64,000 nt of DNA from Candidatus Kaiserbacteria bacterium. Lineage in GTDB: Bacteria > Patescibacteriota > Minisyncoccia > Phycocordibacterales > UBA2100. Each line of letters begins with the position of its first letter. Positions within the stretch are counted from its first letter, which is position 1. Positions 1 through 64,000 of the stretch are shown here, one piece after another. The DNA is taken from NCBI GenBank assembly GCA_028286585.1, contig JAQBRI010000006.1, positions 16,558-80,557 on the forward strand. The letters run 5' to 3'. A program made the position numbers and the translations under genes. The notes under the pieces are model-generated. The model was not told where the DNA came from and made no database searches. It was given only the letters and a program-made list of their open reading frames with translations.

Positions 1-265
1 GCGCATCGGCAATAGCGATAATTATTACAAAAATCCCAAAGGCACCCAAAATCCATGAACGTTTTGGACGATATCGTGCATCAACTAATGCAAGTGCGAT
101 CCAGGCTCCTGTAATTACCTCGACAATGACTCGAAATGCAAAATTTTTGCCGGTGATGTAGGGAAAGAACATTGACGAAGCTACTATTGTCGGAATAAAC
201 GGAAGAAGGAAAATACCAGTAATTACGATCCATCGAAGCACTGTTTCAAGATGTTTGGTGTTCAT
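1..265 (-). CDS. N-terminal part of a polytopic membrane protein (O-antigen ligase/polymerase-like); gene continues beyond the window edge
   Basis: Own translation of the minus strand from ATG at 263-265: MNTKHLETVLRWIVITGIFLLPFIPTIVASSMFFPYITGKNFAFRVIVEV..., hydrophobic helices; not in the ORF track because it is truncated. Confidence 0.4.
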   Translation of the reverse strand, partial: MNTKHLETVLRWIVITGIFLLPFIPTIVASSMFFPYITGKNFAFRVIVEVITGAWIALALVDARYRPKRSWILGAFGIFVIIIAIADA

Positions 266-284
266 ATCGAGGATTGTAGCATCT

Positions 285-998
285 TTATTTCACTTTGTGA
301 GCCCAAACAATAATGCCTGGAAAAAGCATTTCCCGGGTCTTTTTTGGTACAGTGTCAAGGTATGGCGACATTGCAAACTCCCACTCGACGATTTGTTGAG
401 CAAGGGCCGTCACATTCTCATTGTTCATATCCACCATTTTTAAAAGTTTTTTATGGTTCGGCATTTGGTGATACGTGATGCGGTCTACCTTTGCTCCATT
501 TTGCTCCATCAGTGCAACAACCTTTTGCGGATCAAGATAGCAAACATATTTGTGTTCAGACAAAATCGAAGGAAATGTATTACCAAGCCACACCTGTAAC
601 CGCTCTTTCCAATTTGACGGATAAAGCGCATGACCCAAATCGTAATGATGCACTATTAAACCGCCTGGCTTAACCGCATCAATACTCTGCTTAAGAAATC
701 GCTCAAGTTGACGCACATGCTCGAGTGTACTCAGCGAAAAACAGGCATCGTATGAACCGTCAGCTCCTATTTCGTAACCAAACGTATTCACAAGTTCTAC
801 ATTTGGAAGGGACCCAATATTTTCAACAGCTTTATTATATGAAGGGGCGTACGGTTCAATACCATGGTAACTAATAGATGGTCTTGCGTGAACAAAGGGC
901 GCAATCGATTCTGCTCTTCCACATCCGAGCTCAATAATTCGAGGAGTCGATGAGTCCATCGCTTCAAGAATTTTTTTTACGTATATATGCTTGAACAT
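285..998 (-). CDS. class I SAM-dependent methyltransferase
   Basis: Motif I IELGCGRA, motif post-I, VKPGGLIV; 237 aa. Confidence 0.75.
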   Translation of the reverse strand: MFKHIYVKKILEAMDSSTPRIIELGCGRAESIAPFVHARPSISYHGIEPYAPSYNKAVENIGSLPNVELVNTFGYEIGADGSYDACFSLSTLEHVRQLERFLKQSIDAVKPGGLIVHHYDLGHALYPSNWKERLQVWLGNTFPSILSEHKYVCYLDPQKVVALMEQNGAKVDRITYHQMPNHKKLLKMVDMNNENVTALAQQIVEWEFAMSPYLDTVPKKTREMLFPGIIVWAHKVK

Positions 999-1004
999 AG
1001 GTAA

Positions 1005-1628
1005 TTATTTTTTTGCGATTAAAAAATCATTCATAAAAAGTTCAAAATGCTGAGCCCTGCATTCGCTAAATCCAACACTCTTTGACATGTCTCGCAATTC
1101 CGCCAAATTATAATAATGCTTATGGTCGTCAATTTCGGCAGTATCTATTATTTTAAGCACGTGCGCCATGAATTCCAGTACGGGCTTCGAATACGGCGAT
1201 GGGGTCGTGAGCAATAGAACTCCTCCTGGCTTGAGCACCCGATATATGTCAGACATATAGCCGCGGGCATTATAGAGGTGTTCCAATACCGCAAGAGAGA
1301 TCACGCAGTCGGCCGACGAGTCTGCGAGACTCGATACTCCACTCTCAAAATCGCTTTCGATGAGTCTGATATTTGGCAACTGTTCATTGGTTATCGACAA
1401 ATCAAGACCTACGCCCCGCCGTGTGTATTTTCGTGCAATCAAGTATTGCAAACCTTCTGCCCGATATCCGCAGCCGTAGTCCGCGATCACCTGCGTCTCA
1501 TTTGGTATATGCGGAATGATCTGAGAAAAACGCTTGTCAAAAATCAGCTGGTCGAGCCAGCTTCGCTTCATTTCTCCAAATGCATGTTTTCGTGCCATCA
1601 TAAAAATTTTATTCTTAGTAACGTCCAT
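1005..1628 (-). CDS. class I SAM-dependent methyltransferase
   Basis: DYGCGYRA (motif I), VLKPGGVLLL; 207 aa. Confidence 0.75.
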   Translation of the reverse strand: MDVTKNKIFMMARKHAFGEMKRSWLDQLIFDKRFSQIIPHIPNETQVIADYGCGYRAEGLQYLIARKYTRRGVGLDLSITNEQLPNIRLIESDFESGVSSLADSSADCVISLAVLEHLYNARGYMSDIYRVLKPGGVLLLTTPSPYSKPVLEFMAHVLKIIDTAEIDDHKHYYNLAELRDMSKSVGFSECRAQHFELFMNDFLIAKK

Positions 1629-2290
1629 ACTGCTTCAAACCAATCTTTGTAATTAATCTTCTTTCCTTCTGCTGCCGTTCGAGGAAAATATGCGATCGGA
1701 ATTTCAGGAATCTGAATTCCATTCTTTGCCGCGTACGCGGTTACTTCGGGACAAAACTCAAATCGTTTACACGTAAGCGGCCAAGAGCGCAAAAGGCTCC
1801 CTTGAAACATTTTATAGCACGTTGGTTCATCCGTAAGATGCTGCTGGAAAAGAATGTTGGTAATCACCGTCAAAATATATCCTCCGATGAAAAAAATAAA
1901 ACCGGAATGATGTACTTTGGGACGATCGCGGCGTCGCGATCCATATAGCACGGAAAGATTATTATCAATCATATGAGAGAGCATTCTCGCCAAGTCGTGC
2001 GGACCGTATTCTAAATCAGCGTCCTGAATGACCACATACTTCCCTGTTGATTTTGCCAGTCCCGTGCGAATGGCCGCACCTTTACCTTCGTTTCGATCTT
2101 TCAGAATTGTGATGTATCGCGGTGGCAAATTCCGAATTATTTCTCGTGAACCGTCGGTTGATCCGTCATCGACAATGACAATCTCCGCAATATAGTTATG
2201 CGGCCACTGGACTTGCTCTAGTTTTCCAAGAATTGTGGGGATTGTCTTTTCCTCATTATACACCGGTATGATGATGGATATTGTAGACAT
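1598..2290 (-). CDS. GT2 family polyprenyl-phosphate glycosyltransferase (GtrB/DPM1/ArnC-like)
   Basis: IIIPVYNEE...VIVDDGSTDGS...QDADLEY (DxD) GT-A fold signature; C-terminal TM helices typical of GtrB. Confidence 0.8.
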   Translation of the reverse strand: MSTISIIIPVYNEEKTIPTILGKLEQVQWPHNYIAEIVIVDDGSTDGSREIIRNLPPRYITILKDRNEGKGAAIRTGLAKSTGKYVVIQDADLEYGPHDLARMLSHMIDNNLSVLYGSRRRDRPKVHHSGFIFFIGGYILTVITNILFQQHLTDEPTCYKMFQGSLLRSWPLTCKRFEFCPEVTAYAAKNGIQIPEIPIAYFPRTAAEGKKINYKDWFEAVWTLLRIKFL

Positions 2291-2291
2291 G

Positions 2292-3824
2292 TTAGTTTCC
2301 CAGTATAAGTGTGAATAATTTTGATGTAAAGCTCCAAAGAAAGTCAGTGAGTGCGTACAGTATCAAACAGACCACCAGTATTCGGCCTCCATACCGGCGC
2401 TCGATGTGCAGCAATCCATATACGGACAAAATGAAAAAAGGAAGTATTGCCGGAAAGAACAAGCGCGACGAGACATACCCCCACACAAATGCCGCTGGTA
2501 ACGCAAGAGTTAACACAATCACCTCTTTCTTTTGAAATGCACTCATTCCTTTCACATACAGAAGCCCAATCAGTGCATACACCCAACCGAGCAGGAGTGT
2601 TGCAAAAAAACTTTTTCCAACGTAATACACCGTAAACTGACTGTATGCCCCTTCGCTGGACGATCCAATCTTCAGCCAGTCGAGATACGTATAGTCGTAC
2701 AAAGCATATGTAATTGCTGTCCATATGGCGAGAAATACAATCGGTATCAATGTCACCAATAACAGATGAAAGGCATATTTACTAACGTTTTTATAGGTCT
2801 TGCTGAGAACGATCAAAAACAATGCTACTCCGATAAGCACTGTATATTCTTTCCATAAAAATCCCACAAGAATAAATGACAAGCTTGTTATGAGCGATGA
2901 GGTGCTTTCATTCCTGTTATATGCAACAGCATATGTTGCCGACATAAATACAAAAAATAAAATCCCTAGCTCCGTAAGTGGATCCAATCCGTACTTCAAC
3001 ACGGGATAGCTGGTAATGACAAGCAGCATTCCAAGATAGCTGGCAGTTTTATTACGATCAAAAAAGACATAGAAAAAATAGAGTGCCGCAAACGCGAGCA
3101 TACAGTATGTAATGCCATTTAATATTATGAATGCATCAAGATAAGGAATGTTGTTGATCTTGTGAATGCCGGCAAGTGAGAGCGGTGCGAGCGGCTTCAA
3201 CAGCCGAAATCCGGGAGCTGTAGCTACTTCGCCCCCATAATACTGCGCTGTTTGAATATACGTGGTTGTATCTGTACTCACTTCGGGTGACGTACTTATC
3301 GAATGAATTATAAAAAACGATGCAGCGCATAATGCAGTTATAAAGAACATTTTCCAAATCTCACTTTCCTCGGCTCCTTTGTTAAATACGAATTGCTTAT
3401 TAACAATAAAGCTTACCAGTGCCGAAGATCCCGCAGCAATGATATACGCCACAAAATGCGGAATCGCGAGAAATGTTGAAAGCGCGTAAAGTAGGAACAA
3501 TACCAAGACTAAATTTCCAGAGGATGCGCACAAGTACAATATGACTTGTTTATGCGCACTCTGTGTACGATTTTCTACAAACGACCAATTGCGATGAAGA
3601 TAAAATGCAAATATGAATGCAGCCAAAAAGGCTAACACTCCCGACAAGAGATAATCGACCCCAAGTACGCTGTTTAAAACGTAATAGCAGGCAAAATTCA
3701 ATATTGCAGCCGAAAAACCAGAAACGAAAAATCTTTGAAATGACACGAACCAGGTAGGCATACGCTTATTCATACAAGATATTTTGTTGCATAGTAGCAC
3801 GGCGAGTACCCGATACATAGACAA
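2292..3824 (-). CDS. GtrA-family domain fused to a large polytopic membrane glycosyltransferase (GT39/GT83 ArnT/PMT-like)
   Basis: N-terminus FFVSGFSAAILNFACYYVLNSVLGVDYLLSGVLAFLAAFIFAFYLHRNWSF = GtrA-like; remaining ~400 aa multi-TM; adjacent to a GtrB-like GT2. Confidence 0.55.
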   Translation of the reverse strand: MSMYRVLAVLLCNKISCMNKRMPTWFVSFQRFFVSGFSAAILNFACYYVLNSVLGVDYLLSGVLAFLAAFIFAFYLHRNWSFVENRTQSAHKQVILYLCASSGNLVLVLFLLYALSTFLAIPHFVAYIIAAGSSALVSFIVNKQFVFNKGAEESEIWKMFFITALCAASFFIIHSISTSPEVSTDTTTYIQTAQYYGGEVATAPGFRLLKPLAPLSLAGIHKINNIPYLDAFIILNGITYCMLAFAALYFFYVFFDRNKTASYLGMLLVITSYPVLKYGLDPLTELGILFFVFMSATYAVAYNRNESTSSLITSLSFILVGFLWKEYTVLIGVALFLIVLSKTYKNVSKYAFHLLLVTLIPIVFLAIWTAITYALYDYTYLDWLKIGSSSEGAYSQFTVYYVGKSFFATLLLGWVYALIGLLYVKGMSAFQKKEVIVLTLALPAAFVWGYVSSRLFFPAILPFFILSVYGLLHIERRYGGRILVVCLILYALTDFLWSFTSKLFTLILGN

Positions 3825-3867
3825 AAGAATGGCGGGACAATAACGTTAAGTGGTACACTGAGGCATA

Positions 3868-5139
3868 ATGTGGCCACAACTCTATAACCGAATCGAGCGT
3901 TTTAAGCTGGTATCAGGAGCCTATAATCTTAAGAGCTTTGCAAAAGATGCTTCATGGACCACGGTTTCCTCGGTTATTATTACAGCTTCCAATTTCGCAC
4001 TCGTCTATATTCTGGCGAATCTCATGTCACCAAACGAGTACGGACAATTCAAACTCATTGGCACGTGGCTAGCAATTGCAATTGGTTTTGGATTTTCTGG
4101 ATACAACTACATGATTCCACAGCAAATAGCGAGAAATCAATATGTCGACCTGAACCGCGCAATTAGATATACGTTCGTCAAAAGTATTCCGGCTGCAATT
4201 GCCCTCTTTTGTTTTGCTTTGTATTATTTGGCAGCAGCAAACATTCACCTTGGCTTTGGATTCGTACTCGCAGCAAGCACCATACCGTTTGTATGTGCAG
4301 CTGCCATTATCAATTCATATTACCTGGGTAAACGTGATTTTCCTCGAATGGCGATAACGCAAAATTCTGTAGATATTTTTCAGATTGCATGTGTTGCTGC
4401 TGTAGCCTATATATCAGGAAATTTTTTATTGATTATTTCAATATTTTTTATAGCAACAATTATTGGAAACATTGCAATCATTCTATATACCCTCAAGAGA
4501 CACGTAATAAGCGGATTGCCATCGAATTCATCGCTCGAGGATGTCCAGCAAAAAAATGCGGCGAAAAAAATAAATATCGCTAGTATTGTTCTTGGATTCA
4601 CTACACAGGCAGACAAATTGCTCATTTTCCACTTTATGGGAGGAGTTGAGCTGGCGATTTACTCAATCGTTACAGCAATTTCCGACCAGGCTCGCGTACC
4701 TACAAAAATATTTGGTGCAGTGCTCTTGCCGCGTATGGCATCTGATAACACGTCATTCAAAAGAATGCTTTTTATATTTGTCGCACTGATGATATTCTGC
4801 GCATTCCTGAGTGTATGTCTTCTCTTTATCTACCCTATTCTGTTTGAATATGTGTTCCCAAAATATATCGACTCCGTATACCTAGCCGACGTATCAACAC
4901 TTACGGTACTTTTTGCACCGGTATCTTTTTTAACCAATTACGTGCAGTCAAAAAATGACCTTAAAACCCTGACGCAGTTTGCATATCTCAATTCTTTTTT
5001 ACAAATCATTTTTTACTCGATTGCAGCATACCTTGGTTCGATAGTTCTATTCTTGATATTTCGCGCATTGCTTAGTCTGATAAACTCAGTACTCTTGCTA
5101 TTTCGATTGAGCAAAAACACTAACCTTTCTTCTTCATAA
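3868..5139 (+). CDS. Wzx-like polysaccharide flippase (MOP superfamily)
   Basis: 423 aa, about 12 predicted TM helices, typical polysaccharide biosynthesis protein architecture; divergent from the glycosyltransferases. Confidence 0.65.
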   Translation: MWPQLYNRIERFKLVSGAYNLKSFAKDASWTTVSSVIITASNFALVYILANLMSPNEYGQFKLIGTWLAIAIGFGFSGYNYMIPQQIARNQYVDLNRAIRYTFVKSIPAAIALFCFALYYLAAANIHLGFGFVLAASTIPFVCAAAIINSYYLGKRDFPRMAITQNSVDIFQIACVAAVAYISGNFLLIISIFFIATIIGNIAIILYTLKRHVISGLPSNSSLEDVQQKNAAKKINIASIVLGFTTQADKLLIFHFMGGVELAIYSIVTAISDQARVPTKIFGAVLLPRMASDNTSFKRMLFIFVALMIFCAFLSVCLLFIYPILFEYVFPKYIDSVYLADVSTLTVLFAPVSFLTNYVQSKNDLKTLTQFAYLNSFLQIIFYSIAAYLGSIVLFLIFRALLSLINSVLLLFRLSKNTNLSSS

Positions 5140-5761
5140 TCCAGATATATCCTAACGGGATCTTTGCTGCAAACCGCTGATATGCCGGCATTATCAATAA
5201 CAGCTTATCTATCGCAGTCATACAATATCTTATGCTGTTGTAAACAGCATCAAAATAAAAAATATTATGGATCGCGAGTGTCTGAAACACGAGCGAAAAG
5301 AAACCGTATCCGAGTTCTTCGATGTATACAATTTCGAACCCATACTTTTCTGCCAGTTTAATGTACGTGCTCTTGGTGTAGCGATGATAATCATCCGGCG
5401 AACCATGAATATGGTGCATGAAAGGCACGGTTGAAAGAAAAAGTCCACCAGGTTTGAGTACTCGAGAAACTTCGGCAAACACGTTGTGATAATTAAAAAT
5501 ATGCTCTAACACGTTCATTGTTACAACATTGTCATAGCTTGCACTTTCAAGCGGAAACTGTTTTTCTATATCAAATAGAATATCAGCGCCAGGATGACTG
5601 TCTCCATAGTTAACCACCGTCCAAGTATGACTCCCCCGTATAAGCTCGTGATATCCCGATTTATGACTGCCTCCCAAATCAAGAATACTGCCGTTAAGCT
5701 CAATGTGTCTTAATTTTTCATATTCATGCGTTCGAATAACTGATCCTTTTCCAGTACTCAT
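5120..5761 (-). CDS. class I SAM-dependent methyltransferase
   Basis: ILDLGGS (motif I), VLKPGGLFL. Confidence 0.7.
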   Translation of the reverse strand: MSTGKGSVIRTHEYEKLRHIELNGSILDLGGSHKSGYHELIRGSHTWTVVNYGDSHPGADILFDIEKQFPLESASYDNVVTMNVLEHIFNYHNVFAEVSRVLKPGGLFLSTVPFMHHIHGSPDDYHRYTKSTYIKLAEKYGFEIVYIEELGYGFFSLVFQTLAIHNIFYFDAVYNSIRYCMTAIDKLLLIMPAYQRFAAKIPLGYIWIMKKKG

Positions 5762-6558
5762 ATAGTGTTATTAATCTTACCAAATATAATATATCGCTTT
5801 GAATTCAATGTCTTGGTTTTCATATCTTCAAGTCGAAGTGAGTGAACCAGTGGTTGAAGCGGTATGGTTGCTAAATCGTCATGCATTTCTCCAGTGATCA
5901 TCCGTGTTCGAGTGGGTAATTTTGGATCTTCTAGCAGAACCGTTTCGGATCCTTCAATATCGAATTTTATGATATCAAAACAATCAACTCCATATTTTTT
6001 CAACATCGACTCAAGAGTTATGGACTTAACAGTTACACTCCCACTCTTCACATTGCGTTGAATTACTGAGAATCCAAGATGTGTGTCACTCTCATACAAT
6101 TCTATAGTCCCATCGACTGAGCTTAATGCGGCGGATGTGCAGCGGATGTTATCAAATTGTTTAGCATTCTTACACAACTGCAGAAAAATCCGAGGATTTG
6201 GCTCGATTGCGTAAATTGTCGCGTCGGGAAAATGTATTGCATAAAAAATCGCAGTGTCCCCTATATTTGCCCCAAGATCGAGAATATTTTTTATATTGTC
6301 TCCATATTCAAATTGATACTCCTGATTTACGAAGATGTCGGCAAGTACGGCAATATCAATTCGTTGCCGAATATGAAAAGTGAATTTTCTTTTTTTATAG
6401 ACAAGCTGTATTGCGATAGGTGCGGTTCTCACGATATTGAGATAGCAGATAGCAAAACAAAATGTAACATATAACCAATAGTGACGGAATATACTCCCTC
6501 CATCAAATGTCTGGGCAAGCAAAAAATTTGATCTCAAAAAATGAGTCAATCTTTTCAT
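5758..6558 (-). CDS. FkbM-family methyltransferase (start revised to internal MKRL at 6558)
   Basis: ILDLGANIGDTAIFYA...IYAIEPNP FkbM signature; the track ORF start at 6750 overlaps the upstream gene by 190 nt, whereas Met at 6558 abuts its stop. Confidence 0.7.
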   Translation of the reverse strand: MKRLTHFLRSNFLLAQTFDGGSIFRHYWLYVTFCFAICYLNIVRTAPIAIQLVYKKRKFTFHIRQRIDIAVLADIFVNQEYQFEYGDNIKNILDLGANIGDTAIFYAIHFPDATIYAIEPNPRIFLQLCKNAKQFDNIRCTSAALSSVDGTIELYESDTHLGFSVIQRNVKSGSVTVKSITLESMLKKYGVDCFDIIKFDIEGSETVLLEDPKLPTRTRMITGEMHDDLATIPLQPLVHSLRLEDMKTKTLNSKRYIIFGKINNTI

Positions 6559-6560
6559 AT

Positions 6561-7364
6561 TTATGGGGTCATCGGTTTTCTTGCGACAGCAACAAGTACA
6601 TCCTTGAGCAATGGGTGAATGAATCGAAGAAGCACTTTTTTTATAACAGTCTTTGTCTTTTGCCAGGTTGTTCGCTGAATTTTCAGTTTTGCATTCATTA
6701 TCGACGGATGCGTACAAGTGTCGAGATTTACCAGTTTGTGAGTACAGCACGAAAGAGAATCATTGGGTGAGAAAAAAGTCATCGAGTGCACTGAGTGCAC
6801 CTGTATGTCATCAAATTCAAATTCCGATAATAGTTTAGTCATCGCAAAAATCGAAAACGGGCGTATGTGCGTATAGTCATTATAAAAATAGATGTCTGAA
6901 AAAGGGGTAAATGCCCGGACCCAATTTGGTGTTTCGATATAAATAGTACCCCCCGGCTTAAGAACACTTCGATGAGAACTGATCATGTCGATTGGAAAGG
7001 TTAAATGTTCGATTACATGCATCTGTATGATGGCATCAAAAAAATTCTCCTCGTACAATTTGTCCACATCGTCAACAGAGCCAATTTTAAATTGCACCCC
7101 CTCTGGTAAATATTGACTCGTGTCGGTAATATCAATCGCGTACATCGTAACGTCGGGCCGGAGAGACAGAACCATTTTGGTTGCTTTGCCGTTACCGCAG
7201 CCTGAATCGAGTACCACAGCGTTTTGTGGAAGCACTTCAATAAAATTGATGAGTCGGGATCGAAACGTGTTTTTGCATGTTTGCAACGTTTGTTCTCGTG
7301 AGGCAATCTGTGAGTCCGGATTCTTACCAAAGTAATCGGCAGGAAATGATGTATATGTCTGCAT
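6561..7364 (-). CDS. class I SAM-dependent methyltransferase
   Basis: VVLDSGCGNGKAT (motif I), VLKPGGTIYIETPNW. Confidence 0.7.
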   Translation of the reverse strand: MQTYTSFPADYFGKNPDSQIASREQTLQTCKNTFRSRLINFIEVLPQNAVVLDSGCGNGKATKMVLSLRPDVTMYAIDITDTSQYLPEGVQFKIGSVDDVDKLYEENFFDAIIQMHVIEHLTFPIDMISSHRSVLKPGGTIYIETPNWVRAFTPFSDIYFYNDYTHIRPFSIFAMTKLLSEFEFDDIQVHSVHSMTFFSPNDSLSCCTHKLVNLDTCTHPSIMNAKLKIQRTTWQKTKTVIKKVLLRFIHPLLKDVLVAVARKPMTP

Positions 7365-7406
7365 ATGGGCACAATTCTAGCATAGAATAATTGGTTTGAT
7401 CGTAAT

Positions 7407-8435
7407 GTGTTAGTATTCGGTATGACCGGCATAAAAAAGCCAAAAAGAGGCCTATATATAGCAAATGGAGCTATTGGGGACTTTTTAATGACGATAAGTG
7501 TTTTTAAAGCCATTCACACTGTAGACCCCCAATCGCATCTCTTGGTGCTCACTTCACGAAATCTTAAACTACTTACAGATATTGCAAAACAATACCCGTT
7601 TGTGCAGCTATTTAATATCAATGACCCGCTAACATATCTTCCTAAACTCCTTTCATACGAGAAAACATATATTTTTTCTCCATATCCATTCGGCCGGGAA
7701 AATATAAAAGTTCAATTTTACAAAGTCATACTGCAAATTCTCACTCTTGGTACCATTATTCGATTCTCGAAAAATCCTCAATCGAGAACTTTTTTTGATC
7801 TGGAGGATACGTATTTCATAAACCAGGGTAAAATTTCATATTATTTTATAGGTCAGGCAATAGATAAAACTCCGCCACGTTATGATTATTTACCCGATGA
7901 TCGCATATTCCATAATGTAGGGGTGACGCCTCAGCACTATATTGTGATGCACATATTTGCATCCAATCCAATACGAAGTCTGCCAGAAAAACGATGGGTG
8001 GAAATTGTGCAAGAACTAAAGCAGACATATCCAAATATTCCAGTAATTTTATCTGGAAGTTCCGATGATTACCAAAAAAACAGGGAATTTTTAGATTCAC
8101 TGCACTGCATTCCATGTTTTGAGACAACCTGGGCAGAGCGCTGCACCATGATAGATAACTGTTCGCTCTTTATAGGAGTGGACACCGGTATAACACATCT
8201 CGCGTCATTATTACAAAAAAAGATCGTAGAGATAGGCAACCTATCCAATCCAACATGGCTAGTCACATATAACCCGAATGCAATTGTTTTGTTTTCAAAA
8301 AAGGACTGTATCTGTAAAGGGAACAAGCTTAGTCAGTGTTTTAGCGAAGTAGACGGTAAACAGTATTTTCGCTGCATGCTCAATGTTACTAACAAGGAAA
8401 TCCTTGACGCGGCATCAATACTGCTAAAGAATTAG
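7407..8435 (+). CDS. GT9 family glycosyltransferase (heptosyltransferase-like)
   Basis: N-terminal GAIGDFLMTISVFKAIH and C-terminal IGVDTGITHLASLL resemble the GT9 ADP-heptose:LPS heptosyltransferase signatures; converges on the heptose-nucleotide genes. Confidence 0.65.
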   Translation: MLVFGMTGIKKPKRGLYIANGAIGDFLMTISVFKAIHTVDPQSHLLVLTSRNLKLLTDIAKQYPFVQLFNINDPLTYLPKLLSYEKTYIFSPYPFGRENIKVQFYKVILQILTLGTIIRFSKNPQSRTFFDLEDTYFINQGKISYYFIGQAIDKTPPRYDYLPDDRIFHNVGVTPQHYIVMHIFASNPIRSLPEKRWVEIVQELKQTYPNIPVILSGSSDDYQKNREFLDSLHCIPCFETTWAERCTMIDNCSLFIGVDTGITHLASLLQKKIVEIGNLSNPTWLVTYNPNAIVLFSKKDCICKGNKLSQCFSEVDGKQYFRCMLNVTNKEILDAASILLKN

Positions 8436-8463
8436 GATACGTATATGTCACGGTACAAAAAAA

Positions 8464-9456
8464 CTATTGGATACTATTCAAAATCTCCTTAAACGAGGTA
8501 ACAACGACATGTGGTGATCGTATTGAATGCACATGCTTTTCCAACTTTCCCATAAAAATCGTCCTCATATTTGATGTTTTGCCTGCTTCTATATCGGTCA
8601 ACTTGTCACCAACAATCCACGATTTACCGAGTGCAATGTTATATTTTTTTGCCGCCTCCAGCAGTAAGCCGTTTTTTGGCTTACGACATTCGCATCCATC
8701 CTCATCCTGGTGCGGACAGACTAAAAATTCCGTAATAGTAATTCCCTTCTTCTTACATTCTCGATCAATATGCGCGTGCACAGCTTTAACTGCCGCGTTG
8801 GAGTACATTCCGCGTGCAATACCTGATTGATTCGTAATAACAAAAAGCTTATATTTTTCTCCCAGTTTTTTTAACGTCTCAAATACCCCATCTAGAAAAA
8901 CGACATCACCTACTTTATGTAGATATCCAGTGTCTTTTATAAGTACACCATCACGATCAAAAAATATTGCCTGGCTTGCCGGTTTCTCATTATTGACTCT
9001 CTCCAAGATAGAACTGGTAGTTTCAGACAAACTTTTATGAATCTTGATTTTTCCTCCCCACTCTTTTAAAAAGTCGGTTTCTATACTTAACTTTCCCCAA
9101 TCACTGCCATTTACGAAGATGTCGGGCTTGATACGAGTGAGCGGTAAAATACACGTTAGCTCGTCAAATATGCAAACATAATCTACATAGATAAGCGCTG
9201 CGAGTAATTCGGCACGATCTTTTTCCAGTATGATCGGTCTGCCATTGCCCTTATATGACCGTATTGATGCATCGCTGTTTAACAGCACAATAAGTATATC
9301 TCCCTTATTCTTTGCAGCTTTAATGAGTCCAAGGTGCCCAGAATGGAACATATCGAAGCTCCCACTTAACACAACGATACTTTTTTTATTTTTTCGCAGG
9401 CGAGTGACCTCCTGTAAAAGTTTTTTGAGGGGTACAATTTTGTTGGATATCAACAT
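8464..9456 (-). CDS. bifunctional heptose 1-phosphate adenylyltransferase (HldC/RfaE domain II-like) fused to D,D-heptose 1,7-bisphosphate phosphatase (GmhB, HAD)
   Basis: N-terminal half VLSGSFDMFHSGHLGLIKAAKNKGDILIVLLNSDASIRSYKG (HxGH nucleotidyltransferase). C-terminal half FFDRDGVLI...CPHQDEDGCECRKPKNGLL...IVGDKLTDIEAG (HAD motifs I-III plus the GmhB Zn-binding Cx(n)CxC). Confidence 0.75.
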   Translation of the reverse strand: MLISNKIVPLKKLLQEVTRLRKNKKSIVVLSGSFDMFHSGHLGLIKAAKNKGDILIVLLNSDASIRSYKGNGRPIILEKDRAELLAALIYVDYVCIFDELTCILPLTRIKPDIFVNGSDWGKLSIETDFLKEWGGKIKIHKSLSETTSSILERVNNEKPASQAIFFDRDGVLIKDTGYLHKVGDVVFLDGVFETLKKLGEKYKLFVITNQSGIARGMYSNAAVKAVHAHIDRECKKKGITITEFLVCPHQDEDGCECRKPKNGLLLEAAKKYNIALGKSWIVGDKLTDIEAGKTSNMRTIFMGKLEKHVHSIRSPHVVVTSFKEILNSIQ

Positions 9457-9461
9457 AGTGG

Positions 9462-10427
9462 TTATGCGTCAGATACCTGTCTGAGAAGTTCCCGTTTGGT
9501 AACTGAGGAAACTCCCTGTTTCTCGACAACAACTGCAGCAGCAACTGACGCAATATATATTGCATCTGTAATCGAATACCGGAGCGCAAGCGCAAGCGAC
9601 AAGGCTCCGATTACTGTGTCACCGCATCCTGATACATCGACCACATTGCTACTGTGAGAGTGTTGATGAATTTCAGTAAGATTCTGGTCGAAATGGCTCA
9701 TACCATCTGCTCCCCTGGTAACAAGAACGTTTGTACCAAAATCTTGTACAAATTTGTGTGCTGCCTTTTTGTAGTGTTTTACACCAACACTTTCATGTAA
9801 TTCTTTTGTATTTGGAGTAAATAAATGAATGTTTTTATTCTTATACATATGAATATGTGCTGGCTTTGTATCTACTATAATAGGCATTGAATGTTTTTTT
9901 GCATTGAGTGCAATTTTCTGCAATAGCTGCTCATCAATTACCCCTTTGGCATAGTCTGAAATGATAACGATGTCGTATGAAGTTATGTTTTTCAAAAAGA
10001 GATTCAACAATGTGTTACGATCTTTACTCACGTGAGTATTTTTCTCAAAATCCACGCGTGCGTGATGGGCATCATTCACAACCACTCGCTGCTTTACTGT
10101 TGTCGTTGCGTTTTTACTTTTGACTATTCCCTTTGTTGGAATCTGTGATTTTTTTGAGAGTCGGAGCAGTAAATCAGCATGGGTATCATTTCCTACTATG
10201 GAATAAATATCGGCATGACCACCGAGCGTAATGATATTGTTCGCAACATTAAGTGCACCTCCCAAAAAATAGCTCGTGTGATTAATCTGTATTACTGGCG
10301 CTGTAGAACATTCAGGCGACATGCGCGCAATGAATCCGTAGGAAAACTGATCGAGCATTACATCTCCTATTACAGCGATTTGTATTTTTTTGGTATCACG
10401 TATAAATTTTTTGAGCGTGCTTTGCAT
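9462..10427 (-). CDS. hldA: D-glycero-beta-D-manno-heptose 7-phosphate kinase (HldA / RfaE domain I, PfkB family)
   Basis: IAVIGDVMLDQFSYGFIARMSPECSTAPVIQI matches the RfaE kinase N-terminus; C-terminal DVSGCGDTV PfkB motif. Confidence 0.75.
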   Translation of the reverse strand: MQSTLKKFIRDTKKIQIAVIGDVMLDQFSYGFIARMSPECSTAPVIQINHTSYFLGGALNVANNIITLGGHADIYSIVGNDTHADLLLRLSKKSQIPTKGIVKSKNATTTVKQRVVVNDAHHARVDFEKNTHVSKDRNTLLNLFLKNITSYDIVIISDYAKGVIDEQLLQKIALNAKKHSMPIIVDTKPAHIHMYKNKNIHLFTPNTKELHESVGVKHYKKAAHKFVQDFGTNVLVTRGADGMSHFDQNLTEIHQHSHSSNVVDVSGCGDTVIGALSLALALRYSITDAIYIASVAAAVVVEKQGVSSVTKRELLRQVSDA

Positions 10428-10436
10428 ACATTAAAT

Positions 10437-11006
10437 CTAGTAGAGAGAATCTATATGCTCACAAATAAGGTGGATTAAAAAGAGATGAATCTCTTGGATG
10501 CGTGCGGTATTATCGCTTGGCGCGATATATTCGACGTCGCATGTACCACGTAGTGCTCCTCCGTTTTTTCCCAGGAGCGCACAGGTTCGTATTTTTTGTT
10601 TCTTTGCTAGCGCAATTAGACCCAAGAGATTTTGTGAGTTACCGCTCGTGGACAATAGGACCAATATATCTCCTGGCTGCCCAAGTGCTGCAAGCTGCCT
10701 TTCAAAGACTTTTTCATAGCCATAATCATTGCCTATTGCAGTCAAAATAGAGGTATCAGTGGTAAAAGCGATTGAAGGAAGCGCAATTCTCTCTTTCTTA
10801 TAGCGTCCAACCAGTTCGGCAGAAAAGTGCTGTGCCTCGGCGGCACTTCCTCCATTACCAGCTATCAATATCTTTTTCTTTGTTTTAAGCGCCTTTTCGA
10901 AAAGACGGAGAATTTTTTCGATATTCTGCTGGTCCGACTCACCAACCAGTTCGGTTACTGTCCGCAACTGCTGTAATTCCGACTTGATTAATTGGGCTAT
11001 TTTCAT
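10437..11006 (-). CDS. gmhA: D-sedoheptulose 7-phosphate isomerase (SIS domain)
   Basis: ILIAGNGGSAAEAQHFSAELVGRY and LLSTSGNSQN SIS/GmhA signatures; 189 aa. Confidence 0.85.
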   Translation of the reverse strand: MKIAQLIKSELQQLRTVTELVGESDQQNIEKILRLFEKALKTKKKILIAGNGGSAAEAQHFSAELVGRYKKERIALPSIAFTTDTSILTAIGNDYGYEKVFERQLAALGQPGDILVLLSTSGNSQNLLGLIALAKKQKIRTCALLGKNGGALRGTCDVEYIAPSDNTARIQEIHLFLIHLICEHIDSLY

Positions 11007-11026
11007 TGCTCGTAATGTATCACATT

Positions 11027-12139
11027 TCAGTCAATAATTCTCTCTTTAAAAGCTTGTAAGACTCTAGGTAGGTCATACGCGGATACGCCTTCAAATAATG
11101 CTCTTCCGAGTATGTTTCTCTCATTTTCATTGGATAATAGGAAAAGAATGTGGTTTATAAATACAGCTATGTTTTTTGCAGGTGCTACATATCGACTGAA
11201 CGGGGCGGGAAACATATCAATAGTACCTCCGACATCGAAGGCAACAGTGGCAATCCCCGCGGACATGCTCTCTAGAAGTGCGTGCGCCATTCCCTCTTCC
11301 TCACTCGGTAAAATAAATATGTCAGACGCCTTAAACAAATCTGGCATCCTTTCGTTTACGACTCGACCAAGCATGCGAAACTTATTTTCCAATCTTCTTT
11401 CCTGAATTTCTTTTATTAGCGTTGCTTCATACGGTCCGTCGCCTGTCACGATCAATACAACATCCTCCAGCATCGCCTCCATAATCTGTGGCAAATAATG
11501 TGCACCTTTCCTTTCGCTCAAGCGCTGTACAAAAAAAAGGACTTTGCTTTCTGGCAATATATTTAATTGCGCACGCACACTATTTCTATCAGCTTCGTGA
11601 TATTTTTTTGCAAATAGTGGTACATCAATCCAGTTTGGCACAATTACAACTTTTGAAGCATTGAACTTGTAATACTCCGCATACTGATTAATTAAAACAT
11701 GTGCGCCGGTTACCAAATGATCAATTCTCTTGTACACTAGTCTTTCGTACATTTCTTGGAATACGGGCCGTTTATATTCCCAAGGCATTCCACAGTTCCA
11801 GTAATATACGACAGAGCCGGGAATTAGTGTGGCCAAAAATGCGGCAATAAATGAATAATGTACATACACTTTTTTATATCCATATATTCGCGCATTAGTG
11901 AGATGGAGAAATGTTTTTATTATTCGCAGTATGGTGTACCTGCTGTCAATCAGAGCAACGTGTGCTGTTGTTTGCATTAACGTCTGCGGCTTCTTACCTT
12001 TTTCAATAATTACGTAGAGATCTACAGTTTGCGAAAGATGCGCCAAAAATTCCACATTGTATTTCATGTGCGTATTGGTGGTTGCCTCGGGCAATACGTA
12101 ACACAGCTTCTTCTTTGGCTCTTTTATGGTTATGGACAT
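11027..12139 (-). CDS. GT4 family glycosyltransferase
   Basis: C-terminal PSEEEGMAHALLESMSAGIATVAFDVGG (E-x7-E GT-B motif). Confidence 0.75.
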   Translation of the reverse strand: MSITIKEPKKKLCYVLPEATTNTHMKYNVEFLAHLSQTVDLYVIIEKGKKPQTLMQTTAHVALIDSRYTILRIIKTFLHLTNARIYGYKKVYVHYSFIAAFLATLIPGSVVYYWNCGMPWEYKRPVFQEMYERLVYKRIDHLVTGAHVLINQYAEYYKFNASKVVIVPNWIDVPLFAKKYHEADRNSVRAQLNILPESKVLFFVQRLSERKGAHYLPQIMEAMLEDVVLIVTGDGPYEATLIKEIQERRLENKFRMLGRVVNERMPDLFKASDIFILPSEEEGMAHALLESMSAGIATVAFDVGGTIDMFPAPFSRYVAPAKNIAVFINHILFLLSNENERNILGRALFEGVSAYDLPRVLQAFKERIID

Positions 12140-12145
12140 ACTATT

Positions 12146-12799
12146 CTATTGATCCAACTCTAGCATGTGACCATCCGATTTAAGTATGAGCATATCGCCA
12201 AAAGGAACGTCGCCCCCAACGGTCACGCCTCGATTTTCGACCTCTCCAGTAAGCTGTAACGCCCGCATAATTCCTGAGTGCGAAACGATCAATATATTTT
12301 TGCCTTGATATTCGCCTGCAATTCTCGTGAGTGCTGCCTTAAATCTCAGGGCTCCTTTTTTAAAAGATTCTGCACTCCCAAATATTGGATGCTGGCCCGG
12401 AAATGCGAAATCAAAATTATTGTTATCTTGCGGATGTGCTGCGAAATATTCTTTTTTTTGTTGTGCAACTTCGGTGACTGGCATACCCTCATGTATACCG
12501 TAATTAATTTCTATAAGATCGGGGTCAACAATAGGGATAAGATGCGACTGCTCCGCACCTTCAAGAAAGGCCTGAGCAGAATCATGAGAGCGTGCCAACG
12601 GTGAAACAAAAACAGCATCAAATGCAATATTCTTGTAATTCTTCCCTGTCTCTATCATGCTTTTTTTTCCATTCTCAGTTAAAGGTGTGTCCAAGCGCCC
12701 CGATACCAATGGCCCGCCGTTTGCCAAGTCGTTTGTCTTTGCAGCAGTTTCGCCGTGACGAACAAGGAATAACTTTGCAAATTCCACTTCGTCTTTCAT
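12146..12799 (-). CDS. histidine phosphatase family protein (phosphoglycerate mutase-like)
   Basis: LVRHGETAAK (RHG catalytic motif), ILIVSHSGIMRAL. Confidence 0.7.
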   Translation of the reverse strand: MKDEVEFAKLFLVRHGETAAKTNDLANGGPLVSGRLDTPLTENGKKSMIETGKNYKNIAFDAVFVSPLARSHDSAQAFLEGAEQSHLIPIVDPDLIEINYGIHEGMPVTEVAQQKKEYFAAHPQDNNNFDFAFPGQHPIFGSAESFKKGALRFKAALTRIAGEYQGKNILIVSHSGIMRALQLTGEVENRGVTVGGDVPFGDMLILKSDGHMLELDQ

Positions 12800-12806
12800 A
12801 ATTACA

Positions 12807-13409
12807 CTATTCCAAAAATCGCGATATTACAAATCCTTCTGCAAACGTCGATCGTGCCTGATACCCGCGAAATGTATTCATACCTAATATTGCATCGATT
12901 TTGAGAATTTCCTTTTCACCCTGACTTGCGTGTGCTCGTATGGATTCCGCTTTCTTTTCGGTGTGACCTTCGATATTTATCCAATAATTTACATGAAAGT
13001 CCGACATGGTGCTTGGTCCTTCGTACATAAGAATTTGACGAACGTTTCTGCATGCCGATAGTGCTACCGCACTCGTAGTTCGATGGTCTTGATGAATTTC
13101 ATGATGGTACGGAATATAGACCCGATCAGGCGAAGCTAACAAAATAATTTTTTCAACTTGATCGATAACCGATTTATCGCCCGGGAGCGAAGCATCTTTA
13201 TATCCGAGCAGGTGTACCTCCTTTACATTGAGAATCTTTGCCGCGTTTCTTGCCTCAGATTCACGTACTTCACTAGAAACGCCACCAGAGCTGCCGTCAG
13301 TCATGATTATGAACGTAACAGTATCTCCTTGAGACACATGCTTTGCAATTGCACCGCCGCAGCCTATTTCGATATCGTCTGGGTGTGCTCCTATGGCTAC
13401 TATATTCAT
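12807..13409 (-). CDS. PIG-L/LmbE family N-acetylglucosaminyl deacetylase
   Basis: MNIVAIGAHPDDIEIGCGGAIAKH (AHPDDE motif). Confidence 0.75.
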   Translation of the reverse strand: MNIVAIGAHPDDIEIGCGGAIAKHVSQGDTVTFIIMTDGSSGGVSSEVRESEARNAAKILNVKEVHLLGYKDASLPGDKSVIDQVEKIILLASPDRVYIPYHHEIHQDHRTTSAVALSACRNVRQILMYEGPSTMSDFHVNYWINIEGHTEKKAESIRAHASQGEKEILKIDAILGMNTFRGYQARSTFAEGFVISRFLE

Positions 13410-13416
13410 ATATGTA

Positions 13417-14376
13417 TTATATTATTGTATCCTCAAAATACCTACTCACGGTTAATTCTTTCCATTGCACCGAAGTCTTTTTTGCCCCTAATTCATCGAG
13501 TAAAACCTTGATTGGGTTTGCCCCAGCGAGTGCCGTTATTGTGACACCACCAGAAAGGCGAGGGTTTATTTCTACCATTTTTGGTATTCCGTACTGATTC
13601 TCTTTCCACTGAATAAAGACGGGGCCAAAACAATCAAGCTTGCTCAGTACCTGTTTTGTCATCTCAATAATATCCTCCCTCTTTTCTGTTTTTCCGACCA
13701 GTGAAATGCCGCCAGAAAGTGACACTCTCACTCGTGGTACAACATATGCAAAAGTCCCGTCAGCACGAATATATGCATCAACAGTCCACTCTTTCCCCGG
13801 CAACACTTCCATTGCTATGGTTTTGGTCGTATCGATATTTTTCATCATCCAAAGTAATTCGACTCTTGATACCAATCGACACCCTCTGCTTCCCCTCCCT
13901 GTAATTGGCTTTATGAAATATTCCTCTGCCTTCCATTCTAGTTTTTTATTCAGAACTTGATGTGGTCCAATATAGTCAGGAAATTGACTTGTCATCCAAT
14001 CATACAGTTCATTTTTTTTGTCACAGAGCAATAAACTTCTTTTATTAGATACCACAAAAAGTACTTCTTCATTCTTTATTTTGTTTTCTACATCTTCGAT
14101 GAGTACGAGCTCTTCTGCAACAGTGGGTAGAACAATATCGATCTTATTTTTTGTAATGTAACTGCTCATCCATTTTATATATTCTTGCCTACTCGATACA
14201 CTCTCGCATACGTCAAAGTGCTTTGAAAATTTCTTTCCAACAGAGAGCGGATTAATATCGACACCAAAAACTTCAAAATCCTTTTTATACTTTTGCAGTA
14301 ACCGAACCGCATTGATTCCGGCAGGTCCTCCTACTCCCGTTACGAGAATATTGTATTTTTTATTTTTCGACGGCAT
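13417..14376 (-). CDS. ATP-grasp family ligase
   Basis: NILVTGVGGPAG N-terminus; central and C-terminal lobes with KPITGRGSRGCRLV and EINPRLSGG typical of ATP-grasp (CPSase large-chain-like). Confidence 0.6.
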   Translation of the reverse strand: MPSKNKKYNILVTGVGGPAGINAVRLLQKYKKDFEVFGVDINPLSVGKKFSKHFDVCESVSSRQEYIKWMSSYITKNKIDIVLPTVAEELVLIEDVENKIKNEEVLFVVSNKRSLLLCDKKNELYDWMTSQFPDYIGPHQVLNKKLEWKAEEYFIKPITGRGSRGCRLVSRVELLWMMKNIDTTKTIAMEVLPGKEWTVDAYIRADGTFAYVVPRVRVSLSGGISLVGKTEKREDIIEMTKQVLSKLDCFGPVFIQWKENQYGIPKMVEINPRLSGGVTITALAGANPIKVLLDELGAKKTSVQWKELTVSRYFEDTII

Positions 14377-15481
14377 GTTCTAGGAATTTTTCTATTTCTA
14401 ATTGCATTGTTGTGGAAGTCCATTTACTGCCAAGCCGGCTACCATTTGCGCAGAGCATACCATAAAACTCCTTATTTACAATCATTTTTTCCAAAGCAGC
14501 AACATACTCATCAGAGCGTGAACCCTGTATTACAACTCCATTTAGATCATTGATTATAACCTCTCCAGCGCATCCGGTATCGGTTGTAAGAACTGGCAAA
14601 CCACAGCACGACGCTTCAACCATCGGCAAACCCCATCCTTCCCAGAAAGCCGTGTGAATCAATGCGAACCCATTTTTATAGTACTGCGCGACAGCATGGG
14701 TATCGAGGAATCCTGGCATTTCGAGTCTGTTAGTCAGGCCCGCATCTGTGAATTTTTTGACAATTGCACTTTTCAGCTTTCCTTCTCCAATAAAGACAGC
14801 CGTAAAGTCTGGATATTTCTGAAGAATTGGAATCATTATTTCGCAACAAAAAAGCGGCTGTTTTTCTTCGATAAGGCGTCCGCAGAAAATGAGATTATGA
14901 TTGCGCACATGGCCGTTGTCGACGCCCTGCGGATTAAATTCATCTCCATTAACGCCGATTGGAAGCGAGACGACTCTGTTTGAATCTTTCCCCAATGTTT
15001 CAATGACATATGTGGCAATTCTGCTGCTGACGCACCGTACATAATCCGATTTCTTAATCAAAAATTTACCGCTAATGTTTAAGAAGCGATTTTCAAATCG
15101 TTGATTGATCCATAAAGGATTGTCCAAATAGTCACCATGTAATTGAGTAATCAATATTGTTTTACAAAACCTTGAGAGCAGATACCCCGCAATTCCACAA
15201 TACAATACATCTTGAGTATAGATAATGTCATACGTATTTTTTCTTATATCTCGAAGCAGAATAAAAAAACTTTTTACAAACGAAACAATCCGGTTTGTAG
15301 CTCCATAGGAGACAATGTGTACATGCCCACTCTGAAATGTAGACGCACTATTAGAGCCAAGGACGACTATTTTTACATATTCAAAATTCTTAAAGTTATC
15401 TATTTGTCGCCGGCTTGAGACTGATCCTTCATGTAGAATCAACTTGTCTGTACCCAATACCAGTACCCGTAGACTGTTCAT
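14360..15481 (-). CDS. GT4 family glycosyltransferase
   Basis: FWEGWGLPMVEASCCGLPVLTTDTG. Confidence 0.75.
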   Translation of the reverse strand: MNSLRVLVLGTDKLILHEGSVSSRRQIDNFKNFEYVKIVVLGSNSASTFQSGHVHIVSYGATNRIVSFVKSFFILLRDIRKNTYDIIYTQDVLYCGIAGYLLSRFCKTILITQLHGDYLDNPLWINQRFENRFLNISGKFLIKKSDYVRCVSSRIATYVIETLGKDSNRVVSLPIGVNGDEFNPQGVDNGHVRNHNLIFCGRLIEEKQPLFCCEIMIPILQKYPDFTAVFIGEGKLKSAIVKKFTDAGLTNRLEMPGFLDTHAVAQYYKNGFALIHTAFWEGWGLPMVEASCCGLPVLTTDTGCAGEVIINDLNGVVIQGSRSDEYVAALEKMIVNKEFYGMLCANGSRLGSKWTSTTMQLEIEKFLEHAVEK

Positions 15482-15515
15482 ACGGCCACTATATCACACT
15501 GGTATCTGAACAATT

Positions 15516-16409
15516 TTAAGATTCCTGAGTAATAGAACCGATGACTCCTTCGAGAAGCTCCTTATCTTTGCCTGATGTAATGAGATAATCATTATTTTTT
15601 TCTCGAATTGAAAATAGTGCCTCATATCCTTTTATATCAGTCGGTAGATTTTTTTTATACATCTCAAGCAGGGCCTCAAAGTCCTTTATAAAACAATGAC
15701 CTCCAGCGCCACGCCCAACCGCGGTCTCATCATGTCCCGAAGCATGAACTACCGTTGTATGACTCTCCCCAATTCGCGGGTCACGCGTCACAGCTTCAGT
15801 AATAGACGCCACATCCAGATTCATGGAAACCGCAAGATCATACATTTGATTGAAGAAAACGACTTTTTCGTACAAAAAGCAGTTGCCGATGTATTTAACT
15901 AATTCAGCCTCACGAGCTTGCATGATTTTGTTGTATGGAGCGGTCGCGAGCGTACTCAAGACCAACTCTGCTTTCTCATGATTGATCGCGGTATCTTCTG
16001 GAATTCCTATAATATTCCTTTGAGGGTGCGAGGCATCGTATGCAGCGAGAGTTTCTCGCAAAAATTCTGGTGAATGAAAAACGAATATTTCTTGATTTTT
16101 TTCTTGCAGGCTGTTCGTGGTGCCGGGAAGAATGGTGGACTTAATAACGGCAATATTACCCTTTCCCACCAACAACAAACAGCTCTCGACAATCGAGGAG
16201 TCAAAACCATTCTGTGTTGTCGGTGTAGGAACACAAATAAAGACAATTTCACAATCCTTAATGAGATCCTTATTAGTACGATATTGTTCATCCAATGAAT
16301 ATCGTATTACCGAATACCCTCTTGCTTCAAAATCATTTGCATAGTTATTTCCTACCCACCCTTGTCCGATAAATCCGATCAGCGGGGTTTTATTTGTTTT
16401 TTCTATCAT
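15516..16409 (-). CDS. UDP-glucose/GDP-mannose dehydrogenase-family protein, short form lacking the C-terminal UDP-binding domain
   Basis: IGFIGQGWVGN Rossmann N-terminus and GGHCFIKDFEAL (catalytic Cys motif GGxCFxKD); only 297 aa. Confidence 0.5.
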   Translation of the reverse strand: MIEKTNKTPLIGFIGQGWVGNNYANDFEARGYSVIRYSLDEQYRTNKDLIKDCEIVFICVPTPTTQNGFDSSIVESCLLLVGKGNIAVIKSTILPGTTNSLQEKNQEIFVFHSPEFLRETLAAYDASHPQRNIIGIPEDTAINHEKAELVLSTLATAPYNKIMQAREAELVKYIGNCFLYEKVVFFNQMYDLAVSMNLDVASITEAVTRDPRIGESHTTVVHASGHDETAVGRGAGGHCFIKDFEALLEMYKKNLPTDIKGYEALFSIREKNNDYLITSGKDKELLEGVIGSITQES

Positions 16410-16457
16410 CGAGTCATTTTCTCACAAATTATTTATTATCCAAATACCGCCCTAAAA

Positions 16458-17450
16458 TCAGGAAATAACTTTTATAAAGTCACGTGCTACTGCGTCATAG
16501 GTGCGTACCGTGCTCCATTTCGAAACCTTTTCGCATTCCTGTTCATACACCCGCGGATCAAGCAATGATTTTATCGCGACCACAAGCTCATCTTCATTCA
16601 ACGGATCAACGAGCAGGCCGTAGGGCTGCAGCTCTTCCTCAAGTCCGCAATATTTTGTCATGATAAAAGGCTTATGACATCGGGCTGCATCAAGGATAAA
16701 GTTTGGACTAATTTCAGTAATGGATGGTAATAATACCGCGTAACAATATTTCATCCGTTCAAGTAGTTCCTTATGAGAATAAATTCCGTCATCAAGAATT
16801 ATGTCGGGAAATTTTGCTTGAACTCGTGCAAATGCACTACGCACGATCGTGAGGTTTTTGAACACAAGCGAGCGCACATTCCACATAAAAATCTTCTCAT
16901 GCGGCGGCTCGCCCGGGGTCAATTCTTCAATGGCATTTCCAATGATATGCGTATGCTCTTTTGCGATTCTATATTCGGCACACCACAGATCCTGTTGTAG
17001 CTTTGTGCTAAAAATCATACGTGCGCGCCGCACTACATACCCTGTGAGTGCATATATCATTCGCTCCTTACGCGTAAATGGCTGGTGGTGCGAGTAAAAG
17101 CCGGACAAAGGTAACAGATCATGACTGCGCTCGAGATATGCCTCCCATAAAAAATCTCCGCCCGTGCGGATATATACCTGTGTCTTAAAAAAACCTGCGA
17201 GAAACACTAGCGGCAGCGCCACGCTAAACGTATCAAGTGCGATTACTGTCTTATAACGCATAAGGTACGATATGAGTCGGATACCAAACGCTATATGACG
17301 AATGCCGATTGGAAGTTTTTTGAGCCTGCCGTACGTGACCACTTCAACAGTGTGCCCTGCACGCCTGAGCGAAAACTGCAGCTCTTGTGCATAGCGCGAT
17401 GGTCCGCCAATTTCTGGCGGAAATATGCCTGTTGCTATGAGAATTTCCAT
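16458..17450 (-). CDS. glycosyltransferase (GT-B fold, GT4-like)
   Basis: MEILIATGIFPPEIGGPSRYAQELQFSLRRAGHTVEVVT N-domain; weak C-domain similarity. Confidence 0.55.
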   Translation of the reverse strand: MEILIATGIFPPEIGGPSRYAQELQFSLRRAGHTVEVVTYGRLKKLPIGIRHIAFGIRLISYLMRYKTVIALDTFSVALPLVFLAGFFKTQVYIRTGGDFLWEAYLERSHDLLPLSGFYSHHQPFTRKERMIYALTGYVVRRARMIFSTKLQQDLWCAEYRIAKEHTHIIGNAIEELTPGEPPHEKIFMWNVRSLVFKNLTIVRSAFARVQAKFPDIILDDGIYSHKELLERMKYCYAVLLPSITEISPNFILDAARCHKPFIMTKYCGLEEELQPYGLLVDPLNEDELVVAIKSLLDPRVYEQECEKVSKWSTVRTYDAVARDFIKVIS

Positions 17451-17459
17451 ATCACAATT

Positions 17460-18668
17460 CTACCTGTCGTTTAACAGTTTGCCGAATACCCTTTCACGCA
17501 TGGCCTGTGCGATGAGATTCCAGTCGTATTTTTCAATGACCATTCTTTTGGCGGTAGCACATACTTCATGAACTTTCTCGGGGCGTTGCATGATATCTTT
17601 GATTGCTTCGGCTATTTGATTTGGTGAATCTTTGTCTACCGCCCAACCTGTTGTCGGCATATTTGGATTGCGTTTCTCATCAAAAAGAAAGTCAGAGATG
17701 CCTCCTTCTTGCGTAGCGATAACAGGTAGGCCCGCGGCCATCGCCTCGACAAATGAGTTGCCCATTCCCTCGGAACGCGAAGGACGAATGAAAATATCAC
17801 AGGCCTGTAGCATCAAGGGCATTTCCGTATGTCCGAGATTTCCCAACAGATGCACACGGTTTTCTAACCCAAGTTTTGTAATGAGAATTTTTAACATATC
17901 TTCATCCGGCCCGGAGCCATATATAGCAAAGTGAACATTCTCCGGTAAAAGTGCCATCGCTCGTATCACATCATCTACTGCGTTTTTTGTAACAAGTCGC
18001 GATGTAGTAATCAAAAAAACATCACCTGTCTTCTTTCCCATTTTTTCTCGTGCAGCATTAAGTTCTGTTTCAGAATATTCCTGAGAAAAATGCTTCACAT
18101 TCACTGCGTTTGGAATTACTTCTATTGGGCCTTTGAAACCGCGTGCCCGTGCCCATTTTGCGAGAAATGTCGAAAGAGGCTGAATGATATCCGCCTTGGT
18201 GAATGCCCGCGTAAAGAGCGGCCAGACTGGGATCATCTTATGTTCGATATATGCAATTGGATCACCTTCCTGAAGATTTAAAACATATCCGACCTCCGGA
18301 TGCGCCATCTTAAAAAGTGCAGCGGGCACACCGGTTGCATGCGCCATCACTGCCCATATAGCGTCGAATGTATGCTCACGATGCAGACGTAGCGCGCACC
18401 ATGCAGTCAAAAACTGATAGAGTGGTTTGTTTATGGCAAGAGGAAATTTTTTCAAATCTGCCATCGACGGATTTTTGCTTGTAATACCAATTCTATGCAC
18501 GTATACATTTCCTATTTTTTCTTCTCTGGGCAATGACGAATCAAAACGGTTGCAAATCAGATGGAATTCTATATCGTCGATTCTATCGGTAATTTCCTTT
18601 ATTGAAACTTCAGCACCTCCCACGTGTTTGGGAAGGTACGCGAGACTAAAAATGAGTACTTTTTTCAT
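17460..18668 (-). CDS. GT4 family glycosyltransferase
   Basis: IRPSRSEGMGNSFVEAMAAGLPVIATQEGGISDF. Confidence 0.8.
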   Translation of the reverse strand: MKKVLIFSLAYLPKHVGGAEVSIKEITDRIDDIEFHLICNRFDSSLPREEKIGNVYVHRIGITSKNPSMADLKKFPLAINKPLYQFLTAWCALRLHREHTFDAIWAVMAHATGVPAALFKMAHPEVGYVLNLQEGDPIAYIEHKMIPVWPLFTRAFTKADIIQPLSTFLAKWARARGFKGPIEVIPNAVNVKHFSQEYSETELNAAREKMGKKTGDVFLITTSRLVTKNAVDDVIRAMALLPENVHFAIYGSGPDEDMLKILITKLGLENRVHLLGNLGHTEMPLMLQACDIFIRPSRSEGMGNSFVEAMAAGLPVIATQEGGISDFLFDEKRNPNMPTTGWAVDKDSPNQIAEAIKDIMQRPEKVHEVCATAKRMVIEKYDWNLIAQAMRERVFGKLLNDR

Positions 18669-19525
18669 GAGTGAATCTTGGTGATTTCATGCACATATTC
18701 CTCGAGGGTTTTTTCTGGACTCCAACCCAGCGCATATGATTTAGTTGCGTCCAGAATGGATGTCAGGCGATTGCCTTGTCGTTCAGGCAGCATTTCAATT
18801 GGCAGGTTAAAAAGTTTTGCGATTTCAAGAATAGAGTACGATCTTTCGGCTCCAAGGCCAAACTCGTCACCTTCTCCTTTTTCACCAACTAACAATAATC
18901 CTCTTACAATATCATCAACATGCGTAAAGATGCGCTCTTGGGTTCCCGGTGCCGTAACGGTAAGTCGCTCACCTTTGAGGAATTTTTGCTTGAATATTTC
19001 GATGACGGTTCCGTATGCATTACTTCGTTCTCCCGGACCATATACATTATAAAAATAGGTAATCGCGTACCTGAGTCCAAACCATTGTCCGTAATTGCGC
19101 ACCAAATCTGTATTACTTGCCTTGCTCCAGGCATAGGGACTTTGATCGCGGCCCATTCCACCATCGGCAAATTTAGTCGATGATCCGGCATAAATCAGTT
19201 TGCATTGGGAGGCACGCCAAAACTCCAGCACACCAAGCGTACCCGCAATGTTAAAATCCCATACTAGAGCTGGCTCGGTAAAACTAATTTCAACACGTGA
19301 ATATTCCCCAAGATGATAGATACAACCCACTGCATCGGTAATATGGCGTGCAATGTCCTTGGTATGGCCTTCGATATATTCAACTCCTTCGATGTGGTTG
19401 TCCCTAGAGCCTGTAAAGTAATTATCGAGTGAAATAACACGATTACCCCTTTCTAAGAGCGCCTTGCAAAGATGAGTGCCGACAAAACCTGCCCCTCCGG
19501 TCACCAGCACTGTTTTTTGGTTCAT
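18665..19525 (-). CDS. NAD-dependent epimerase/dehydratase (UDP-glucuronate decarboxylase/UXS-like SDR)
   Basis: VLVTGGAGFVGTHLCKALLERGNRVISLDNYFTGSRDNH; YAWSK (YxxxK). Confidence 0.7.
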   Translation of the reverse strand: MNQKTVLVTGGAGFVGTHLCKALLERGNRVISLDNYFTGSRDNHIEGVEYIEGHTKDIARHITDAVGCIYHLGEYSRVEISFTEPALVWDFNIAGTLGVLEFWRASQCKLIYAGSSTKFADGGMGRDQSPYAWSKASNTDLVRNYGQWFGLRYAITYFYNVYGPGERSNAYGTVIEIFKQKFLKGERLTVTAPGTQERIFTHVDDIVRGLLLVGEKGEGDEFGLGAERSYSILEIAKLFNLPIEMLPERQGNRLTSILDATKSYALGWSPEKTLEEYVHEITKIHS

Positions 19526-19561
19526 ACGACAAGAATACCTTGTATTAACCGTGGCTACAAA

Positions 19562-20455
19562 TTAGATGCTATTGCCTATCGAAAGCGAAAGCGCAAAAGC
19601 CAAAACAGTTACGAGTGAAAATAAAAACACCGACCTTCCCCATTTTTTATCATCTGTCGCATTAAATCCCCGAACAGCAAGCAGGAGCCATAGTACAGAC
19701 ACAAGACCCATGATGACTGCATAGATTTTGCCTTCGTATCCTGAGAGAAATAACCATTCTGAAAATACTCCAAACAGCACAATATAGGCAAGCGTGTGCA
19801 TTTTCGTTGTACGAACCCCATACACCACCGGCAAGACCGGGATGCCCGCATTTTTGTAATCGTCAAATCGATACAATGCTATTCCATATGAATGCGGCAT
19901 CTGCCAAACGACGAGTACTAAAAAAAGAAGTATCGCACCCAAATCAATATGATTTGTGACAGCAAGATATCCCACGACGGGCGGCACAGCTCCTGCAATA
20001 GCCCCGATAAGCGTTCCGTAGACACTCTTTCTTTTACCCCATAAGCTATACACCACTACATAAAAGAAAAGACCTACAAGCGCAACAAAAGTTGTGAGAA
20101 TATTTGTAAATACGAAAAGCACGAATACTCCCACAATTCCAAGAGCCAGTGCGTACAAAAAAATATTTCTCTTGGATATAACACCGCGCACCAGCACACG
20201 CTCTTTTGTGCGCTCCATCCGTGCATCAATATCGCGATCTATATAATTATTTATCACACATCCGCAGGCAATAATAAGTGATATTCCGACTAGAACGATA
20301 AGTAACAAAGTAATATCAAGATGGCCGCGGGTAGCCAAAAAATATCCCCCAATAACATTGATCGCATTACCGTAGATAATGCCCGGTTTTATAACAGAAT
20401 AGTATGCTTTTACTTGAGAGTCGCGAGGCATGATATTAGAGGGCATTTTGGACAT
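19562..20455 (-). CDS. cyoE: protoheme IX farnesyltransferase (heme O synthase, UbiA family)
   Basis: Multi-TM UbiA architecture, NYIDRDIDARMERTKERVL motif region; directly downstream of the quinol oxidase subunits. Confidence 0.85.
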   Translation of the reverse strand: MSKMPSNIMPRDSQVKAYYSVIKPGIIYGNAINVIGGYFLATRGHLDITLLLIVLVGISLIIACGCVINNYIDRDIDARMERTKERVLVRGVISKRNIFLYALALGIVGVFVLFVFTNILTTFVALVGLFFYVVVYSLWGKRKSVYGTLIGAIAGAVPPVVGYLAVTNHIDLGAILLFLVLVVWQMPHSYGIALYRFDDYKNAGIPVLPVVYGVRTTKMHTLAYIVLFGVFSEWLFLSGYEGKIYAVIMGLVSVLWLLLAVRGFNATDDKKWGRSVFLFSLVTVLAFALSLSIGNSI

Positions 20456-20813
20456 TTACCGTGCCGTCTCCCTGCATTGGTACCATGGTACGGCCTGTAA
20501 GATTGTTCATGACCCACAATGATCCAACAAGTAAAATCAGAATGATAACAATAGTAAAAATGAACGCGATAATATTCCAGCGCGCGTGCGATTTTGCGCT
20601 GAGATGTAAGAAACAAATCAGTTGCACAATCTGCTGAGTTACCGCGATCAAAATGATCACACCAGCTGCAACAGCATTTGAAAACATGTGATTAACCACA
20701 ATCATGTACGCTCCCAAGGTGAGTATAATCGACAATACAAAGCCGACTATGTAGCTCGAAAGCGTGCCGTGCGCTGCACCATATTCTGTATCCAATGTAT
20801 TAAAGTTTTCCAT
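20436..20813 (-). CDS. cyoD: quinol oxidase subunit IV
   Basis: 125 aa, three TM helices, operon position after subunit III. Confidence 0.7.
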   Translation of the reverse strand: MENFNTLDTEYGAAHGTLSSYIVGFVLSIILTLGAYMIVVNHMFSNAVAAGVIILIAVTQQIVQLICFLHLSAKSHARWNIIAFIFTIVIILILLVGSLWVMNNLTGRTMVPMQGDGTVNVQNAL

Positions 20814-20822
20814 AGTCCTAGA

Positions 20823-21413
20823 TTATAGTGTTCCCAAAAGGTATACGACGGTAAAGACGAATATCCAAATAATATCAAGAAAGTGCCAGAATATTCCAAG
20901 GGCAGTAAGCTTGCGAAGTATCTGCGGCGAGAGTCCCCTGTCGACAATTTGAATCATGAGGGTAAACATCCACAATAATCCCAAACTTACATGAAGAGCA
21001 TGTGTTCCGACAAGCGTAAAAAATGCCGAAAGAAATCCGCTTCGAGTCCAGCTGATACCTTCGTTCACAAGATGTGAAAACTCATTTATTTCCAATGATA
21101 CGAACGAAAGTCCTAGGAGAATAGTGATGGCAATTAATATAAGTGCAGTGTTTTTGCGATGATGATGCACTGCAAGCATAGTGAGTCCATAGGTAAAGCT
21201 TGAGCTCAAGAGTATGAGTGTTTCGACAAGAACAAAGGGTAGGTTAAAGATGTCTTTAGCTGAAGGTCCACCAAAAGTATTGTTGTGCAAAACGGCATAG
21301 ACAATGAAAAGTGCCGCAAAAAGAAAACAGTCACTCATGATATAGATCCAGAATCCAAAAACTGTTCGCGCATCGGCTTTGAGATGATGATTATGCAATG
21401 TTAAGTCGTTCAT
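20823..21413 (-). CDS. cyoC: quinol oxidase subunit III
   Basis: 196 aa, 5 TM, typical CyoC/QoxC. Confidence 0.85.
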
Positions 21414-23383
21414 ATTGTTTTGTGTCTTCGTGATTCTATAAGTGCGACTGTTTCTGCCGATACAACATATTCTGTCTCCTGATCAAATGATCGGACCATG
21501 ACACTCGCAATGATACCGATAAGTGCCACGGCACAGAGCCATGTAATATGCCATACGATTGCAAATCCAAACACGAGTGCAAAAGCTGCAATAATAAAAC
21601 CGAGCGGTGTATTCTTTGGCATAACGATGTCCTCGTAGGAACTATGCTGCGGCCGCATGTGCGCTTCTCCATATTTCATATCCCAAAAAGCGTGTCTGCC
21701 ATGGACTGTTGGAATATGCGCAAAGTTGTAAAACGGTGGCGGCGATGAAGTCGACCATTCAAGTGTACGACCATCCCACGGATCGCCCGTTAGATCTTTA
21801 TTGTGCTTACGGTCACGGAAACTTACATATAGTTGTATACCCTGGAATACGCCGCCAAGCGCTATGATACAGACGCCTATCGCAGCAATAATCAGAAATG
21901 GCTGCCATCCTGTTGTAATATCATAATGACTCAAGCGCCGAGTCATGCCCATGAGTCCAACGATATAAATTGGCAAAAAAGCGACAAAGAATCCGATGAC
22001 CCAGCACCAAAATGCGTATGTGCCATATTTTTCATTAAGTTTGAATCCAAAGAACTTTGGAAACCAATATGCGAGTCCGGCAAAGTAGCCAAAGATAACA
22101 CCGCCGATGATTGTGTTATGAAAATGCGCAATCAAAAAGAGACTGTTATGCAATTGAAAGTCCGCAGCTGGAATTGCCATCAATACTCCTGTCATCCCAC
22201 CAAACGTGAATGTCGAAATAAATCCCATTGTCCACAACATCGGCGTGGTAAATGTAATGCGGCCGCGGTACATGGTAAACAGCCAGTTGAATATTTTGAC
22301 ACCAGTTGGAATGGCAATGATCATCGTCGCAATACCAAAAAATGCATTCACATTAGCGTCCGCGCCCATCGTAAAGAAGTGATGCACCCACACGATAAAT
22401 GAAAAGAATGTGATAGCGACCGTTGCCCAAATCATCGTGGTATAGCCAAAGAGTTGTTTGCGCGAAAAGACCGGCACCACTTCGGAAAAGATTCCGAATG
22501 CGGGAAGAATCAGAATATACACCTCGGGGTGTCCCCACGACCAGATCAAATTGATATACATCATTGGATTACCACCAAAATCTGCGCTAAAGAAATGCAT
22601 CCCATAAAATCTATCGAGAAACAAAAGTGCAAGCGTGACTGTGAGAATTGGAAATACAATAACCACCAAACTCATCGCCGAAAGCGTCGTCCAAACAAAA
22701 ACCGGCATACGCATCAAGGTCATGCCTGGTGCGCGCATCCGAAGTATGGTGACGAGAAAATTAATACCAGACAAGAGCGACCCTACGCCTGCGATTTGAA
22801 TACACCAAATATAATAATCAACGCCGACACCCGGGCTATACACAAGTTCTGAAAGTGGCGGGTACGCAAGCCAACCCGTGCGTGCAAATTCACCAATCGA
22901 AAGCGACAGATTCAAGAGAAGCGCTCCCGAAACCGCAAGCCAAAGACTAAGCGAATTAACAAACGGAAATGCGACGTCGCGGCTGCCTATAAGAAGAGGC
23001 GTGGCTAGATTAATCAGCCCAAACATGAGCGGCATCGCTACAAAGAAAATCATTATCACGCCGTGCGCAGTAAAAACCTGGTCATAATGATCAGGCGGCA
23101 AAAAACCGTGTGCACTCCCTGCAGAAACTGCCAATTGCCCGCGCATCATTGCAGCATCTATAAATCCACGCACCATCATCACAAATGCGAGGATAAGATA
23201 CATAATTCCTATCCGTTTATGGTCAACTGTGGTAATCCAGTTTTTCCAGAGCCACGTCCAACGATGTTTTACGGTAAGAATACTGAGAACTGCAATAACC
23301 ACGATGCTCATTAAAATGGTTGCGCCAAAAATGATCGGATCATGGGGAAATGCACTCAAGGTCAGGTTGCCAAAAAGATTCAT
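21410..23383 (-). CDS. cyoB: heme-copper quinol oxidase subunit I
   Basis: 657 aa; [20 protein letters not shown]-like motifs of heme-copper oxidase subunit I with the C-terminal extension typical of CyoB. Confidence 0.9.
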
Positions 23384-23386
23384 ATA

Positions 23387-24301
23387 TTATATGCCCCGCA
23401 TATCAGCACTTGTCATGTTCATATCCATCCCATTCATCTGCGTTGAAGGCATCATATATTTCATAATAATTGTATCATAGAGCCCTGATGGAACTTGGGA
23501 ATAAAAGTGTATCTTTTCACTCTCACTTGGTTTAACGAGTGCTTCGTACGTCGAACTGGTAAGTGAATTGTCAGAATTTTGTACTGCGGTAACCCAGGTA
23601 GCGTAATCTTCGGAACTAACCGCTCGAGCAACAAACGTCATGTCCGAAAATCCATTACCGCTAAAGTTTGCCGATGAACCGCGGTAATCACCAATTGTAT
23701 CTGCCGAAAGATTGAGCTGCGTTTGCATGCCAGGCATCGCATAAATTTGTCCGCCTAGCCGTGGTATCCAAAAGGAATTCATTGGGGCATCGGCCGTAAT
23801 AACAAATCGAACGGGAGTATCTTTTGGAAACTCTACAAAATTGAGTGTCGCTATTCCCTCTTTAGGATAAATGAACAACCATTTCCAATTGAGAGCAACT
23901 ACTTCGATCGTCATGGTCGGATTCTCATCGATAATCTGTCGGTACGGATCAAGCTCCTTGGATGAAACCCATGTTATGGCCGCAAGAAGGCAGATAATAA
24001 ATATCGGGATCATCCACCAGACAGTTTCGAGTAAAACACTATGTGACCATTCGGGACTATATTTTGCCGAGGTATTTTCTGCTCTATAACGCCATGCAAT
24101 CACATAACTTAATCCGACGACTGGCACGACTACAAGGAGCATGAGCACAACAGAAATAATAATGAGACTTCGTTCCTGCAAAGCAATTACTCCGTTTGGC
24201 TGGAGGATTCCGAGAGAGTGTCCCAGTGTAAAATAATAGAGAATGCCACAAAAACCGACTGCAAAAATTAATAGTGCGAGAGCTTTGAGCGCAAATTTCA
24301 T
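23387..24301 (-). CDS. cyoA: quinol oxidase subunit II (no CuA ligands)
   Basis: NSFWIPRLGGQIYAMPGMQTQL closely matches the E. coli CyoA region; the Cys/His CuA motif is absent, so it is quinol- rather than cytochrome c-type. Confidence 0.85.
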   Translation of the reverse strand: MKFALKALALLIFAVGFCGILYYFTLGHSLGILQPNGVIALQERSLIIISVVLMLLVVVPVVGLSYVIAWRYRAENTSAKYSPEWSHSVLLETVWWMIPIFIICLLAAITWVSSKELDPYRQIIDENPTMTIEVVALNWKWLFIYPKEGIATLNFVEFPKDTPVRFVITADAPMNSFWIPRLGGQIYAMPGMQTQLNLSADTIGDYRGSSANFSGNGFSDMTFVARAVSSEDYATWVTAVQNSDNSLTSSTYEALVKPSESEKIHFYSQVPSGLYDTIIMKYMMPSTQMNGMDMNMTSADMRGI

Positions 24302-24332
24302 ATACTATTCTTTCGCTCAGTATAGCAAACCT

Positions 24333-25250
24333 TTACCCGACATCTTCGACATCCCATTCATCTTTTTTCAGTCGGCGGATAGCTTCGCTACCCAAACCAA
24401 CAAGTGCAGCAAGGCCGGTCGCGACAGCAAGATATACATCCCAAGAATGTTTCGGTGGCGTCGCCACAGCAACTGAAGCAGTTTGATCTGACTCTGCTGG
24501 AGCACTGGAAACCGTTGTCGTGCCTACGGTTGCCAAATCATTCCAAGAATCAGCAGCAGTGCTTTGCGTCGTTGGTTTTTTCTTTTTCGAAGTCGAAGTT
24601 TTTGCCTTGCCCACCGTCGCATCCTGCGAAGGCTGGGTCGCAGGTTTTTTTGTTATTACTGCCGCAGTCTTGGTAGTTGCTATTACAAACCGAGATGCAA
24701 CAGAAACCTTTGTAGTAAAAGTACCTGGCGAAGGCGCCTGCGAAGTAAATGCCACATGAATGGACGCACGCTGCAGTGAATTACCGTCATTACTTGCACC
24801 ATCTGATTTACTATAGAGTGCGCTCGCGACATCGGTACCTGCACTATTCACAAATGATATGTATGCGCCAGTATTAGGCAGCGAAAATGCTGAAACCATG
24901 ATAGGTACGCCCGTGTCTCCATTCTCAGTCTCAAATGCTTTTTGATTTCTCACAATAAGTGCATGCTGATTTGGTTCTACAAATTCACTACCTGTTTTTA
25001 TAATTACATGATTCTTGCCGCCAATATGCGTTTTTAACGCAGATAAGTCTACCGATAATGTACCGTCGTTATATACCTCGATCCATTCACGATCACTATC
25101 GCTTCCTCTTGGATCGTACATGATTTCTGTAATAATAAGATTCGCATGAGCTACATGGGGAGCTATCAAAATAAGCATCACAAAAACTACTCCCCTTATA
25201 CCCCATACTCTATTTGCTACTCTTTTATGTGTTGTGTTATGACCCCTCAT
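24333..25250 (-). CDS. secreted/cell-surface lamin-tail-domain (LTD) protein with Thr/Ser-rich linker and C-terminal TM anchor
   Basis: N-terminal TM/signal, LIITEIMYDPRGSDSDREWIEVYNDG (LTD signature), low-complexity T/S/K stretch, C-terminal hydrophobic segment. Confidence 0.6.
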   Translation of the reverse strand: MRGHNTTHKRVANRVWGIRGVVFVMLILIAPHVAHANLIITEIMYDPRGSDSDREWIEVYNDGTLSVDLSALKTHIGGKNHVIIKTGSEFVEPNQHALIVRNQKAFETENGDTGVPIMVSAFSLPNTGAYISFVNSAGTDVASALYSKSDGASNDGNSLQRASIHVAFTSQAPSPGTFTTKVSVASRFVIATTKTAAVITKKPATQPSQDATVGKAKTSTSKKKKPTTQSTAADSWNDLATVGTTTVSSAPAESDQTASVAVATPPKHSWDVYLAVATGLAALVGLGSEAIRRLKKDEWDVEDVG

Positions 25251-25262
25251 GACCCCTCTGTT

Positions 25263-27455
25263 TTATGGATTACCAATAATTTTGCGAAGCATTTCTGGCG
25301 AAATATCTGATTCGATGTCGGTTTCCGACTCAGGCGGAAGCATTGTTCGCGGCGGTTGTGTAGTTTGTGTTTGCTGAACGGGTGGCTGGTTTACGGTCAC
25401 ATGCGTCTGTATTATTGTATTCTCGAGTTTAGGTGGGACTACCGCAGCAGGATGCGGTTGGTGAATATGCATGTGTGTATGTTTGTGATGCGATTCCTGA
25501 GGCTTTTGTGTGGGAGCTGGTGTCGGTTGGGTGTTTGGCTTCTTTTGCATTTTTTCACGCAATATTTCTGCAGGAGTTTTAACTCGAGGTGTGGAAGCCG
25601 CAGGAGTAACGGGAGCCGCAGGTTTTGCCCGCGCTGCCTCTATCGCATCTCGAAGTGATGCACGCGGATCGGCTTTTACTGGTGGTGGCACAGATTCCGT
25701 TCTCTCTGCATGCGTATTGGATTGCGCAAACGAACGCTGATCTGTCTTTGTTTCAAAGTTGGTGGTAACTGTATTTCGGTTTACAACGAGCGTCGGCTGA
25801 AAATTAAACGTGGACTTTCTCTCGTCTCTCTGGATGGATACGACTGACGTTGCCGGTCTTGGCTCTACCGGAGTACTTACTTTATTTGTAACCGAACGAA
25901 GTGCGGCAAGCGGAGACTGGCCTTGCTGTTGCGGCGAATTGTTCTGAGAGTAACCTCCTCCCTGTGGGCCATATGTTTTCTTTTTTGCATCTCGAGGAGG
26001 CGCCACAAATTCTGACTGCTTTGCAGCAATATATTGCTCGATATCGGCGCGCGTCCGCGCATATGCAGCACGTGAATGTACAATCACATCATCCTTGTAA
26101 GAAATAACCGGTTTTTCAATAGGCGGAATCGTTTCCGCAGAAAATGGCTGTGAACCCACTCCGTCAATCATGAGTGTGAGGTAAATTTGTCCGAGACCAA
26201 GGTTAACAAGGTCTTCTGCCAAAAAGGTTGGCTCAAAAACAGTCTTTAGCGTTTCGGCGTCAAATGGTCCTACGCGAAACGTAATCAAGGTTCCCACGTT
26301 TCCAAACACTGCATCACGAACAGTTTCCTCCATTTGTTCGATGTACTGGTTGGCAAGCGTGAGTGCTAGTTTGTATTTGCGTGATTCGGAAAGAATATCC
26401 GCAAACGCTTCGTTCATCATCGACTGAAATTCATCAACATAAAAGAAACATCGGGGCAGTTTTGCCATGCGGCTTGGCGGCTCATCAGCGCGGCTCATCG
26501 CAGCGAGATAAATCTTGACCGTAAGCATCGAACCCAACAACGACGCGTTGGTTTCTCCCATGCGGCCTTTAGAAAGGTTGACGATAAATATTTTCTTTTC
26601 ATCCATTGCCTCTCGCAAATTAAATGAAGATTTTGGTTGTCCCACAATATTACGAATCAAAGGATTTGATACGAATTGTCCAATCTTGTTCTGAATCGCA
26701 GGGAGCGCCTCGCGCGTATATGTATCGGTAAAGTTTGCGAATTCGTCGAGCCAAAACGACTTAACGATCGGATCAGTTACCTTTTCGATAACTGCATCAC
26801 GAAAGGTTTTGTTGACCAATAGGCGGTTTACGTCGAGCAAAGTCGAGCCCGGATACTCAAGAAGTGCAAGAAGGGTATTTTGCAATATATATTCCATACG
26901 TGCGCTCCATGCATCAACCCAAATACGCTTGAGCGCGCCCATGAGCCCGGCAACAACGAGGTGACGTTGATCAAAACCGATATCCTCCATGATATTAAAG
27001 CCCATCGGGTTTTCCGTATCAAATGGAGCAAAATAAATAACATCATTGATGCGGTCGTGCGGGACAAAGTCGAGCAACTTTTCAGCGGTCGAACCGTGCG
27101 GATCGATAAATGCGATGCCCTCGCCATGCTGAATGTCCTGGATAGCCATGTTTTCGAGCATGGTTGATTTACCCATACCAGTTTTTCCAATGACGTAGAT
27201 GTGTTTGCCTCGGTCAATTCCACGTATGCCAAACATCTCACGTTTGCCGCGTGTATGCGTTGCCGCAAAATAAGTAATTCTGCGATCATCGTCAACTGCT
27301 GGTTTGTGAGAATTGTCAGCGTTCATACGCAAAGTATAACAGAGGATTATATTTCTTGTGTCAATCGCCCGCACAGTGTGATACCTGTCATTATTGTGTT
27401 GTTGTAGTACTTTCTCCCAAAACCGATCGGAGTGAGCGATATTTGTTGGCGGCAT
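25263..27455 (-). CDS. TraD/VirD4-like type IV coupling-protein ATPase (FtsK/HerA superfamily) with a disordered Pro/Gln/Thr-rich C-terminal tail; start uncertain (alternative Met at 27326)
   Basis: Walker A VIGKTGMGKST, Walker B FFYVDEFQSM, IFIVNLSKGRMGE; C-terminal ~270 aa low complexity. Confidence 0.65.
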   Translation of the reverse strand: MPPTNIAHSDRFWEKVLQQHNNDRYHTVRAIDTRNIILCYTLRMNADNSHKPAVDDDRRITYFAATHTRGKREMFGIRGIDRGKHIYVIGKTGMGKSTMLENMAIQDIQHGEGIAFIDPHGSTAEKLLDFVPHDRINDVIYFAPFDTENPMGFNIMEDIGFDQRHLVVAGLMGALKRIWVDAWSARMEYILQNTLLALLEYPGSTLLDVNRLLVNKTFRDAVIEKVTDPIVKSFWLDEFANFTDTYTREALPAIQNKIGQFVSNPLIRNIVGQPKSSFNLREAMDEKKIFIVNLSKGRMGETNASLLGSMLTVKIYLAAMSRADEPPSRMAKLPRCFFYVDEFQSMMNEAFADILSESRKYKLALTLANQYIEQMEETVRDAVFGNVGTLITFRVGPFDAETLKTVFEPTFLAEDLVNLGLGQIYLTLMIDGVGSQPFSAETIPPIEKPVISYKDDVIVHSRAAYARTRADIEQYIAAKQSEFVAPPRDAKKKTYGPQGGGYSQNNSPQQQGQSPLAALRSVTNKVSTPVEPRPATSVVSIQRDERKSTFNFQPTLVVNRNTVTTNFETKTDQRSFAQSNTHAERTESVPPPVKADPRASLRDAIEAARAKPAAPVTPAASTPRVKTPAEILREKMQKKPNTQPTPAPTQKPQESHHKHTHMHIHQPHPAAVVPPKLENTIIQTHVTVNQPPVQQTQTTQPPRTMLPPESETDIESDISPEMLRKIIGNP

Positions 27456-28731
27456 CCCACACCAAATACGACGAGAGACCTGCGTCTGTGGTCGCTTTAA
27501 TCTGCGCGGTTACCATCGCAGGCGTGTACGTGACAGGATAATCAAATGACTGTAGCCAAGGACGGATTTTTGAAGCCGGGTAACTGTCCTTTGAATATAC
27601 AGTTTTAATAGCAACCGTACTGCTTGCAGTTTTAGTAGCAGGAATTATGGTTTTAATTTGAACAGCATGTGAACCAATGATTTGATACGGACTCGTTGTA
27701 GCTTCTGCACGAGCGACAGCGCGCTGCATTTCAATATGCACAATGTCATACGGATGCGCATTTACGTCAGAATATCCATTGAACCCTTTATTGTAGTGCG
27801 ACGGATAGACCATTGGATCGATATAATCAAAGTATGGCATGGCACGTTCAAGTACTTGCCCGATACCAAGATCGTCTTCGCTCGATGATACGAGCCCAAA
27901 CATATCAGCTGAAGTTGTGATACCGGCTGCAGTCATCTTGTCGTGCAGATAACTAAAGAATTGTTCGAGTGCAACCTGTTTGGCTTTACCAGCGTCATAT
28001 GTAAATACTGCCTCCGAAAGCGGGCCGTCCGATGGAAAACGTATGTAATCGAAATTGATCTCATCAAAGCCCATCTGATCATGCGAAACTATTGCCAGGG
28101 TTGCTATGTAATCCCAAAATGGTTTTGCACCAACGTCGATAAACGCGAGTCCCCCATAATTTTTCCACACTCCACCTCCTTTCTTTTGCACTGCCCAGTC
28201 GGGATGCAGCTTTGCATGCAATGGATCTTGAAATGTTGTGACGCGGCCAATAACATAGATGCCCTTTTCATGCAGTTTTTGAATAAATGCTTTCATGTCT
28301 TTCGCACCGCATGCGGTAGACACATATGGCGCAAGCGCTGGGTCGGTGCTTGGAAACGAAATGCTGCCCGAAAAATCTTTGATGTCTATAATGATCGAGT
28401 TTAACTTACTATCGTCGACAAACTTAACCAACGAATCTCGAAAAGAAGGGGTTCCGACAACACACTGCGACATGTAAATTGCTCGCACGTCTGTTGGAGT
28501 AGCAATATGTGTAACATCCCCGCTAGCTACGGCAACCGGGGTTGGAGTATTTACGACAGTACTTGTCGATGATGTTGCGACTGCGCCTCGAACATACGCC
28601 AAGTCTGATTTTTTTGCATACAAATTAATGCCGGAAAAGAGGCCAAATAATACGACACCCGAAATTGCAAACAGGGTGACGTAGCGTAGTACAAAAGTAC
28701 GCTGCAATATTTTGTTATTAGATTTCTTCAT
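27391..28731 (-). CDS. membrane-anchored secreted TIM-barrel glycoside-hydrolase-like protein (DUF4015/GHL-type); start revised to MKKSNNK at 28731
   Basis: N-terminal TM; IIIDIKDFSGSISFP...YVIGRVTTFQDP pattern typical of the putative glycosyl hydrolase-like family. Confidence 0.45.
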   Translation of the reverse strand: MKKSNNKILQRTFVLRYVTLFAISGVVLFGLFSGINLYAKKSDLAYVRGAVATSSTSTVVNTPTPVAVASGDVTHIATPTDVRAIYMSQCVVGTPSFRDSLVKFVDDSKLNSIIIDIKDFSGSISFPSTDPALAPYVSTACGAKDMKAFIQKLHEKGIYVIGRVTTFQDPLHAKLHPDWAVQKKGGGVWKNYGGLAFIDVGAKPFWDYIATLAIVSHDQMGFDEINFDYIRFPSDGPLSEAVFTYDAGKAKQVALEQFFSYLHDKMTAAGITTSADMFGLVSSSEDDLGIGQVLERAMPYFDYIDPMVYPSHYNKGFNGYSDVNAHPYDIVHIEMQRAVARAEATTSPYQIIGSHAVQIKTIIPATKTASSTVAIKTVYSKDSYPASKIRPWLQSFDYPVTYTPAMVTAQIKATTDAGLSSYLVWDAANKYRSLRSVLGESTTTTQ

Positions 28732-28960
28732 GCGGAGATGAGGTATTTTCTCGCGCCGGTTGACTATCAACAAATTCCGCATTTGGTGGCGGTACTACCA
28801 CTGCATGACCACGGCGTCGCAAGGTGACACCGCACATAATGAAGACGATTCCAAAAAAAGTATACAGCGGTCGATCCCAGGAAGACGGAAAACCAAGATA
28901 TGGGAGAACAACGGTCAGTACGCCGGTAAGCATGATGAGTGCGTCAAGTGTCATGCTCAC
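28718..28960 (-). CDS. small two-TM membrane protein (hypothetical)
   Basis: 80 aa ORF, two hydrophobic helices; short overlap with the downstream gene. Confidence 0.3.
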   Translation of the reverse strand: MSMTLDALIMLTGVLTVVLPYLGFPSSWDRPLYTFFGIVFIMCGVTLRRRGHAVVVPPPNAEFVDSQPARENTSSPHEEI

Positions 28961-29230
28961 TATTATATCAGATTAAATAAAAAAGTGATGACCCCGATGC
29001 GCGTTGCATCGGGGTCAAAAGGGACGAGACTCAGAGAATCGTCCGGAGGAGCATCACCGCAACAACTGCCGCGATCAGGATTCCCGCCGAATATGGGAGG
29101 ATTCTGTCGTGGTAGAGGGTGACACCGAACTTGTTGTATATATGTGTGCTATAGGTACGCATTACACTTACTCCTGGCACAGTGTGAATCTGGTGTAATT
29201 ATACATCAAATACAGTAATTGTCAAGGGTA

Positions 29231-29917
29231 CTATTGTGGCTCTATTACCACAACAAATTCCCCTCGTACTCCCCCTTTTTCTTCCAGTGTCTTAGCCACC
29301 ACAAGCGGTTCTCCTACCAAAACCTCTTCAAACATCTTGGTGATTTCGCGTGCAACTGTCACTTTGACCGGCTTTTCAATTTCCGATAATTCAGTCAATA
29401 ATTTGATTATGCGATGCGGGGATTCGTACACCACTACCGGATATTCGCTTGCTGCAATCCCTTTGAGTGCGGTTTGTCTGCCTTTTTTGTGTGGCAAAAA
29501 ACCAAGAAAGGTAAAAGAGTCCGACGAAATACCTGCAATAGAAAGTGTTGCGGTAAGAGCCGATGCGCCCGGAATTGCCTCGATCACAGTCTCAGGTGAC
29601 CGACTTCTAACGTGTGCGACTAATCGTGACCCGGGATCAGAAATCCCGGGAGTACCTGCATCTGACACGTACGCGACTTTTTCTCCGCTCTCTAGTCTCT
29701 CTAAAATTTCTTCGGACTTTTTTGTTTCGGTTGCTGCATCAAGTCTGTGGACCGATGTTTTAATATCGTAGTGCGCGAGCAATTTTCCGATGACACGAGT
29801 ATCCTCGGCATATATCGCGTCAACTTCCTTAAGCACACGCAGTGCGCGTAGCGTAATATCCTCCAAATTACCGATCGGAGTTGCAACAATTGAAAGTGTA
29901 CCTTTTGTGTCAGTCAT
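29231..29917 (-). CDS. rsmI: 16S rRNA (cytidine1402-2'-O)-methyltransferase
   Basis: GTLSIVATPIGNLEDITLRALRVLKEVDAIYAEDTR matches the RsmI N-terminus; start taken at MTDTKG (29917). Confidence 0.8.
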   Translation of the reverse strand: MTDTKGTLSIVATPIGNLEDITLRALRVLKEVDAIYAEDTRVIGKLLAHYDIKTSVHRLDAATETKKSEEILERLESGEKVAYVSDAGTPGISDPGSRLVAHVRSRSPETVIEAIPGASALTATLSIAGISSDSFTFLGFLPHKKGRQTALKGIAASEYPVVVYESPHRIIKLLTELSEIEKPVKVTVAREITKMFEEVLVGEPLVVAKTLEEKGGVRGEFVVVIEPQ

Positions 29918-29928
29918 ATAAAAACAGT

Positions 29929-29952
29929 GGCGCGGGTTGTACAACCCGCGCC
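29929..29952 (-). terminator. rho-independent terminator hairpin (GGCGCGGGUUGUACAACCCGCGCC) followed by a U-tract on the minus strand
   Basis: Perfect 9-bp stem, 6-nt loop, then ACUGUUUUUAU on the minus strand. Confidence 0.6.
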
Positions 29953-29965
29953 AATACTTGCTTTA

Positions 29966-30091
29966 GAGGGGTGTCGTGCGGACTTCGAGTCCACGCTGTA
30001 CCTGAATTTCGTGCTGTCCAGCCCTGCGAATAAACTGGATTAGGTAGACGCGTACTATCCGTAGCCACCTTGGGTATTTTCTTAGGGCCAT
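29966..30091 (-). CDS. 42-aa Arg-rich small ORF with near-perfect Shine-Dalgarno (not in ORF track)
   Basis: Minus-strand GGGAGGAGG, 5-nt spacer, then ATG at 30091; own translation MALRKYPRWLRIVRVYLIQFIRRAGQHEIQVQRGLEVRTTPL*; followed by the terminator. Confidence 0.35.
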
Positions 30092-30135
30092 GGGATCCTC
30101 CTCCCTCATTTACCAAACTGATTATGTCACAAAAA

Positions 30136-31422
30136 TTACAAAGCAACAATCTGTTCGGCGACTTTGTAAATATCTCCTGCACCGATCGTAATAATGAGGG
30201 TTCCCTCTTTTTCTTTGAGCAACTCATCGCGAATCTCGTCAAAGGTGTCGAGTGCTATCACGGTGCCGCCTTCGGTTTCGTTCGCAAGTTCGGCAAGAAT
30301 ATGGTTTGAAACACTAGGATCGTGCACTTCTCGCGCGGCATATATTGGCGCGATGATTGTTGTATCGGCCTTTCCAAGTGCGTCTGCAAACTCAGGTAAA
30401 AGTGACTGAGTGCGACTATATAAATGCGGGTGAAAAGCAACAACGATGCGCATAGCGGGAAATCTTTCTCGCGCTGCCTCTATCGTCTTTGTAATTGCGG
30501 TCGGATGATGTGCATAATCATCATATACAAGAGCGCCGTTCACCGTCTCTCCTTTGTATTCAAACCTGCGCCATGAGCCTTTGAAATTCGTCAACGCCTC
30601 ATCCAGTATATCTTCGGAAATTAATGGAAATACTTCTGCTGCTGCCACTTTTGCTGCTCGTGCGTTCATATTGTTAAATTCCCCTAGCATTGGAAGCGTC
30701 GGAACACTTGCAAGTGAGTAATCGACAACGGTCGCGACAGCGTCCTCGAGCAAGGGTCGAATGTTTGGGTTGTTGGTATCGGTAATGATAAAACCATGCG
30801 CCGGCACACGATCGATCGCCATTTTAAAACTTTTTTGAATTGCTTCGAGCGTAGGAAAATAATCAGTATGATCCAGTTCGATATTGGTGATCACCAAAAC
30901 TTCGGGAGAAAGTTTGAGCATATGGTCTCGATATTCGCACGCCTCTACTACAAACAAATTTGGATCTCCTGCAAGAAAGTTTGACCCAAAATCTTTGACG
31001 ATAGATCCGATAATTGCAGTAGGCTGCATTCCTGCATGCTGCAATATTTTTGTAAGCATGCCGGTAGTAGTTGTCTTTCCGTGCGTGCCGGCAACTGCAA
31101 TCGTGCGCATATTTTTTGAAATTATACCGAGCGCATCAAAGTACGAAATTTCAGGAATATTCATTTCGACACCTCTCACTCGCTCGACATTGTCGGGGTA
31201 GATCGCGTCACTATAAATAATAAGCTGTACATTTGCTGGAATATTACATGGATCTTGACCTATCATGATCTGCACTCCTTTTGACGCAAGAAGGGCCGTC
31301 GGTGGTGATTCTTCTCTATCTGAACCGGTCACGTTTTTGCCCTGATGCACAAGGAGTTGTGCGAGCGCAGACATGCCTATCCCCCCGACGCCGATCATGT
31401 AAATGTTCTCAGGAATTTCCAT
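30136..31422 (-). CDS. murC: UDP-N-acetylmuramate--L-alanine ligase
   Basis: IYMIGVGGIGMSALAQLLVHQGKNVTGSD, GTHGKTTTTGML Mur ligase motifs. Confidence 0.9.
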   Translation of the reverse strand: MEIPENIYMIGVGGIGMSALAQLLVHQGKNVTGSDREESPPTALLASKGVQIMIGQDPCNIPANVQLIIYSDAIYPDNVERVRGVEMNIPEISYFDALGIISKNMRTIAVAGTHGKTTTTGMLTKILQHAGMQPTAIIGSIVKDFGSNFLAGDPNLFVVEACEYRDHMLKLSPEVLVITNIELDHTDYFPTLEAIQKSFKMAIDRVPAHGFIITDTNNPNIRPLLEDAVATVVDYSLASVPTLPMLGEFNNMNARAAKVAAAEVFPLISEDILDEALTNFKGSWRRFEYKGETVNGALVYDDYAHHPTAITKTIEAARERFPAMRIVVAFHPHLYSRTQSLLPEFADALGKADTTIIAPIYAAREVHDPSVSNHILAELANETEGGTVIALDTFDEIRDELLKEKEGTLIITIGAGDIYKVAEQIVAL

Positions 31423-31475
31423 AAAATGAGTGTAGCACGATCGAGACAGTTAAGAGATAAGGACGTAAGGCGACC

Positions 31476-34091
31476 CTATTTTGTAGACAATGTATGTATT
31501 GATTGAGCAAAAGCATCGCCTCTTTCTTCGAAGTTTTTGTACAGACCATAACTTGGTGAAGCACACGAAAGTAAACATGCTCCTCCTTGAGGAGTGTGTG
31601 CATAGGCAAATTGTACCGCCTCGTCCATCGATTCAGTTTCCAAAATGTTGAGTCCTTCTCGCTTGGCAAACATTCGCCGACCGCTTTCAGGAAAAATAAC
31701 TATATTTTTGATTCCTCGTTTTATTATTTCTTGTTCAAGCTCAGTAAAATCATATCCGCGATCATGTCCCCCAAGAAATAGGGCCTGCACGTTTGGCACA
31801 GCTTCGAGCGCAGCAATGGTTGATTCCGGTGTCGTTGAAATGGAATCATCATAGAAACGAATGCCTTTATACTCTCCTACCAATTCAAGACGATGTGGCA
31901 AACTCTTAAAACTTTTAACTGCGGTTAGTATTGCTTCATCAGAAACACCTAACAGGCGTGCGACTGTCACCGCTCCTCTTACATTTGTTTTGTTGTGCAT
32001 TCCAAGCAAAGGAATCGCTTCGTCCGAAAACGGCAGTGTTTCAACATACGGAACACTTGTTGCAGAAGTTTCTGTTGTCCACGCTGACAATGCGGCATAT
32101 TCGTCGTTGTAAACGTAGTAGTCGGTTGTTTTTTGGAACATGATAATGCGTTTCTTTGCCTCGTGATACGCCTTTTCAGATCCGTGATAATCCATATGGT
32201 CAGAAAAGAGTGTAGTAACAAGCGCAATGTGCGGTGAAAATTCACAGTCATCAAGCTGATAACTGGACAGTTCAATTACCGCCACCTGATTTGGTGAAGT
32301 ATGAGATTCCAAAACAGAGAGCATGGGTACACCAATGTTACCCACGAGAACGCTCGGCATATTCTCTGCAGTCAACATAGAATGAATCAGGGACGCGGTG
32401 GTGCTTTTGCCCTTACTACCTGTTACACCAACCGTAATGCCTTTGAAACGCGAGAAAAATATATTGGTAGCAGTCGTGTAGTGTGCAGTGATTTTTTCTT
32501 TTGGAATGCCGGCTGTTTTTACCACAATATCGTAGTCATGCTGTTTTTCCAGATATTGAGGATCTTCGGACTGATCGGCGTGTGCGATCTGGAGTTGCGG
32601 ATATTTTGAACGCAAAAATTCTTCGGTCGTTTTACCTTCTCGTGCATAACCAAGCAAGAGTACAGATTCCATCCCTGCAAAGCGAAATCGCTGCGGTACC
32701 GAGGAAGCTGGTGCAACTTTTCGAACCTCTTGCACCAATGCCTCACCATCTGTAATGCGATCTGCAAAAGATGTAACAACCGCACTTTCTGCATAGATTG
32801 CACGAACCAGATGGAGCGCAGCGCATGCTTCGTCAAATGTACCGACACAATCAAATGGCTTCATCGATCCAAACCCAAGAATATCTGCAAAAACAGTAAG
32901 CAGGGCGCGATCGTCGAGCAAATTGCGTCCAAAAATACTCACCAACTGATCTTTTTCGATATAGGGAGCAAGCATTAAAAATACAAATGCACATTTAGGA
33001 CATTCGCAGCACCACATACTTCCCGGTCTGCCCAAGGGATCGATACGAAATTTTCTGTTACAACTGGTAAACACAGAAAAATACTGCGGGTACCGCGCAA
33101 AAAGTTCGGCTATTCGTATTTCATAAAGCGGACGCACAATTGAAAAATATCGCACGCTCGGACTGAGGTAGTTTTTTGTATAGCGAGTAAACATGTTTTC
33201 AAATTCAAGCGATTTACTCCACTGGTGATTAATCTGCTCACCATAATGATCGACATTACCAAAATTACTACTCCATTCGTTGCCTGTCACAACATATGAA
33301 AAGTCGTACAGAAGTGCAGCAGTATAGCCCAAAAATGCATACACAGCCGAAATAGGAATATGACCCTTAAAGCTTCCCGGCAGCACGTCAAAAACCTGCG
33401 GATCAAGTCTGCGCACAATATGATTGAGTGGAATGTTTGCTACGGCGCAGACATTTTCTGCAATGTCATGTTTTGCATATGTTTCTATAACAAATCCTTC
33501 GGAGGATATTTCCTCTGCACGTAGCAGCTCCACCGCAACCACTGAGTCTTTGCCTCCCCCAATCCCGACAAGTGCACGCTCTTGAGTGGAGACGTCTTCT
33601 GCAGGCGCTGGTGTAGTTTGAGTGAACGGAAATTGAATATATCTTAGATCGATATTGTTGCGGTACGCAAATTCACCAAGACCTTTGCGATACACGGTGC
33701 TCCAAAATTCACTCTGTTCCTGCGTCAGTAAGTACGGCATGCGTATATCTTTGGGACAATATAGTTTGTAGTAACTAATACCCAGCATGAGATGGAGCGA
33801 GTCGAGCAACCGCTCAAACAGCTCCGAGGAAATTCGAACAGTATCAAAAGGATGTGGAAATGTAACCGATTCTACAAATCTTCGAGGTTCGCTATGTGCG
33901 AACCCTATTTCATACACAAAAGACGCTACCAGTTCATCTGGATTAAAGAATCGTTCAACGTAAGAAAAGTAAACAGGCTCGGGCATACCACAGTATGCCC
34001 GATTTTGCTGCCTCAACCAAGTAGTCTCGGCAGCTGATTTGTGATCGAAGTTGCGCAAACAAATGGGAGGCGTATAGTGCAAATACTTCAT
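31476..34091 (-). CDS. murD: fusion of an N-terminal PP-loop ATP-pyrophosphatase-like domain (with Cys cluster) to UDP-N-acetylmuramoylalanine--D-glutamate ligase
   Basis: One uninterrupted 871-codon frame. C-terminal ~400 aa: VLLLGYAREGKT Rossmann-like domain then ITVGVTGSKGKSTT and DHMDYHGS Mur ligase motifs. N-terminal ~470 aa: ALVGIGGGKDSVVAVELL (SGGxDS PP-loop) and SMWCCECPKC. Confidence 0.8.
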   Translation of the reverse strand: MKYLHYTPPICLRNFDHKSAAETTWLRQQNRAYCGMPEPVYFSYVERFFNPDELVASFVYEIGFAHSEPRRFVESVTFPHPFDTVRISSELFERLLDSLHLMLGISYYKLYCPKDIRMPYLLTQEQSEFWSTVYRKGLGEFAYRNNIDLRYIQFPFTQTTPAPAEDVSTQERALVGIGGGKDSVVAVELLRAEEISSEGFVIETYAKHDIAENVCAVANIPLNHIVRRLDPQVFDVLPGSFKGHIPISAVYAFLGYTAALLYDFSYVVTGNEWSSNFGNVDHYGEQINHQWSKSLEFENMFTRYTKNYLSPSVRYFSIVRPLYEIRIAELFARYPQYFSVFTSCNRKFRIDPLGRPGSMWCCECPKCAFVFLMLAPYIEKDQLVSIFGRNLLDDRALLTVFADILGFGSMKPFDCVGTFDEACAALHLVRAIYAESAVVTSFADRITDGEALVQEVRKVAPASSVPQRFRFAGMESVLLLGYAREGKTTEEFLRSKYPQLQIAHADQSEDPQYLEKQHDYDIVVKTAGIPKEKITAHYTTATNIFFSRFKGITVGVTGSKGKSTTASLIHSMLTAENMPSVLVGNIGVPMLSVLESHTSPNQVAVIELSSYQLDDCEFSPHIALVTTLFSDHMDYHGSEKAYHEAKKRIIMFQKTTDYYVYNDEYAALSAWTTETSATSVPYVETLPFSDEAIPLLGMHNKTNVRGAVTVARLLGVSDEAILTAVKSFKSLPHRLELVGEYKGIRFYDDSISTTPESTIAALEAVPNVQALFLGGHDRGYDFTELEQEIIKRGIKNIVIFPESGRRMFAKREGLNILETESMDEAVQFAYAHTPQGGACLLSCASPSYGLYKNFEERGDAFAQSIHTLSTK

Positions 34092-34331
34092 GTGGAAGTT
34101 GGGTACTCACCCGTTTCGTCGAAATTACGACGAAATAAGGAAAAATTCCCATACTGTGCCGCAGCGGTAATGCTCTGACTTGCTCGTCGTAGTCTATAAG
34201 ATTAAGGCTGGGTCCAAGAAAATGAGACGAGTCCGATCTTCATGAGGTTCGCATTAAACGCGAGTACCCGAGCAGGATTGGCACCAGATAGTGCCATTTT
34301 CCAAAACCTGCTCAACAAGCAGGCTTTTTTT

Positions 34332-34907
34332 ATGAAAACCAAATACTACATACTTCACTCGCTTTTAGTTGTCGCACTTATCGCGATAGTGACTGTCATT
34401 ATTTGGCATTCAAAAACAACAACACAATCCTCTTTTGCCACATCAACATCTGTAGCAACATCGGCAACAGAAAGCACATCTTCAAAATCATTAATACATT
34501 CTTCGACTGAGACCGTGCCAGTTCAGGCGAAGGTGGCTGCAAAGACCGAGGTTACGCCGCAAGAAACATCTGCAACATCGAGTGCGACAACGAACGCGAC
34601 GTCTACCCCTGAGAAAAATCCCGCGCTTTTTGCCCATCTTGTGATTGGATCACAATCATACGATCTTCCGATTCACGAGGACGAAACACTTCTTGATGCA
34701 ATGCAGGCGCTTCAATCATCCACTTCTTTTGACTATTCTGGGCGGCAGTACACAGGACTAGGGTTCTTTGTTATGTCTATCAACGGCAAGGCGGCCGCGG
34801 ATGGATTTAACTGGATGCTCTATGTTGATGGTAGGCCGTCGGAGTATGGTGCGAGTGCTCTTATTATTAAAACAGGTCAAAAAATAGAATGGAAATATGA
34901 AAAATAA
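34332..34907 (+). CDS. membrane-anchored DUF4430 (transcobalamin beta-domain-like) protein; start taken at MKTKYY
   Basis: N-terminal TM, Ser/Thr-rich linker, C-terminal [33 protein letters not shown] matches the DUF4430 core (W-x-Y-x-V-N/D-G...DGD..W.Y). Confidence 0.55.
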   Translation: MKTKYYILHSLLVVALIAIVTVIIWHSKTTTQSSFATSTSVATSATESTSSKSLIHSSTETVPVQAKVAAKTEVTPQETSATSSATTNATSTPEKNPALFAHLVIGSQSYDLPIHEDETLLDAMQALQSSTSFDYSGRQYTGLGFFVMSINGKAAADGFNWMLYVDGRPSEYGASALIIKTGQKIEWKYEK

Positions 34908-36909
34908 ATTATTCGGTGCGATTATTGTAAGCATTTTTGGATTATTAATACCAGCATTTTCGTTTGCAGACACTGCAACGATAACACTCCGCGTGGGCTC
35001 TGTTACAACAGGACCATACACCATTACGTTACCTGATTTGAGCGCAACCACAACGGCAACAACCACAGCCGTTACTCCAACAGCAGGCGGAACACCAATC
35101 GATATCCCAGCATTGAGTGTTCTTGCAAATTTGGTTGGACTAGACGCTACGACAGGCGACTTTGATATAACCGATCTGCAGTATTCATCGACGTACAGCT
35201 CCTTTTATCTACGGTGTATCTCGGTGCCGAGTGTTTCTAGCTCGCCCCAGTGTGATAACTGGCAATATACCGTGAATGGTTTTGGTCCTAGTGTAGGTTC
35301 TGACGTAACAACGCTTCACAATGGAGATAACGTGTACGTCTATTTTGGCTATCCACGTTCAGTCACCCTTTCAACCACTAGTACGGCAATTGGAAATTCG
35401 TTTACTGCAACGACACAAGCCTACGATCCAGCTACAAATTCGTTCACTCCGATTACAGGAGTTACTATAGGCGCGACCCAACCAAATCCAAGCAATCCAT
35501 ATTCGCCAATAGAGATTGCTACATCACCTGTCGACACAAATGGGCAAGCAATCATAACAGTAAATGCAACTGGCACGTATCAGGTTGGTATTAAAGAGGA
35601 TTATTATTTTCCAACAACTGATATTACGATAACCGATGCTCCTGCAACTACAACTCCTGTAACAGGAGGCGGAGGCAGCGGCCCGATTGGAATTACTCAT
35701 ACTCCGTTTAATGTTCCTCTTGCAGTAAGTTATCTTGTCTCACAACAAAACCCTGATGGCTCGTTTGGGAATGATCTTTATAGCGACTGGGGCGCACTAG
35801 CACTTGCAGCTACAAATGCCCCGACTCTTTCGACAATGAAGTCATACATGACCACGCATGTCGAAACCTATAACAGTGTTACCGATTACGAACGACACGC
35901 CATGGCACTTGAAGCACTTGGTATCAACCCGTACACGGGCTCAAAAACCGACACTATCAGTCCTATTCTTGCAGCATTTGATGGCACGCAGATCGGAGAC
36001 TCAAACCTCGTAACTGATGACATCTTTGCAATCTTTGCGCTTACTCACGCGGGATATAATTCAAGCGATACGATTATCAAAAAAGAAGCGGCATTTATTT
36101 TGTCGAAGCAACTTCCTAACGGATCATGGGAAGGCAGTGTCGATGTTACCGCTGCAGCTATGCAGGCACTTGGTCCATTGTTTGATATTCCGGGGGTTAA
36201 CCGCCAGCTTGGTCCTGCAATCGCCTACATTACAGGAATAGAACAGCCAACCGGTGGATGGAATAATATTGACTCAACAAGTTGGATGGTAACGACAATC
36301 AACACATTCAACAGTTTCCATGTGGGCCAGCCAAGTATTTGGAACAGTTCACTTGGATACTTTCCTATAGACGCGCTAGGGAGCGCTCAGCAATCCGACG
36401 GAGCAGTTCGCCCGGTAAGTGACTCGGCAAATGCACGAGTATGGAGTACAAGTTACGCGGTAGTAGCAGCATCGGACATGGATTGGGTTAGATTATTACA
36501 GCAGTTTCCTAAACCAATTCCTAGTGTAGGCAGTAGTGGAATCAGTGTTGCTTCATCAACCACTTCGACAAGCTCAGACCAGGCAACCTCAACGGCGACC
36601 AGCACTTTGCCAGTTGCAACAACTACACCAATTACCGTAAGTACTTCAACAGCCACTTCGACAACCCCGATAGATGGACAAGTACTTGGCGTTTCCACTT
36701 CGACTGTTCCTACAACACCTCACCCTAAACCAGTAGTTATAAAAAAGAAGCCGGTTGTAGTACATCCTGTTCCAAAGGTCCCAGCAGCAACATCTTCGAC
36801 ATCGACTAAAACGAATACTGTCGGATCAAATCAAACTGGTTCGGTTATCACTCCCAGCCCTGCGGGATTCTGGCAGTGGATTGGAAGTTGGTTTAAGAAT
36901 TTGTTCTAG
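34897..36909 (+). CDS. secreted DUF4430 domain + prenyltransferase/squalene-cyclase-like alpha/alpha-toroid repeat protein with Ser/Thr-rich tail and C-terminal hydrophobic anchor
   Basis: Signal peptide [24 protein letters not shown]; [31 protein letters not shown] (DUF4430); repeats [37 protein letters not shown] (QW-type prenyltransferase repeats). Confidence 0.65.
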
Positions 36910-36921
36910 TTCTTGTTCATA

Positions 36922-36957
36922 AACAAAACAGCTCGGCAGATGCCGAGCTGTTTTGTT
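36922..36957. terminator. bidirectional rho-independent terminator (AAAACAGCUCGGCAGAUGCCGAGCUGUUUU)
   Basis: Perfect inverted repeat flanked by A- and T-runs between the converging + gene and tRNA-Leu. Confidence 0.75.
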
Positions 36958-36964
36958 ATACCAA

Positions 36965-37038
36965 TGTGGACATGGGGAGACACGAACTCCCACCTCTTGC
37001 GAGATACGCTTCTGTGACGTACGCCATTCTGAACTGAG
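36965..37038 (-). pseudogene. tRNA-like 3' fragment (anticodon arm + T arm + acceptor 3' strand) duplicating part of the adjacent tRNA-Leu
   Basis: GCGTACGTCACAGAAGCGTAT is a 20/21 match to the tRNA-Leu anticodon arm, with U33 changed to A; GGGAGTTCGTGTCTCCC T-arm; no matching 5' acceptor strand immediately upstream. Confidence 0.45.
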
Positions 37039-37120
37039 TGGGCGTGAGAGGACTCGAACCTCCAAGGATTACTCCATACGCTTCTGAGACGTACGCGTAT
37101 ACCAGTTCCGCCACACGCCC
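37039..37120 (-). tRNA. tRNA-Leu (anticodon CAG), class II with long variable arm
   Basis: Folded by hand: acceptor GGGCGTG/CACGCCC, D-loop with GG, anticodon stem TACGT/GCGTA, loop CUCAGAA, variable arm, T-arm GGAGG-TTCGAGT-CCTCT, discriminator A; 82 nt. Confidence 0.8.
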
Positions 37121-37164
37121 ACTCAAGTCAGAAAAACTGACTACGCAATTCCGCCACATGCCCG
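37121..37164 (-). repeat. partial tRNA-like 5' copy (GGGCATGTGGCGGAA...) plus hairpin, immediately upstream of tRNA-Leu
   Basis: First 15 nt match the tRNA-Leu 5' end with 1 mismatch; followed by AGUCAG-UUUUU-CUGACU hairpin. Confidence 0.4.
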
Positions 37165-37167
37165 TAT

Positions 37168-37425
37168 TTATTTGATTCGCTGTAGATGAATCGCATCTTG
37201 AACAGCGTTTCCGATTGTAGCAAATCCAGGTATAACTCCAAGCACCGAAAGCAGCCAGCCAATAAAGACCACCGCAAATACACCACCTATGACTGCCCCG
37301 GCTCCCTGAAAGATGCCATTTCTGAGCGCCACCCACCGACTCACACCGGTGAGTTCTTTGATTTCCTTGAGCTCCTGCTCGATATGTTCGAGGTGCTCTA
37401 TTCCCTTTTCTTCGAGTTCATCCAT
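37168..37425 (-). CDS. small membrane protein (coiled-coil N-terminus plus two TM helices), hypothetical
   Basis: 85 aa ORF, EELKEIKEL charged helix then GAGAVIGGVFAVVFIGWLLSVLGVIPGFATIG. Confidence 0.4.
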   Translation of the reverse strand: MDELEEKGIEHLEHIEQELKEIKELTGVSRWVALRNGIFQGAGAVIGGVFAVVFIGWLLSVLGVIPGFATIGNAVQDAIHLQRIK

Positions 37426-37463
37426 GACGATATAGTATCAGAAAAAATGAAACACTATGTTAC

Positions 37464-37841
37464 TCACCACCAGGAAAAGGCTTTCTTAAACCATGTCTTC
37501 AAAACAGACGGGGTATCTGTTGCTGCCATGGGAGCTGGACCATTGATGATTATCATCATATGTTCTCCTGGTTTGCCAAGTGCATATTGAGAACGGAGCA
37601 CTGCTTCTCGCCCTCGATCAGTCGTAAGAAGTGCAATATCACCACTGAGCGTTTTTTGTCGCTGCTGCAATCCTTGTAAATGCGCCTGTGCATCATTGCG
37701 CAATCTAAGCGACGCCTGTTCTTCTTGGTAGGTATGCCACAGTCCAAAAGAACCAATAATAAGCAGTATGATGCAGCCTAAAAGTGCGAGTCTTTTTATC
37801 AAAAGGCGCACCGGATCGATTCTTTGCTTCTCTACCTTCAT
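37464..37841 (-). CDS. ftsB: FtsB/DivIC-family septum formation initiator
   Basis: N-terminal TM, coiled coil, REAVLRSQYALGKPGEHMMII matches the DivIC/FtsB C-terminal motif. Confidence 0.65.
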   Translation of the reverse strand: MKVEKQRIDPVRLLIKRLALLGCIILLIIGSFGLWHTYQEEQASLRLRNDAQAHLQGLQQRQKTLSGDIALLTTDRGREAVLRSQYALGKPGEHMMIIINGPAPMAATDTPSVLKTWFKKAFSWW

Positions 37842-38107
37842 ACGCTATACTATACCTCATGAGTTTCCTTTTTCATCGCAAGACCCAAAAAGTCATGAAA
37901 TATATATGGAGTGTTATTGCCGTTATTATCATCATCGGTATGGCACTTTTCTTTGCACCAGGTATCACCAATTTGATTGCTGCTTTGTAAAAAAAGCAAA
38001 AATAGATACAGTTCGAGGCGCGCGAGAAAAATAGAAAGAGGCGTACTAATGTACGGTGAATGATATTTTTTGAGCAGCAACGAAGAAATGTGCTATTTTT
38101 TCTTTTT

Positions 38108-39898
38108 TTACGCTTCTCGGATTATTTTAAGAAACACATCGTGGGAGATTTCGACAGATCCAACGCCGCGTGCGAGCATCTTTTTCTTACCTTTCTTTTG
38201 TTTGTCGAGCAGTTTGTTTTTACGGGACACGTCGCCGCCGTACAATTTTGCGGTCACATCTTTACGCATAGCAGACAGCTTGCGTGAAGAAAGAATTTTA
38301 CCGTGTGCTTTTGCTTGAATTTTAAGATCAAAGAGTTGCCGTGGAAGAATATCGGCCAACTTTTCTACTATTGCCTCTGCATCGTGTCCTACTCGCCTGC
38401 TTGAAACAATTCGTGCAAACGCAGGATTAAGTTCTTCTGCAATAAGTACGTCCAGTCGTGTAACATCAGCTTCACGCATTCCAATCATTTCATATCCAAG
38501 CGATGCGTAGCCAGACGAAATACTTTTTAAGCGATCAAAGAATCCGCGCATCAATTCGCGCAGCGGCATGTCCGCTGACATGCGGACTTTACCATCCGGC
38601 AGTGTTTCTGTGTCCCCCACTGCCGCTTCGTGTTCATACATCAGTTGTGAAATTCCGCCCACATATTCTGGCGGTGTCATGATAGAAACGCGTGTCCACA
38701 TTTCTCGAACCAATTTTGATTGGCCGTCGTCAGGAAATCGGCTTGGTGCATATATTTCTTCGACTTCACCATTTAAATGTGTTATCTCGTATACGGTCGT
38801 CGGCATTGTAACAACCAATTCCATATCAAATTCCCGATGAAGTCGCTCTACAACAATTTCAAGGTGGAGCATTCCAAGAAAACCGCATCGAAATCCCTTG
38901 CCCATCACACCCGACGCTTCTTCTTCATATGAAAGTGACGAGTCCGTGAGCCGCAGTCTCTCAAGTGCTTGTCGCAGTTCAGCCAAATCATCTTGGGATT
39001 CAGGATATACACTTGCCCAAATGACCGGTGTCGGTGCCTGATATCCGGCAAGTGCGGGGGCCGCATGCCGCGCGAGCGTGAGTGTGTCTCCTACGGACGC
39101 GACGCCCGGCTTTTTAATACCAGTTACAACATAGCCAATCTCTCCGGCGGTTAATGCTTCTCGCGGAGATTCTTGCGGCGCCATGATGCCAACCTCAAGA
39201 GCCGTAAAGTCTGCATTTCCTGCGACCAGTCGCATGGCGTCCCCTTTGCCAAACGTGCCACCAAAGACACGCATATAAATAATCACGCCTCGATGATCAG
39301 AATAACCAAAATCAAAAATGAGCGCCTGCGCCTTATTATCATTGGTTGTTGGCTCAGGTACTATTTCGACAATTTTATTCAAAAGTTCTGCAACACCTTC
39401 TCCTGTTTTACCCGAAACTTTTTGTACATCTTCTTCCTCGCAGCCAATAAGAAGTGCGATTTCACTTACAATGTCGTCGACTCGTGCATGAGGAGCGTCG
39501 ATCTTTGAGACGACTGGAATTATTTTGAGATTTAAGGACTTTGCAATCGAAAGCACCGAGAGGGTCTGTGCCTCAACTCCCTGTGTTGAATCCACAAGTA
39601 GTACAACGCCTTCGACAGCGGTGAGTGCGCGCGACACCTCGTAGGCAAAGTCGACGTGTCCTGGTGTATCAATAAGATTGAGAATATAGTCTTCATTTTT
39701 GTGCTTCCATGCCATGCGAACCGGCTGCATTTTGATAGTAATGCCACGCTCGCGCTCCAAGTCCATGCGATCCAAAAATTGATCCTTCATCTCTCGCGCC
39801 TGGATAGTACCGGTTATTTCAAGCATTCGATCCGCGAGGGTCGACTTACCGTGGTCAATATGGGCAATAATGCTAAAGTTTCGGATGTTTTTCACCAT
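38108..39898 (-). CDS. lepA: elongation factor 4
   Basis: NFSIIAHIDHGKSTLADR G1 motif, DTPGHVDF; 596 aa, full-length LepA. Confidence 0.95.
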   Translation of the reverse strand: MVKNIRNFSIIAHIDHGKSTLADRMLEITGTIQAREMKDQFLDRMDLERERGITIKMQPVRMAWKHKNEDYILNLIDTPGHVDFAYEVSRALTAVEGVVLLVDSTQGVEAQTLSVLSIAKSLNLKIIPVVSKIDAPHARVDDIVSEIALLIGCEEEDVQKVSGKTGEGVAELLNKIVEIVPEPTTNDNKAQALIFDFGYSDHRGVIIYMRVFGGTFGKGDAMRLVAGNADFTALEVGIMAPQESPREALTAGEIGYVVTGIKKPGVASVGDTLTLARHAAPALAGYQAPTPVIWASVYPESQDDLAELRQALERLRLTDSSLSYEEEASGVMGKGFRCGFLGMLHLEIVVERLHREFDMELVVTMPTTVYEITHLNGEVEEIYAPSRFPDDGQSKLVREMWTRVSIMTPPEYVGGISQLMYEHEAAVGDTETLPDGKVRMSADMPLRELMRGFFDRLKSISSGYASLGYEMIGMREADVTRLDVLIAEELNPAFARIVSSRRVGHDAEAIVEKLADILPRQLFDLKIQAKAHGKILSSRKLSAMRKDVTAKLYGGDVSRKNKLLDKQKKGKKKMLARGVGSVEISHDVFLKIIREA

Positions 39899-40053
39899 CG
39901 CACTTTACCATAAATCCTGCTCTTATGCCCTTTTTTGAACACATTGATCGCCCTGTATCCAACCTATCAGAAAGCGATTGTAATAGAAAAAGTCCGGCTA
40001 ATGGCCGGACTTTTTCTAGAGTTCGCATAATTACGAAACAGTTTCTCGAAGAA

Positions 40054-40554
40054 CTATTTGATAGTAATCGGAATTGATACTGAGTCGTCGTTTTCTGGCA
40101 TGCCCGATGGATTGTCACGCAAAAGAATAACTGTAGCTGGACCATGGAATTGGGTTACAGTTATAGAAACCGCAAACTTGACCTGTCCTTCTGTTGTCCA
40201 AGTGCCCAATGCCTTTGCTGTTGCCTGCTGAAGAATGTTATTTGATTTGTCTCGGATTTGAACTGGGAACGATCCTTCAAAAAACCAAGGTCCTGGAGCT
40301 TCACCACTGACACTAAATATTGGATCTACCGACTGATTTGGCTGAGGCAATACAACATGTACTTTTGACGATAACGCAGGAGTAGCAGTCGTGTTTCCTG
40401 GTGTTCCTGTCGTATTAGTATCCGCTGTTGTAGTTGTTGTCGCGGTAGTTGTTGCTGTATTTGATGTCATCATACTACCCTGAGTAGCGAACCAGTAACC
40501 TGCTGCAGCGAGCACGATGATCAGAATTGCGATGAGAATATAATTTGATTTCAT
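40054..40554 (-). CDS. secreted Gmad2-like immunoglobulin-fold domain protein with Thr-rich linker
   Basis: N-terminal TM/signal, T-rich segment, C-terminal GPWFFEGSFPVQIRDKSNNIL...KFAVSITV resembling Gmad2/GerM Ig-like domains. Confidence 0.4.
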   Translation of the reverse strand: MKSNYILIAILIIVLAAAGYWFATQGSMMTSNTATTTATTTTTADTNTTGTPGNTTATPALSSKVHVVLPQPNQSVDPIFSVSGEAPGPWFFEGSFPVQIRDKSNNILQQATAKALGTWTTEGQVKFAVSITVTQFHGPATVILLRDNPSGMPENDDSVSIPITIK

Positions 40555-40584
40555 ATGTCTATAAATAATTAGTTATTAGATTTA

Positions 40585-41022
40585 CTAGGCCTTTTTCTTA
40601 GCGATCTTTTTTGCAACTTTTGCAACTTTCTTGCTAATCTTCTTTGCAGTCGGAACTTTCTTCGCTCCCTTGATGACACTCTTCTGCACTTCTGCAGCAA
40701 TCATGCGCCAGTTGGTCTTAAGTTCCTTGGCAGCACGAGCGAGATCTTTTTTATCGATCGATCGCACCGATTCAAATTTGTCTGCGGCTTCAGTAATGAT
40801 GCCGACCAATGTTTTTTGATCGATATTTTTCATACTGCGCGCTTTTTTAATAACGTCTGTCTTAAAATCAGTCGCCCACTTTTTTACCACCTTCCGGTTT
40901 TTTGCGGCATCCTTACTTGCATAAAAATAGTATCCTGCAGCAACACCTGCTGCTGCAAGTGCTCCAATTTCTGCAAGCGTTTGCATGTTAGTGCCCGACT
41001 TTGATGGTTTGTTTTTTGCCAT
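40585..41022 (-). CDS. Lys-rich membrane-anchored hypothetical protein (start at internal MAKNKPS)
   Basis: One TM (LAEIGALAAAGVAAGYYFYA), then a highly basic Lys/Ala-rich C-terminus. Confidence 0.4.
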   Translation of the reverse strand: MAKNKPSKSGTNMQTLAEIGALAAAGVAAGYYFYASKDAAKNRKVVKKWATDFKTDVIKKARSMKNIDQKTLVGIITEAADKFESVRSIDKKDLARAAKELKTNWRMIAAEVQKSVIKGAKKVPTAKKISKKVAKVAKKIAKKKA

Positions 41023-41144
41023 AGAGAAATATAATTCTAATAATCGTACCCCGTGCCCCGCCCCGTGACCTATCCTATATAAGTGTAACACAGCGAAATG
41101 GGCATAGGTCCATACCTGGTTAAGACGTTTGAACCCGTGCACTA

Positions 41145-42794
41145 TTACGCCGCATCAGTTGGCTCGAGCGCTGTCGATGTTGTGTCCACTGGAACATCCT
41201 TAAACTTGCGGCGAACAGAATCAATCGTCTCTTGTAATTCACGATTACCCAACAGCCAGAGTACAGCAACAGTAACAACGAGCCCCGCAGTTCCGGCAAG
41301 GAGTCCTTGGATTACAATACTCACCGTAGTACTCGTAGATGCATATGTTCCAATGCGATCGAGTACCAAGTACGCCGCAAAGCCTCCCAGAATCGAACTC
41401 GCAAAACTTTCGAACATAAGCCGTGTAATGCGAGCCTGCGGCACCTGCATGTCGCGCATACAGTATATGTATGCAAATATACATTCAACAATCGAGCCGA
41501 GCGCGTATCCAAGCGCAAGCATCAATACGTCGGTGCCTGGCACATCGCTTACACGAAGCAGAGTTTGCACGAACGTTCGAAATAGCTCGCTGTGATGAAA
41601 TGCCGAAAGAAGTGCAACTGATGAAGCAATAGATACAATAATATCCGCACAACCAAAATAGAGCGGTTTCCGCGTATCTCCTGCAGCGTAGTAGGTGCGT
41701 GCAATCAGCAATATGAGTGACTGAGCCGTAAGCGAGATTACAAAAAGTGCGAGTGCGGCTGCCGTAAGACGCGTTGCACTCCAATCGAACTGCCCGGATC
41801 CTAGAATGACGCGCACGATTTGGGCTCGCAGTACAATAAAGAAAATAGTAGCTGGCACCGACCAAAAGATAATGTGTCTAAGAGCTGCCTCTACAGAATG
41901 TACAAATGCTTCGCGATCCCCTTGTGCAAACAGCTTGGCAAGCGTTGGAAATGCTGCGACCGAATATGACACTCCAATGATAGTAAGCGGCACTGCCTGC
42001 AGGTTGAGCGCGAAAGAAAGCACGGCGATCGAACCGCTAGAAAGGAGCGACGCCAGCGCAATGATAATGAGGAGCGATATCTGGGTAGAGGCAAGCGAGA
42101 GCGTGCGAGGAATCGAAAGTTTAAGCACTTCCCAAACGCCGGAAATGGTACGAGAAAATTCCAGCCGTTCGTTGGGCCATTCGGTAAGAAAAAATGGAAG
42201 CTGAATTGCAAGATGCAGGATCGCGCCAATCACGACGCCCCATGCGAGAGCCGAAATGCCAATATGTTGGTACAAAATCGTTGCACCAAAAATAATACCG
42301 AGGTTATACAAGAGCGGCGATATGGAGTAGAGCACAAATCGGTGGCGCAACTGTGTGAGAGCTGCAATGGTGTTCGAGGCACCCAATAGAATTGGCTGTA
42401 ATAACAAAATACGGGTCAATACGACGAGCTGTGCTTGAAGAGCGGGGTCGGTAATACCGGGTGCCAGATATGGAGTAAGGTATGGAACAAAAATATAAAT
42501 AATGACCGAAATAATACTCATGCCCGCAAAAAATACCGCGAGTACGCCGCGAACAAAGGCGACCATCTTACCCTCACTTTCTGTTTCGATGCGCGAGAGA
42601 ATTGGGAGAAGTGCGTACAAAGAAAATAGCGACGCAACTGTCGCAAAAAGAAAATCCGGCACACGAAATGCCGCATAATATAAATCGAGTGTGTGCCCGA
42701 CACCAAACTGCGCAGCAAACACTCGATCGCGCAACAATGCCAATACTTGTGATGCGAGAGAGAATCCTGCAAGCAAATATGCTGCCTCGTGCAT
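41145..42794 (-). CDS. murJ: lipid II flippase MurJ (MviN); start uncertain (42794 or 42848)
   Basis: LAGFSLASQVLALLRDRVFAAQFGVGHTLDLYYAAFRVPDFLF matches the MurJ N-terminus; about 14 TM. Confidence 0.85.
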   Translation of the reverse strand: MHEAAYLLAGFSLASQVLALLRDRVFAAQFGVGHTLDLYYAAFRVPDFLFATVASLFSLYALLPILSRIETESEGKMVAFVRGVLAVFFAGMSIISVIIYIFVPYLTPYLAPGITDPALQAQLVVLTRILLLQPILLGASNTIAALTQLRHRFVLYSISPLLYNLGIIFGATILYQHIGISALAWGVVIGAILHLAIQLPFFLTEWPNERLEFSRTISGVWEVLKLSIPRTLSLASTQISLLIIIALASLLSSGSIAVLSFALNLQAVPLTIIGVSYSVAAFPTLAKLFAQGDREAFVHSVEAALRHIIFWSVPATIFFIVLRAQIVRVILGSGQFDWSATRLTAAALALFVISLTAQSLILLIARTYYAAGDTRKPLYFGCADIIVSIASSVALLSAFHHSELFRTFVQTLLRVSDVPGTDVLMLALGYALGSIVECIFAYIYCMRDMQVPQARITRLMFESFASSILGGFAAYLVLDRIGTYASTSTTVSIVIQGLLAGTAGLVVTVAVLWLLGNRELQETIDSVRRKFKDVPVDTTSTALEPTDAA

Positions 42795-43034
42795 ACCGCG
42801 CACTTCTCGAGAAAGGAAACGAAACGGTCTTTTGAAGGCAGAAATCATTGTTCTTACTGTAACACAAGGAAGATAAATTTGTGAAAACCACCATACTCCA
42901 TGATTTATATTCCTTCCGAGACCGGTATATCTAGGGTCGAAAAACCTCAATCCTCGACCGTCGTCTGCGGGGTCTCTCTAGGAATACAAATCATTCCGCA
43001 TATCTGCAACATAACTCGCAAATGAATAAAATAG

Positions 43035-43061
43035 AAAAAGGATCCTTCGGGGATCCTTTTT
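43035..43061. terminator. bidirectional terminator AAAAAGGAUCCUUCGGGGAUCCUUUUU
   Basis: Perfect GGATCC stem with TTCGG loop flanked by A5/T5. Confidence 0.7.
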
Positions 43062-43113
43062 CCATAATGCTGCGTCTATAATCGGAGTACCTCATAGTGG
43101 CTTTGCTCATGCG

Positions 43114-43146
43114 AAAAAAGAGCAGGAGTTACCTGCTCTTTCTTCT
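43114..43146 (-). terminator. rho-independent terminator of rnpB (AGAGCAGG-AGUUA-CCUGCUCU + U-tract on minus strand)
   Basis: 8-bp stem, 5-nt loop, UUUUUU follows on the minus strand. Confidence 0.7.
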
Positions 43147-43147
43147 T

Positions 43148-43476
43148 ATTTCGCTGCGCCTATAAGCCGGGTTCTGTGCATGCAGATTCAAAATCTGCAC
43201 CGATGATCATATATCTGCGATGTGTGTTGCCACACACCTGTAGCGGCTCTCCGCGTCGAGCGCGGCACGGCCTTGCACGCGAGTAGGAATTTTGCCGTTT
43301 CACTCTTACCTTTCGATAAGCCTCACCCCAAAGGGTGCCTAGCCTCTCGGCATTGGCGTCTCTGCTCGCATCCCTATCCTTACGGATGATGGGCGTTACC
43401 CACTACTTGTTACCTATGATGGCTACGTGCCCGGACTTTCCTCTATCAATAATGACAGCGACCATCCAACGCAGAA
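43148..43476 (-). ncRNA. rnpB: RNase P RNA (bacterial type), not represented in the ORF track
   Basis: Minus strand carries the P4 halves GGAAAGUCCGGGC (from 43429-43441) and ACAGAACCCGGCUUA (from 43163-43177) about 250 nt apart. P1 pairing CUGCG/CGCAG. Own promoter and terminator. Confidence 0.75.
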
Positions 43477-43480
43477 TTGT

Positions 43481-43509
43481 ATTATACAACACAATATCTA
43501 TTTTGTGAA
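43481..43509 (-). promoter_or_regulatory. sigma70-type promoter of rnpB: -35 TTCACA, 17 bp spacer, extended -10 TGTATAAT
   Basis: Read on the minus strand; TSS predicted about 7 nt downstream at the P1 5' strand. Confidence 0.55.
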
Positions 43510-43630
43510 ATTTATGATTGACTCGAAGTCCATTTGCGAGTACCCTCTTACGTGGCGCAAGCCGGGTTGAGCAAGAGTTGAGCAAGAGCTAGCTCTTGAA
43601 CTCAACTTACCTCGCATCTGGAGTGATACT

Positions 43631-43822
43631 ATGCGAGCAACTACGATAGTGCTGGTTATCGCGGGCTTCTTGGCCGCGATGACTGGTGGTGCTCTGGCGG
43701 GCACCACCAAGGCGACGACACACGCGCAGGTTACGCAAACCAAGGCCACGAAAGTGGCTGCGGTAAGCACACCCGCACCGCGTGCTGTACTTCTCTGCCC
43801 AAGGACGGGCCGTCCTCTCTAA
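43631..43822 (+). CDS. GC-rich 63-aa ORF with signal-peptide-like N-terminus (hypothetical)
   Basis: GGAG 8 nt upstream of ATG; MRATTIVLVIAGFLAAMTGGALAG then Thr/Lys/Ala-rich; local GC clearly above the window average. Confidence 0.3.
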   Translation: MRATTIVLVIAGFLAAMTGGALAGTTKATTHAQVTQTKATKVAAVSTPAPRAVLLCPRTGRPL

Positions 43823-43988
43823 GAAGAGAGTAACTAACGGTTCTACATGGACAGAGTCGTTCATCGATAAGATGTCGCTTCGCTGAGGTGCATCGGGCGA
43901 GTCGGGAGGAGCAATCCCCCCGACTCGCTTCCCCGGCTTCGTAAGGATAATCGAGTATTTTGAGTTATCCACAGTTCTTTAGTCACTA

Positions 43989-44017
43989 TTGACTTGCTGA
44001 ATTATATAGTCTATGAT
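43989..44017 (+). promoter_or_regulatory. near-consensus promoter TTGACT-N17-TATGAT with no downstream ORF
   Basis: Exact spacing; followed about 110 nt later by a + strand intrinsic terminator. Confidence 0.5.
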
Positions 44018-44023
44018 TTAGAA

Positions 44024-44138
44024 AGGATAAGCGCCCGCCAGCCTTGTCCTATAGCTCAAGCCTAAGGTTTGCGCCTCGGGCCTCAGAATATTTCGGGCGA
44101 CGCGTTGGATCACTACCTCGCGTCGCCCACTTTTTTTA
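44024..44138 (+). ncRNA. candidate ~115-nt small RNA delimited by promoter and terminator (function unknown)
   Basis: Terminator GGGCGACGCG-N15-CGCGUCGCCC then UUUUUUU at 44094-44138; no ORF; region lies between nrdJ 3' end and rnpB. Confidence 0.3.
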
Positions 44139-44175
44139 TATTTTTAGAGTTTGTTTATTGCTTTTATACTTAGCA

Positions 44176-44203
44176 AAAATCGCCACGTTACGTGGCGATT
44201 TTG
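44176..44203. terminator. bidirectional terminator AAAAUCGCCACG-UUA-CGUGGCGAUUUU downstream of nrdJ
   Basis: Perfect 12-bp palindrome flanked by A/T runs, about 20 nt after the nrdJ stop. Confidence 0.75.
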
Positions 44204-44224
44204 CTTATAAAACGTTTATGAGTC

Positions 44225-46609
44225 TTAGATAACTTCACAGGTTCCTCCGGCACATGCAAGTTCACGCTTTTGTTCGGTTTCGTCTGTTCGCTCATAAATA
44301 ACAAGCTTTGAGAAGTCGATTTTTGGAATGTTTGCGAGCATGCGGTCATAGGTTTTTTTGTCGATTTCTTCGTATGGCGCGAGGCGATATACGTGATTTG
44401 ATCGTGGCAAGAAAGAGAGTCCGCCGATGATTTCCCAATGTTTCTGGACCCAGGCAACGACATCAATCCATTCATCTTCGCCAATAGAAATAGTTGCCGA
44501 AGGATTGTGTTCAGTAAAGTTTTCCTTGAGCATCCTCCAGTATTCGAGCTGTTCGATTGCAGAGATATCGTTTTTGAATATCGATCCGCTCGGTGCAGCA
44601 ACAGGAAATTCGAGAACGTAGGTGTTTGCGCTATCAAACGTCTGCCCTACTTCTGGATGATGCGGTACTCCCTGATCTCGCATCATTTTGTACAACGAGT
44701 CGGTTGCAGAGATGCGAACACGTCGGATGTAATACTTTGAGTTGCGAGGGTGCATACCGGATGAGCAGTCGAATGTCTGAGAAACGGTTCCGGATGGTTT
44801 AACACAGGTAACGGCACTTGATTGCGGCACTCCAAATCGCTTTGCATACTGCGCATTGGTCTTAACAGAAAGGTCTCGCATCTTGCGCATCGTTGCTGCG
44901 TTTCGCACTGCAGGAGAATCCCATTGGCCAGTAATTGAGACGCCTAGCAAACGCTCATCGTTACAGTTGTCGGTCCACTCCTTTGAGATAAAACTAAACT
45001 TTGTGAGTGTTGACTGGTAGGTTCCGAGAATTGTTGCGAGGCGAATCTTGCGCAAGAGAGACTTTTCGGTGTCGCCTGCTCGAGCGATTACTTCTGAGAG
45101 ATTACAAAACTGTTTTGACTGCAAAATGATCTCACCGCACGGATTACAACCGAGCTGTCCGAGCTTGCCCTTGCCATATTTTTTCTCAAGATATGAAATG
45201 CGGCGCTTTGGAAGAGTTGTTGCAAGCGATCCTCGGTTAAAGATACCTCGCTCTCCTGTACCACTCTTCATAAGAGCTACCCATTCATCCATGAGTTCGG
45301 TGTTTGATGGCTTTTGCTCGTACACGGCAGAGTTGTTGGCAACAGCGCGGTGTCCGTCTGTAAGATAAAATTGTCCTTTCTTTGAATCACGAACTTCGAC
45401 ATCATCAAGATCAGAAAGACTGATCATTGCGGTGCGGCGCACTCCGCCAGCTACAACACACTCACCAATCTTACAAATAATGTCGTGGGCATCGATGTTG
45501 CGAAGACGTCGTCCCTGACGAGTAAGAATACGCTCACGAGCAAACGCCAAAAGGTTTCGCAACGGATCAGGACCTGATGCCTTGCCTCCCATTGTCTTAA
45601 GACGAGCTCCCGCAGGACGTATCAATGAAAAATCAAAATCAACATCGTCACCGCCGTACCAGGTCTTTAATCCATGTGTAAGCGCTTCACACCAGCCTTC
45701 TTTTGAGTCCCCTACAACATGAACTGGGAGCTTCTTTCCTGACTGTTTTTGAATCTGAGGAAGTTGTTGAATGTTTTGTGATTCGACTGCATATCCGACA
45801 CCACAACCCATCATCGAAAGGTACATAATTTCTGCAAAATCTTCGAGTTTGATTGGCGCGGTAAACGTACAGTTATACAAACATGAGTTGCACTTGCGAG
45901 CAGCCGGGCCCGAAAACTGCATCGCACGCATACTAGGCATGACTTCTTGTTTGAGGATCGCAGTTTGTACTTCTTTGTATTCTTTGTCTGTGAGCTTGGT
46001 GCCGAGATTTTCACGCATAAAATCCACGTAACGCTGTACCGTCTCTACCCATGTCTCGCGGCGCTGTTCGGATTCGATCCACTTGGCATAGCTTCGAGTG
46101 TACACAAATTCGCCCAATTGGTTGCCAGAAAAATATTCGGCACTTTCTGCAGCAAGCTTACGGACGTGCTCTGGCACTTCACCCTGCTCTTCTCGAACTC
46201 GAGATCGGTTAGCGCGGTACAAAATGTATGCCTTGGCAGTCGTTACATAGTCGGCAAGCATGAGCTGACGCTCAACCTCATCCTGACATCCTTCCACTGT
46301 AGGCAAAAAGCCCTTGTACGTCTTTGCAATACGCATCAACTCAGATGAGACCTTGTGTGCAACGAGTTCAGCCTCGGTGACTGATCCTTCGTTACTCACG
46401 AGCATCGCTTTGTGTATTGCCCGTGCTACTTTTTCAAAATCAAAAGCCAATACGCGGCCATCGCGTTTTTGGATTTGGGGAACATATTTTTGATAAATGC
46501 GTATTGAAGAACGATCAACCGACGGAATTATTGCCGGTGTCTTACGCCCCCCCCTTTCTGTTACAGTGGTACTTGTCATGCGCGTCACGTTAGCGGTTAA
46601 TATGTTCAT
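44225..46609 (-). CDS. nrdJ: class II (adenosylcobalamin-dependent) ribonucleoside-triphosphate/diphosphate reductase
   Basis: 794 aa; ATP-cone-like N-terminus, GCNPCGEI and NLSEV catalytic-site motifs characteristic of NrdJ; SD GAGAGGAG 5 nt upstream of ATG. Confidence 0.9.
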   Translation of the reverse strand: MNILTANVTRMTSTTVTERGGRKTPAIIPSVDRSSIRIYQKYVPQIQKRDGRVLAFDFEKVARAIHKAMLVSNEGSVTEAELVAHKVSSELMRIAKTYKGFLPTVEGCQDEVERQLMLADYVTTAKAYILYRANRSRVREEQGEVPEHVRKLAAESAEYFSGNQLGEFVYTRSYAKWIESEQRRETWVETVQRYVDFMRENLGTKLTDKEYKEVQTAILKQEVMPSMRAMQFSGPAARKCNSCLYNCTFTAPIKLEDFAEIMYLSMMGCGVGYAVESQNIQQLPQIQKQSGKKLPVHVVGDSKEGWCEALTHGLKTWYGGDDVDFDFSLIRPAGARLKTMGGKASGPDPLRNLLAFARERILTRQGRRLRNIDAHDIICKIGECVVAGGVRRTAMISLSDLDDVEVRDSKKGQFYLTDGHRAVANNSAVYEQKPSNTELMDEWVALMKSGTGERGIFNRGSLATTLPKRRISYLEKKYGKGKLGQLGCNPCGEIILQSKQFCNLSEVIARAGDTEKSLLRKIRLATILGTYQSTLTKFSFISKEWTDNCNDERLLGVSITGQWDSPAVRNAATMRKMRDLSVKTNAQYAKRFGVPQSSAVTCVKPSGTVSQTFDCSSGMHPRNSKYYIRRVRISATDSLYKMMRDQGVPHHPEVGQTFDSANTYVLEFPVAAPSGSIFKNDISAIEQLEYWRMLKENFTEHNPSATISIGEDEWIDVVAWVQKHWEIIGGLSFLPRSNHVYRLAPYEEIDKKTYDRMLANIPKIDFSKLVIYERTDETEQKRELACAGGTCEVI

Positions 46610-46711
46610 TGTACTCCTCTCTCGCCTCGATGAAAGAGGTTAAAACCTGTGGATAGCAGATTACAAATCGCAAACACAAAAATGCAATATCACCGGTCGC
46701 TATACTCGGCG

Positions 46712-47194
46712 CTAAAATGAGAACTGGTCACCTATTTTTATCGAATGTGCAACTGTGTATCCTGCAGGAAGTTCCAAAACGTATCTCGAAGGAGCACTTG
46801 GTCCAAAAGTCGCTGGATATGTCTCGGGCGCGATGCTTTGCACCATGTATATCACCCGCTTATCACTTGAGAGCCATACAATATCAATGGAAAACTGCAT
46901 ATCTTTCATCCAAAATCCATATGTATCATCGTGCCCAAAGACGAAGAGCATTCCCTCTCCATTTGGAAGACCTGACCGGCCTCCTAACCCAAGAGACTGA
47001 AGCTCGGGTGTGTCGGCAACAAGCGCATGCACGACTGTTGCGTCCGAAAGTGTAATGTTTTGGGTTTTATAGACAGAATCCCGCAATAGCGTTGTTTTTG
47101 GAGCATGAATCCAAGCGCTGTAGAGCGCATAAAATCCAATAGCCGCAATAAAGGCAAAAAGTACAATAGCGACACCTTTCTTGTTTCTGCTCAT
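46712..47194 (-). CDS. DUF192 (COG1430) family protein with N-terminal TM anchor
   Basis: GMLFVFGHDDTYGFWMKDMQFSIDIVWL matches the DUF192 core. Confidence 0.6.
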   Translation of the reverse strand: MSRNKKGVAIVLFAFIAAIGFYALYSAWIHAPKTTLLRDSVYKTQNITLSDATVVHALVADTPELQSLGLGGRSGLPNGEGMLFVFGHDDTYGFWMKDMQFSIDIVWLSSDKRVIYMVQSIAPETYPATFGPSAPSRYVLELPAGYTVAHSIKIGDQFSF

Positions 47195-47248
47195 GTTGTT
47201 TTGTAATGCGGGCGCTATGATTCGACAATAAGGATTATGGCTGCTTGT

Positions 47249-47626
47249 TTACTTTTTTGCGGGAGGAGTAGTCGAAGCTTGTCCGGTAATTGGTCCGACG
47301 TTTACGATAACATCTCTGCCTGGACTATAAATAATCGCTTTTCCAGCCTGAGAGAATACCAGGAGCTCGTCGCCCACCTGGGCGTCCGCAAAAAATACTT
47401 GCTGCTTTGCAAGTGTTGCAGGGTCTTTAATTTCATAGACCTCTGGAGTTTCATTACTAGGCAACAACATATGCTTTGAAACCGAAGCAATGAGCATGCG
47501 GCTTTGTTCCTCGAGCTTTTGTTCTGGAGTTTGTGAGAAATGCTTGTATATAAAATATCCTCCAACTAGTACGACCAAGAGCACAATTACGCCAATAATG
47601 ATTTTATTCGTTTGGTTCATATTCAT
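47249..47626 (-). CDS. membrane-anchored hypothetical protein
   Basis: 125 aa, single N-terminal TM, no recognisable domain. Confidence 0.4.
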   Translation of the reverse strand: MNMNQTNKIIIGVIVLLVVLVGGYFIYKHFSQTPEQKLEEQSRMLIASVSKHMLLPSNETPEVYEIKDPATLAKQQVFFADAQVGDELLVFSQAGKAIIYSPGRDVIVNVGPITGQASTTPPAKK

Positions 47627-47734
47627 GGTGCTATTGTACCAGATAAAAGAGCACTAGGTCGAGTAGCAGAGTATAAAATACATGGAGGGCCGTTGGCCCT
47701 CCATTTCATGTCCCTTATATGAATTCACGATCGT

Positions 47735-48334
47735 TTAATTACTCTTCTGTGGAGATAGGGCCTGTAATAATCGTGCCTCTGTTGCAATGAGCCCCTTATC
47801 GCCCTTGCCGTAACGAACCAGTAGACTGTCGCCAGGCTTGGGTGCCAACAATCCAGCTTTCCGCACCAATTCCATATGAAGGAAAATATCCTCAGTTCCT
47901 TCACCTCGGGTCACAAATCCGAACCCTCGAACTTGATTGAACCATTTGACGACCACGATCTCTAATCCGGATAGAGCTTTAACATCTGTGGCATTGACGC
48001 ACCCCGACGTCGCCGGCGTCAGAGTTGCAGTTGACTCGTCAACAGAAATAATACGATCTACGCGTACACCCTTCGATCTCTGCTCTGGCGTGAATAGTAT
48101 TGTGGCACCTTCTGGGACAGACTCACAACCAAACGCTTGACACGTCGAAACATGAAGGAGTACGTCAGAACCATCGTCGTCAGGGATTATGAATCCAAAT
48201 CCCTTATTTATGTCAAACCACTTGACTCTACCTCGAACCTCTTCAGAAACTTGTCTTTCGGCGACGGTACGCGATATCAGAGCACTCATGACCAGCCTCC
48301 TACACTCAGCTCGAGCAGTATCGAGCATCATCAT
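47735..48334 (-). CDS. tandem cold-shock-domain protein (two CSDs)
   Basis: GRVKWFDINKGFGFIIPDDDGSDVLLHVS and VVVKWFNQVRGFGFVTRGEGTEDIFLHMEL (two RNP1-like KGFGFI motifs). Confidence 0.75.
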   Translation of the reverse strand: MMMLDTARAECRRLVMSALISRTVAERQVSEEVRGRVKWFDINKGFGFIIPDDDGSDVLLHVSTCQAFGCESVPEGATILFTPEQRSKGVRVDRIISVDESTATLTPATSGCVNATDVKALSGLEIVVVKWFNQVRGFGFVTRGEGTEDIFLHMELVRKAGLLAPKPGDSLLVRYGKGDKGLIATEARLLQALSPQKSN

Positions 48335-48420
48335 GGTACGACTCAGAATTTTCTTGTCAAATTGAAGTCTAGTTCAACGCAAGTTGAAGCAAAAATGGCA
48401 AGAATAATATGATTACTCAA

Positions 48421-49722
48421 TTATTCCACTGCTTCGATAGAGGCGCCGAGTTTTTGGAGGCGTTCATGGAGGTTTTCATACCCACGGTTGATTGGATACA
48501 CGTTGCGCAAAGTCGATTCCCCTTCTCCGGCTAGCATTCCAATAAGTAAAATAGTCGCAGGACGAAGCGCCGGAGGCGCGACGACATCAGCGCCGTGCAA
48601 CGGGGTTGGACCTGTCACAAAGACGCGGTGCGGATCGGCAAGCACCATGTCGGCACCTAGTTTGGTCATTTCCATATAGTGAAGGGCGCGACCGTCATAG
48701 ACCCAGTCATGGATAAGCGTGCGGCCTGTTGCCCGCGTTGCGACAGGAACAAAAAACGGCAGGTTGTCTATGTTGATACCTGGGTATGGTCGTGCATGAA
48801 TTTTGTCAGGTGGCGCGATAAGAGTCGCACCCGATTGAATAGTAATGTCAACAAGTCGGGTGTGCTTATTTTCGGCCAAATAGACTTCTCCTCGTGTATG
48901 CTTGAGGCCCATTTGATTGAGTGTATAGAGCTCAAGCTCGAGAAAATCTATTGGGCAGCGGGTAATGGTGAGTTCGGAATCGGTAGTGGCAGCCAAAGAT
49001 ATAAAAAACATTGATTCGATAGGATCTTCTGTGGGAATTGCGATCGCATCCATGTTGATTTCTTTTATACCGTGTACCACAAGTGTGCTCGTGCCTATAC
49101 CCTCTACTCTAACCCCTAGACCCTCTAAAAACACACACAAATCCTGCACCATATAATTGCTGCTTGCGAATTTGATCGTTGTAACTCCAGGAATAAGCGC
49201 TGCTGCCATGAGTACGTTTTCGACTCCAGTGTCTGACGCTTCGTACATGATAACTTCGCCAGGCGCAACATTATGCGTTGTAACCTTATATGCCGTACCG
49301 TCTTCGTTTGGACCTATATGTATGCCCAGTCGTGCAAGTGCCTCGACATGCGCACCAAGCGTTCTTTTACCCAAATCACACCCACCCGGCGCTGGTAATT
49401 CAAAGCTGCCCAAGTGATGGGCAAGAGCCGGAATAAACATAGCAATCGAGCGTGTACGCTCTGCCGATTCTCTATTGATACTCTCGAGAGTAAATGTGCT
49501 TGGAGGTGTGATAACAATGTCTTCACCCTGCCAATCAACTTGTACACCAATTGATTGCAGCACCTCTATTAAGCGTTTTGCTTCTTCGATATGAGGAGCA
49601 CGGCGTATCGTAGTCGTTCCCTTATTTAAAAGCGATGCCGCCAAAAGCGCCACCGTTGCATTCTTTGAGATGTTTGTCTGAACCGTACCTGACAATTTCT
49701 TGCCTCCAATAACGTGATAGTT
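48421..49722 (-). CDS. murA: UDP-N-acetylglucosamine 1-carboxyvinyltransferase (start at MNYHVIGG)
   Basis: Full-length EPSP-synthase-fold MurA; KLSGTVQTNISKNATVALLAASLL, catalytic-loop region conserved. Confidence 0.9.
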   Translation of the reverse strand, partial: NYHVIGGKKLSGTVQTNISKNATVALLAASLLNKGTTTIRRAPHIEEAKRLIEVLQSIGVQVDWQGEDIVITPPSTFTLESINRESAERTRSIAMFIPALAHHLGSFELPAPGGCDLGKRTLGAHVEALARLGIHIGPNEDGTAYKVTTHNVAPGEVIMYEASDTGVENVLMAAALIPGVTTIKFASSNYMVQDLCVFLEGLGVRVEGIGTSTLVVHGIKEINMDAIAIPTEDPIESMFFISLAATTDSELTITRCPIDFLELELYTLNQMGLKHTRGEVYLAENKHTRLVDITIQSGATLIAPPDKIHARPYPGINIDNLPFFVPVATRATGRTLIHDWVYDGRALHYMEMTKLGADMVLADPHRVFVTGPTPLHGADVVAPPALRPATILLIGMLAGEGESTLRNVYPINRGYENLHERLQKLGASIEAVE

Positions 49723-49856
49723 CATAAATGGAAATTGTAGCACAACCCTGGGTTTACACTGAGCGAGTGTACCCACGAGTCAAATGTGTGCGGCAGCTCA
49801 TGAGTACATGACTGCACTTCCTTTTTTATGGGACCGAGTACGGTCAATAAAAAATG

Positions 49857-49929
49857 TGCGCGCACTTGGATTCGAACCAAGGACCTTTCGAGTATCAGTC
49901 GAGCGCTCTACCAACTGAGCTATGCGCGC
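49857..49929 (-). tRNA. tRNA-Ile (anticodon GAU)
   Basis: Hand-folded: acceptor GCGCGCA/UGCGCGC, D-arm GCUCAGUUGGUAGAGC, anticodon loop CUGAUAC, T-arm CUUGG-UUCGAAU-CCAAG; typical position downstream of 16S. Confidence 0.85.
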
Positions 49930-50632
49930 ATTCAGAAACCTACTGCTTGTTGTTCACAAGTAGTGAGATACTAGCAAAAAAATCACAACTTTGCTACTAT
50001 TTCAACCAGCGTGCGGATTAGATCATTTTTCAACCTCGCACGCATGGAGGAATGCATGCAAAAGGGTAACAATAAGGTTGCAACAACATCCACCCAGAAG
50101 AGCAACTGCGTCAAGTCTGGCGCACGCCGTGAGCGGCGCAAAGAAGAGCGTGAGCGCCGCGTGGCCAACCTCAGCCACCCCCGACCCGAGACCTACGTAC
50201 ATTCTGGGAGTCAGCAATAGCAAGTTCTAATCTCGAACGAGATCACGGCGCGATCCGAGTTAGGGTCGCGCTTTTCATATATATTTTCCAACACAAAAAG
50301 CCCTTACCATAAATACTGTGGTAGGGCGATTTTGTATTGTTTACGAAATAGAAATTAAAACAAGTAACGACAAAACTGAACACACCCCGAGGGTATTTCT
50401 TTTTTCTAAAACCGATTACGGTTAAGAAAAAATGGGCACTCTTTTGTTCCGTCCAAACATCCGTCTTTCCGGACCGTCCAGTGCATTGAAAAATGATAGC
50501 ACTATCATTACACACAGTATTACTACCATATGACTACACTTTGATGCCGTGTAGTTCAGCCTTCCGTGGTCAATTGAGCCACAGAAATCGACAGCAGATT
50601 TTAATCTCGAAAGAAAAAATCTTTCCTTTTTT

Positions 50633-52092
50633 TGGAATGAATCCACGAGCAGCTTCCGCTACCCGTGCCTTGTTACGACTTACTCTTTGTCATTGAGCTT
50701 ACCTTGGTACGTCACATGGACGTGCTTCGGGCACTCCCAACTCCCCTGAGTTGACGGGCGGTGAGTACAAGGCTTGAGAACGTATTCACCGTGGTGTGGC
50801 TGACCCACGATTACTAGCGATTCCGGCTTCATGAGGTCGGGTTGCAGACCTCAATCCGAACTGGCGCCGCTTTTCAGGATTTGCTCCATCTTACGATATT
50901 GCGTCCCTTTGTAACGGCGATTGTAGCGCGTGTGCAGCCCAAGATATCAGAGGGACATGCTGACTTGGCGTCATCCTCACCTTCCTCCCCCGTGAGGGGG
51001 CAGTCTCGCCAGACACTTATAACTGGCAACGAGGGTTGCGTTCGTTACCCCACTGAAGGGAACGGTTCAAACCACGAACTGACGACAGCCATGCATCACC
51101 TGTCCTACACCCTCGAAGGCTTCCTCGGTTTCCCGAGGCGTGCAGTAGGATGTCTAATCTTGGTAAGGTTCTTCGCTTAGCTACGAATTAAGCCACACGC
51201 TCCACCGCTTGTGCAAGCCCCCGTCTATTCCTTTGAGTTTTAATCTTGCGATCGTACTACCCAGGCGGCCGACTTAACGCGTTAGCTTCGCCTCAAAGAG
51301 GGTCGATACTCCTTAAAGCCAGTCGGCATCGTTTAGGGCGTGGACTACCGGGGTATCTAATCCCGTTCGCTACCCACGCTTTCGTGCTTGAGAGTCAGGA
51401 ACGCACCAGTACATTGCCTTCGCTTTCGGTGTTCCCCATGATATCAACGGATTTCACCCCTACACCATGAGTTCCATGTACCTCTTACGCCCTCGAGTTA
51501 TACCGTTTCGCCCGCGATTCCGTGGTTGAGCCACGAGATTTAACAGACGACTAATATAACCTCCTACGCACTCTTTACGCCCAGTAAATCCGGGTAACGC
51601 TTGGGGCCTCTGTATTACCGCTCCTGCTGGCACAGAGTTAGGAGCCCCTTATTCATGAAGTAACGTCAAAAATTCCTCCTTCATAAAAGGTGTTTACGCG
51701 CCGAAGCGCTTCATCCACCACGCGGTATCGCTCGATCAGGCTTTCGCCCATTGTCGAATATTCTCGGCTGCAGCCCTCCGTAGAGGTATCGGCCGTGTCT
51801 CAGTCCGATCGGTGGGGGTCAGCCTCTCAGCTCCCCTAAACGTCGTAGCCTTGGTGAGCCATTACCTCACCAACTAGCTGATATTGCGCAGGCCGCTCCA
51901 GAAGCGAAAAATCTTTACCCTTGCGGGACTATCGGGAATTACCTCACCTTTCGATGAGCTATGCCCGACTTCTGGGTACGTTCCTACGTGTTACTACCTC
52001 GTCTGCCGGTTGCCCTTGCGGGCCCCCTTGACTTGCATGCCTTATCCATACCGCCAGCGTTCACCCTGAGCTAGGATCAAACTCTAAGTTAA
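50633..52092 (-). rRNA. rrs: 16S ribosomal RNA (divergent, CPR-like), about 1.46 kb, no large insertions
   Basis: Minus strand reads AGAGUUUGAUCCUAGCUCAG at the 5' end (52066-52085). GUGCCAGCAGGAGCGGUAAUAC, AUUAGAUACCCCGGUAGUCC, CCGCCCGUCAACUCA and AAGUCGUAACAAGG near the 3' end. Confidence 0.9.
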
Positions 52093-52400
52093 AATGCTTG
52101 GCATTTTTTAGTTCACATAATTTGCATTATGTGAGCCAATCGATACTTGCATCGATTGGACGGAACAAAAGAATGTAGAATGCTCACTATGAACATTCCC
52201 ATGTTTTGTTTTGTGGTTTACTTGCTTGTTTCTTAATTTCTTCTACGTTTGTTGCAATATGAAAATTTCAAGGATCCTCTGGCTTCCCGATCATTCAGAT
52301 TTCTCTGACTCGTAAGCACAAAATATACCACTTCGCAGTGGTTGGCCAAGTATACAGCATGAGAATACCAAGTCAAGGTTCTGATACGGGCAAAAAGAGG

Positions 52401-52426
52401 GGCCGTCGGACTGGAGTCCGACGGCC
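52401..52426 (-). terminator. palindromic terminator GGCCGUCGGACUGGAGUCCGACGGCC
   Basis: Perfect 12-bp palindrome just 3' of the 104-aa minus-strand ORF. Confidence 0.55.
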
Positions 52427-52439
52427 AAAATAACAGGTG

Positions 52440-52754
52440 CTATGCGGCACGTTCTCGTACAACCGGAATGCCTAAACCACAGAGCTTTTTGCACAAAATT
52501 CGCGCAATTGCGCCCGGTTTAGAGGTTCGGATGATCACCGGCCTTTCTCCGTCGTCGGCGTCGCAGACGTGAAGAACAAGCGTATTCTCGGGCGACCCGC
52601 GTTCGGGAAAGCGAATCTTGGGCTTTCCAACATACTTTCGAGTCCTGCCGAGGCTGATTTCTGCGACGTTGGTCAACCTCCGTGCGATATTGATTACGTC
52701 GCTCGAAAGACCTTTTCCACAAAGACTTTCGACCTGCGTCCGATTACATCCCAT
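52440..52754 (-). CDS. hypothetical 104-aa protein in a GC-rich segment bracketed by two hairpins
   Basis: ORF only; no recognisable motif; GC about 53% versus about 45% in the surroundings. Confidence 0.3.
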   Translation of the reverse strand: MGCNRTQVESLCGKGLSSDVINIARRLTNVAEISLGRTRKYVGKPKIRFPERGSPENTLVLHVCDADDGERPVIIRTSKPGAIARILCKKLCGLGIPVVRERAA

Positions 52755-52987
52755 GACAAACCTCCCAAGTTGAAGCTGGACAGAACAATATACCTTACGC
52801 TTACAAAGAACAAGCCCTCCGGGTGGAGGGCTTGCTTATAGTCTGGAAAGTTATTTTCTAGACACAAGCAAATCCTCCACCGTGTGTTCGGAGAAGGAGT
52901 CCGACGACGACAATGTTATTACTTTGCTTATGACACATATATTCAAGATATAGGACTACAAAAATCTGTCAAGTAACGCGCCCGCGA

Positions 52988-53557
52988 CTACTGTTTGGTA
53001 TTTCTTTCTGCGACGACAAAACTCGTATAGTTAAATTTGAGATCCTGAATAGACTCCTCAATAATATCGAGTTTGTAGGCCTTTGCCGCCGCACGCGATG
53101 CTATCACGGCCGTCGAGGCACTTAATGTTCCGGCTGCCAAATCAAGAGCTGCTTTTGCAGTATCTGGATATTCTTTTACTTTTACCTTTGGCCACATACG
53201 CTTGAGATACATACGGCACTGCTTGAGTGCTTGGTCATGAGACGTAATTACTTTTATTTTGTCCGCAGTAGTTCCCTTTTTTACCATGAGATTCATATGC
53301 ACATCGATTTCAAAAATCTTTTTTATAGTAAACAAGTGCTTTGACATAGCGTGCACCGCCTCGATAACAATTCCGCCGTTACTGTTTTCGATTGGGAATA
53401 TTCCCAAATCGACAGTGCCTTGCTCAAGCGCCGAAAGAACATTTTCGACACTTATAAGGTAGTCGAGTGTGTATTTTTTGATATCTTGTTGCGCAGTGTA
53501 CTTGCGAGCCGCCTCTTCCGAGAACGATGCTTTTGCGCCTGAGATACCAATTTTCAT
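52988..53557 (-). CDS. pheA: prephenate dehydratase catalytic (PDT) domain protein, no ACT domain
   Basis: MKIGISGAKASFSEEAARKY... and ESIQDLKFNYTSFVVAER match the PDT signatures; 189 aa. Confidence 0.7.
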   Translation of the reverse strand: MKIGISGAKASFSEEAARKYTAQQDIKKYTLDYLISVENVLSALEQGTVDLGIFPIENSNGGIVIEAVHAMSKHLFTIKKIFEIDVHMNLMVKKGTTADKIKVITSHDQALKQCRMYLKRMWPKVKVKEYPDTAKAALDLAAGTLSASTAVIASRAAAKAYKLDIIEESIQDLKFNYTSFVVAERNTKQ

Positions 53558-53581
53558 GGGTCTTATCGTATCGTACTTGCT

Positions 53582-54490
53582 TTAGTTTTTCTTGCCTTGT
53601 CGATGCGCAATCTCAACAAGAAGCGGAGTTGCGAGGAAGATTGATGAGTACGTACCTGCAATAATTCCTACAAGAAGCGTAAGAGCAAAGTCATGCGTTG
53701 ATGCTGGTCCGTAGACATAGAGCACGAGGAGTGTAAAAAGCACTGTAAGCGAAGTGTTGATTGAACGTACAAATGTCTGATTGAGCGCACGTCCTGCAGT
53801 TTCGGTGAATGATTCCTTGCGATTAGCTTCGCTGTTGATTCGGAGGTTTTCACGCACTCGATCAAACACAACGATAGTATCGTGAATCGAAAAGCCAAGA
53901 ACCGTAAGTACTGCTGTTACAAAAAGCGTATCAACTGCTGCCCCGGTGTAGTGCCCAAGGATCGCAAAAAATCCGATTGGAACGATAACATCGTGCACGA
54001 GTGTGACGAGTGCGATGAGTCCATATACCCACGATGAGACTGGCTTTGATACCTGGCGAAACGCGTAGGCAATAAACAAAAGGATACAGAGTAGCACCAA
54101 AACAAGCGCCCATAATGCCTTTGCGCGAAGTTCAGCACCAATAGTTGGGCCGATTTCATCGAGCTGACTCACGGTTACTGGGTATTTGTCTTCGATTGAA
54201 AGTGCTTTTGGCAAATTAGTTCGCTCGATCTCAGTTAATGTGTCAGAACGAATGATGTAATCATGATCGCCTGATGCGCGGATAGAGATATCCTTGAGTC
54301 CGAGAGTATCGAGACTTTGTGTCAGCACGAGTGAATCTGGTCGAGCTCCGTTATAGGTCACTTGCGCAAGTGTTCCCCCGGTAAAGTCGATACCAAATCG
54401 CAATCCAAAAAATGCGAATGATGCAATCGACGCCGCGATGATGAGTCCGGTGAGGATAAAGAAAGGACGACGATGATGAGTAATAAACAT
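53582..54490 (-). CDS. secF: protein translocase subunit SecF
   Basis: GIDFTGGT, 6 TM, RND-like SecDF fold. Confidence 0.9.
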   Translation of the reverse strand: MFITHHRRPFFILTGLIIAASIASFAFFGLRFGIDFTGGTLAQVTYNGARPDSLVLTQSLDTLGLKDISIRASGDHDYIIRSDTLTEIERTNLPKALSIEDKYPVTVSQLDEIGPTIGAELRAKALWALVLVLLCILLFIAYAFRQVSKPVSSWVYGLIALVTLVHDVIVPIGFFAILGHYTGAAVDTLFVTAVLTVLGFSIHDTIVVFDRVRENLRINSEANRKESFTETAGRALNQTFVRSINTSLTVLFTLLVLYVYGPASTHDFALTLLVGIIAGTYSSIFLATPLLVEIAHRQGKKN

Positions 54491-54496
54491 ATAAAG

Positions 54497-55807
54497 TTAG
54501 AAAGTTACTCCGCTACCAAAGAAGAATCGAATAAAAGAATTATTGCCGCGTGCTCCAACTGCGCGCAAGAATGTTCGCGAGACGCCGATTGCAGTCAACA
54601 TTGAGACCAAAACACCAAGACCAAACACAAGTGCAAAGCCCTTGATGAGTGATGTGCCAAACCAGAACAAAATGACTGCGGTAATAATACTCGACGTGTT
54701 ACTGTCTCGAATCGATGGCCATGCGCGTGCAAATCCGTCTGAAATAGCGACCGCTGCGGTCTTACCAGACTTCATTTCCTCTCGCATGCGGGCAAAGATA
54801 AGGACGTTTGCATCAACTGCCATACCGATCGAAAGGATGAATCCTGCAATACCAGCAGCCGTAAGCGTGACTGGAATATACATAAAGAGTGCCAACATAA
54901 AGGCAATATAAATAGCGAGCGCGAGCGATGCCATAAGTCCCGGAATACGGTACCAAATGATCATGAAAAGCATGACAACAAGGACCGAGAGCAAGCCAGC
55001 GTAGAGCCCGGCACGCACTGCCAAGTCCCCTAGAGTACTTGAAACTGTTTGCGTACCAATGATTTCAATTGGGAGTGGGAGTGCACCGTAATTAAGATTG
55101 CGGGCAAGCTCCTTGGCGCCATCCGCCGTAAACGCTCCAGAAATAACAGCAGTACCGCTTGGAATAGCTTCACGAATGACTGGTTGTGAAATTGGCTGGC
55201 CATCTAGAAAGATTCCAAATACCCGTCCAACATTCTTACCGGTCAAGTCGGCAAACTTTTGTGCTCCCTCACTTGTGAATGTGAGTTCAACTTGCGGCTC
55301 GCTCATTGTTGCTGATGACTGACTAAAAACAAGCTGTGCGGTCTTTACGTCCTTGCCTGTGATAGTTGCTGGTTCGAATACATCATTAATAGTTGCTGAG
55401 GTACTGGTCGATGCATCAAGCTTACGAAGTCTAAATTCCAATACTGGAGTTTGACCGATAAGCGCAACTGCTCGCTCGGTATCAGTTACTCCTGGCAATT
55501 CGACAATGAGGCGCTGTTCAGGATTACCAGTAAGAGTTCCTCCTACTTCTGTTTGTACAATTGGCTCCGAAACACCAAACAAGTTAACTCGGCGCTCGAT
55601 AGTATCGCGCAGTGCCGCCATAGAATCGGCAACGTCAGCAGAAGGAATACCCGAGATATCAGCCTTGTATACAAGCTGTGTGCCTCCCGAGAGGTCGAGT
55701 CCAAGACCAAAAGTCTTAGCACCAGTAGTTTGGTTGTGGTACACCAAGTATCCAAGTCCAAGACCCACAACAAGCAAAAGGAGTGCAAAAAAGCGTTGTT
55801 TCCACAT
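54497..55807 (-). CDS. secD: protein translocase subunit SecD
   Basis: LGLDLSGGTQLVYKADISG, periplasmic domain then 6 TM. Confidence 0.9.
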   Translation of the reverse strand: MWKQRFFALLLLVVGLGLGYLVYHNQTTGAKTFGLGLDLSGGTQLVYKADISGIPSADVADSMAALRDTIERRVNLFGVSEPIVQTEVGGTLTGNPEQRLIVELPGVTDTERAVALIGQTPVLEFRLRKLDASTSTSATINDVFEPATITGKDVKTAQLVFSQSSATMSEPQVELTFTSEGAQKFADLTGKNVGRVFGIFLDGQPISQPVIREAIPSGTAVISGAFTADGAKELARNLNYGALPLPIEIIGTQTVSSTLGDLAVRAGLYAGLLSVLVVMLFMIIWYRIPGLMASLALAIYIAFMLALFMYIPVTLTAAGIAGFILSIGMAVDANVLIFARMREEMKSGKTAAVAISDGFARAWPSIRDSNTSSIITAVILFWFGTSLIKGFALVFGLGVLVSMLTAIGVSRTFLRAVGARGNNSFIRFFFGSGVTF

Positions 55808-55848
55808 ATATAGGGCGCATTATACGGCTTTTTTAGATATTTAATAGC

Positions 55849-55876
55849 TTGACAAATAGCTTATTAGTGATATAAT
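55849..55876 (+). promoter_or_regulatory. consensus sigma70 promoter TTGACA-N16-TATAAT
   Basis: Exact consensus hexamers; precedes an SD (GGAG) and a 64-aa ORF. Confidence 0.55.
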
Positions 55877-55926
55877 TGCGTTAGGTAATAATCCTCTCGT
55901 AACGCAACAAACGATGGAGCAGTAAA

Positions 55927-56121
55927 ATGTTGAATGCCAAAAAAGGAATATGCCTCGGAGCATTATGCCTCTCCGCTGCCCTGCTTACACTGGTTTCGAT
56001 GCATGACGCACAGGGAAACCTCAGCCCATTAGTGAGAGTACTCGTGTTTGTGTTGGGCACTACCTCTGGACTCACCATCCTCATCATAAGCACGATCGAC
56101 TACGCGAAAGCGACAAAATAA
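55927..56121 (+). CDS. small two-TM membrane protein (hypothetical)
   Basis: GGAG 7 nt upstream; 64 aa; followed by terminator CACCCGCAGAA...UUCUGCGGGUG + U-run at 56156-56192. Confidence 0.5.
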   Translation: MLNAKKGICLGALCLSAALLTLVSMHDAQGNLSPLVRVLVFVLGTTSGLTILIISTIDYAKATK

Positions 56122-56155
56122 CCCGTTCCACCAGGTGATGACGATCTTTTTTTTC

Positions 56156-56192
56156 TCACCCGCAGAACCATTCGCTTCTGCGGGTGGTTTTG
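56156..56192 (+). terminator. rho-independent terminator
   Basis: 11-bp stem then GUUUUGUUUUU. Confidence 0.65.
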
Positions 56193-56214
56193 TTTTTATA
56201 TTTTTCAATTCTTC

Positions 56215-56874
56215 TTATTCTGACTGTTTCGTAAACAGTTCGAGAATTTTTTTACAAACAACATCGATTTTGTCAGTTACTACCCTCTTTTCTTCATAGC
56301 TAAAATGTGCCCATGTATCTCCGTCGGGAATCAGCAATGATTTGTCGAGTGACATGACTTCATCTACTGCCGGCCCATGAATATTTAATTCTTGTGCAGC
56401 CATTACAAATGATTCAACGTAGGACTTTACGTTGGTTATTACATTCAAACGATACTTACTCTCAGAGGAGAAATTCTCAAAAGTTGTTCCAAATTCTCGT
56501 CGTTTTTGTTGCTCCCATGCATCTCGTGCCTCCTTGTCGCTACCGAAAGAATCTTCGATATACACACCGTTGAGATATTTGACCGCACTTTGTACCAGTC
56601 CGTCTATTATTCTCTTTATTGTTTTTTCAGAACGCTCGTCACCCAGATCTTCAAGTTGTGAGTAATCATGTTCTTGCTCTATTGGTATCTGAGTAGTAGA
56701 TTCGATAATTTTTACAGCATCATTTTTATGGAGCAACGAGACCATATCCTCGCGACCCACATCGTATCTCGGAGGAAGATCGAGGCGTGCCGCAACTTCT
56801 CTCTGTTCTCGCTGGGAGTCTTCAGGCGTACGCGATGGTTGGCCTGGAGGTTTTTCGAACGGATTCATGTACAA
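56215..56874 (-). CDS. acidic hypothetical protein
   Basis: 219 aa, no recognisable motif, Glu/Asp-rich. Confidence 0.45.
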   Translation of the reverse strand: MYMNPFEKPPGQPSRTPEDSQREQREVAARLDLPPRYDVGREDMVSLLHKNDAVKIIESTTQIPIEQEHDYSQLEDLGDERSEKTIKRIIDGLVQSAVKYLNGVYIEDSFGSDKEARDAWEQQKRREFGTTFENFSSESKYRLNVITNVKSYVESFVMAAQELNIHGPAVDEVMSLDKSLLIPDGDTWAHFSYEEKRVVTDKIDVVCKKILELFTKQSE

Positions 56875-56902
56875 AGCGTATCATTCTCCGGCGAAATAAC
56901 AA

Positions 56903-57700
56903 TTAAGTGTTTTGTGCCTCAAACAGTGTGTACAAATTTTTAAATATCATTGCAACTGCAATAGGACCGACTCCTCCAGGAACCGGCGTAAAAAGTGAAC
57001 ATTTCTCGGCACACGAGGGATCGGCATCCCCCATCATTTTTCCTCCATCTTCGGATGTGCCAGCATCAATAAGTACGCATCCCTCTTTGATCATATGCGG
57101 CTTTATAAGACCTGGCTTACCAGCTCCCAAAATAACAAGATCGGCATTGACCAAATCATCGAGTGCGTCACCTTCGGAATAGGTGGTTACATGTATGCCT
57201 CGCTTTTTGAGCATTACAGCACAAGGTTTCCCAACAAGGCGTCCGTTCCCAACAACAGCTGCCTTGGTATATACACCAATCACTGTTGGATTTAAGGTTC
57301 CCAAAATAAAAGATACTGCCTCGGCAACTGGCGGAAGCACGACCGGAGTATGTGCAAGTGTTGTTGGATTAATACCATCAACGTCGTGCGAAGACGGTAT
57401 CGCAGAGAGCACATCCTCGGTATTTATATGGCTCGGGAGTGGCAATTGAACAATCACACCATTACTATTCCTGACACACTCTTGAATCGACGCGATAACA
57501 TCGGCTGTTTCGGCTGCGATCGAAAGCCGCTCTTCGATCATCGTAATTCCAAGCTGTGCTGCGTACTTTTTCTTGATGCGTACAAACGACGCAACCACAG
57601 GGTCTTCTCCGACTACCACAATGCCGAGTACGGGCTTGTTAACTTTCGTCTTAAGGTGATCATAAATCCCCTTTGCCATTTCTTTGCCGTCGATGATCAT
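56903..57700 (-). CDS. folD: bifunctional 5,10-methylene-THF dehydrogenase/cyclohydrolase
   Basis: MIIDGKEMAKGIYDHLKTKV, VGNGRLVGKPCAVML, PVPGGVGPIAVAMIFKN. Confidence 0.9.
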   Translation of the reverse strand: MIIDGKEMAKGIYDHLKTKVNKPVLGIVVVGEDPVVASFVRIKKKYAAQLGITMIEERLSIAAETADVIASIQECVRNSNGVIVQLPLPSHINTEDVLSAIPSSHDVDGINPTTLAHTPVVLPPVAEAVSFILGTLNPTVIGVYTKAAVVGNGRLVGKPCAVMLKKRGIHVTTYSEGDALDDLVNADLVILGAGKPGLIKPHMIKEGCVLIDAGTSEDGGKMMGDADPSCAEKCSLFTPVPGGVGPIAVAMIFKNLYTLFEAQNT

Positions 57701-57732
57701 ATTCTCATTCTAACATTTTGCTTCATATAAAT

Positions 57733-57758
57733 AAAACCCCGCGACTTTTCGCGGGGTT
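57733..57758 (-). terminator. terminator AAAACCCCGCGA-CUUUUC-GCGGGGUU
   Basis: Perfect stem flanked by A/U runs between the Cys-rich ORF and folD. Confidence 0.65.
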
Positions 57759-57785
57759 CAAAATAAGCAGGAAACGTTACACAAA

Positions 57786-58295
57786 TCATTCCTTGGCTTT
57801 AGTTTCATTTAAGAACAGAAGTGTTCTCATTCGTTTTACCGACTCCTTCAAAATCCATTCCGCCATTTCGCAGACTTGGACTTCGAACTCAGCAGTCGGA
57901 AGGTTCGCCATTGCCGGCTCGTACTTAAGAAGAAGATCTCGTATTTCTTTCATGAGCGTTTCTTCAACCAACTTCCACAGACCAGCCTGTGGGTTGCCTT
58001 TGAACGAATTCAAGTGCCCGTGAATTCGATCCCACTTCGCTTCGTCAGAGGTTTTACCCATGGTGTGGCACTTGTCGCACTCGCGCACGGTTCCCCATAT
58101 CCCTGCATCAAAGTCACTGTGGAGTATGCCTCCGCAGACGCATAATGTTCCTCTATCATCTTCTGAGCACGCTGGACAGTCGCCGTCACCCGAGATATGG
58201 CTTTCTTTCCCGGTTCCAAGAGTAAATGTACCCTCTTTTTTAAATGCTGCATTTAAGAGAGCAGCCTCCGGATTAATTGGGATAATATTCTCCAT
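57786..58295 (-). CDS. Cys-rich hypothetical protein (putative metal-binding)
   Basis: GDGDCPACSEDDRGTLCVCGG...ECDKCH; 169 aa; own terminator. Confidence 0.45.
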   Translation of the reverse strand: MENIIPINPEAALLNAAFKKEGTFTLGTGKESHISGDGDCPACSEDDRGTLCVCGGILHSDFDAGIWGTVRECDKCHTMGKTSDEAKWDRIHGHLNSFKGNPQAGLWKLVEETLMKEIRDLLLKYEPAMANLPTAEFEVQVCEMAEWILKESVKRMRTLLFLNETKAKE

Positions 58296-58410
58296 GTAAG
58301 TCTCCTGTCAAAGACCACTGTGTTATATTGCCCCAGTCAGGCTAGTCAGAGGAATTCTGAATTTTTATTGTACCATGTATTCTTCTATGCGTAAAGCGTA
58401 TTTTACATGA

Positions 58411-59322
58411 TTACGCGACACCGAATTCTTTTTTTAGCTCTGCGACGCCTTCTTCTACAGAAATAGTTGGTGACCAGCCTAACAATTCACGCGCTTTTGT
58501 ATTGTCAGCACATGAATCATGCGCTTCGATGCGTGGCTTATCGTATACGACTTCTCCGCCAAAAAGTGATGCGAGGTAATTGATAGTAATATTCCGGCCG
58601 GCTCCAATATTGATTACTTCGCCTTTACCAACATGGGCGCTTTCTCCTGCGAGAATGTTGGCTTGCACAACATCACGCACATGCGTAAAATCGCGTGTCA
58701 CCGTTCCATCTCCAAAAATAGTTATTGGCTTACCCTCTTTGCGCGCCATCAAAAATTTGCCAACCGCAAGCGCATACGCTCCATTAGGGTCAAGGCCTGG
58801 GCCATATACATTAAAATAACGCAGAGATACCGTTTCTACTCCGTAAATATCAAACCACATTTTTGCATACAATTCTCCGACATATTTTTGCAAACCATAT
58901 GGATTTACAGCATTCGCCTCCATTGTTTCAACAAGCGGTAATACTGTCTGTTCGCCATATGCCGAACCAGACGCAGAATATACAACGCGGCGCACTTTCG
59001 CCTTTGCTGCCGCTGTCAAAACAGAGACGGTGCCAGTAATGTTGTTGTCGGTTGTCTCGACAGGAAATTCAATCGAGTACGGAACGCGCGGCATTGCAGC
59101 AGTATGATACACAACATCAGCGCCAGCCAAAATAGGAATTATTTCCTCGGTATTCCGCATATCAACTTCGTGCAAGATAGCTTCCTTTGGAAGTGTGTCT
59201 CGACGAAACGACGGATCATTATCAATGATGTGCACTTCATCACCCCGCGCAAGAAGCGCCGTAACCAAATTACTTCCAATAAATCCCGCACCACCTGTCA
59301 CTACCGATTTTTTCTGTGCCAT
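58411..59322 (-). CDS. NAD-dependent epimerase/dehydratase (UDP-hexose 4-epimerase GalE/WbpP-like)
   Basis: SVVTGGAGFIGSNLVTALLARGDEVHIIDN, YALAVGK (YxxxK). Confidence 0.75.
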   Translation of the reverse strand: MAQKKSVVTGGAGFIGSNLVTALLARGDEVHIIDNDPSFRRDTLPKEAILHEVDMRNTEEIIPILAGADVVYHTAAMPRVPYSIEFPVETTDNNITGTVSVLTAAAKAKVRRVVYSASGSAYGEQTVLPLVETMEANAVNPYGLQKYVGELYAKMWFDIYGVETVSLRYFNVYGPGLDPNGAYALAVGKFLMARKEGKPITIFGDGTVTRDFTHVRDVVQANILAGESAHVGKGEVINIGAGRNITINYLASLFGGEVVYDKPRIEAHDSCADNTKARELLGWSPTISVEEGVAELKKEFGVA

Positions 59323-59336
59323 ATAGTTCGACTATA

Positions 59337-60692
59337 TCACGAACCTCGCGCGGTGAGTACAATGCGAATTGTCTGGAAAAGAATATATACATCCAATACG
59401 AGTGAACGCCGGCTCAGGTAAAAGAGATCGTATGCAAGTTTCATTTTAGTCTCGTTGATGTCGGCTCCGTGATGCGGGTCGCGATCGTGACGGATTTGCG
59501 CCCAGCCAGTAAGCCCAGGTGTTACAAGATAGCGTGCACTGTAGTACGGGATTCGTGCATTGTACTGCGCAACAAGTGCTGGGAGTTCGGGACGTGGTCC
59601 AACGAGTGAAAGATCGCCCTTGATCACATTCCAAAGCTGGGGTAACTCGTCGATACGCAAAATACGAATTATCTTACCCACGCGCGTAATATGCAGCTTG
59701 CTGATTCCCCCATTTCCATAGTCACCATTGTCATTGCCACTCATACTTCTAAATTTAACAATATGGATTGGGCGCTGATATTTACCGACTCGCTCCTGCG
59801 TAATAAATATCGGCCCGCCATCTTCTAGCTTGATAGCCAACATAACAAACGGATACACGATCAACGATACGACTCCCATAATACATGCACATGCAAAGTC
59901 GACTGTTCGCTTGAGGCGGTCGTACAATCGCGAAACGGTCACGTGTCGCAATATCCATTCATATCGTACCAACGATAATGGAACTCGTTCAAATACTTCC
60001 TGATACAAATCCAAAATATCAACAAGAATAAAACGTTCTTTTTGGAAAGCCGCGCTGTACATTAATGGCAATATCGTTGCACTTGCTGGATCAAAGAAAT
60101 CAATAACGAGAAAAGATACCGTATCGCGCGCTGCGGCACGACAGGTTTGCTGGACAATCTCATGCGATGGAACGACACTCGTATCAACAACACTCTCAAA
60201 AGAGAGCTGGTAATGCGGGTCGTGCTGAACCTCTTGTGCTAGTACGTGGACATCGTTACCACTCGCGAGCAATACTCCCACAAGCGGCTTTGCCTGATTG
60301 ACGACAGGAAAAATAACCACACGCCACATAAAAATGAGGACGGTCGAAATGACAAGGTAGAGCGCAAGTATTGTTTTTGGCGCAATACCAAAAATTGGCA
60401 TGAAGAAGAAAAAGAATGCAGCAAGAACTATATTAATAGTCTGAGATACGACAATCACCGTCAGGAGTCGTTGTCGGAAAAGCCTCGTGTGTTTTCCATA
60501 CAATCCTGCGACAAAAAACACGCCAATCCAAACGATAAAAATAAACGTAAATGGATACGCGTGGAGTCTATACAGCGCGAGCGATGGGATATCTACGTAT
60601 CGGACTGCGAGCGATATCCAGAGTGATAGGAAGAAGACTATTGCGTCCCCACACAACAAGAGCACATATTCACTTCGTGAAAGGAGCATCAT
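59337..60692 (-). CDS. polyprenyl-phosphate sugar phosphotransferase (bacterial sugar transferase, WbaP/initiating PGPT); start taken at MMLLSR
   Basis: N-terminal TM bundle; C-terminal ELPQLWNVIKGDLSLVGPRPELP...PGLTGWAQI signature. Confidence 0.85.
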   Translation of the reverse strand: MMLLSRSEYVLLLCGDAIVFFLSLWISLAVRYVDIPSLALYRLHAYPFTFIFIVWIGVFFVAGLYGKHTRLFRQRLLTVIVVSQTINIVLAAFFFFFMPIFGIAPKTILALYLVISTVLIFMWRVVIFPVVNQAKPLVGVLLASGNDVHVLAQEVQHDPHYQLSFESVVDTSVVPSHEIVQQTCRAAARDTVSFLVIDFFDPASATILPLMYSAAFQKERFILVDILDLYQEVFERVPLSLVRYEWILRHVTVSRLYDRLKRTVDFACACIMGVVSLIVYPFVMLAIKLEDGGPIFITQERVGKYQRPIHIVKFRSMSGNDNGDYGNGGISKLHITRVGKIIRILRIDELPQLWNVIKGDLSLVGPRPELPALVAQYNARIPYYSARYLVTPGLTGWAQIRHDRDPHHGADINETKMKLAYDLFYLSRRSLVLDVYILFQTIRIVLTARGS

Positions 60693-60717
60693 ATCTCTTT
60701 TAATGTATGATGACATC

Positions 60718-61899
60718 ATGGAGACTAACGTGCAAGGAAATAAACGAATAAAAATTCTATACATCATCACAAAGTCAAATTTTGGCGGTGCACAACGCTA
60801 TATTTACGACCTTGCCACCGCCTTGCCGAAGGATACATTTGATGTTGTGGTTGCTTATGGCGGTACCGGGATTCCTGGCAGCGACAAAGGTCAACTTGCA
60901 ACACTACTCGAAAAGGCAAGTATTCGAACCCTTTATATTGCAGCCCTTGGTCGCGATGTGTCCCTCAAAAACGACTGGAGCGCACTCAAAGAACTTATCA
61001 CTATCTGCAAGCAGGAACGTCCGCAGGTGCTACATCTTAATAGTTCAAAAGTGGGCGGACTTGGTGCGCTCGCCGGACGAATTGCAGGTGTGCCAAGGAT
61101 TATTTTTACCGCACACGGGTGGCCTTTTTGGGAAAAAAGAAGTGCGTTGACGCTTTTTTTCATTCGCATTATTTCTTGGCTGACAGTACTTCTCTCTCAC
61201 AAAACCATTTGTATTTCAGACTTTGACGCAAAAAATATCAACTGGATGAAGGGTGTTAAGAGAAAAATAACTGTCATTCGAAATGGTATTTCTCTATTTC
61301 CTCTTTTGCCTCGCATCCAGGCGCGCAACACGCTCTTTTCTCCCGAGGTGCAGCGACTACATACTGATGATTTTTGGCTGATAAGCAATGGCGAACTGCA
61401 TAAAAACAAAAATTATATCTCTGCTATCAGCGCGGTCATGCAGTACAACAACACACACGAACGAAAAATATTTTACTCCATCATGGGCGAAGGTGAACGA
61501 AAGTACGAGATAGAAAACTATATCGCAAAGCACGCTCAGCAACAGGTCGTGCATTTGCTTGGATTTGTTCCAGAGGGGCGACAATACATGCCTGCATTTG
61601 ATGGCTTTTTTATTCCATCAATCAAAGAAGGTATGCCCTACGTCATTTTAGAAAGCGGCCTTGCCAAACTTCCTGTAATTGCAAGCAACGTGGGCGGTAT
61701 TCCCGAAGTCATAACCGATCACAAGACAGGTCTTCTTGTTAACTCGATACATGTAACCGATATGGTAGGTGCACTTGAGACGCTCGTACAAGACGCAGAT
61801 GTACGCCTTTTGCTTTCGACCCAGCTCTACGACCGTGTTGCAACAAATTATAGTTTAGAGAGAATGGTGGACAAAACCACGGAGCTATATACGAGTTAA
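60718..61899 (+). CDS. GT4 family glycosyltransferase (start at METNVQG)
   Basis: IKEGMPYVILESGLAKLPVIASNVGGIPEV; the track ORF start at 60487 would overlap the divergent gene. Confidence 0.8.
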   Translation: METNVQGNKRIKILYIITKSNFGGAQRYIYDLATALPKDTFDVVVAYGGTGIPGSDKGQLATLLEKASIRTLYIAALGRDVSLKNDWSALKELITICKQERPQVLHLNSSKVGGLGALAGRIAGVPRIIFTAHGWPFWEKRSALTLFFIRIISWLTVLLSHKTICISDFDAKNINWMKGVKRKITVIRNGISLFPLLPRIQARNTLFSPEVQRLHTDDFWLISNGELHKNKNYISAISAVMQYNNTHERKIFYSIMGEGERKYEIENYIAKHAQQQVVHLLGFVPEGRQYMPAFDGFFIPSIKEGMPYVILESGLAKLPVIASNVGGIPEVITDHKTGLLVNSIHVTDMVGALETLVQDADVRLLLSTQLYDRVATNYSLERMVDKTTELYTS

Positions 61900-63056
61900 A
61901 GCACAGCGCCGACAATTTCAGTACTATCTCGCGCCTGAATACTTGGGCGTGCGCGACGGCGCATACTCATTAAAATACCGAGCGCTGTATACTCTATTGC
62001 CAAGTGAGATCCTCCGTAGCTCATAAATGGCAGCGTCGTGCCGGTAATAGGCAGAAGTCCCATATCCATGCCTACATGCACTAATGTTTGTGCGGAAATG
62101 TATACCGCAATACCGGCTACAAACAAGATGTCAAAATTGTCGTCCAGTCGCATCGCTGTTTGCAATATTCGCACAATGATAATTCCAAAGAGTGCGAGCA
62201 ATAAAAGTACTCCAACAAAACCCCACTCCTCGGCATATGATGCAAAAATAAAGTCCGTTTGAAACTCAGGAAGAAATTGCAGTTTACTCTGCGTTCCATA
62301 CCCTATTCCCTTGCCAAGCAGTTGTCCCGAACCGACCGCAATAGTGGACTGATACGCGTTGTACCCAGTACCGCGGATATCGGTGAGCGGGTGGATAAAT
62401 GTCTCGATGCGCGCTTTTTGATATGGCTTGAGCACAAAATGCCACATACCAAAGGCACAGATAGTAGCTATAACTAAAAATGTCACCAAATGTTTCCACG
62501 AAATACCGGCAATCAAGACCATGCCAAACCAAATCGAAAACAATACAATTGCGGAGCCAAAATCAGGCTGCAATGCGACGAGTCCAAATAATACAAAGGC
62601 ATACAGTCCAGAAATAATAATGTGTTTAATGTGCGCAATTTCGATATGTCGGCGTGCAAAATATTTTGCCAAAATAATAAGGAGCGCCAATTTGGCAATG
62701 TCGGCAGGCTGTAATGCAAAAAACACCAGATCAAATCTATTTTGTGCCCCCTTTACGATTGTTCCAAAAACAAAAATCATACCCAAAAGCGATGCCGCGA
62801 TTATGTACAGCGTGGTAACGATAAAGGTACGGCGCAGCGGCTGAAAATCGATACTACTGGCAATGAAAAAGAGAACGAGGGACACCGCTATCCATATTAT
62901 TTGTCGATCAAAAAAGAAATTCTCTGCTGCAAACGAATGCATAACGGAGAGCCCGGCGAGCGACACAAGTAGCGCCGCAGAAAGAAGCGGTATATCCATA
63001 CCGCGAACATATTCAGAAAAAAAACTCGAGAATTTAAACATACCTGTACTCCCCAA
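61896..63056 (-). CDS. SEDS-family peptidoglycan glycosyltransferase (FtsW/RodA)
   Basis: 10 TM; C-terminal GTTLPFMSYGGSHLAIEYTALGILM motif. Confidence 0.85.
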   Translation of the reverse strand: MGSTGMFKFSSFFSEYVRGMDIPLLSAALLVSLAGLSVMHSFAAENFFFDRQIIWIAVSLVLFFIASSIDFQPLRRTFIVTTLYIIAASLLGMIFVFGTIVKGAQNRFDLVFFALQPADIAKLALLIILAKYFARRHIEIAHIKHIIISGLYAFVLFGLVALQPDFGSAIVLFSIWFGMVLIAGISWKHLVTFLVIATICAFGMWHFVLKPYQKARIETFIHPLTDIRGTGYNAYQSTIAVGSGQLLGKGIGYGTQSKLQFLPEFQTDFIFASYAEEWGFVGVLLLLALFGIIIVRILQTAMRLDDNFDILFVAGIAVYISAQTLVHVGMDMGLLPITGTTLPFMSYGGSHLAIEYTALGILMSMRRRARPSIQARDSTEIVGAVL

Positions 63057-63857
63057 CTATCTCTGTGCAGTCGTATCCTCAGCAGGCGCCTTGAGAGGAA
63101 GCACGTCAGTACTCCCTACAACCAATGGAAATGCCTTTGGCCACGTAAATCCGAGATTCACAGCACTTGATCCATTAAAGGTTGCTACAGTCGTTGCTGA
63201 GGCACTCATGGCGTTCCCGACTGTATCAAAGATGACCGCTACAAATGAAACGTCCGAATTCTTGGAAACACTGGTATTGTGTGCAATGGCACTCAGTTTC
63301 GTTCCCGAATCGACCGTTGAGACCAGCATGCCATCGACCAATATTAAGGAGACGGTCGAATGCATCTTTTCCCAAATAAGCGGCTTGTTTGTAAAAGCAA
63401 ACGTGGTGTGCGCAACTATGCGATTTCCAGTTTGTATGTCAGCTTCCATGATAGGTGTAACACCCCCCGGCATGATGTACGCCTCTCCTGTTCGCTCGGC
63501 AAGCAATATGTGGTTTTCGTCATAAAATCTAAAATCATAATCGGCCTTTGCAACTCCGGCGCTCTTGTTGGGATTTTGAATATAGGCAACTGCATTATAG
63601 GTGCCGTCGCGGACATACAAAGCACGTGCCCATTCTATTGAGTATGGCAACAACGCACGCTCGTCGAGTATCAAGCATGGGCCGCCACGATCAATGTTGG
63701 TCTCACCTTGGTTTTGTATTCCATCATGGCACGTGAGTGGGATATTTTCATATTTATAGAGAACAGGACCGCCAATTACAATGGCAAAGAAAATAATGAT
63801 CCCCGTAATGTACAAAAATCGCCGCTGTGATGCCCATGACATGGCATTATTGTACAC
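63057..63857 (-). CDS. membrane-anchored hypothetical protein
   Basis: 266 aa, N-terminal TM, no recognisable domain. Confidence 0.4.
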   Translation of the reverse strand: MYNNAMSWASQRRFLYITGIIIFFAIVIGGPVLYKYENIPLTCHDGIQNQGETNIDRGGPCLILDERALLPYSIEWARALYVRDGTYNAVAYIQNPNKSAGVAKADYDFRFYDENHILLAERTGEAYIMPGGVTPIMEADIQTGNRIVAHTTFAFTNKPLIWEKMHSTVSLILVDGMLVSTVDSGTKLSAIAHNTSVSKNSDVSFVAVIFDTVGNAMSASATTVATFNGSSAVNLGFTWPKAFPLVVGSTDVLPLKAPAEDTTAQR

Positions 63858-64000
63858 CCACCAGTATCAATACAAAAACCCTCCATTTCTGAAGGGTTTT
63901 GTATTTTCAAGTACTTTATGTTGGCGCCAATCTACTCTCGCCTTGCGACTACCATCGACTCAAGAGAGCTTAACTGCCGTGTTCGGAATGAGAACGGGTG

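Follow-up and report, generated by a model that had tools for sequence, protein, structure and literature searches.

A Predicted Nucleotide-Heptose Pathway with a Fused HldC::GmhB Enzyme in a Glycan Operon of Candidatus Kaiserbacteria

Of the four intact ORFs at positions 7407-11006 of a Candidatus Kaiserbacteria sequence, three encode GmhA, an HldA kinase of the PfkB type, and a fusion of HldC to GmhB (HldC::GmhB, 330 aa); the fourth, convergent with them, encodes a GT9 glycosyltransferase. They represent a real, coherent pathway in a CPR bacterium. The products of gmhA, hldA, and hldC::gmhB probably form a complete beta-series nucleotide-heptose pathway, from which the GT9 enzyme would move heptose to a lipid-linked acceptor.

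Locus and gene content

The window, the whole 64-kb stretch of DNA analyzed here, was taken from a 127,908-bp contig that is itself part of a larger genome. Kaiserbacteria are usually assigned to the class Paceibacteria. The contig carries a 16S rRNA gene and is labeled by NCBI as belonging to a Candidatus Kaiserbacteria MAG, both of which argue against a binning artifact. The following features of the window are relevant.

3868..5139, plus strand: Wzx-like flippase (Polysacc_synt; Pfam PF01943, 34.3 bits)
6561..7364, minus strand: Methyltransf_23 methyltransferase, conserved GT9 neighbor (Pfam, 61.5 bits)
7407..8435, plus strand: GT9-family glycosyltransferase, predicted inverting heptosyltransferase (342 aa; 337 aa from the NCBI start, an ATG at 7422)
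8307..8375, plus strand: Cys4 knuckle of GT9 (C301, C303, C311, C323)
8464..9456, minus strand: HldC::GmhB fusion gene, single polypeptide predicted to cover steps 4 and 3 (330 aa)
8515..8976, minus strand: GmhB domain, predicted heptose-1,7-bisphosphate 7-phosphatase (fusion aa 161-314)
8992..9405, minus strand: HldC domain, predicted heptose-1-phosphate adenylyltransferase (fusion aa 18-155)
9462..10427, minus strand: hldA-type PfkB heptose-7-phosphate kinase, predicted step 2 (321 aa)
10437..11006, minus strand: gmhA, sedoheptulose-7-phosphate isomerase, predicted step 1 (189 aa)
11027..18668, minus strand: upstream part of the same run, with GT1/GT4 transferases, a His_Phos_1 phosphatase, a PIG-L deacetylase, an ATP-grasp ligase, and a short UDP-sugar dehydrogenase (Pfam, NCBIfam)
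59337..60770, minus strand: WbaP/WcaJ-like polyprenyl-phosphate glycosylphosphotransferase, candidate initiating enzyme (Pfam Bac_transf, 180 bits; TIGR03025, 274 bits)

ORF calling recovered the GT9-like gene, the fusion, the PfkB kinase, and GmhA where the initial annotation had put them. The motifs quoted there were all found in the translations: the phosphate-binding GNGGSAAEAQHF of GmhA, which occurs together with STSGNS (the GNGGS/STSGNS pair); the HxGH motif of the HldC domain, FHSGH; and FFDRDGV and CPHQDEDGCECRKP of the GmhB domain, which also contains a Cys/His zinc loop (CPH..CEC). The stop codons of the convergent GT9 and fusion genes are 28 bp apart, and the heptose genes are closely packed within a long co-directional operon. 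The genes lie in a glycan operon of the Wzx type, and the 64 kb of this CPR bacterium include peptidoglycan genes, which agrees with the CPR-type glycan operon and the peptidoglycan genes of the initial annotation; Pfam and NCBIfam annotation of the window revealed neither lpx nor kds nor waa genes, and no outer membrane genes were found there. The window contains a single GT9 gene. No initiating transferase, polymerase, or ligase adjoins the heptose and GT9 genes, and the WbaP/WcaJ-like enzyme encoded at 59337..60770 may serve this glycan operon.

Family assignment of the pathway enzymes

Judged by HMM scores, a heptose enzyme was the best family for each of the four genes by a wide margin, and the per-domain scores favored the four activities in the order first proposed. 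Since all four proteins fell below the NCBIfam equivalog cutoffs, they count as divergent family members, not as close orthologues, and their substrate specificity is extrapolated. GmhA, which would isomerize sedoheptulose-7-P to D-glycero-D-manno-heptose-7-P, scored 206 bits against PRK13936 (E = 4e-61; cutoff, 276) and 193.7 bits against TIGR00441 (cutoff, 209.45), whereas the DiaA model reached only 131 bits, 75 bits under the best GmhA score. The protein has an SIS fold (Pfam SIS_2, 92.6 bits), and the gene is 55 to 66% identical to gmhA of two related loci (L006 and L089). The kinase, from which the beta-1,7-bisphosphate would arise, matched TIGR02198 rfaE_dom_I at 276 bits along positions 3-314 of the 315 in the model (E = 3e-82; equivalog cutoff, 345), compared with 86 bits for the next family, ribokinase; it scored 137.8 bits with Pfam PfkB, is 33% identical to the N-terminal domain of E. 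coli HldE, and shows the anion-hole motif DVSGCGDT.

An NCBI protein from a Candidatus Kaiserbacteria MAG matches the fusion protein at 100% identity. The AF2 model of the fusion has a pLDDT of 91.9 and a pTM of 0.88; no PDB entry covers both domains together. The HldC domain, the putative heptose-1-phosphate adenylyltransferase of step 4, scored 132.6 bits with TIGR02199 rfaE_dom_II (cutoff, 181.5) and 80 bits against Burkholderia pseudomallei HldC (5x9q), and its model superposed on 5xf2 with a TM score of 0.82 at 34% identity. The GmhB domain, which would take off the 7-phosphate in step 3, scored 151 bits with PRK08942 (cutoff, 178), 132.8 bits with TIGR01656 (over its cutoff of 84), 83 bits with the HisB N-terminal domain, and 93 bits against E. 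coli GmhB (2gmw), to which the model aligned with a TM score of 0.86, an rmsd of 2.5 A, and 31% identity. Residues D167, D169, N209, Q210, K259, D284, and D288 of this domain were invariant in the family alignment. Because the fusion joins two consecutive steps, a hand-over of heptose-1-P inside one protein is plausible.

Two alternatives that the initial annotation had named were rejected by HMM. Identity of the HldC domain with glycerol-3-P cytidylyltransferase (TagD) was rejected at 40.5 bits, against 132.6 bits for rfaE_dom_II. The GDP-alpha-heptose route (HddA/HddC) was rejected because the kinase is of the PfkB type and the nucleotidyltransferase belongs to PF01467, neither protein matching the GHMP or NTP_transferase families. 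Alpha- and beta-type models gave the GmhB domain itself similar scores (130.5 bits with NF050049, of the alpha type; 151 and 129 bits with beta-type models); the beta-anomer is proposed for the phosphatase step because of the PfkB type of the kinase, which would set it.

The nucleotide and the configuration of the sugar were considered together. Commentaries on Tang et al. (Science 2024) describe an STTR5 class with NTP promiscuity, marked by an arginine at position 5 of (F/L)xxGxSTT (PMC11461863, PMC11573728). B. pseudomallei HldC carries this arginine (FEHDRSTT), whereas the motif of the HldC domain reads KSLSETTS and has no Arg at position 5, a position occupied by F, Y, H, or V in most members of the fusion family. 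As first reported, no hldD was found in the window, where two SDR genes reached 61 and 98.6 bits against the HldD equivalog cutoff of 274.6 (TIGR02197); SDRs in three related loci (L009, L089, and L090) scored 51 to 110 bits, none of them at this cutoff. The sugar may stay D,D-heptose, with HldD possibly encoded elsewhere in the genome. A product other than, or in addition to, ADP-D,D-heptose is unlikely, be it CDP- or UDP-heptose or an ADP-L,D-heptose made through an HldD encoded outside the window. According to a commentary on Tang et al., some HldC-type enzymes take CTP and UTP and can do so even without the STTR5 arginine; the region examined is also one part of a larger genome, and GT9 carries Thr at the DTG position, like WaaC. 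Against such a product stand the motif without arginine, the SDR scores, and the use of ADP-heptose by characterized GT9 heptosyltransferases.

The GT9 subfamily and its genetic context

The GT9 protein scored 42.9 bits with Pfam PF01075 (gathering score, 22), and its family profile matched WaaC with both lobes covered (E = 4.8e-12). Foldseek matches of the AF2 model (pLDDT 92.3) were at the top nearly all GT9 enzymes, including WaaF, a Veillonella GT9, WaaC, and TibC. WaaC residues D13, K192, E222, D261, T262, G263, and H266 aligned with D, R, D, D259, T260, G261, and H264 of GT9. The catalytic and ADP-heptose-binding residues were conserved in 18 homologues and invariant in 38, so that alignment, profile, and fold agree with the initial annotation in finding the heptosyltransferase residues kept. 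Identity with the LPS heptosyltransferases I, II, and III (WaaC, WaaF, and WaaQ) was rejected (scores of 44, 35, and 17 bits, where the cutoffs are 185, 135, and 170), and GT9 differs from WaaC and WaaF also in an extra Cys4 knuckle. Its subfamily, a distinct one, comprises about 207 clusters, and members usually have this knuckle and a partner methyltransferase. C301, C311, and C323 were invariant and C303 almost so among 38 homologues; the motif CxC-x(5-12)-C-x(8-16)-C was present in 118 of the 158 full-length members and started 42 residues past the DTG aspartate in 127 of 129 motif-bearing sequences of any length.

The proposed heptosyltransferase would be an inverting GT-B enzyme that adds alpha-linked heptose to a cytoplasmic acceptor, most likely a polyprenyl-diphosphate-linked oligosaccharide that the neighboring GT2 and GT4 enzymes would build and the Wzx flippase export; the conserved neighboring methyltransferase may modify the heptose-bearing product. 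A surface glycan or S-layer, as put forward in the initial annotation, would be a candidate acceptor. That GT9 is instead a protein O-heptosyltransferase like the autotransporter heptosyltransferases TibC/AAH (BAHT family), decorating a pilin, S-layer, or adhesin, is quite improbable. TibC, a GT9 enzyme specific for ADP-D,D-heptose (PMC4358343), turned up in the structure search (E about 6e-11; rmsd, 4.4 A) and likewise combines a GT9-like GT-B core with a Cys4 metal site late in the C-lobe. By profile-alignment offsets, the GT9 knuckle lies at a position comparable to that of the published TibC iron-finger cysteines (339/342/358/370), but alignment failed to establish residue-by-residue equivalence, and the spacing is CxC, not CxxC. 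GT9 scored only 15.5 bits with the Aah/TibC model TIGR04414 (cutoff, 200) and lacks the N-terminal beta-barrel and beta-hairpin thumb; a full Rossmann fold makes up its N-lobe, as in WaaC and WaaF, which are the better matches. No autotransporter substrate was found near the gene, and its neighbors (Wzx, GT2, and GT4) are typical of lipid-linked glycan assembly.

The genetic linkage recurs. Of 10 loci examined, 5 have a member of the GT9 subfamily no more than 10 kb from heptose-nucleotide genes (the window, L001, L006, L089, and L092, the last with a canonical HldE-type fusion rather than HldC::GmhB); no heptose genes were found within 8 to 10 kb of GT9 in four (L002/L003, L004/L005, L091, and L093). 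Methyltransferase orthologues (34 to 64% identity) directly adjoin GT9 in L001, L006, L092, and L093, and a Wzx gene flanks it in these four and in L002. The 11027..18668 module is syntenic in L001 (48 to 58% identity) and is also found in L089.

In L001, the closest syntenic locus, gmhA and hldA are missing and the HAD core of the fusion is gone; GT9 is therefore not strictly dependent on a local pathway. The HAD core is deleted in L089 as well. Such decay at related loci, and a G+C content of 0.39 to 0.41 at 8 to 12 kb against about 0.45 across the window, would fit a remnant, in decay or recently acquired by transfer, that plays no part in this organism's envelope. This explanation is very improbable: all four ORFs are intact, their catalytic residues are all conserved, the genes are tightly packed in the operon, and the lower G+C content is common to the entire glycan operon. 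Homologues 43 to 49% identical over many CPR-type contigs indicate long-term selection.

Distribution of the fusion and comparison with known pathways

The E. coli GmhA/HldE/GmhB/HldD pathway proceeds by the same four reactions, catalyzed by members of the same families (SIS isomerase, PfkB kinase, HAD-IIIA phosphatase, and HxGH nucleotidyltransferase), and likewise has GT9 GT-B transferases, WaaC and WaaF, as consumers. In contrast to E. coli, the Kaiserbacteria window has no HldD and neither the lipid A-Kdo acceptor nor LPS genes. The fusion had initially been called unusual; this is accurate with respect to E. coli HldE, which joins steps 2 and 4 where the Kaiserbacteria protein joins steps 3 and 4, but not with respect to public data, where 234 retrieved clusters included at least 149 with the HldC::GmhB order and at least 40 with the mirror order, GmhB::HldC. 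Together these clusters come from CPR bacteria, DPANN archaea, and members of several further phyla. The fusion follows a widespread gene order, gmhA-hldA-hldC-gmhB: Negativicutes, Bacilli, and Desulfobacterota MAGs have the genes separately, and Saccharibacteria, Planctomycetota, and others have hldC and gmhB fused in frame. Because the pathway and the fused enzyme are widespread in public data, the find is only modestly new.

Among other known systems, the split HldA/HldC enzymes of B. pseudomallei share the stand-alone PfkB kinase and an HldC 33 to 35% identical to that of Kaiserbacteria, which differs in being covalently joined to GmhB. The GDP-heptose route in a monoderm cell also supplies heptose for a non-LPS surface glycan and has GmhA and GmhB in common with the present pathway, but its kinase is a GHMP rather than a PfkB enzyme, and its guanylyltransferase has the NTP_transferase fold, in contrast to the cytidylyltransferase-like HxGH transferase of Kaiserbacteria. 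ADP-heptose is already on record for the same lineage: Chiriac et al. (2022) reported an ADP-heptose module, and likewise cytochrome o oxidase operons, for freshwater Paceibacteria (PMC9166423). That pathway call was made at the level of metabolic modules only, and the fusion, the GT9 subfamily, and the operon context were not described. The NDP-heptose survey of Tang et al. (2024) covered an equal enzyme set outside LPS-bearing bacteria, archaea included; its commentaries give three nucleotidyltransferase (NT) architectures (mono-domain, kinase/NT, and isomerase/kinase/NT), and neither NT::phosphatase nor phosphatase::NT is among those that they list (PMC11461863, PMC11573728).

A broader reading, which we offer tentatively and hold to be possible rather than probable, is that HldC::GmhB and its mirror GmhB::HldC make up a fourth class of NDP-heptose synthetase, not yet described, which arose at least twice and in which the phosphatase passes heptose-1-phosphate straight to the adenylyltransferase. 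Acting with a GT9 subfamily that carries the metal knuckle and is restricted to CPR, and with the methyltransferase that accompanies this subfamily, such enzymes would build a D,D-heptose envelope glycan or glycoprotein, possibly methylated, in bacteria without an outer membrane. If so, LPS-free Kaiserbacteria and Saccharibacteria would be unrecognized producers of the innate-immune agonist ADP-heptose.

Heptose pathway genes in the window

ORF calls and translations revealed four intact genes at 7407-11006, as follows.

7407-8435 (+), GT9-like gene, a predicted inverting heptosyltransferase (NCBI start, the ATG at 7422)
8464-9456 (-), two-domain HldC::GmhB gene (330 aa), converging on the GT9 gene
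9462-10427 (-), PfkB kinase gene, HldA type (321 aa)
10437-11006 (-), SIS-domain gene, GmhA (189 aa)

The converging stop codons of the GT9 and fusion genes lie 28 bp apart, and the three minus-strand heptose genes are the last in a long co-directional run beginning near 20.4 kb. A promoter and terminator scan of 7200-11300 returned fewer sites than shuffled sequence and was uninformative.

Each pathway domain was assigned by HMM, as the initial annotation had proposed, and a heptose enzyme scored best every time, by a wide margin over the second family. GmhA was assigned to PRK13936 (206 bits), the kinase to rfaE_dom_I (276 bits; second, ribokinase, 86), the N-terminal domain of the fusion to rfaE_dom_II (132.6 bits; second, glycerol-3-phosphate cytidylyltransferase, 40.5), and its C-terminal domain to GmhB (151 bits). 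DiaA, the second family for GmhA (131 versus 206 bits), and histidinol phosphatase, represented by the HisB N-terminal domain as second family for the C-terminal domain (83 versus 151 bits), were ruled out. Glycerol-3-phosphate cytidylyltransferase, CoaD, and FAD synthase were likewise ruled out as the identity of the N-terminal domain (≤40 versus 132.6 bits). A GDP-heptose route (HddA/HddC) was ruled out, with the kinase of the PfkB type and the transferase of the HxGH type. The assignments that would have contradicted a heptose pathway (GHMP kinase, HddC-type transferase, TagD-like protein) did not occur. GmhA, the kinase, and both fusion domains all scored below the NCBIfam equivalog cutoffs and are therefore divergent family members.

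The motifs quoted in the initial annotation were all found in the translations, and the intact ORFs and family assignments confirmed its observation that heptose genes and a GT9 gene occur together here. The core of the reading holds: the genes for a beta-series NDP-heptose pathway are complete and intact and stand with a cognate GT9 gene in a CPR operon for surface glycan, all activities being predicted. The fusion and GT9 proteins were 100% identical to NCBI proteins from a “Candidatus Kaiserbacteria” MAG (127,908-bp contig). Genes for 16S rRNA and RNase P RNA lie in the window alongside housekeeping genes, so the heptose genes are no binning artefact, barring chimeric assembly.

The two-domain HldC::GmhB protein

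The fusion matched E. coli GmhB (2gmw) with 93 bits and Burkholderia pseudomallei HldC (5x9q) with 78 to 80 bits. An AlphaFold model based on 23 homologues was confident (pLDDT, 91.9; pTM, 0.88); its C-terminal domain superposed on 2gmw with a TM score of 0.86 (rmsd, 2.5 A) and its N-terminal domain on 5xf2 with a TM score of 0.82. No solved structure spanning both domains was found. Residues D167 and D169 (the HAD nucleophile pair), K259, D284, and D288 were invariant in the fusion family alignment, and the HxGH region was nearly so. The NCBI name of the protein covers the phosphatase half only, leaving it under-annotated.

The fusion had been considered unusual in the initial annotation; instead, it proved widespread and recurrent. 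The two-domain architecture was common to the top ~110 database matches (30 to 49% identity), and a motif count among 234 retrieved clusters gave at least 149 with HldC first (HldC::GmhB) and at least 40 with the domains reversed (GmhB::HldC). Sources that were named or GTDB titled included Patescibacteria, Saccharibacteria, Planctomycetota, Pseudomonadota, Woesearchaeota, Nanoarchaeota, Micrarchaeota, Atribacteria, Sumerlaeota, Calditrichaeota, and Bdellovibrionota. A scan of GTDB genomes returned at least 80 loci, mostly stand-alone GmhB genes, and yields taxa rather than a fusion frequency. In a MAG of the DPANN archaeal group Micrarchaeota (L014), a 331-aa GmhB::HldC at 7995-8990 (+) adjoins gmhA and a PfkB kinase gene. 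The existence of both domain orders implies two or more separate fusions. Separate neighbouring hldC and gmhB genes, in the order gmhA-hldA-hldC-gmhB, were found in Negativicutes, Bacilli, Syntrophotalea, and Thermodesulfobacteriota MAGs, and the window fusion is most simply this common order with the hldC/gmhB stop codon lost.

E. coli HldE joins steps 2 and 4 of the pathway, whereas the window fusion joins the consecutive steps 3 and 4, which makes a putative hand-over of heptose-1-phosphate within the protein plausible. Two commentaries on Tang et al. (2024) describe heptose biosynthetic enzymes as occurring widely, in eukaryotes and viruses as well as in bacteria and archaea, and give three nucleotidyltransferase architectures, none with a phosphatase domain (PMC11461863, PMC11573728). 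A literature search found no paper on the HldC-GmhB fusion or on the GT9 subfamily considered below, and a search on heptose in Patescibacteria or the fusion found a single relevant sentence. For Paceibacteria, Chiriac et al. (2022, PMC9166423) had earlier reported synthesis of ADP-heptose. The architecture is widespread and recurrent, yet undescribed.

The GT9 subfamily and its linkage to heptose genes

The GT9 protein passed Pfam PF01075 (42.9 bits; cutoff, 22), with the match confined to the C-lobe, and a profile of 38 homologues matched WaaC over both lobes (E = 4.8e-12). Its model was confident (pLDDT, 92.3), and the closest structures were nearly all GT9 enzymes, including WaaF, a Veillonella GT9, WaaC, and TibC. 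Aligned with E. coli WaaC and WaaF, the protein keeps the catalytic Asp (WaaC D13) and the positions that contact ADP-heptose: WaaC D261-T262-G263 and H266 are preserved, K192 is replaced by R, and E222 is replaced by D, as in WaaF. The objection, raised in advance, that the protein might lack conserved heptosyltransferase residues therefore fails. It was rejected as an equivalog of WaaC, WaaF, or WaaQ (44, 35, and 17 bits versus cutoffs of 185, 135, and 170) and as a member of the TibC/AAH autotransporter heptosyltransferases (15.5 versus 200 bits). No second GT9 was found in the window.

The window protein belongs to a distinct GT9 subfamily, for which scanning all 1.84 billion representatives returned 207 at E ≤ 1e-30 versus 8,168 at 1e-10; named members come from Kaiserbacteria, Yonathbacteria, and Pacebacteria. 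A CxC-x(5-12)-C-x(8-16)-C cluster (C301, C303, C311, and C323 in the window protein) was present in 118 of 158 full-length members and started 42 residues past the DTG aspartate in 127 of 129 motif-bearing sequences; other members have a Cys3His variant or lack the cluster. TibC has an iron-binding Cys4 finger (Cys339/342/358/370), and profile-alignment offsets put the two at a comparable place in the C-lobe, which is a lead only. Neither TibC Pro-300, a determinant of stereoselectivity, nor the finger cysteines could be mapped onto GT9 at residue level with HMM alignments spanning profile positions 235 to 283, and a C-terminal GT9 query did not retrieve TibC.

Heptose-nucleotide genes lay within 10 kb of GT9 in 5 of the 10 GT9-subfamily loci examined (loci compared with the window carry L numbers).

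Heptose genes near GT9 in subfamily loci
Window: gmhA, hldA, hldC::gmhB
L006: four-gene set as in the window (GT9, gmhA, hldA, hldC::gmhB)
L089: GT9-gmhA-hldA-HldC
L001: HldC only
L092: canonical HldE-type fusion, 481 aa
L002/L003, L004/L005, L091, L093: none

Orthologues of the Methyltransf_23 gene at 6561-7364 (-) of the window abut GT9 in L001 (7143-7940), L006 (5180-5941), L092 (9247-9999), and L093 (9260-10000). This gene was the most constant neighbour of the subfamily, its end abutting the GT9 start in L092 and L093, and its product may methylate either the sugar that is transferred or the acceptor. A Wzx gene usually also flanks GT9. These recurrent neighbours indicate a conserved methyltransferase-GT9-Wzx core to which heptose genes are often attached.

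The closest syntenic operon, L001 (45 to 64% identity over 13 genes), keeps GT9 and is without gmhA and hldA. Its 257-aa protein at 8999-9772 (+) retains HldC (152 bits) and has lost the HAD core (approximately residues 167 to 260, window numbering). L089, which retains gmhA and hldA, encodes a 257-aa HldC with the same deletion at 2321-3094 (+). A C-terminal GmhB remnant persists in both proteins, and phosphatase loss is evidently tolerated. The window, L001, and L089 share a conserved His_Phos_1 gene, a candidate substitute.

In a Saccharibacteria MAG (L009, 75-9350 [+]), gmhA-hldA-hldC::gmhB is followed by genes for a B12-binding radical SAM enzyme, an FkbM methyltransferase, a GT4, another methyltransferase, and an epimerase::HAD fusion, with no GT9, which points to modification of the heptose and its transfer by another enzyme. 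In L090 (3887-8648 [+]), the gene for a 642-aa GT2::GT9 fusion adjoins those for a GMD-like 4,6-dehydratase, a PfkB kinase, and a 267-aa HldC; ABC-transporter and PMT genes are in the vicinity, and the locus may represent a 6-deoxy-heptose variant of the pathway.

Operon context, nucleotide, and stereochemistry

The glycan operon spans ~20 kb around the heptose genes and encodes five methyltransferases, a GT2 and a GtrA-fused membrane protein, a Wzx flippase, several GT1/GT4 enzymes, the His_Phos_1 phosphatase, a PIG-L deacetylase, an ATP-grasp ligase, and a short UDP-sugar dehydrogenase. The rest of the window carries genes for Mur ligases, MurJ, RodA, a MurA-like protein, and an initiating transferase resembling WbaP. 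Heptose is usually regarded as a signature of the LPS core in Gram-negative bacteria. No LPS genes were seen within the 64-kb window, and neither a WaaL-like ligase nor any tblastn similarity to E. coli WaaL was found there.

Several other features of the region were observed. A module at 11027-16409 (-) (GT1, His_Phos_1 phosphatase, PIG-L deacetylase, ATP-grasp ligase, GT4) recurs at L001 10395-15792 (48 to 57% identity) and L089 3072-7566, followed by the short UDP-sugar dehydrogenase gene in the window and L001 and by an epimerase-family gene in L089; its activities (glycosyl transfer, dephosphorylation, de-N-acetylation, ATP-dependent ligation) recall mycothiol-type logic or uronamide formation. 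An FkbM-methyltransferase ORF at 5758-6750 (-) (GTG start, 330 aa) overlaps the gene at 6561-7364 (-) by ~190 bp; since similarity to the L001 orthologue starts at residue 58, an internal Met is the probable start. Immediately upstream of the glycan operon, a cytochrome bo3 ubiquinol oxidase set (19562-24301 [-]) is complete: cyoA, cyoB, and cyoC exceed NCBIfam cutoffs, and heme o synthase (cyoE) is also encoded. Cytochrome o oxidase operons in Paceibacteria have been reported as horizontal acquisitions (Chiriac et al., PMC9166423). Genes for a TraD/VirD4-like coupling ATPase and a tetrapyrrole-methylase family protein flank the glycan region in the window (25263-27455 [-] and 29231-29944 [-]) and in L093 (1-2471), which hints at conserved synteny. 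An 871-aa Mur-ligase protein (31476-34091 [-]) has no Pfam match in its first ~550 residues. After the 16S rRNA gene come tRNA-Ile and then the MurA-like gene, with no 23S (49856-52092 [-]), and a 5S fragment lies ~12 kb from it at the window edge (63919-64000 [-]); the rRNA genes of the window appear unlinked.

The nucleotide, the C6 configuration, and the acceptor are points that we infer. B. pseudomallei HldC has the STTR5 motif FEHDRSTT, whereas the window HldC domain reads KSLSETTS, without that arginine. The commentaries tie the arginine to CTP/UTP promiscuity and describe it as not strictly required (PMC11461863, PMC11573728), so ADP is most likely rather than proven. Neither SDR gene of the window reached the cutoff for HldD, the D,D-to-L,D epimerase (61 and 98.6 versus 274.6 bits), and the SDRs of L009, L089, and L090 all failed as well. 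TibC shows that a GT9 enzyme can be D,D specific (PMC4358343). This precedent and the lack of HldD in the window and related loci favour a heptose that stays D,D.

These findings extend a known pathway and do not overturn current understanding. The fusion of steps 3 and 4, in both orders and across CPR, DPANN archaea, and other phyla, constitutes a natural experiment in coupling consecutive enzymes. The presence, in an ultra-small CPR bacterium, of a full beta-series pathway with a dedicated GT9, set within a Wzx-type glycan operon, offers a concrete handle on the nearly unknown envelope chemistry of this group. If the enzymes are active, LPS-free symbionts, Saccharibacteria relatives included, would produce the ALPK1 agonist ADP-heptose.

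Follow-up and report, generated by a model that had tools for sequence, protein, structure and literature searches.

A MurL-MurD2 fusion protein in a Patescibacteria genome: a probable bifunctional enzyme of the alternative route to D-glutamate in peptidoglycan precursors

Peptidoglycan precursors can be made through a known alternative branch, that of MurD2 and MurL, and the open reading frame (ORF) described here most probably specifies a bifunctional enzyme of this MurD2/MurL branch (estimated probability about 0.87). The pathway is already known and is found here in fused form; a reading in terms of amidation is not supported. MurL of Xanthomonas (2017; reviewed in PMC8788868 and PMC5808125) is the reference enzyme, and ATP-dependent, AMP-forming, one-way epimerisation of the terminal Glu from L to D was observed in vitro for enzymes from X. 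oryzae, Micromonospora and Salinispora (PMC8788868). The present assignment is based on homology and fold, on conserved motifs, and on the order of the genes and their pattern of fusion and fission; the MurD2 and MurL reactions, including AMP formation, are taken from the literature. Features located in the window, i.e. the whole stretch of 64,000 nucleotides that was analysed, are listed in Table 1.

Table 1. Features of the MurL-MurD2 ORF and the adjacent murC gene (window positions; Xs, X. sacchari; Xo, X. oryzae).
Feature	Position	Strand	Basis
MurL-MurD2, whole ORF	31476..34091	-	ORF call, family matches, fused homologues
N-terminal extension, residues 1-35	33987..34091	-	homologue alignment start; query coverage 88-93%
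MurL module, residues ~36-475	32667..33986	-	
PP-loop segment with GGGKDS (residues 178-183)	33543..33566	-	invariant residues, hhalign to E. coli QueC, Xs MurL
NHQWSKS motif, residues 288-294, invariant	33210..33230	-	homologue alignments, Xs MurL
Cys cluster C344 ... C361-x2-C364-x2-C367 (TSCN ... WCxxCPKC)	32991..33068	-	invariant Cys, Xs MurL
KPFDCVGT motif, residues 411-418	32838..32861	-	invariant residues, Xs MurL
MurL/MurD junction FRFAGMESVLLLGYAREGKT, residues 469-488	32628..32687	-	60-fusion alignment, AF2 model
MurD2-type Mur-ligase module, residues ~476-871	31479..32666	-	TIGR01087, PDB MurD matches, Xs MurD2 identity
Mur ligase ATP P-loop GVTGSKGKST (K562 = E. coli K115)	32400..32429	-	invariant, 109 fusions
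SDHMDYHGS: D631 (= E. coli D182 / Xo MurD2 E197), H632 (= H183)	32178..32204	-	
DDSISTTPEST: I751 in place of E. coli K319	31818..31850	-	alignments, Xs MurD2
LGGHDRGYDF: R778 (= E. coli K348 / Xo MurD2 R358)	31746..31775	-	109/109 fusions
CASPSYGLYKNFEERG: P846, Y848 (= E. coli A414, L416 / Xo MurD2 P433, F435)	31518..31565	-	
murC	30136..31422	-	TIGR01082 388.8 bits, above 335.1 cutoff

The ORF call and family matches give one in-frame MurL-MurD2 fusion of 871 codons followed by a TAG stop. A preliminary description of this DNA reported an uninterrupted frame in which a ligase of the MurD type is joined to a PP-loop enzyme, and this was confirmed. Of the 120 database proteins closest to it, 105 are the same fusion of about 815 aa, from many independent assemblies. 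No linker separates the two halves at the junction, where the MurL C-terminus continues as strand 1 of the N-domain of MurD. This region is free of gaps across 60 aligned fusions and is flanked on either side by conserved residues (P466, F469, G473, G481); in the full-length AF2 model (pTM 0.88) its pLDDT is 92-96. The murL and murD genes are separate in 34 of 80 related genomes, frequently with an overlap of 4 nt, so that one indel could merge both. Such joining of adjacent or overlapping genes by a sequencing or assembly frameshift is nevertheless exceedingly improbable here, given the recurrence of the fusion in independent assemblies, the gap-free junction with conserved flanks and the junction pLDDT above 90. 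An internal Met had also been proposed to permit independent expression of MurD. This start (M474) was rejected; Met occupies the position in 5 of the 60 fusions (Ile in 41, Val in 9), and independent expression thus has no comparative support. At the other end of the protein, residues 1-35 have no counterpart in the homologues and are probably not translated, and the alignments make the ATG at 33986 (M36) the likely true start. A clear Shine-Dalgarno sequence was sought before both ATGs (residue 1 and M36) and was seen at neither.

The N-terminal module matches the MurL model NF041275 with an E value of 1.3e-103 over model positions 10-413 of 447. At 347 bits the match falls short of the equivalog cutoff of 700 bits, apparently tuned to Xanthomonadales, and the NCBI rule would therefore not name the module MurL automatically. 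Identity to the annotated MurL of X. sacchari is 40.3% over 422 positions, and every motif is common to the two proteins. Five motifs, GGGKDS, NHQWSK, SCN, WCxxCxKC and KPF[DE]CVG, are invariant in 52 homologues and also in 7 homologues; the window protein and X. sacchari MurL each carry all five. From these sequence comparisons the module is assigned to the MurL family, and its activity can no longer be regarded as undescribed, as had been supposed. A scan of residues 1-470 with a Pfam-A set evidently lacking PF26298/PF26299 returned no match, whereas homologues carry precomputed assignments to these two families. A PDB sequence search matched no solved structure to the N-terminal half. The homology to Xanthomonas MurL extends over the full length, and the Xanthomonas gene likewise stands directly upstream of the gene for a MurD2-type ligase, with both oriented alike. 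The protein described here differs in being covalently fused to the ligase and in scoring below the Xanthomonadales cutoff. The host differs as well, being a Patescibacteria/CPR bacterium, whereas the known MurL hosts are Xanthomonadales, Alphaproteobacteria and rare actinomycetes.

In the predicted structure, the MurL module has a Rossmann-like alpha/beta core that superposes on known PP-loop enzymes, with QueC as the nearest structural relative by fold match. The loop, which is also found in X. sacchari MurL, directly follows model strand E135-141 (domain numbering) and has G176, G178-G180, K181 and S183 as invariant residues. It is a variant, GGGKDS, in which the first Ser of SGGxDS is replaced by an invariant Gly. 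The loop and the fold together bear out the earlier placement of the N-terminal domain among PP-loop enzymes of the QueC/TtcA/NAD-synthetase class. When the MurL profile was compared with E. coli QueC by hhalign, 16 columns were aligned with a probability of 2%, covering the P-loop (SGGQDS) alone, and QueC models were absent from the NCBIfam/Pfam matches of the fusion protein. Because only the P-loop aligns, membership of the QueC family was rejected and kinship was kept at the level of the fold. QueC and the QueC-like Cap9 of CBASS show about 15% identity to the module, with profile alignment limited to the P-loop. Compared with them, MurL adds an N-terminal subdomain of ~130 residues and a C-terminal helical subdomain, and the first loop residue is Gly in MurL but Ser in QueC. 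The outcome of the reaction also differs, being epimerisation and hydrolysis for MurL and amide or nitrile formation for QueC. MurL has been described as lacking known conserved domains, and its ATP-to-AMP chemistry was left unexplained (PMC8788868, PMC5808125); a QueC-like PP-loop fold explains this chemistry, the confident model giving a structural reason for the need of ATP-to-AMP conversion. No open-access paper linking MurL to PP-loop enzymes or QueC was found.

The model points to the PP-loop residues K181/D182, to C415, to H289/K293 and to the cluster of four Cys. H289 and K293 belong to NHQWSKS, one of two patterns picked as most conserved for the genome scan, and are candidate substrate-binding or acid/base residues. 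In KPFDCVGT (KPFECVGE in X. sacchari MurL) the invariant residues are K411, P412, C415, V416, G417 and T418, and C415 is a candidate for the catalytic base of the epimerisation or for its thioester-forming nucleophile. The cluster residues C344, C361, C364 and C367 are all invariant among the homologues and present in X. sacchari MurL. E. coli QueC carries a C-x8-C-x2-C-x2-C arrangement on the matching, C-terminal side of its core, and by this analogy the cluster is predicted to be a structural Zn site. Of the PP-loop fold and Zn/FeS ribbon anticipated for residues 1-470, the fold is seen in the model and a Zn ribbon is predicted by the analogy with QueC.

The C-terminal module is a Mur ligase by its match to TIGR01087 (267.6 bits, above cutoff), its Pfam Mur_ligase_M and Mur_ligase_C matches and its sequence matches to PDB structures of MurD. 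Catalytic K562, N585, E607, H632 and K646 correspond to K115, N138, E157, H183 and K198 of the E. coli enzyme, and the architecture is that of a Mur ligase. The module is 36.4% identical to X. sacchari MurD2 compared with 30.6% to E. coli MurD. Xanthomonas MurD2 is likewise a three-domain Mur ligase; the ligase described here differs from it in being joined to MurL and in having no N-terminal extension of its own.

Of five specificity positions, four (I751, R778, P846, Y848) bear the MurD2 signature; the fifth, mostly Glu in relatives, is D631. The K319 equivalent is never Lys in 109 fusions or 34 split MurDs, and is I339 in X. sacchari MurD2. The surrounding DSISTTP is common to Xanthomonas MurD2, canonical MurD having DSKATN or DSKSTN. 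The K319T substitution makes E. coli MurD accept L-Glu (PMC8788868), and from this result and the alignments we infer that loss of the lysine (DSKATN to DSISTTP) is a marker of the MurD2 family. Arg is found at the R778 position in every one of the 109 fusions and as R367 in X. sacchari MurD2. It also occupies the K348 position in the streptococcal MurD, which uses D-Glu (PMC8788868; also seen in the alignment), so that R778 alone is not diagnostic for MurD2. Pro is found at the P846 position in 108 and Tyr at the Y848 position in 107 of the 109 fusions (P443 and F445 in X. sacchari MurD2). Mutation of P433 and F435 in X. oryzae MurD2 left specificity unchanged (PMC8788868), and P846 and Y848 are therefore markers, not determinants. 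The combination of I751/R778/P846/Y848 with DSISTTP is absent from the E. coli, Streptococcus and third solved MurD. X. sacchari MurD2 shares it, having I at E. coli position 319, R at 348, P at 414 and an aromatic residue at 416. With this residue pattern, the C-terminal ~400 aa do not fit the plain D-Glu-adding MurD of the preliminary description, and the ligase would be specific for L-Glu.

D631 sets the fusion ligase apart from X. oryzae MurD2, which has E197 at this position. Asp is the minority state among relatives, with 98 Glu and 11 Asp in the 109 fusions; at the genome loci Glu and Asp number 31 and 7 in fused, 25 and 9 in split forms. The E197D mutant of X. oryzae MurD2 was shifted in stereospecificity toward use of D-Glu (PMC8788868), and the ligase might accordingly take D-Glu besides, or in place of, L-Glu. 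It could then be a conventional or dual-specificity D-Glu MurD, with MurL rescuing mis-incorporated L-Glu or being partly redundant; the state of the window protein is that of the mutant, and Asp is found in ~10-25% of MurL-linked MurDs. The remaining four positions nevertheless stay MurD2-like, and the full switch of the X. oryzae enzyme needed both E197D and R358K (PMC8788868). No MurL motif is decayed in the window protein, and the Asp variants occur in fused and split forms alike with MurL intact every time. A source of D-Glu was not found nearby. Sequences resembling E. coli MurI (tblastn, E<=1) were absent from the 64-kb window and from 80 related loci, and families of glutamate racemase and D-amino-acid aminotransferase were absent among the scanned ORFs of the window, which is part of the genome. 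A D-Glu-using ligase is thus considered unlikely.

In the preferred MurD2/MurL reading, the Mur-ligase module would add L-Glu, not D-Glu, onto UDP-MurNAc-L-Ala, converting ATP to ADP and Pi through an acyl-phosphate. The MurL module, as a QueC-like PP-loop ATP pyrophosphatase, would hold another ATP at its GGGKDS loop and adenylate the alpha-carboxylate of the new terminal L-Glu to give an AMP-ester and PPi. Adenylation would render the alpha-proton of Glu exchangeable, and the centre could be inverted either by a base of the protein (candidates being the invariant C415 and the pair H289/K293) or by way of a thioester or oxazolone intermediate. Neither a glutamate racemase nor a pool of free D-Glu would then be needed to bring D-Glu into the wall. 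The need of an L-Glu ligase for an epimerase explains why MurL is fused with MurD2; the fusion would be the overlapping murL-murD2 gene pair, as it occurs in Xanthomonas and also in other Patescibacteria, in a fixed state. In the standard route of MurI and canonical MurD, free Glu is racemised without ATP and D-Glu is then ligated, whereas in the MurD2/MurL route L-Glu is ligated first and inverted on the nucleotide-peptide, a step that consumes one further ATP and yields AMP.

The PP-loop module very probably acts by adenylation on the alpha-carboxylate of the stem-peptide Glu at the MurD step, and this part of the earlier proposal stands. Its other part was that the adenylated D-Glu is amidated with ammonia or glutamine to UDP-MurNAc-L-Ala-D-isoGln, an undescribed route bypassing MurT/GatD. 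QueC, the nearest structural relative, converts an adenylated carboxylate to an amide with ammonia. Sequence similarity to QueC is, however, restricted to the P-loop (hhalign probability 2%), whereas the module is 40% identical to Xanthomonas MurL with all invariant motifs common, and the in vitro product of MurL is the D-Glu acid, not an amide (PMC8788868). The attached ligase has specificity residues of the L-Glu type, which require an epimerase. MurT/GatD (lipid II isoglutaminyl synthase) likewise uses ATP on the stem-peptide Glu alpha-carboxylate, MurT, which is homologous to Mur ligases, acting on lipid II together with a glutaminase. It has no counterpart in the 64-kb window, since a search for murT, gatD and asnB, and for a glutaminase domain or neighbour, found none among the scanned ORFs. 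The MurT model matches the fusion protein at 15.2 bits (E 0.0072), attributable to the shared Mur-ligase domain. Amidation is therefore a very unlikely function of the module. It is equally doubtful that a Patescibacteria MurL-type module would, besides epimerisation, trap the adenylated alpha-carboxylate with ammonia in the manner of QueC and give D-isoglutamine directly.

The MurD2/MurL pathway has been presented as limited to Xanthomonas, Stenotrophomonas, Micromonospora and relatives, a small number of genera, and hence as a narrow-spectrum antibiotic target (PMC8788868). A scan of a genome collection changes this picture of its distribution, with relatives in at least 595 species-level genomes. 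Among the best 80 of these, 37 loci are fused, about half, and 34 are split but adjacent, so that 71 of the 80 are one or the other. Almost all of the best 80 are Patescibacteria, their loci are all of the Patescibacteria type, and none is from Xanthomonas. The Xanthomonas murL-murD2 pair used for comparison (X. sacchari) was taken from a plasmid collection; its genes are adjacent and overlapping, in the order murL then murD2 that is found in the fusion. The scan shows that the pathway is common in tiny uncultured Patescibacteria, a group absent from the phyla listed in two open-access MurL reviews (PMC8788868, PMC5808125). No open-access paper on MurL in Patescibacteria/CPR, or on MurD2 in such a context, was found.

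The finding suggests why many reduced genomes may do without glutamate racemase, and we infer that murI is absent from the present genome. To judge from a title cited in PMC11974145, glutamate racemase is present and active in some Patescibacteria (Saccharimonas). We consider it rather probable that across large parts of Patescibacteria fused or adjacent MurL/MurD2 is the main or only route to D-Glu, and that in mechanism MurL is an adenylating PP-loop enzyme resembling QueC, equipped with a catalytic Cys and a Zn ribbon; neither idea was found in searchable papers. A known system is thereby extended and explained, and no new kind of biology is involved.

The murC gene lies 53 bp downstream of the fusion on the same strand. 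It adjoins the fusion in 2 of the 37 fused loci, and its adjacency was rejected as a conserved operon feature. The product of murC makes the substrate of the MurL-MurD2 fusion enzyme.

The open reading frame in question runs without interruption, as the preliminary description had claimed, and all the peptides quoted there were located in it, including M474 of MESVLL at 32672. The N-terminal half matches NCBIfam NF041275 (MurL, UDP-N-acetyl-alpha-D-muramoyl-L-alanyl-L-glutamate epimerase) with an E of 1.3e-103 over model positions 10-413 of 447. The score of 347 bits falls under the equivalog cutoff of 700 bits, which appears to be tuned to Xanthomonadales. Residues 1-470 gave no match in local Pfam, and no solved structure was matched by sequence. 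When the N-terminal domain was compared by tblastn with a plasmid/chromid collection, the annotated murL of Xanthomonas sacchari R1 was recovered (40.3% identity, 422 positions). The motifs GxGGGKDS, GHIP, NHQWSK, SCN, WCxxCPKC and KPF[DE]CVG are invariant in 52 homologues and are all common to the window protein and X. sacchari MurL.

Fold comparison of the MurL module placed QueC (3bl5) at the top with a score of 14.3 over 178 aligned residues, followed by the QueC-like Cap9 (9nto, 14.2), ThiI and TtuA (9.6 each), LarE (9.2) and NAD/NMN synthetases (~9); NcsA, TilS, MnmA, GMP synthase and argininosuccinate synthetase were lower in the list. The loop follows the first core strand, which is also its place in these PP-loop enzymes, and is the sole segment that aligns with E. 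coli QueC in profile comparison (RALVGIGGGKDS vs RAVVVFSGGQDS). On these grounds the PP-loop noticed earlier is correct, as a GGGKDS variant in place of SGGxDS. The Cys cluster of E. coli QueC (C...C-x2-C-x2-C), which binds zinc, has a layout identical to that of the invariant C344, C361, C364 and C367, a predicted Zn site. A fifth invariant cysteine, C415, is within the KPFDCVGT motif. MurL was discovered in X. oryzae as XOO_1319 and was said to have no known conserved domains, with an unclear mechanism for which its discoverers proposed alpha-carboxylate adenylation (PMC8788868, PMC5808125). The PP-loop fold, as modelled, supplies a rationale for this AMP-forming chemistry; no searchable paper stating such a rationale was found.

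The last ~400 residues match MurD, in agreement with the preliminary description: TIGR01087 scored 267.6 bits (cutoff 211.95), Pfam Mur_ligase_M and Mur_ligase_C both matched, and phmmer matched eleven solved MurD sequences. From E. coli MurD to X. oryzae MurD2, an L-Glu-adding ligase, the residues near the Glu site change as D182 to E197, K348 to R358, A414 to P433 and L416 to F435; E197D plus R358K switched X. oryzae MurD2 to D-Glu use, and the single change K319T allows E. coli MurD to accept L-Glu (PMC8788868). These positions were mapped in E. coli MurD numbering with Ala as residue 1. Where Xanthomonas MurD2 and the Patescibacteria proteins share DSISTTP, the MurDs of E. coli and Streptococcus agalactiae and a third solved MurD show DSK[AS]TN. 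Judged by these residues and this motif, the ligase half is MurD2-like at four of the five specificity positions; D631, a minority state among homologues, is the chief caveat on this assignment.

Residues at the glutamate-specificity positions of MurD-type ligases
E. coli MurD	X. sacchari MurD2	Window protein	109 fused homologues
D182	E206	D631	E 98, D 11
K319	I339	I751	I 99, never K
K348	R367	R778	R 109
A414	P443	P846	P 108
L416	F445	Y848	Y 107

The fusion belongs to an alternative pathway that is already known, that of MurD2 and MurL. Judged by its family and its specificity residues, the ligase module would add L-Glu. ATP would then bind the PP-loop of the MurL module, a role resting on the modelled fold, and the alpha-carboxylate of the terminal Glu would be adenylated with loss of PPi. 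Inversion at C-alpha, for which C415 and H289/K293 are candidate acid/base residues, and hydrolysis of the adenylate would yield the D-Glu product and AMP. The epimerisation itself has been shown for other MurLs (PMC8788868, PMC5808125). The discoverers suggested that adenylation is stereoselective for the L-epimer, and this would make the conversion one-way. A ligase that adds L-Glu must be followed by an epimerase, and this need explains the fusion most simply.

The PP-loop had earlier been put forward as a possible sign of a new amidation route, in which the N-terminal module would amidate the stem-peptide Glu to give D-isoGln. No MurT, GatD or asparagine-synthetase-like protein was found among the window ORFs scanned (64 kb). 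The match of this half to NF041275 and X. sacchari MurL, together with the MurD2-like ligase, makes amidation highly improbable. Sequential ligation and epimerisation by MurD2 and MurL is the preferred reading. No MurI-like sequence was present in the 64-kb window or in the 80 best relatives' loci. The window also encodes MurJ, MurA and RodA. The gene murC follows the fusion gene in the same orientation after 53 bp; of the 37 fused loci, only 2 have murC as neighbour.

Searching protein sequences with the N-terminal half gave 1888 significant matches. Fusions of 800-830 aa make up 105 of the best 120, with named sources in Parcubacteria, Moranbacteria, Uhrbacteria, Pacebacteria and "Patescibacteria group" bacteria. 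When one genome per species was scanned, at least 595 genomes carried a relative, the best 80 being nearly all Patescibacteria-type MAGs. In these 80 loci, murL and murD are fused in 37 and directly adjoining on the same strand, murL first, in 34; five are cut by a contig end and four are of unresolved organisation. The murL stop and murD start overlap in 18 of the 34 split loci, most commonly by 4 nt; in X. sacchari the overlap with murD2 is 20 nt and the gene order is that of the fusion. Split and fused loci have the same MurD specificity pattern. Taken together, the loci form an ordinary fusion/fission series in which two translationally coupled genes are either joined or separate.

The MurL-MurD2 junction aligns without gaps and is conserved on both sides, and the predicted full-length model is compact (pLDDT 92.0, pTM 0.88), without a disordered linker. 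An assembly artefact is very unlikely. Separate MurD expression from M474, proposed earlier, found no support, the position not being conserved. Because alignments of homologues begin at residue ~36, the gene probably starts at the ATG at 33986, giving a product of 836 aa. The first 35 codons have no counterpart in any homologue, and automated annotation would therefore probably over-extend the gene by 105 nt. No obvious ribosome-binding site precedes either candidate start.

The reviews name only some Gamma- and Alphaproteobacteria and rare actinomycetes as MurL hosts; the orthologues they mention in a fungus, in cyanobacteria and in an amoeba are weak (PMC8788868, PMC5808125). Hundreds of MurL-MurD fusions are already in databases, some labelled epimerase by JGI, and Pfam families exist for the two MurL sub-domains. 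The single-polypeptide form, the abundance of MurL/MurD2 in Patescibacteria and the QueC-like PP-loop assignment of MurL go beyond the literature found.

Coordinates of the fusion gene and of other features
Feature	Position	Strand	Remark
Fusion ORF	31476..34091	-	871 codons
Its first 35 codons	33987-34091	-	
Glycosyltransferase/sugar-modification cluster	1-19500		~19 kb
Heptose-pathway-like genes	8464-11006	-	within the cluster
RfaE adenylyltransferase domain II-GmhB phosphatase	8464-9456	-	single fused ORF
Heptose-7-phosphate kinase domain	9462-10427	-	
GmhA	10437-11006	-	
Cytochrome o ubiquinol oxidase operon	19562-24301	-	complete
CyoE	19562-20455	-	heme o synthase
CyoC	20823-21413	-	
CyoB	21410-23383	-	TIGR02843, 1079.8 bits, above cutoff
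CyoA	23387-24301	-	
TraD/VirD4-like protein	25263-27455	-	730 aa
Two overlapping Thr/Ser-rich ORFs	34242-36909	+	221 and 670 aa
RNase P RNA	43147-43477	-	class A
16S rRNA	50631-52092	-	full
5S rRNA	63919-64000	-	partial, at window edge
MurL-like gene, locus L085, Pseudonocardia alni plasmid pPaSha1 (NZ_CP052772.1)	5959-7359		coordinates in L085

MurL-like genes were also seen on three Pseudonocardia plasmids (L085 and the matches H3 and H4 of the plasmid/chromid collection). Their products, annotated hypothetical, are 32-34% identical to the window domain and keep GGGRDS, NHQWSK, SCN, WCxxCxKC and KPFECVGE. No Mur ligase adjoins them; next to them a large WD40-repeat protein is encoded. They may represent a paralogue of MurL with a different peptide substrate.

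The cyo operon sits in a genome otherwise Patescibacteria/CPR-like; to our knowledge, this group is generally described as without respiratory chains. The genes resembling an ADP/GDP-heptose pathway occur in a host that, as far as we know, is not expected to make LPS. The 16S gene has no 23S neighbour, and the partial 5S gene lies in the same orientation ~12 kb upstream of it, so that the rRNA genes depart from the usual 16S-23S-5S arrangement. The Thr/Ser-rich proteins, divergent from the fusion gene, are probably secreted; neither received a family assignment, and the 670-aa one has a faint squalene/terpenoid-cyclase-like repeat match (E 5.6e-06). The flanking ORFs of the TraD/VirD4-like protein had no family matches. 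This protein, whose coupling-protein matches are weak (E 4e-12, far under cutoffs), could be a remnant, or could belong to a type IV secretion or conjugation-like system.

Follow-up and report, generated by a model that had tools for sequence, protein, structure and literature searches.

Bacteria of the candidate phyla radiation (CPR) have minimal genomes, and their cofactors must come from outside. Two adjacent genes for DUF4430-containing proteins in a Candidatus Kaiserbacteria bacterium raise the question of whether a member of this group captures vitamin B12 (cobalamin, Cbl) at its surface, to the benefit of a class II ribonucleotide reductase encoded in the same window, by which we mean the whole 64-kb stretch of DNA analysed. 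In the literature searched, the B12 supply of this enzyme in Patescibacteria/CPR was not described, and nothing relevant was found on DUF4430, DUF6580 or CbrS. We consider it probable, at roughly three chances in four, that positions 34097-36957 form a self-contained, B12-repressed two-gene operon for surface corrinoid capture, because of a riboswitch, the cobalamin-gene neighbourhoods of relatives and the fold matches of the gene 1 beta domain.

The reductase is encoded by nrdJ (Table 1), whose product matches TIGR02505 RTPR at 307.7 bits, slightly under the cut-off of 340, and contains the ATP-cone and RNR_Alpha domains together with the Pfam B12-dependent RNR insertion domain, in agreement with the B12 dependence proposed in the first-pass annotation. 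Its statement that the window encodes no B12 biosynthesis also held, the sole tetrapyrrole-methylase-family gene being RsmI, which is not a corrin enzyme. In the window, nrdJ lies 7.3 kb from the gene pair, on the opposite strand and in a separate transcription unit; this proximity is by itself weak evidence for a B12 link, and becomes meaningful only because relatives have tight nrdJ-pduO-pair operons. Furthermore, the 64 kb contain no btuCDF, ECF or DUF6580 gene; tblastn detected neither DUF6580 nor PduO, and a motif scan for ABC ATPases returned none.

Table 1. Features of the locus (positions in the window; residues of the encoded protein)
Feature	Position	Strand	Description
Cobalamin-riboswitch-like aptamer	34097..34280	+	Previously unannotated; covariance model R1
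Aptamer conserved core	34153-34171		ACTGTGCCGCAGCGGTAAT
Aptamer conserved core	34229-34237		GAGTCCGAT
Aptamer conserved core	34267-34277		CCCGAGCAGGA
Expression platform	34307..34331	+	Hairpin CCTGCT-CAACA-AGCAGG (34307-34323), then C and T7
Gene 1	34332..34907	+	Predicted membrane-tethered transcobalamin-beta-like (DUF4430/SLBB) protein, 191 aa
Gene 1 TM anchor			N-terminal hydrophobic helix, residues 4-27
Gene 1 linker			Low-complexity Ser/Thr, about residues 28-98
Gene 1 beta domain	34626-34904		C-terminal, residues 99-191
Gene 2	34897..36909	+	Predicted secreted protein, 670 aa
Gene 2 signal peptide	34897-34968		Sec-type, ...PAFSFA/DT
Gene 2 DUF4430/SLBB domain	34972-35346		Beta domain, residues 26-150 in AlphaFold2 model
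Gene 2 Ig-like domain	35356-35634		Beta-sandwich, residues 154-246 in AlphaFold2 model
Gene 2 alpha/alpha toroid	35704-36516		Residues 270-540 in AlphaFold2 model
Gene 2 Ser/Thr/Pro stalk	36541-36858		Disordered, residues 549-654 in AlphaFold2 model
Gene 2 conserved aromatic C-terminal helix	36859-36906		Residues 658-669 in AlphaFold2 model
Inverted repeat, likely terminator	36929..36957	+	CAGCTCGGC-AGAT-GCCGAGCTG then TTTTGTT; read directly from sequence
nrdJ	44225..46609	-	Class II (adenosylcobalamin-dependent) ribonucleotide reductase; TIGR02505 RTPR

Domain architecture of the two proteins

The two adjacent plus-strand reading frames announced by the first-pass annotation are both present at the coordinates in Table 1, and overlap by 11 nt (ATGAAAAATAA). 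Gene 1, read from the ATG at 34332, encodes a protein of the same length as its homologues, and this corrected start codon is a gain in annotation. The DUF4430 core proposed for both proteins was borne out by Pfam (PF14478, cut-off 23.8 bits), which matched the C-terminal domain of gene 1 at 52.3 bits (E 7.8e-14, full-profile coverage) and gene 2 at 25.9 bits, barely exceeding the cut-off. The expected signal or TM anchor was likewise found in each, as a TM helix in gene 1 and a signal peptide in gene 2. The locations of both proteins are taken from these sequence features and from the models, by which gene 1 is predicted to be surface-located via its TM helix.

In the AlphaFold2 model of gene 1 the beta domain has pLDDT above 94, and its top 15 Foldseek matches in the PDB are all beta domains of the B12 carriers transcobalamin, haptocorrin and intrinsic factor, the best standalone match being human TC-beta (5NO0, rank 2, target-normalised TM-score 0.81, rmsd 1.6 A). 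Next comes 3U7Z (DUF4430), after which generic beta-grasp proteins follow with E-values 100-fold worse. Single-sequence PDB searches with gene 1 and gene 2 gave noise only, and a profile built from gene 1 relatives found bovine transcobalamin at no better than E 0.4.

The model of gene 2 is confident (mean pLDDT 82.8), with a pTM of 0.53, at which the mutual placement of beta domain and toroid is not fixed. In it, the DUF4430 domain and the toroid are separated by an Ig-like domain, which goes unmentioned in the first-pass annotation. The four repeats that had been proposed are present, as Q-x-x-(D/N/T)-G-type repeats, and the toroid is upheld by the model and by the family profile, which matches squalene-hopene cyclase (SHC) in the PDB at E 1.7e-13; gene 2's own HMM matches do not reach the cut-offs (SQHop_cyclase_C, 20.7 vs a curated 26.1 bits; TIGR01787, 25.3 vs 322.7 bits), and the assignment is therefore based on model and family profile. 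Among 59 gene 2 relatives, a Pfam scan matched SQHop_cyclase_C in 57 and DUF4430 in 56. Cobalamin_bind (PF01122) gave weak matches in 27/59 toroid relatives (best E 3.2e-6) and no match in gene 2 at E<=1. As for the claimed likeness to transcobalamin, the fold comparison upholds it for the gene 1 beta domain; the toroid appears, in sequence and model, only generically toroid-like. Foldseek places complement TED and drimenyl-diphosphate synthase at the top for the toroid, and transcobalamin is a significant match at rank 34 (E 1e-4) among many toroid families. At the sequence level, the idea that the toroid belongs to the transcobalamin family was dropped, the profile of gene 2 relatives having returned terpene cyclases and no transcobalamin from the PDB.

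The C-terminal hydrophobic anchor once ascribed to gene 2 turned out to be a short conserved amphipathic helix of about 14-18 residues, rich in aromatics (consensus F-x4-W-x2-I-x-S-F-F-x2-L-F) and by hydropathy too short for a classical transmembrane helix. Downstream of gene 2, the inverted repeat at 36929..36957, which a simple terminator scan did not list, is likely the terminator closing the two-gene unit.

With squalene-hopene cyclase and drimenyl-diphosphate synthase as best profile matches, the toroid could be an enzyme, terpene cyclase- or prenyltransferase-like and acting on envelope lipid, or the pair could have a structural or adhesive role at the surface with no connection to B12, to which the extra Ig, cadherin-like or HYR domains of gene 2 relatives, typical of surface proteins, and the adjacency of murC, murD and murI in about 20 loci would conform. 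We hold this explanation to be very improbable. As a predicted secreted protein, gene 2 would be kept away from isoprenoid diphosphate substrates, and it reads SVDV(TA) where SHC has DVDD(TA), with no DxDD there, in an alignment that is weak and indicative only; the family consensus at this position is S-x-D-x-T-A-A-A. Adjacency to the mur genes was rejected as a functional link, these genes being divergent and the riboswitch pointing away from them. Moreover, an enzymatic or structural role leaves the cobalamin riboswitch and the nrdJ/pduO context, both considered below, unexplained.

A cobalamin-riboswitch-like element and its expression platform

Upstream of gene 1 lies an element whose aptamer ends 51 nt before the ATG and whose expression platform ends one base before it. 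For comparison we used the Rfam families of clan CL00101 (RF00174, RF01482, RF01689). At the gathering threshold Rfam reported no riboswitch in the window, and at a permissive threshold only AdoCbl-II at 16.2 bits against the required 36.5; the element was recognised only once relatives had been scanned with Rfam. Five of the 13 relatives scanned reached the gathering score, either for AdoCbl (threshold 50; loci L037 and L007 with 58.8 and 51.4 bits) or for AdoCbl-II (threshold 36.5; L058, L052 and L076 with 41.8, 38.1 and 37.2 bits).

Covariance model R1, built from 44 relatives with the window and its closest relatives left out, matches the 64 kb once only, at 34097-34280 and on the same strand as gene 1 (45.6 bits, E~1e-12), the main difference between this element and those of relatives being two lineage-specific insertions. 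Across 80 species-level Patescibacteria loci, R1 found the element in 66, one per locus and always 5' of the gene pair. One helix covaries, with 47 double-change cells, a figure matched by 0/500 shuffles; RNAalifold on a MAFFT alignment recovered a partial structure only, the outer helix shifting register between sequences.

In the platform, CCTGCTC (34307-34313) is also able to form an alternative helix with GAGCAGG (34270-34276) in the conserved 3' element of the aptamer, a pairing that would serve as antiterminator. This layout recurs in relatives, with a terminator 5' arm complementary to CCGAGCAGGA and a T-run in 51/60. Because of the R1 match, the relatives that pass Rfam scores, the covarying helix and the conserved terminator with its alternative pairing, 34097-34280 can be placed on sequence grounds in the cobalamin riboswitch family, although it stays below Rfam's own threshold in the window. 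From the platform we infer the logic of an OFF switch.

The genes that riboswitches control in B12 regulons serve biosynthesis or transport or encode B12-independent isozymes, and of these classes only transport can accommodate secreted non-enzymatic binders. Where the loci are of the operon type, the switch is placed between pduO and the gene pair; thus, nrdJ (the consumer) and pduO (the activator) would escape repression, but the capture genes would not. In some lineages, the riboswitch appears to have given way to a regulator of the ArsR family.

Gene neighbourhoods in relatives

The gene pair belongs to a family far beyond chance, with at least 384 homologues in a word-indexed search, 534 clusters in an exhaustive search at E<=1e-30, and the pair itself in at least 334 species-level genomes. 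No record of the exact window protein was found, and the flank data are therefore from relatives, counted over the 80 species-level Patescibacteria loci, which are phylogenetically related and thus not independent events. In 68 of these, the toroid gene is directly preceded, on its own strand, by a small homologue of gene 1. The commonest recognisable neighbours of the pair are nrdJ (co-directional and within 5 kb in 29/80), a PduO-type cobalamin adenosyltransferase (17/80 within 5 kb on the same strand; PduO_Nterm/Cob_adeno_trans, E 1.6e-43) and the CbrT-like membrane protein DUF6580 (36/80 within 5 kb on the same strand), beside which the pair is kept in at least four different gene orders. 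The first-pass annotation had set linkage to cobalamin loci against linkage to S-layer or cellulosome; homologues fall on the cobalamin side, with riboswitch, nrdJ, PduO and CbrT-like genes. A convergent cofE-like neighbour in relatives was judged synteny only.

The DUF6580 profile has as its best PDB match 6FNP, the entry of the B12 transporter ECF-CbrT (E 1.7e-7). The matched 182-aa chain, labelled 'Membrane protein', reads as CbrT itself because of its length and of the identity of the entry (Santos et al., 2018, PMC5997447), and DUF6580 is a probable B12 carrier.

The partners found would also bear on whether the corrinoid is imported at all. The proteins could bind it for surface sequestration or storage, for instance withholding it from competitors or from the host cell, or for sensing, and a carrier that serves scavenging or protection has a precedent in haptocorrin. 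The window has no transporter gene, none of 85 Patescibacteria loci gave an ABC ATPase within 7 kb of the pair in a motif scan, and DUF6580 was not detected in the fetched flanks (up to 10 kb) of 41/80 loci. Nevertheless, we judge a role other than import unlikely: repression by a cobalamin riboswitch is a signature of acquisition genes, DUF6580 lies downstream of the toroid gene and is co-transcribed under the switch in about 10 loci, and the link to pduO and nrdJ points to an enzyme inside the cell as the recipient. The capture of corrinoid for uptake, proposed from the start for this pair, is supported mainly by the riboswitch, the gene context of relatives and the fold matches of the gene 1 beta domain, and the refutation tests that were run did not refute it.

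Known systems and a proposed mechanism

Bacterial transcobalamin-like SLBB (DUF4430) plus toroid proteins, accompanied in the operon by a paralogous gene for a secreted SLBB protein, were predicted computationally to scavenge B12 for cells that lack a B12 pathway, and animal transcobalamin was proposed to descend from them (Burroughs, Balaji, Iyer and Aravind, 2007, Biol Direct, PMC1796856). The pair shares with that system the predicted B12-scavenging role, the secreted SLBB and toroid with Ig-fold insertions, the toroid C-terminal to the SLBB domain as in the Bacillus example, and the second small SLBB protein in the operon. It is a well-supported member of the kind predicted there and not a new kind. 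The operons of 2007 'generally' had CbiO-like ATPase and CbiQ-like genes, whereas the 85 Patescibacteria loci have none within 7 kb and the pair is accompanied by a riboswitch, nrdJ, pduO and a CbrT-like gene that stands alone; tethering would be by an N-terminal TM helix (gene 1) and the aromatic C-terminal helix (gene 2) instead of LPXTG; and the Patescibacteria lineage was unsampled. No corrinoid-binding measurement was found in the searchable literature for any bacterial DUF4430/toroid member.

Mammalian transcobalamin, intrinsic factor and haptocorrin are made of the same two building blocks (PF01122 and a DUF4430 beta domain). Their single chain runs from an N-terminal alpha6/alpha6 toroid through a linker to a C-terminal beta domain, an order reversed in the beta-Ig-alpha arrangement of gene 2, whose toroid does not, in sequence or in the ranking of fold matches, appear particularly close to transcobalamin and has no PF01122 match. 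The mammalian carriers are soluble and have receptors, whereas the pair would be cell-attached and includes an extra tethered beta protein (gene 1). For a split system there is a direct biochemical precedent, since TC-beta on its own binds Cbl, and TC-alpha joins TC-beta only when Cbl is present (Bloch et al., 2017, PMC5599065).

Among bacteria, the same two modules, alpha-like and beta-like, are also split over two secreted proteins encoded side by side in the Lactobacillus sakei ECF system Lsa1836-1840, in which the beta-like Lsa1839 and the alpha-like Lsa1840 are assigned to heme uptake (bioRxiv 10.1101/864751). Capture of heme or another tetrapyrrole by our pair would also meet a need of the organism, given that the window encodes a cytochrome o-type quinol oxidase (CyoB, 1079.8 bits, above the equivalog cut-off, and CyoA) and a UbiA-family gene interpreted as encoding heme O synthase. 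We consider a heme ligand quite unlikely. The pair is preceded by a regulator of the cobalamin riboswitch clan, the genes conserved around the pair are nrdJ and those for a PduO adenosyltransferase and a CbrT-like protein and not heme genes, the solved structures closest in fold to the gene 1 beta domain are all cobalamin binders, and in ECF-CbrT, Cbl was not competed by hemin (PMC5997447). The L. sakei system has a complete ECF module, whereas the pair has cobalamin-specific regulation and neighbours, and gene 2 retains a beta domain of its own.

Cobalamin is the preferred candidate ligand, and the gene logic of the relatives is shared with the ECF-CbrT/nrdJ-cbrS-cbrT-pduO cluster of Lactobacillus delbrueckii, for which Rodionov is reportedly also to be credited (work of 2009). 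To our knowledge, Patescibacteria have no outer membrane. The folds of BtuG, a beta-propeller, and of BtuH are not known to be related to those of the pair. The L. delbrueckii cluster, in which CbrT is encoded with nrdJ, cbrS and pduO (Santos et al., 2018, PMC5997447), has in common with the Patescibacteria clusters a CbrT-like S-component (DUF6580 in the latter), nrdJ and PduO adenosyltransferase; the Patescibacteria clusters add two transcobalamin-like surface proteins and a riboswitch and have no ECF module nearby, and the window itself, unlike the L. delbrueckii cluster, lacks CbrT-like and pduO genes. BtuG and BtuH of Bacteroides are surface B12-capture lipoproteins (PMC6143338) that resemble the pair in concept, as surface-exposed, riboswitch-regulated high-affinity corrinoid binders feeding a transporter, with binding being predicted for the pair; they differ from it as outer-membrane lipoproteins working with TonB-dependent BtuB.

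In the mechanism that we propose, the cobalamin riboswitch, through its terminator/antiterminator platform, would turn the operon off when intracellular cobalamin suffices. Upon derepression, gene 1 would present a transcobalamin-type beta domain on a flexible, membrane-anchored Ser/Thr stalk, and gene 2 would be secreted to present a second beta domain and the alpha/alpha toroid on its own long stalk. The corrinoid may be bound first by a beta domain, over which the toroid would then close, as in transcobalamin. The captured cofactor would then go to a carrier in the membrane, for which the CbrT-like DUF6580 protein of the same cluster is the likeliest candidate in relatives; in the Candidatus Kaiserbacteria bacterium studied here, the gene for such a carrier would have to lie beyond the window. 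AdoCbl for NrdJ would be made intracellularly by a PduO-type adenosyltransferase.

In brief, the locus, its riboswitch and the nrdJ, pduO and CbrT-like neighbourhoods of relatives constitute a concrete, testable candidate B12-capture system, and provide the first regulatory evidence for the prediction of 2007, with bacterial DUF4430-plus-toroid proteins apparently wired to cobalamin sensing. Functions can be proposed for two annotations of the 'hypothetical' and 'prenyltransferase repeat' type, and DUF6580 is flagged as a probable B12 carrier. It is possible, and we advance it tentatively, that Patescibacteria use a three-tier B12 uptake without ABC/ECF ATPase, in which a transcobalamin-type beta domain tethered to the membrane and a beta-plus-toroid protein on a stalk would catch the corrinoid through ligand-induced alpha/beta assembly and deliver it to a solitary CbrT-like S-component (DUF6580); if true, this would be the first S-component-type carrier served by extracellular binding proteins. 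Finally, if such a route is real, the pair would represent the free-living bacterial form of a machinery later acquired by animals as transcobalamin and intrinsic factor.

Architecture and fold of the DUF4430 gene pair

The two adjacent + strand DUF4430 genes proposed in the first-pass annotation were confirmed as open reading frames (gene 1 and gene 2, together the pair) in a Candidatus Kaiserbacteria metagenome-assembled genome, of which 64 kb, from a contig of 127.9 kb, are visible. Gene 1 encodes a membrane-tethered protein with an N-terminal hydrophobic helix, a Ser/Thr-rich linker (~70 residues), and a C-terminal domain matching the full-length Pfam DUF4430 profile (52.3 bits, E 7.8e-14). 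The deposited NCBI start (34242; 221 aa, JWO50_279), which would extend the gene into the terminator and the 3' end of the riboswitch, was rejected, since homologues of 191-199 aa favour the ATG at 34332.

The gene 2 product, identical to NCBI protein JWO50_280, carries a signal peptide, a DUF4430 match barely over threshold (25.9 bits), and weak terpene-cyclase-type repeat matches in the HMM search. The toroid that had been proposed for it was recovered in an AlphaFold2 model (78 homologues as input, mean pLDDT 82.8), although its HMM match was subthreshold; the model further revealed an Ig-like domain that had gone unmentioned beside DUF4430 and the toroid, and at a pTM of 0.53 it does not resolve the geometry between domains. 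An invariant cysteine pair, C107 and C119, was observed in the beta domain. Regarding the supposed C-terminal anchor, a helix is indeed present, but it is atypical and too short for a standard transmembrane segment, and no LPXTG was found at this terminus. The helix bears an aromatic motif kept in all relatives, (G/N)-F-(F/L)-x2-(I/L)-W-x2-(I/V)-x-S-F-F-x2-L-F (short form F-x4-W-x2-I-x-S-F-F-x2-L-F), which is preceded by both the long Ser/Thr/Pro stalk and a stretch reading Q-T-A-A-A. It may act in interfacial anchoring, in sorting, or as a docking peptide.

In the fold comparison, the best 15 PDB matches of the gene 1 model (60 homologues as input; domain pLDDT >94) were all beta domains of transcobalamin, haptocorrin, or intrinsic factor, with a target-normalised TM-score of 0.81, rmsd of 1.6 A, and 22% identity against 5NO0, the apo human transcobalamin beta domain (TC-beta). 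The next match after these B12 carriers was 3U7Z, a bacterial DUF4430 structure; generic beta-grasp proteins came only after it, with E-values worse by a factor of more than 100. On this ranking, the beta domain of gene 1 is specifically transcobalamin-like. For the gene 2 toroid, Foldseek placed transcobalamin only at rank 34 (E 1e-4), below complement TED/alpha2-macroglobulin, drimenyl-diphosphate synthase, and farnesyltransferase beta, while the gene 2 family profile, compared with PDB sequences, matched squalene-hopene cyclase (E 1.7e-13) and did not find transcobalamin. Among 59 gene 2 relatives, 57 matched SQHop_cyclase_C and 56 DUF4430, with fewer matches to eukaryotic Cobalamin_bind (27/59, best 3e-6) and to the TED domain (24/59). 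Consequently, the toroid resembles transcobalamin in a generic sense only. Its cavity residues kept across the family are W298, D330, R333, W411, W463, Q498, and W516. A purely structural or enzymatic role for the pair is very improbable, because it would account for neither the riboswitch nor the gene context and, for an enzyme, because no DxDD motif occurs at the (weakly) aligned site of the gene 2 protein.

The RNA element upstream of the pair

Genes under B12 riboswitch control encode biosynthesis enzymes, transporters, or isozymes independent of B12. At the gathering threshold, Rfam reported no riboswitch in the window; among 13 related Patescibacteria loci (L-numbers), matches over threshold were obtained in five, to AdoCbl (L037, L007) or AdoCbl-II (L058, L052, L076), all on the coding strand and directly 5' of the small DUF4430 gene. 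Of 86 sequences, 60 contain a simple signature, GTGCCGC..GGT ... CCGAGCAGG, exactly once and at a matching position; the window is one of them (34156-34276). Moreover, a covariance model built from 44 relatives, with the window and its nearest relatives left out, gave a single match in the window (runner-up, E 0.2), and recovered the element, once per locus and invariably upstream of the pair, from 66 of the 80 species-representative loci. One helix showed 47 double-change cells (compensatory change), a value reached by 0 of 500 shuffles. The poor Rfam score of the window copy (16.2 bits) is due to two insertions common to some relatives: one loop holds an added hairpin, and the variable arm is longer by ~60 nt. 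These elements belong to the cobalamin-riboswitch family, and the one 5' of gene 1 is almost certainly a homologue.

Downstream of the element, the 5' arm of a terminator hairpin could alternatively pair with the invariant CCGAGCAGG element, a layout that recurs in the family (T-run in 51/60). Judged from sequence, this arrangement is that expected of a ligand-induced terminator, and we infer an OFF logic for the switch.

Gene neighbourhoods and proposed corrinoid capture

From 334 matched loci, the best 80, one genome per species, were sampled, all belonging to Patescibacteria (Kaiser-, Nomura-, Adler-, Lipton-, Doudna-, Falkow-, and Magasanikbacteria, and Paceibacterota). Neighbour ORFs were clustered without prior labels, cluster representatives were then annotated, and neighbours were counted on the same strand within 5 kb of the toroid gene. 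The small DUF4430 gene lies directly upstream of the toroid gene in 68/80 loci, and the neighbours include a DUF6580 membrane protein (36/80), nrdJ (29/80), and a PduO-type cobalamin adenosyltransferase (17/80; PF01923 E 1.6e-43, TIGR00636 above cut-off), counts that overstate independent events since the loci are mutually related. At least four gene orders join the pair with such neighbours: DUF6580 > nrdJ > pduO > (riboswitch) > pair > ArsR; nrdJ > DUF6580 > (riboswitch) > pair > thioredoxin-like > DsbB-like; (riboswitch) > pair > DUF6580; and the Kaiserbacteria type, as in the window, murC < murL-murD < (riboswitch) > pair. With the switch placed after nrdJ and pduO, the B12 consumer and activator would escape B12 repression, while the secreted proteins would be repressed. 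The annotated B12-dependent nrdJ of the window is indeed class II, and lies 7.3 kb from the pair on the opposite strand; no DUF6580, PduO, or ABC ATPase was found in the 64 kb, nor any ABC-type ATPase within 7 kb of the pair in 85 loci.

Additional genes follow the pair in some relatives. An ArsR-family HTH gene directly after the toroid gene was observed in 12/80 loci (among them L040, L044, L047, L049, L050, L054, L062, L065); the riboswitch is missing in eight of the 12 and present in 62 of the 68 loci without such a gene. In one lineage, the RNA switch may have given way to a protein regulator. Thioredoxin-like and DsbB-like genes lie downstream in 10-11 of 80 loci (e.g., L066, L069, L080, L083), which, together with the cysteine pair, suggests a dedicated disulfide-forming system for the secreted proteins. 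In 16/80 loci, of Kaiserbacteria type (e.g., L010 6008-6718), a convergent CofE-like F420-0:gamma-glutamyl ligase gene (PF01996, E 4.7e-43) directly follows the toroid gene; it is absent there in the window, and no B12 link is evident.

The small DUF4430 gene aside, the pair is most often accompanied by DUF6580 (PF20221), a family of unknown function (clusters 3 and 11; e.g., L033 5881-6426, L079 8472-9041). The best PDB match of its profile was the 182-aa 'Membrane protein' chain of 6FNP (E 1.7e-7), the ECF-CbrT B12 transporter entry, and this chain is read as CbrT, the B12 S-component. In L. delbrueckii, cbrT lies in an nrdJ-cbrS-cbrT-pduO cluster (PMC5997447). DUF6580 is a candidate solitary B12 carrier, with no ECF ATPase nearby.

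We estimate at about three in four the probability that the pair performs B12-regulated surface corrinoid capture serving acquisition. Transcobalamin holds B12 sandwiched between its alpha and beta domains (TC-alpha and TC-beta). On its own, TC-beta binds both cobinamide and Cbl; its assembly with TC-alpha requires Cbl (PMC5599065). Under B12 limitation, the operon would be read through; a corrinoid would be caught by the tethered gene 1 beta domain, the gene 2 beta domain, or both, and the toroid would close over it. The corrinoid would then be handed to a membrane carrier (DUF6580 in relatives; no carrier was seen in the window), and the cofactor would be adenosylated by PduO for NrdJ. Sequestration of corrinoid without import is unlikely overall, but may apply to loci without a nearby carrier. 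Heme capture is also improbable: the L. sakei homologues Lsa1839/Lsa1840 (bioRxiv 10.1101/864751) point to heme and the window has a cytochrome o oxidase operon, but the riboswitch class is cobalamin, the neighbours are nrdJ, pduO, and the CbrT-like gene, and hemin does not compete in ECF-CbrT (PMC5997447).

Other window genes and known systems

An 871-aa fusion joins an N-terminal MurL-like UDP-MurNAc-L-Ala-L-Glu epimerase (NF041275, 347 bits, residues 42-447, under the equivalog cut-off) to MurD (TIGR01087, 267.6 bits, residues 477-865), encoded by separate adjacent genes in the relative L004; this suggests the MurD2/MurL route to peptidoglycan D-Glu as a single polypeptide. The cytochrome o-type quinol oxidase cluster is complete, with UbiA-family CyoE, small subunits, CyoB (TIGR02843, 1079.8 bits, above cut-off), and CyoA, and implies that the cell requires heme as well as a quinol donor, neither of which such reduced genomes are expected to make. 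Between this cluster and rsmI lie a TraG/VirD4-like type IV coupling protein gene (TrwB_AAD_bind, T4SS-DNA_transf) and an adjoining gene, whose counterpart in L001 has a lamin-tail domain (LTD). Rfam called no 23S rRNA between the 16S gene and the 5S fragment, and the rRNA genes are thus unlinked.

Features of the window (gene 2 domains by residue, from the AlphaFold2 model)
Feature	Position	Strand	Details
Oxidase cluster	19562-24301	-	
Gene adjoining coupling protein gene	24333-25250	-	
Coupling protein gene	25263-27455	-	
MurL-MurD fusion	31476-34091	-	
Cobalamin-riboswitch-like element	34097-34280	+	Covariance model, single match, 45.6 bits, E~1e-12
Terminator hairpin	34307-34323	+	Downstream of riboswitch; T7 run (34325-34331) ends one base before gene 1 ATG
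Gene 1	34332-34907	+	191 aa from ATG 34332
Gene 2	34897-36909	+	670 aa; overlaps gene 1
Gene 2 beta domain	residues 26-150		
Gene 2 Ig-like sandwich	residues 154-246		
Gene 2 alpha/alpha toroid	residues 270-540		
Gene 2 Ser/Thr/Pro stalk			~100 residues, disordered
Gene 2 short terminal helix			C-terminal to stalk
Gene 2 aromatic motif	36859-36906	+	Residues 655-670
RNase P RNA class A	43147-43477	-	112 bits; between murJ and nrdJ
16S rRNA gene	50631-52092	-	Alone
5S rRNA fragment	63919-64000	-	Window edge; 12 kb from 16S

Secreted bacterial SLBB domains fused with alpha/alpha toroids in either order, with Ig-fold insertions and another, paralogous SLBB gene in the same operon, have been described previously, with B12 scavenging predicted for organisms without the pathway, and with animal transcobalamin proposed to have arisen when such a fusion was transferred from Gram-positive bacteria (Burroughs et al., 2007; PMC1796856). 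The window locus fits this description, and hence belongs to an already known, computationally predicted kind, whereas the CbiO and CbiQ partners of those systems are here replaced by nrdJ, pduO, and the CbrT-like gene. Our literature search found no paper on B12 capture in Patescibacteria, nor on binding by any bacterial DUF4430-toroid protein. What is new is the Patescibacteria lineage, the near-universal cobalamin riboswitch, the nrdJ, pduO, and CbrT-like partners, and the tethering architecture.
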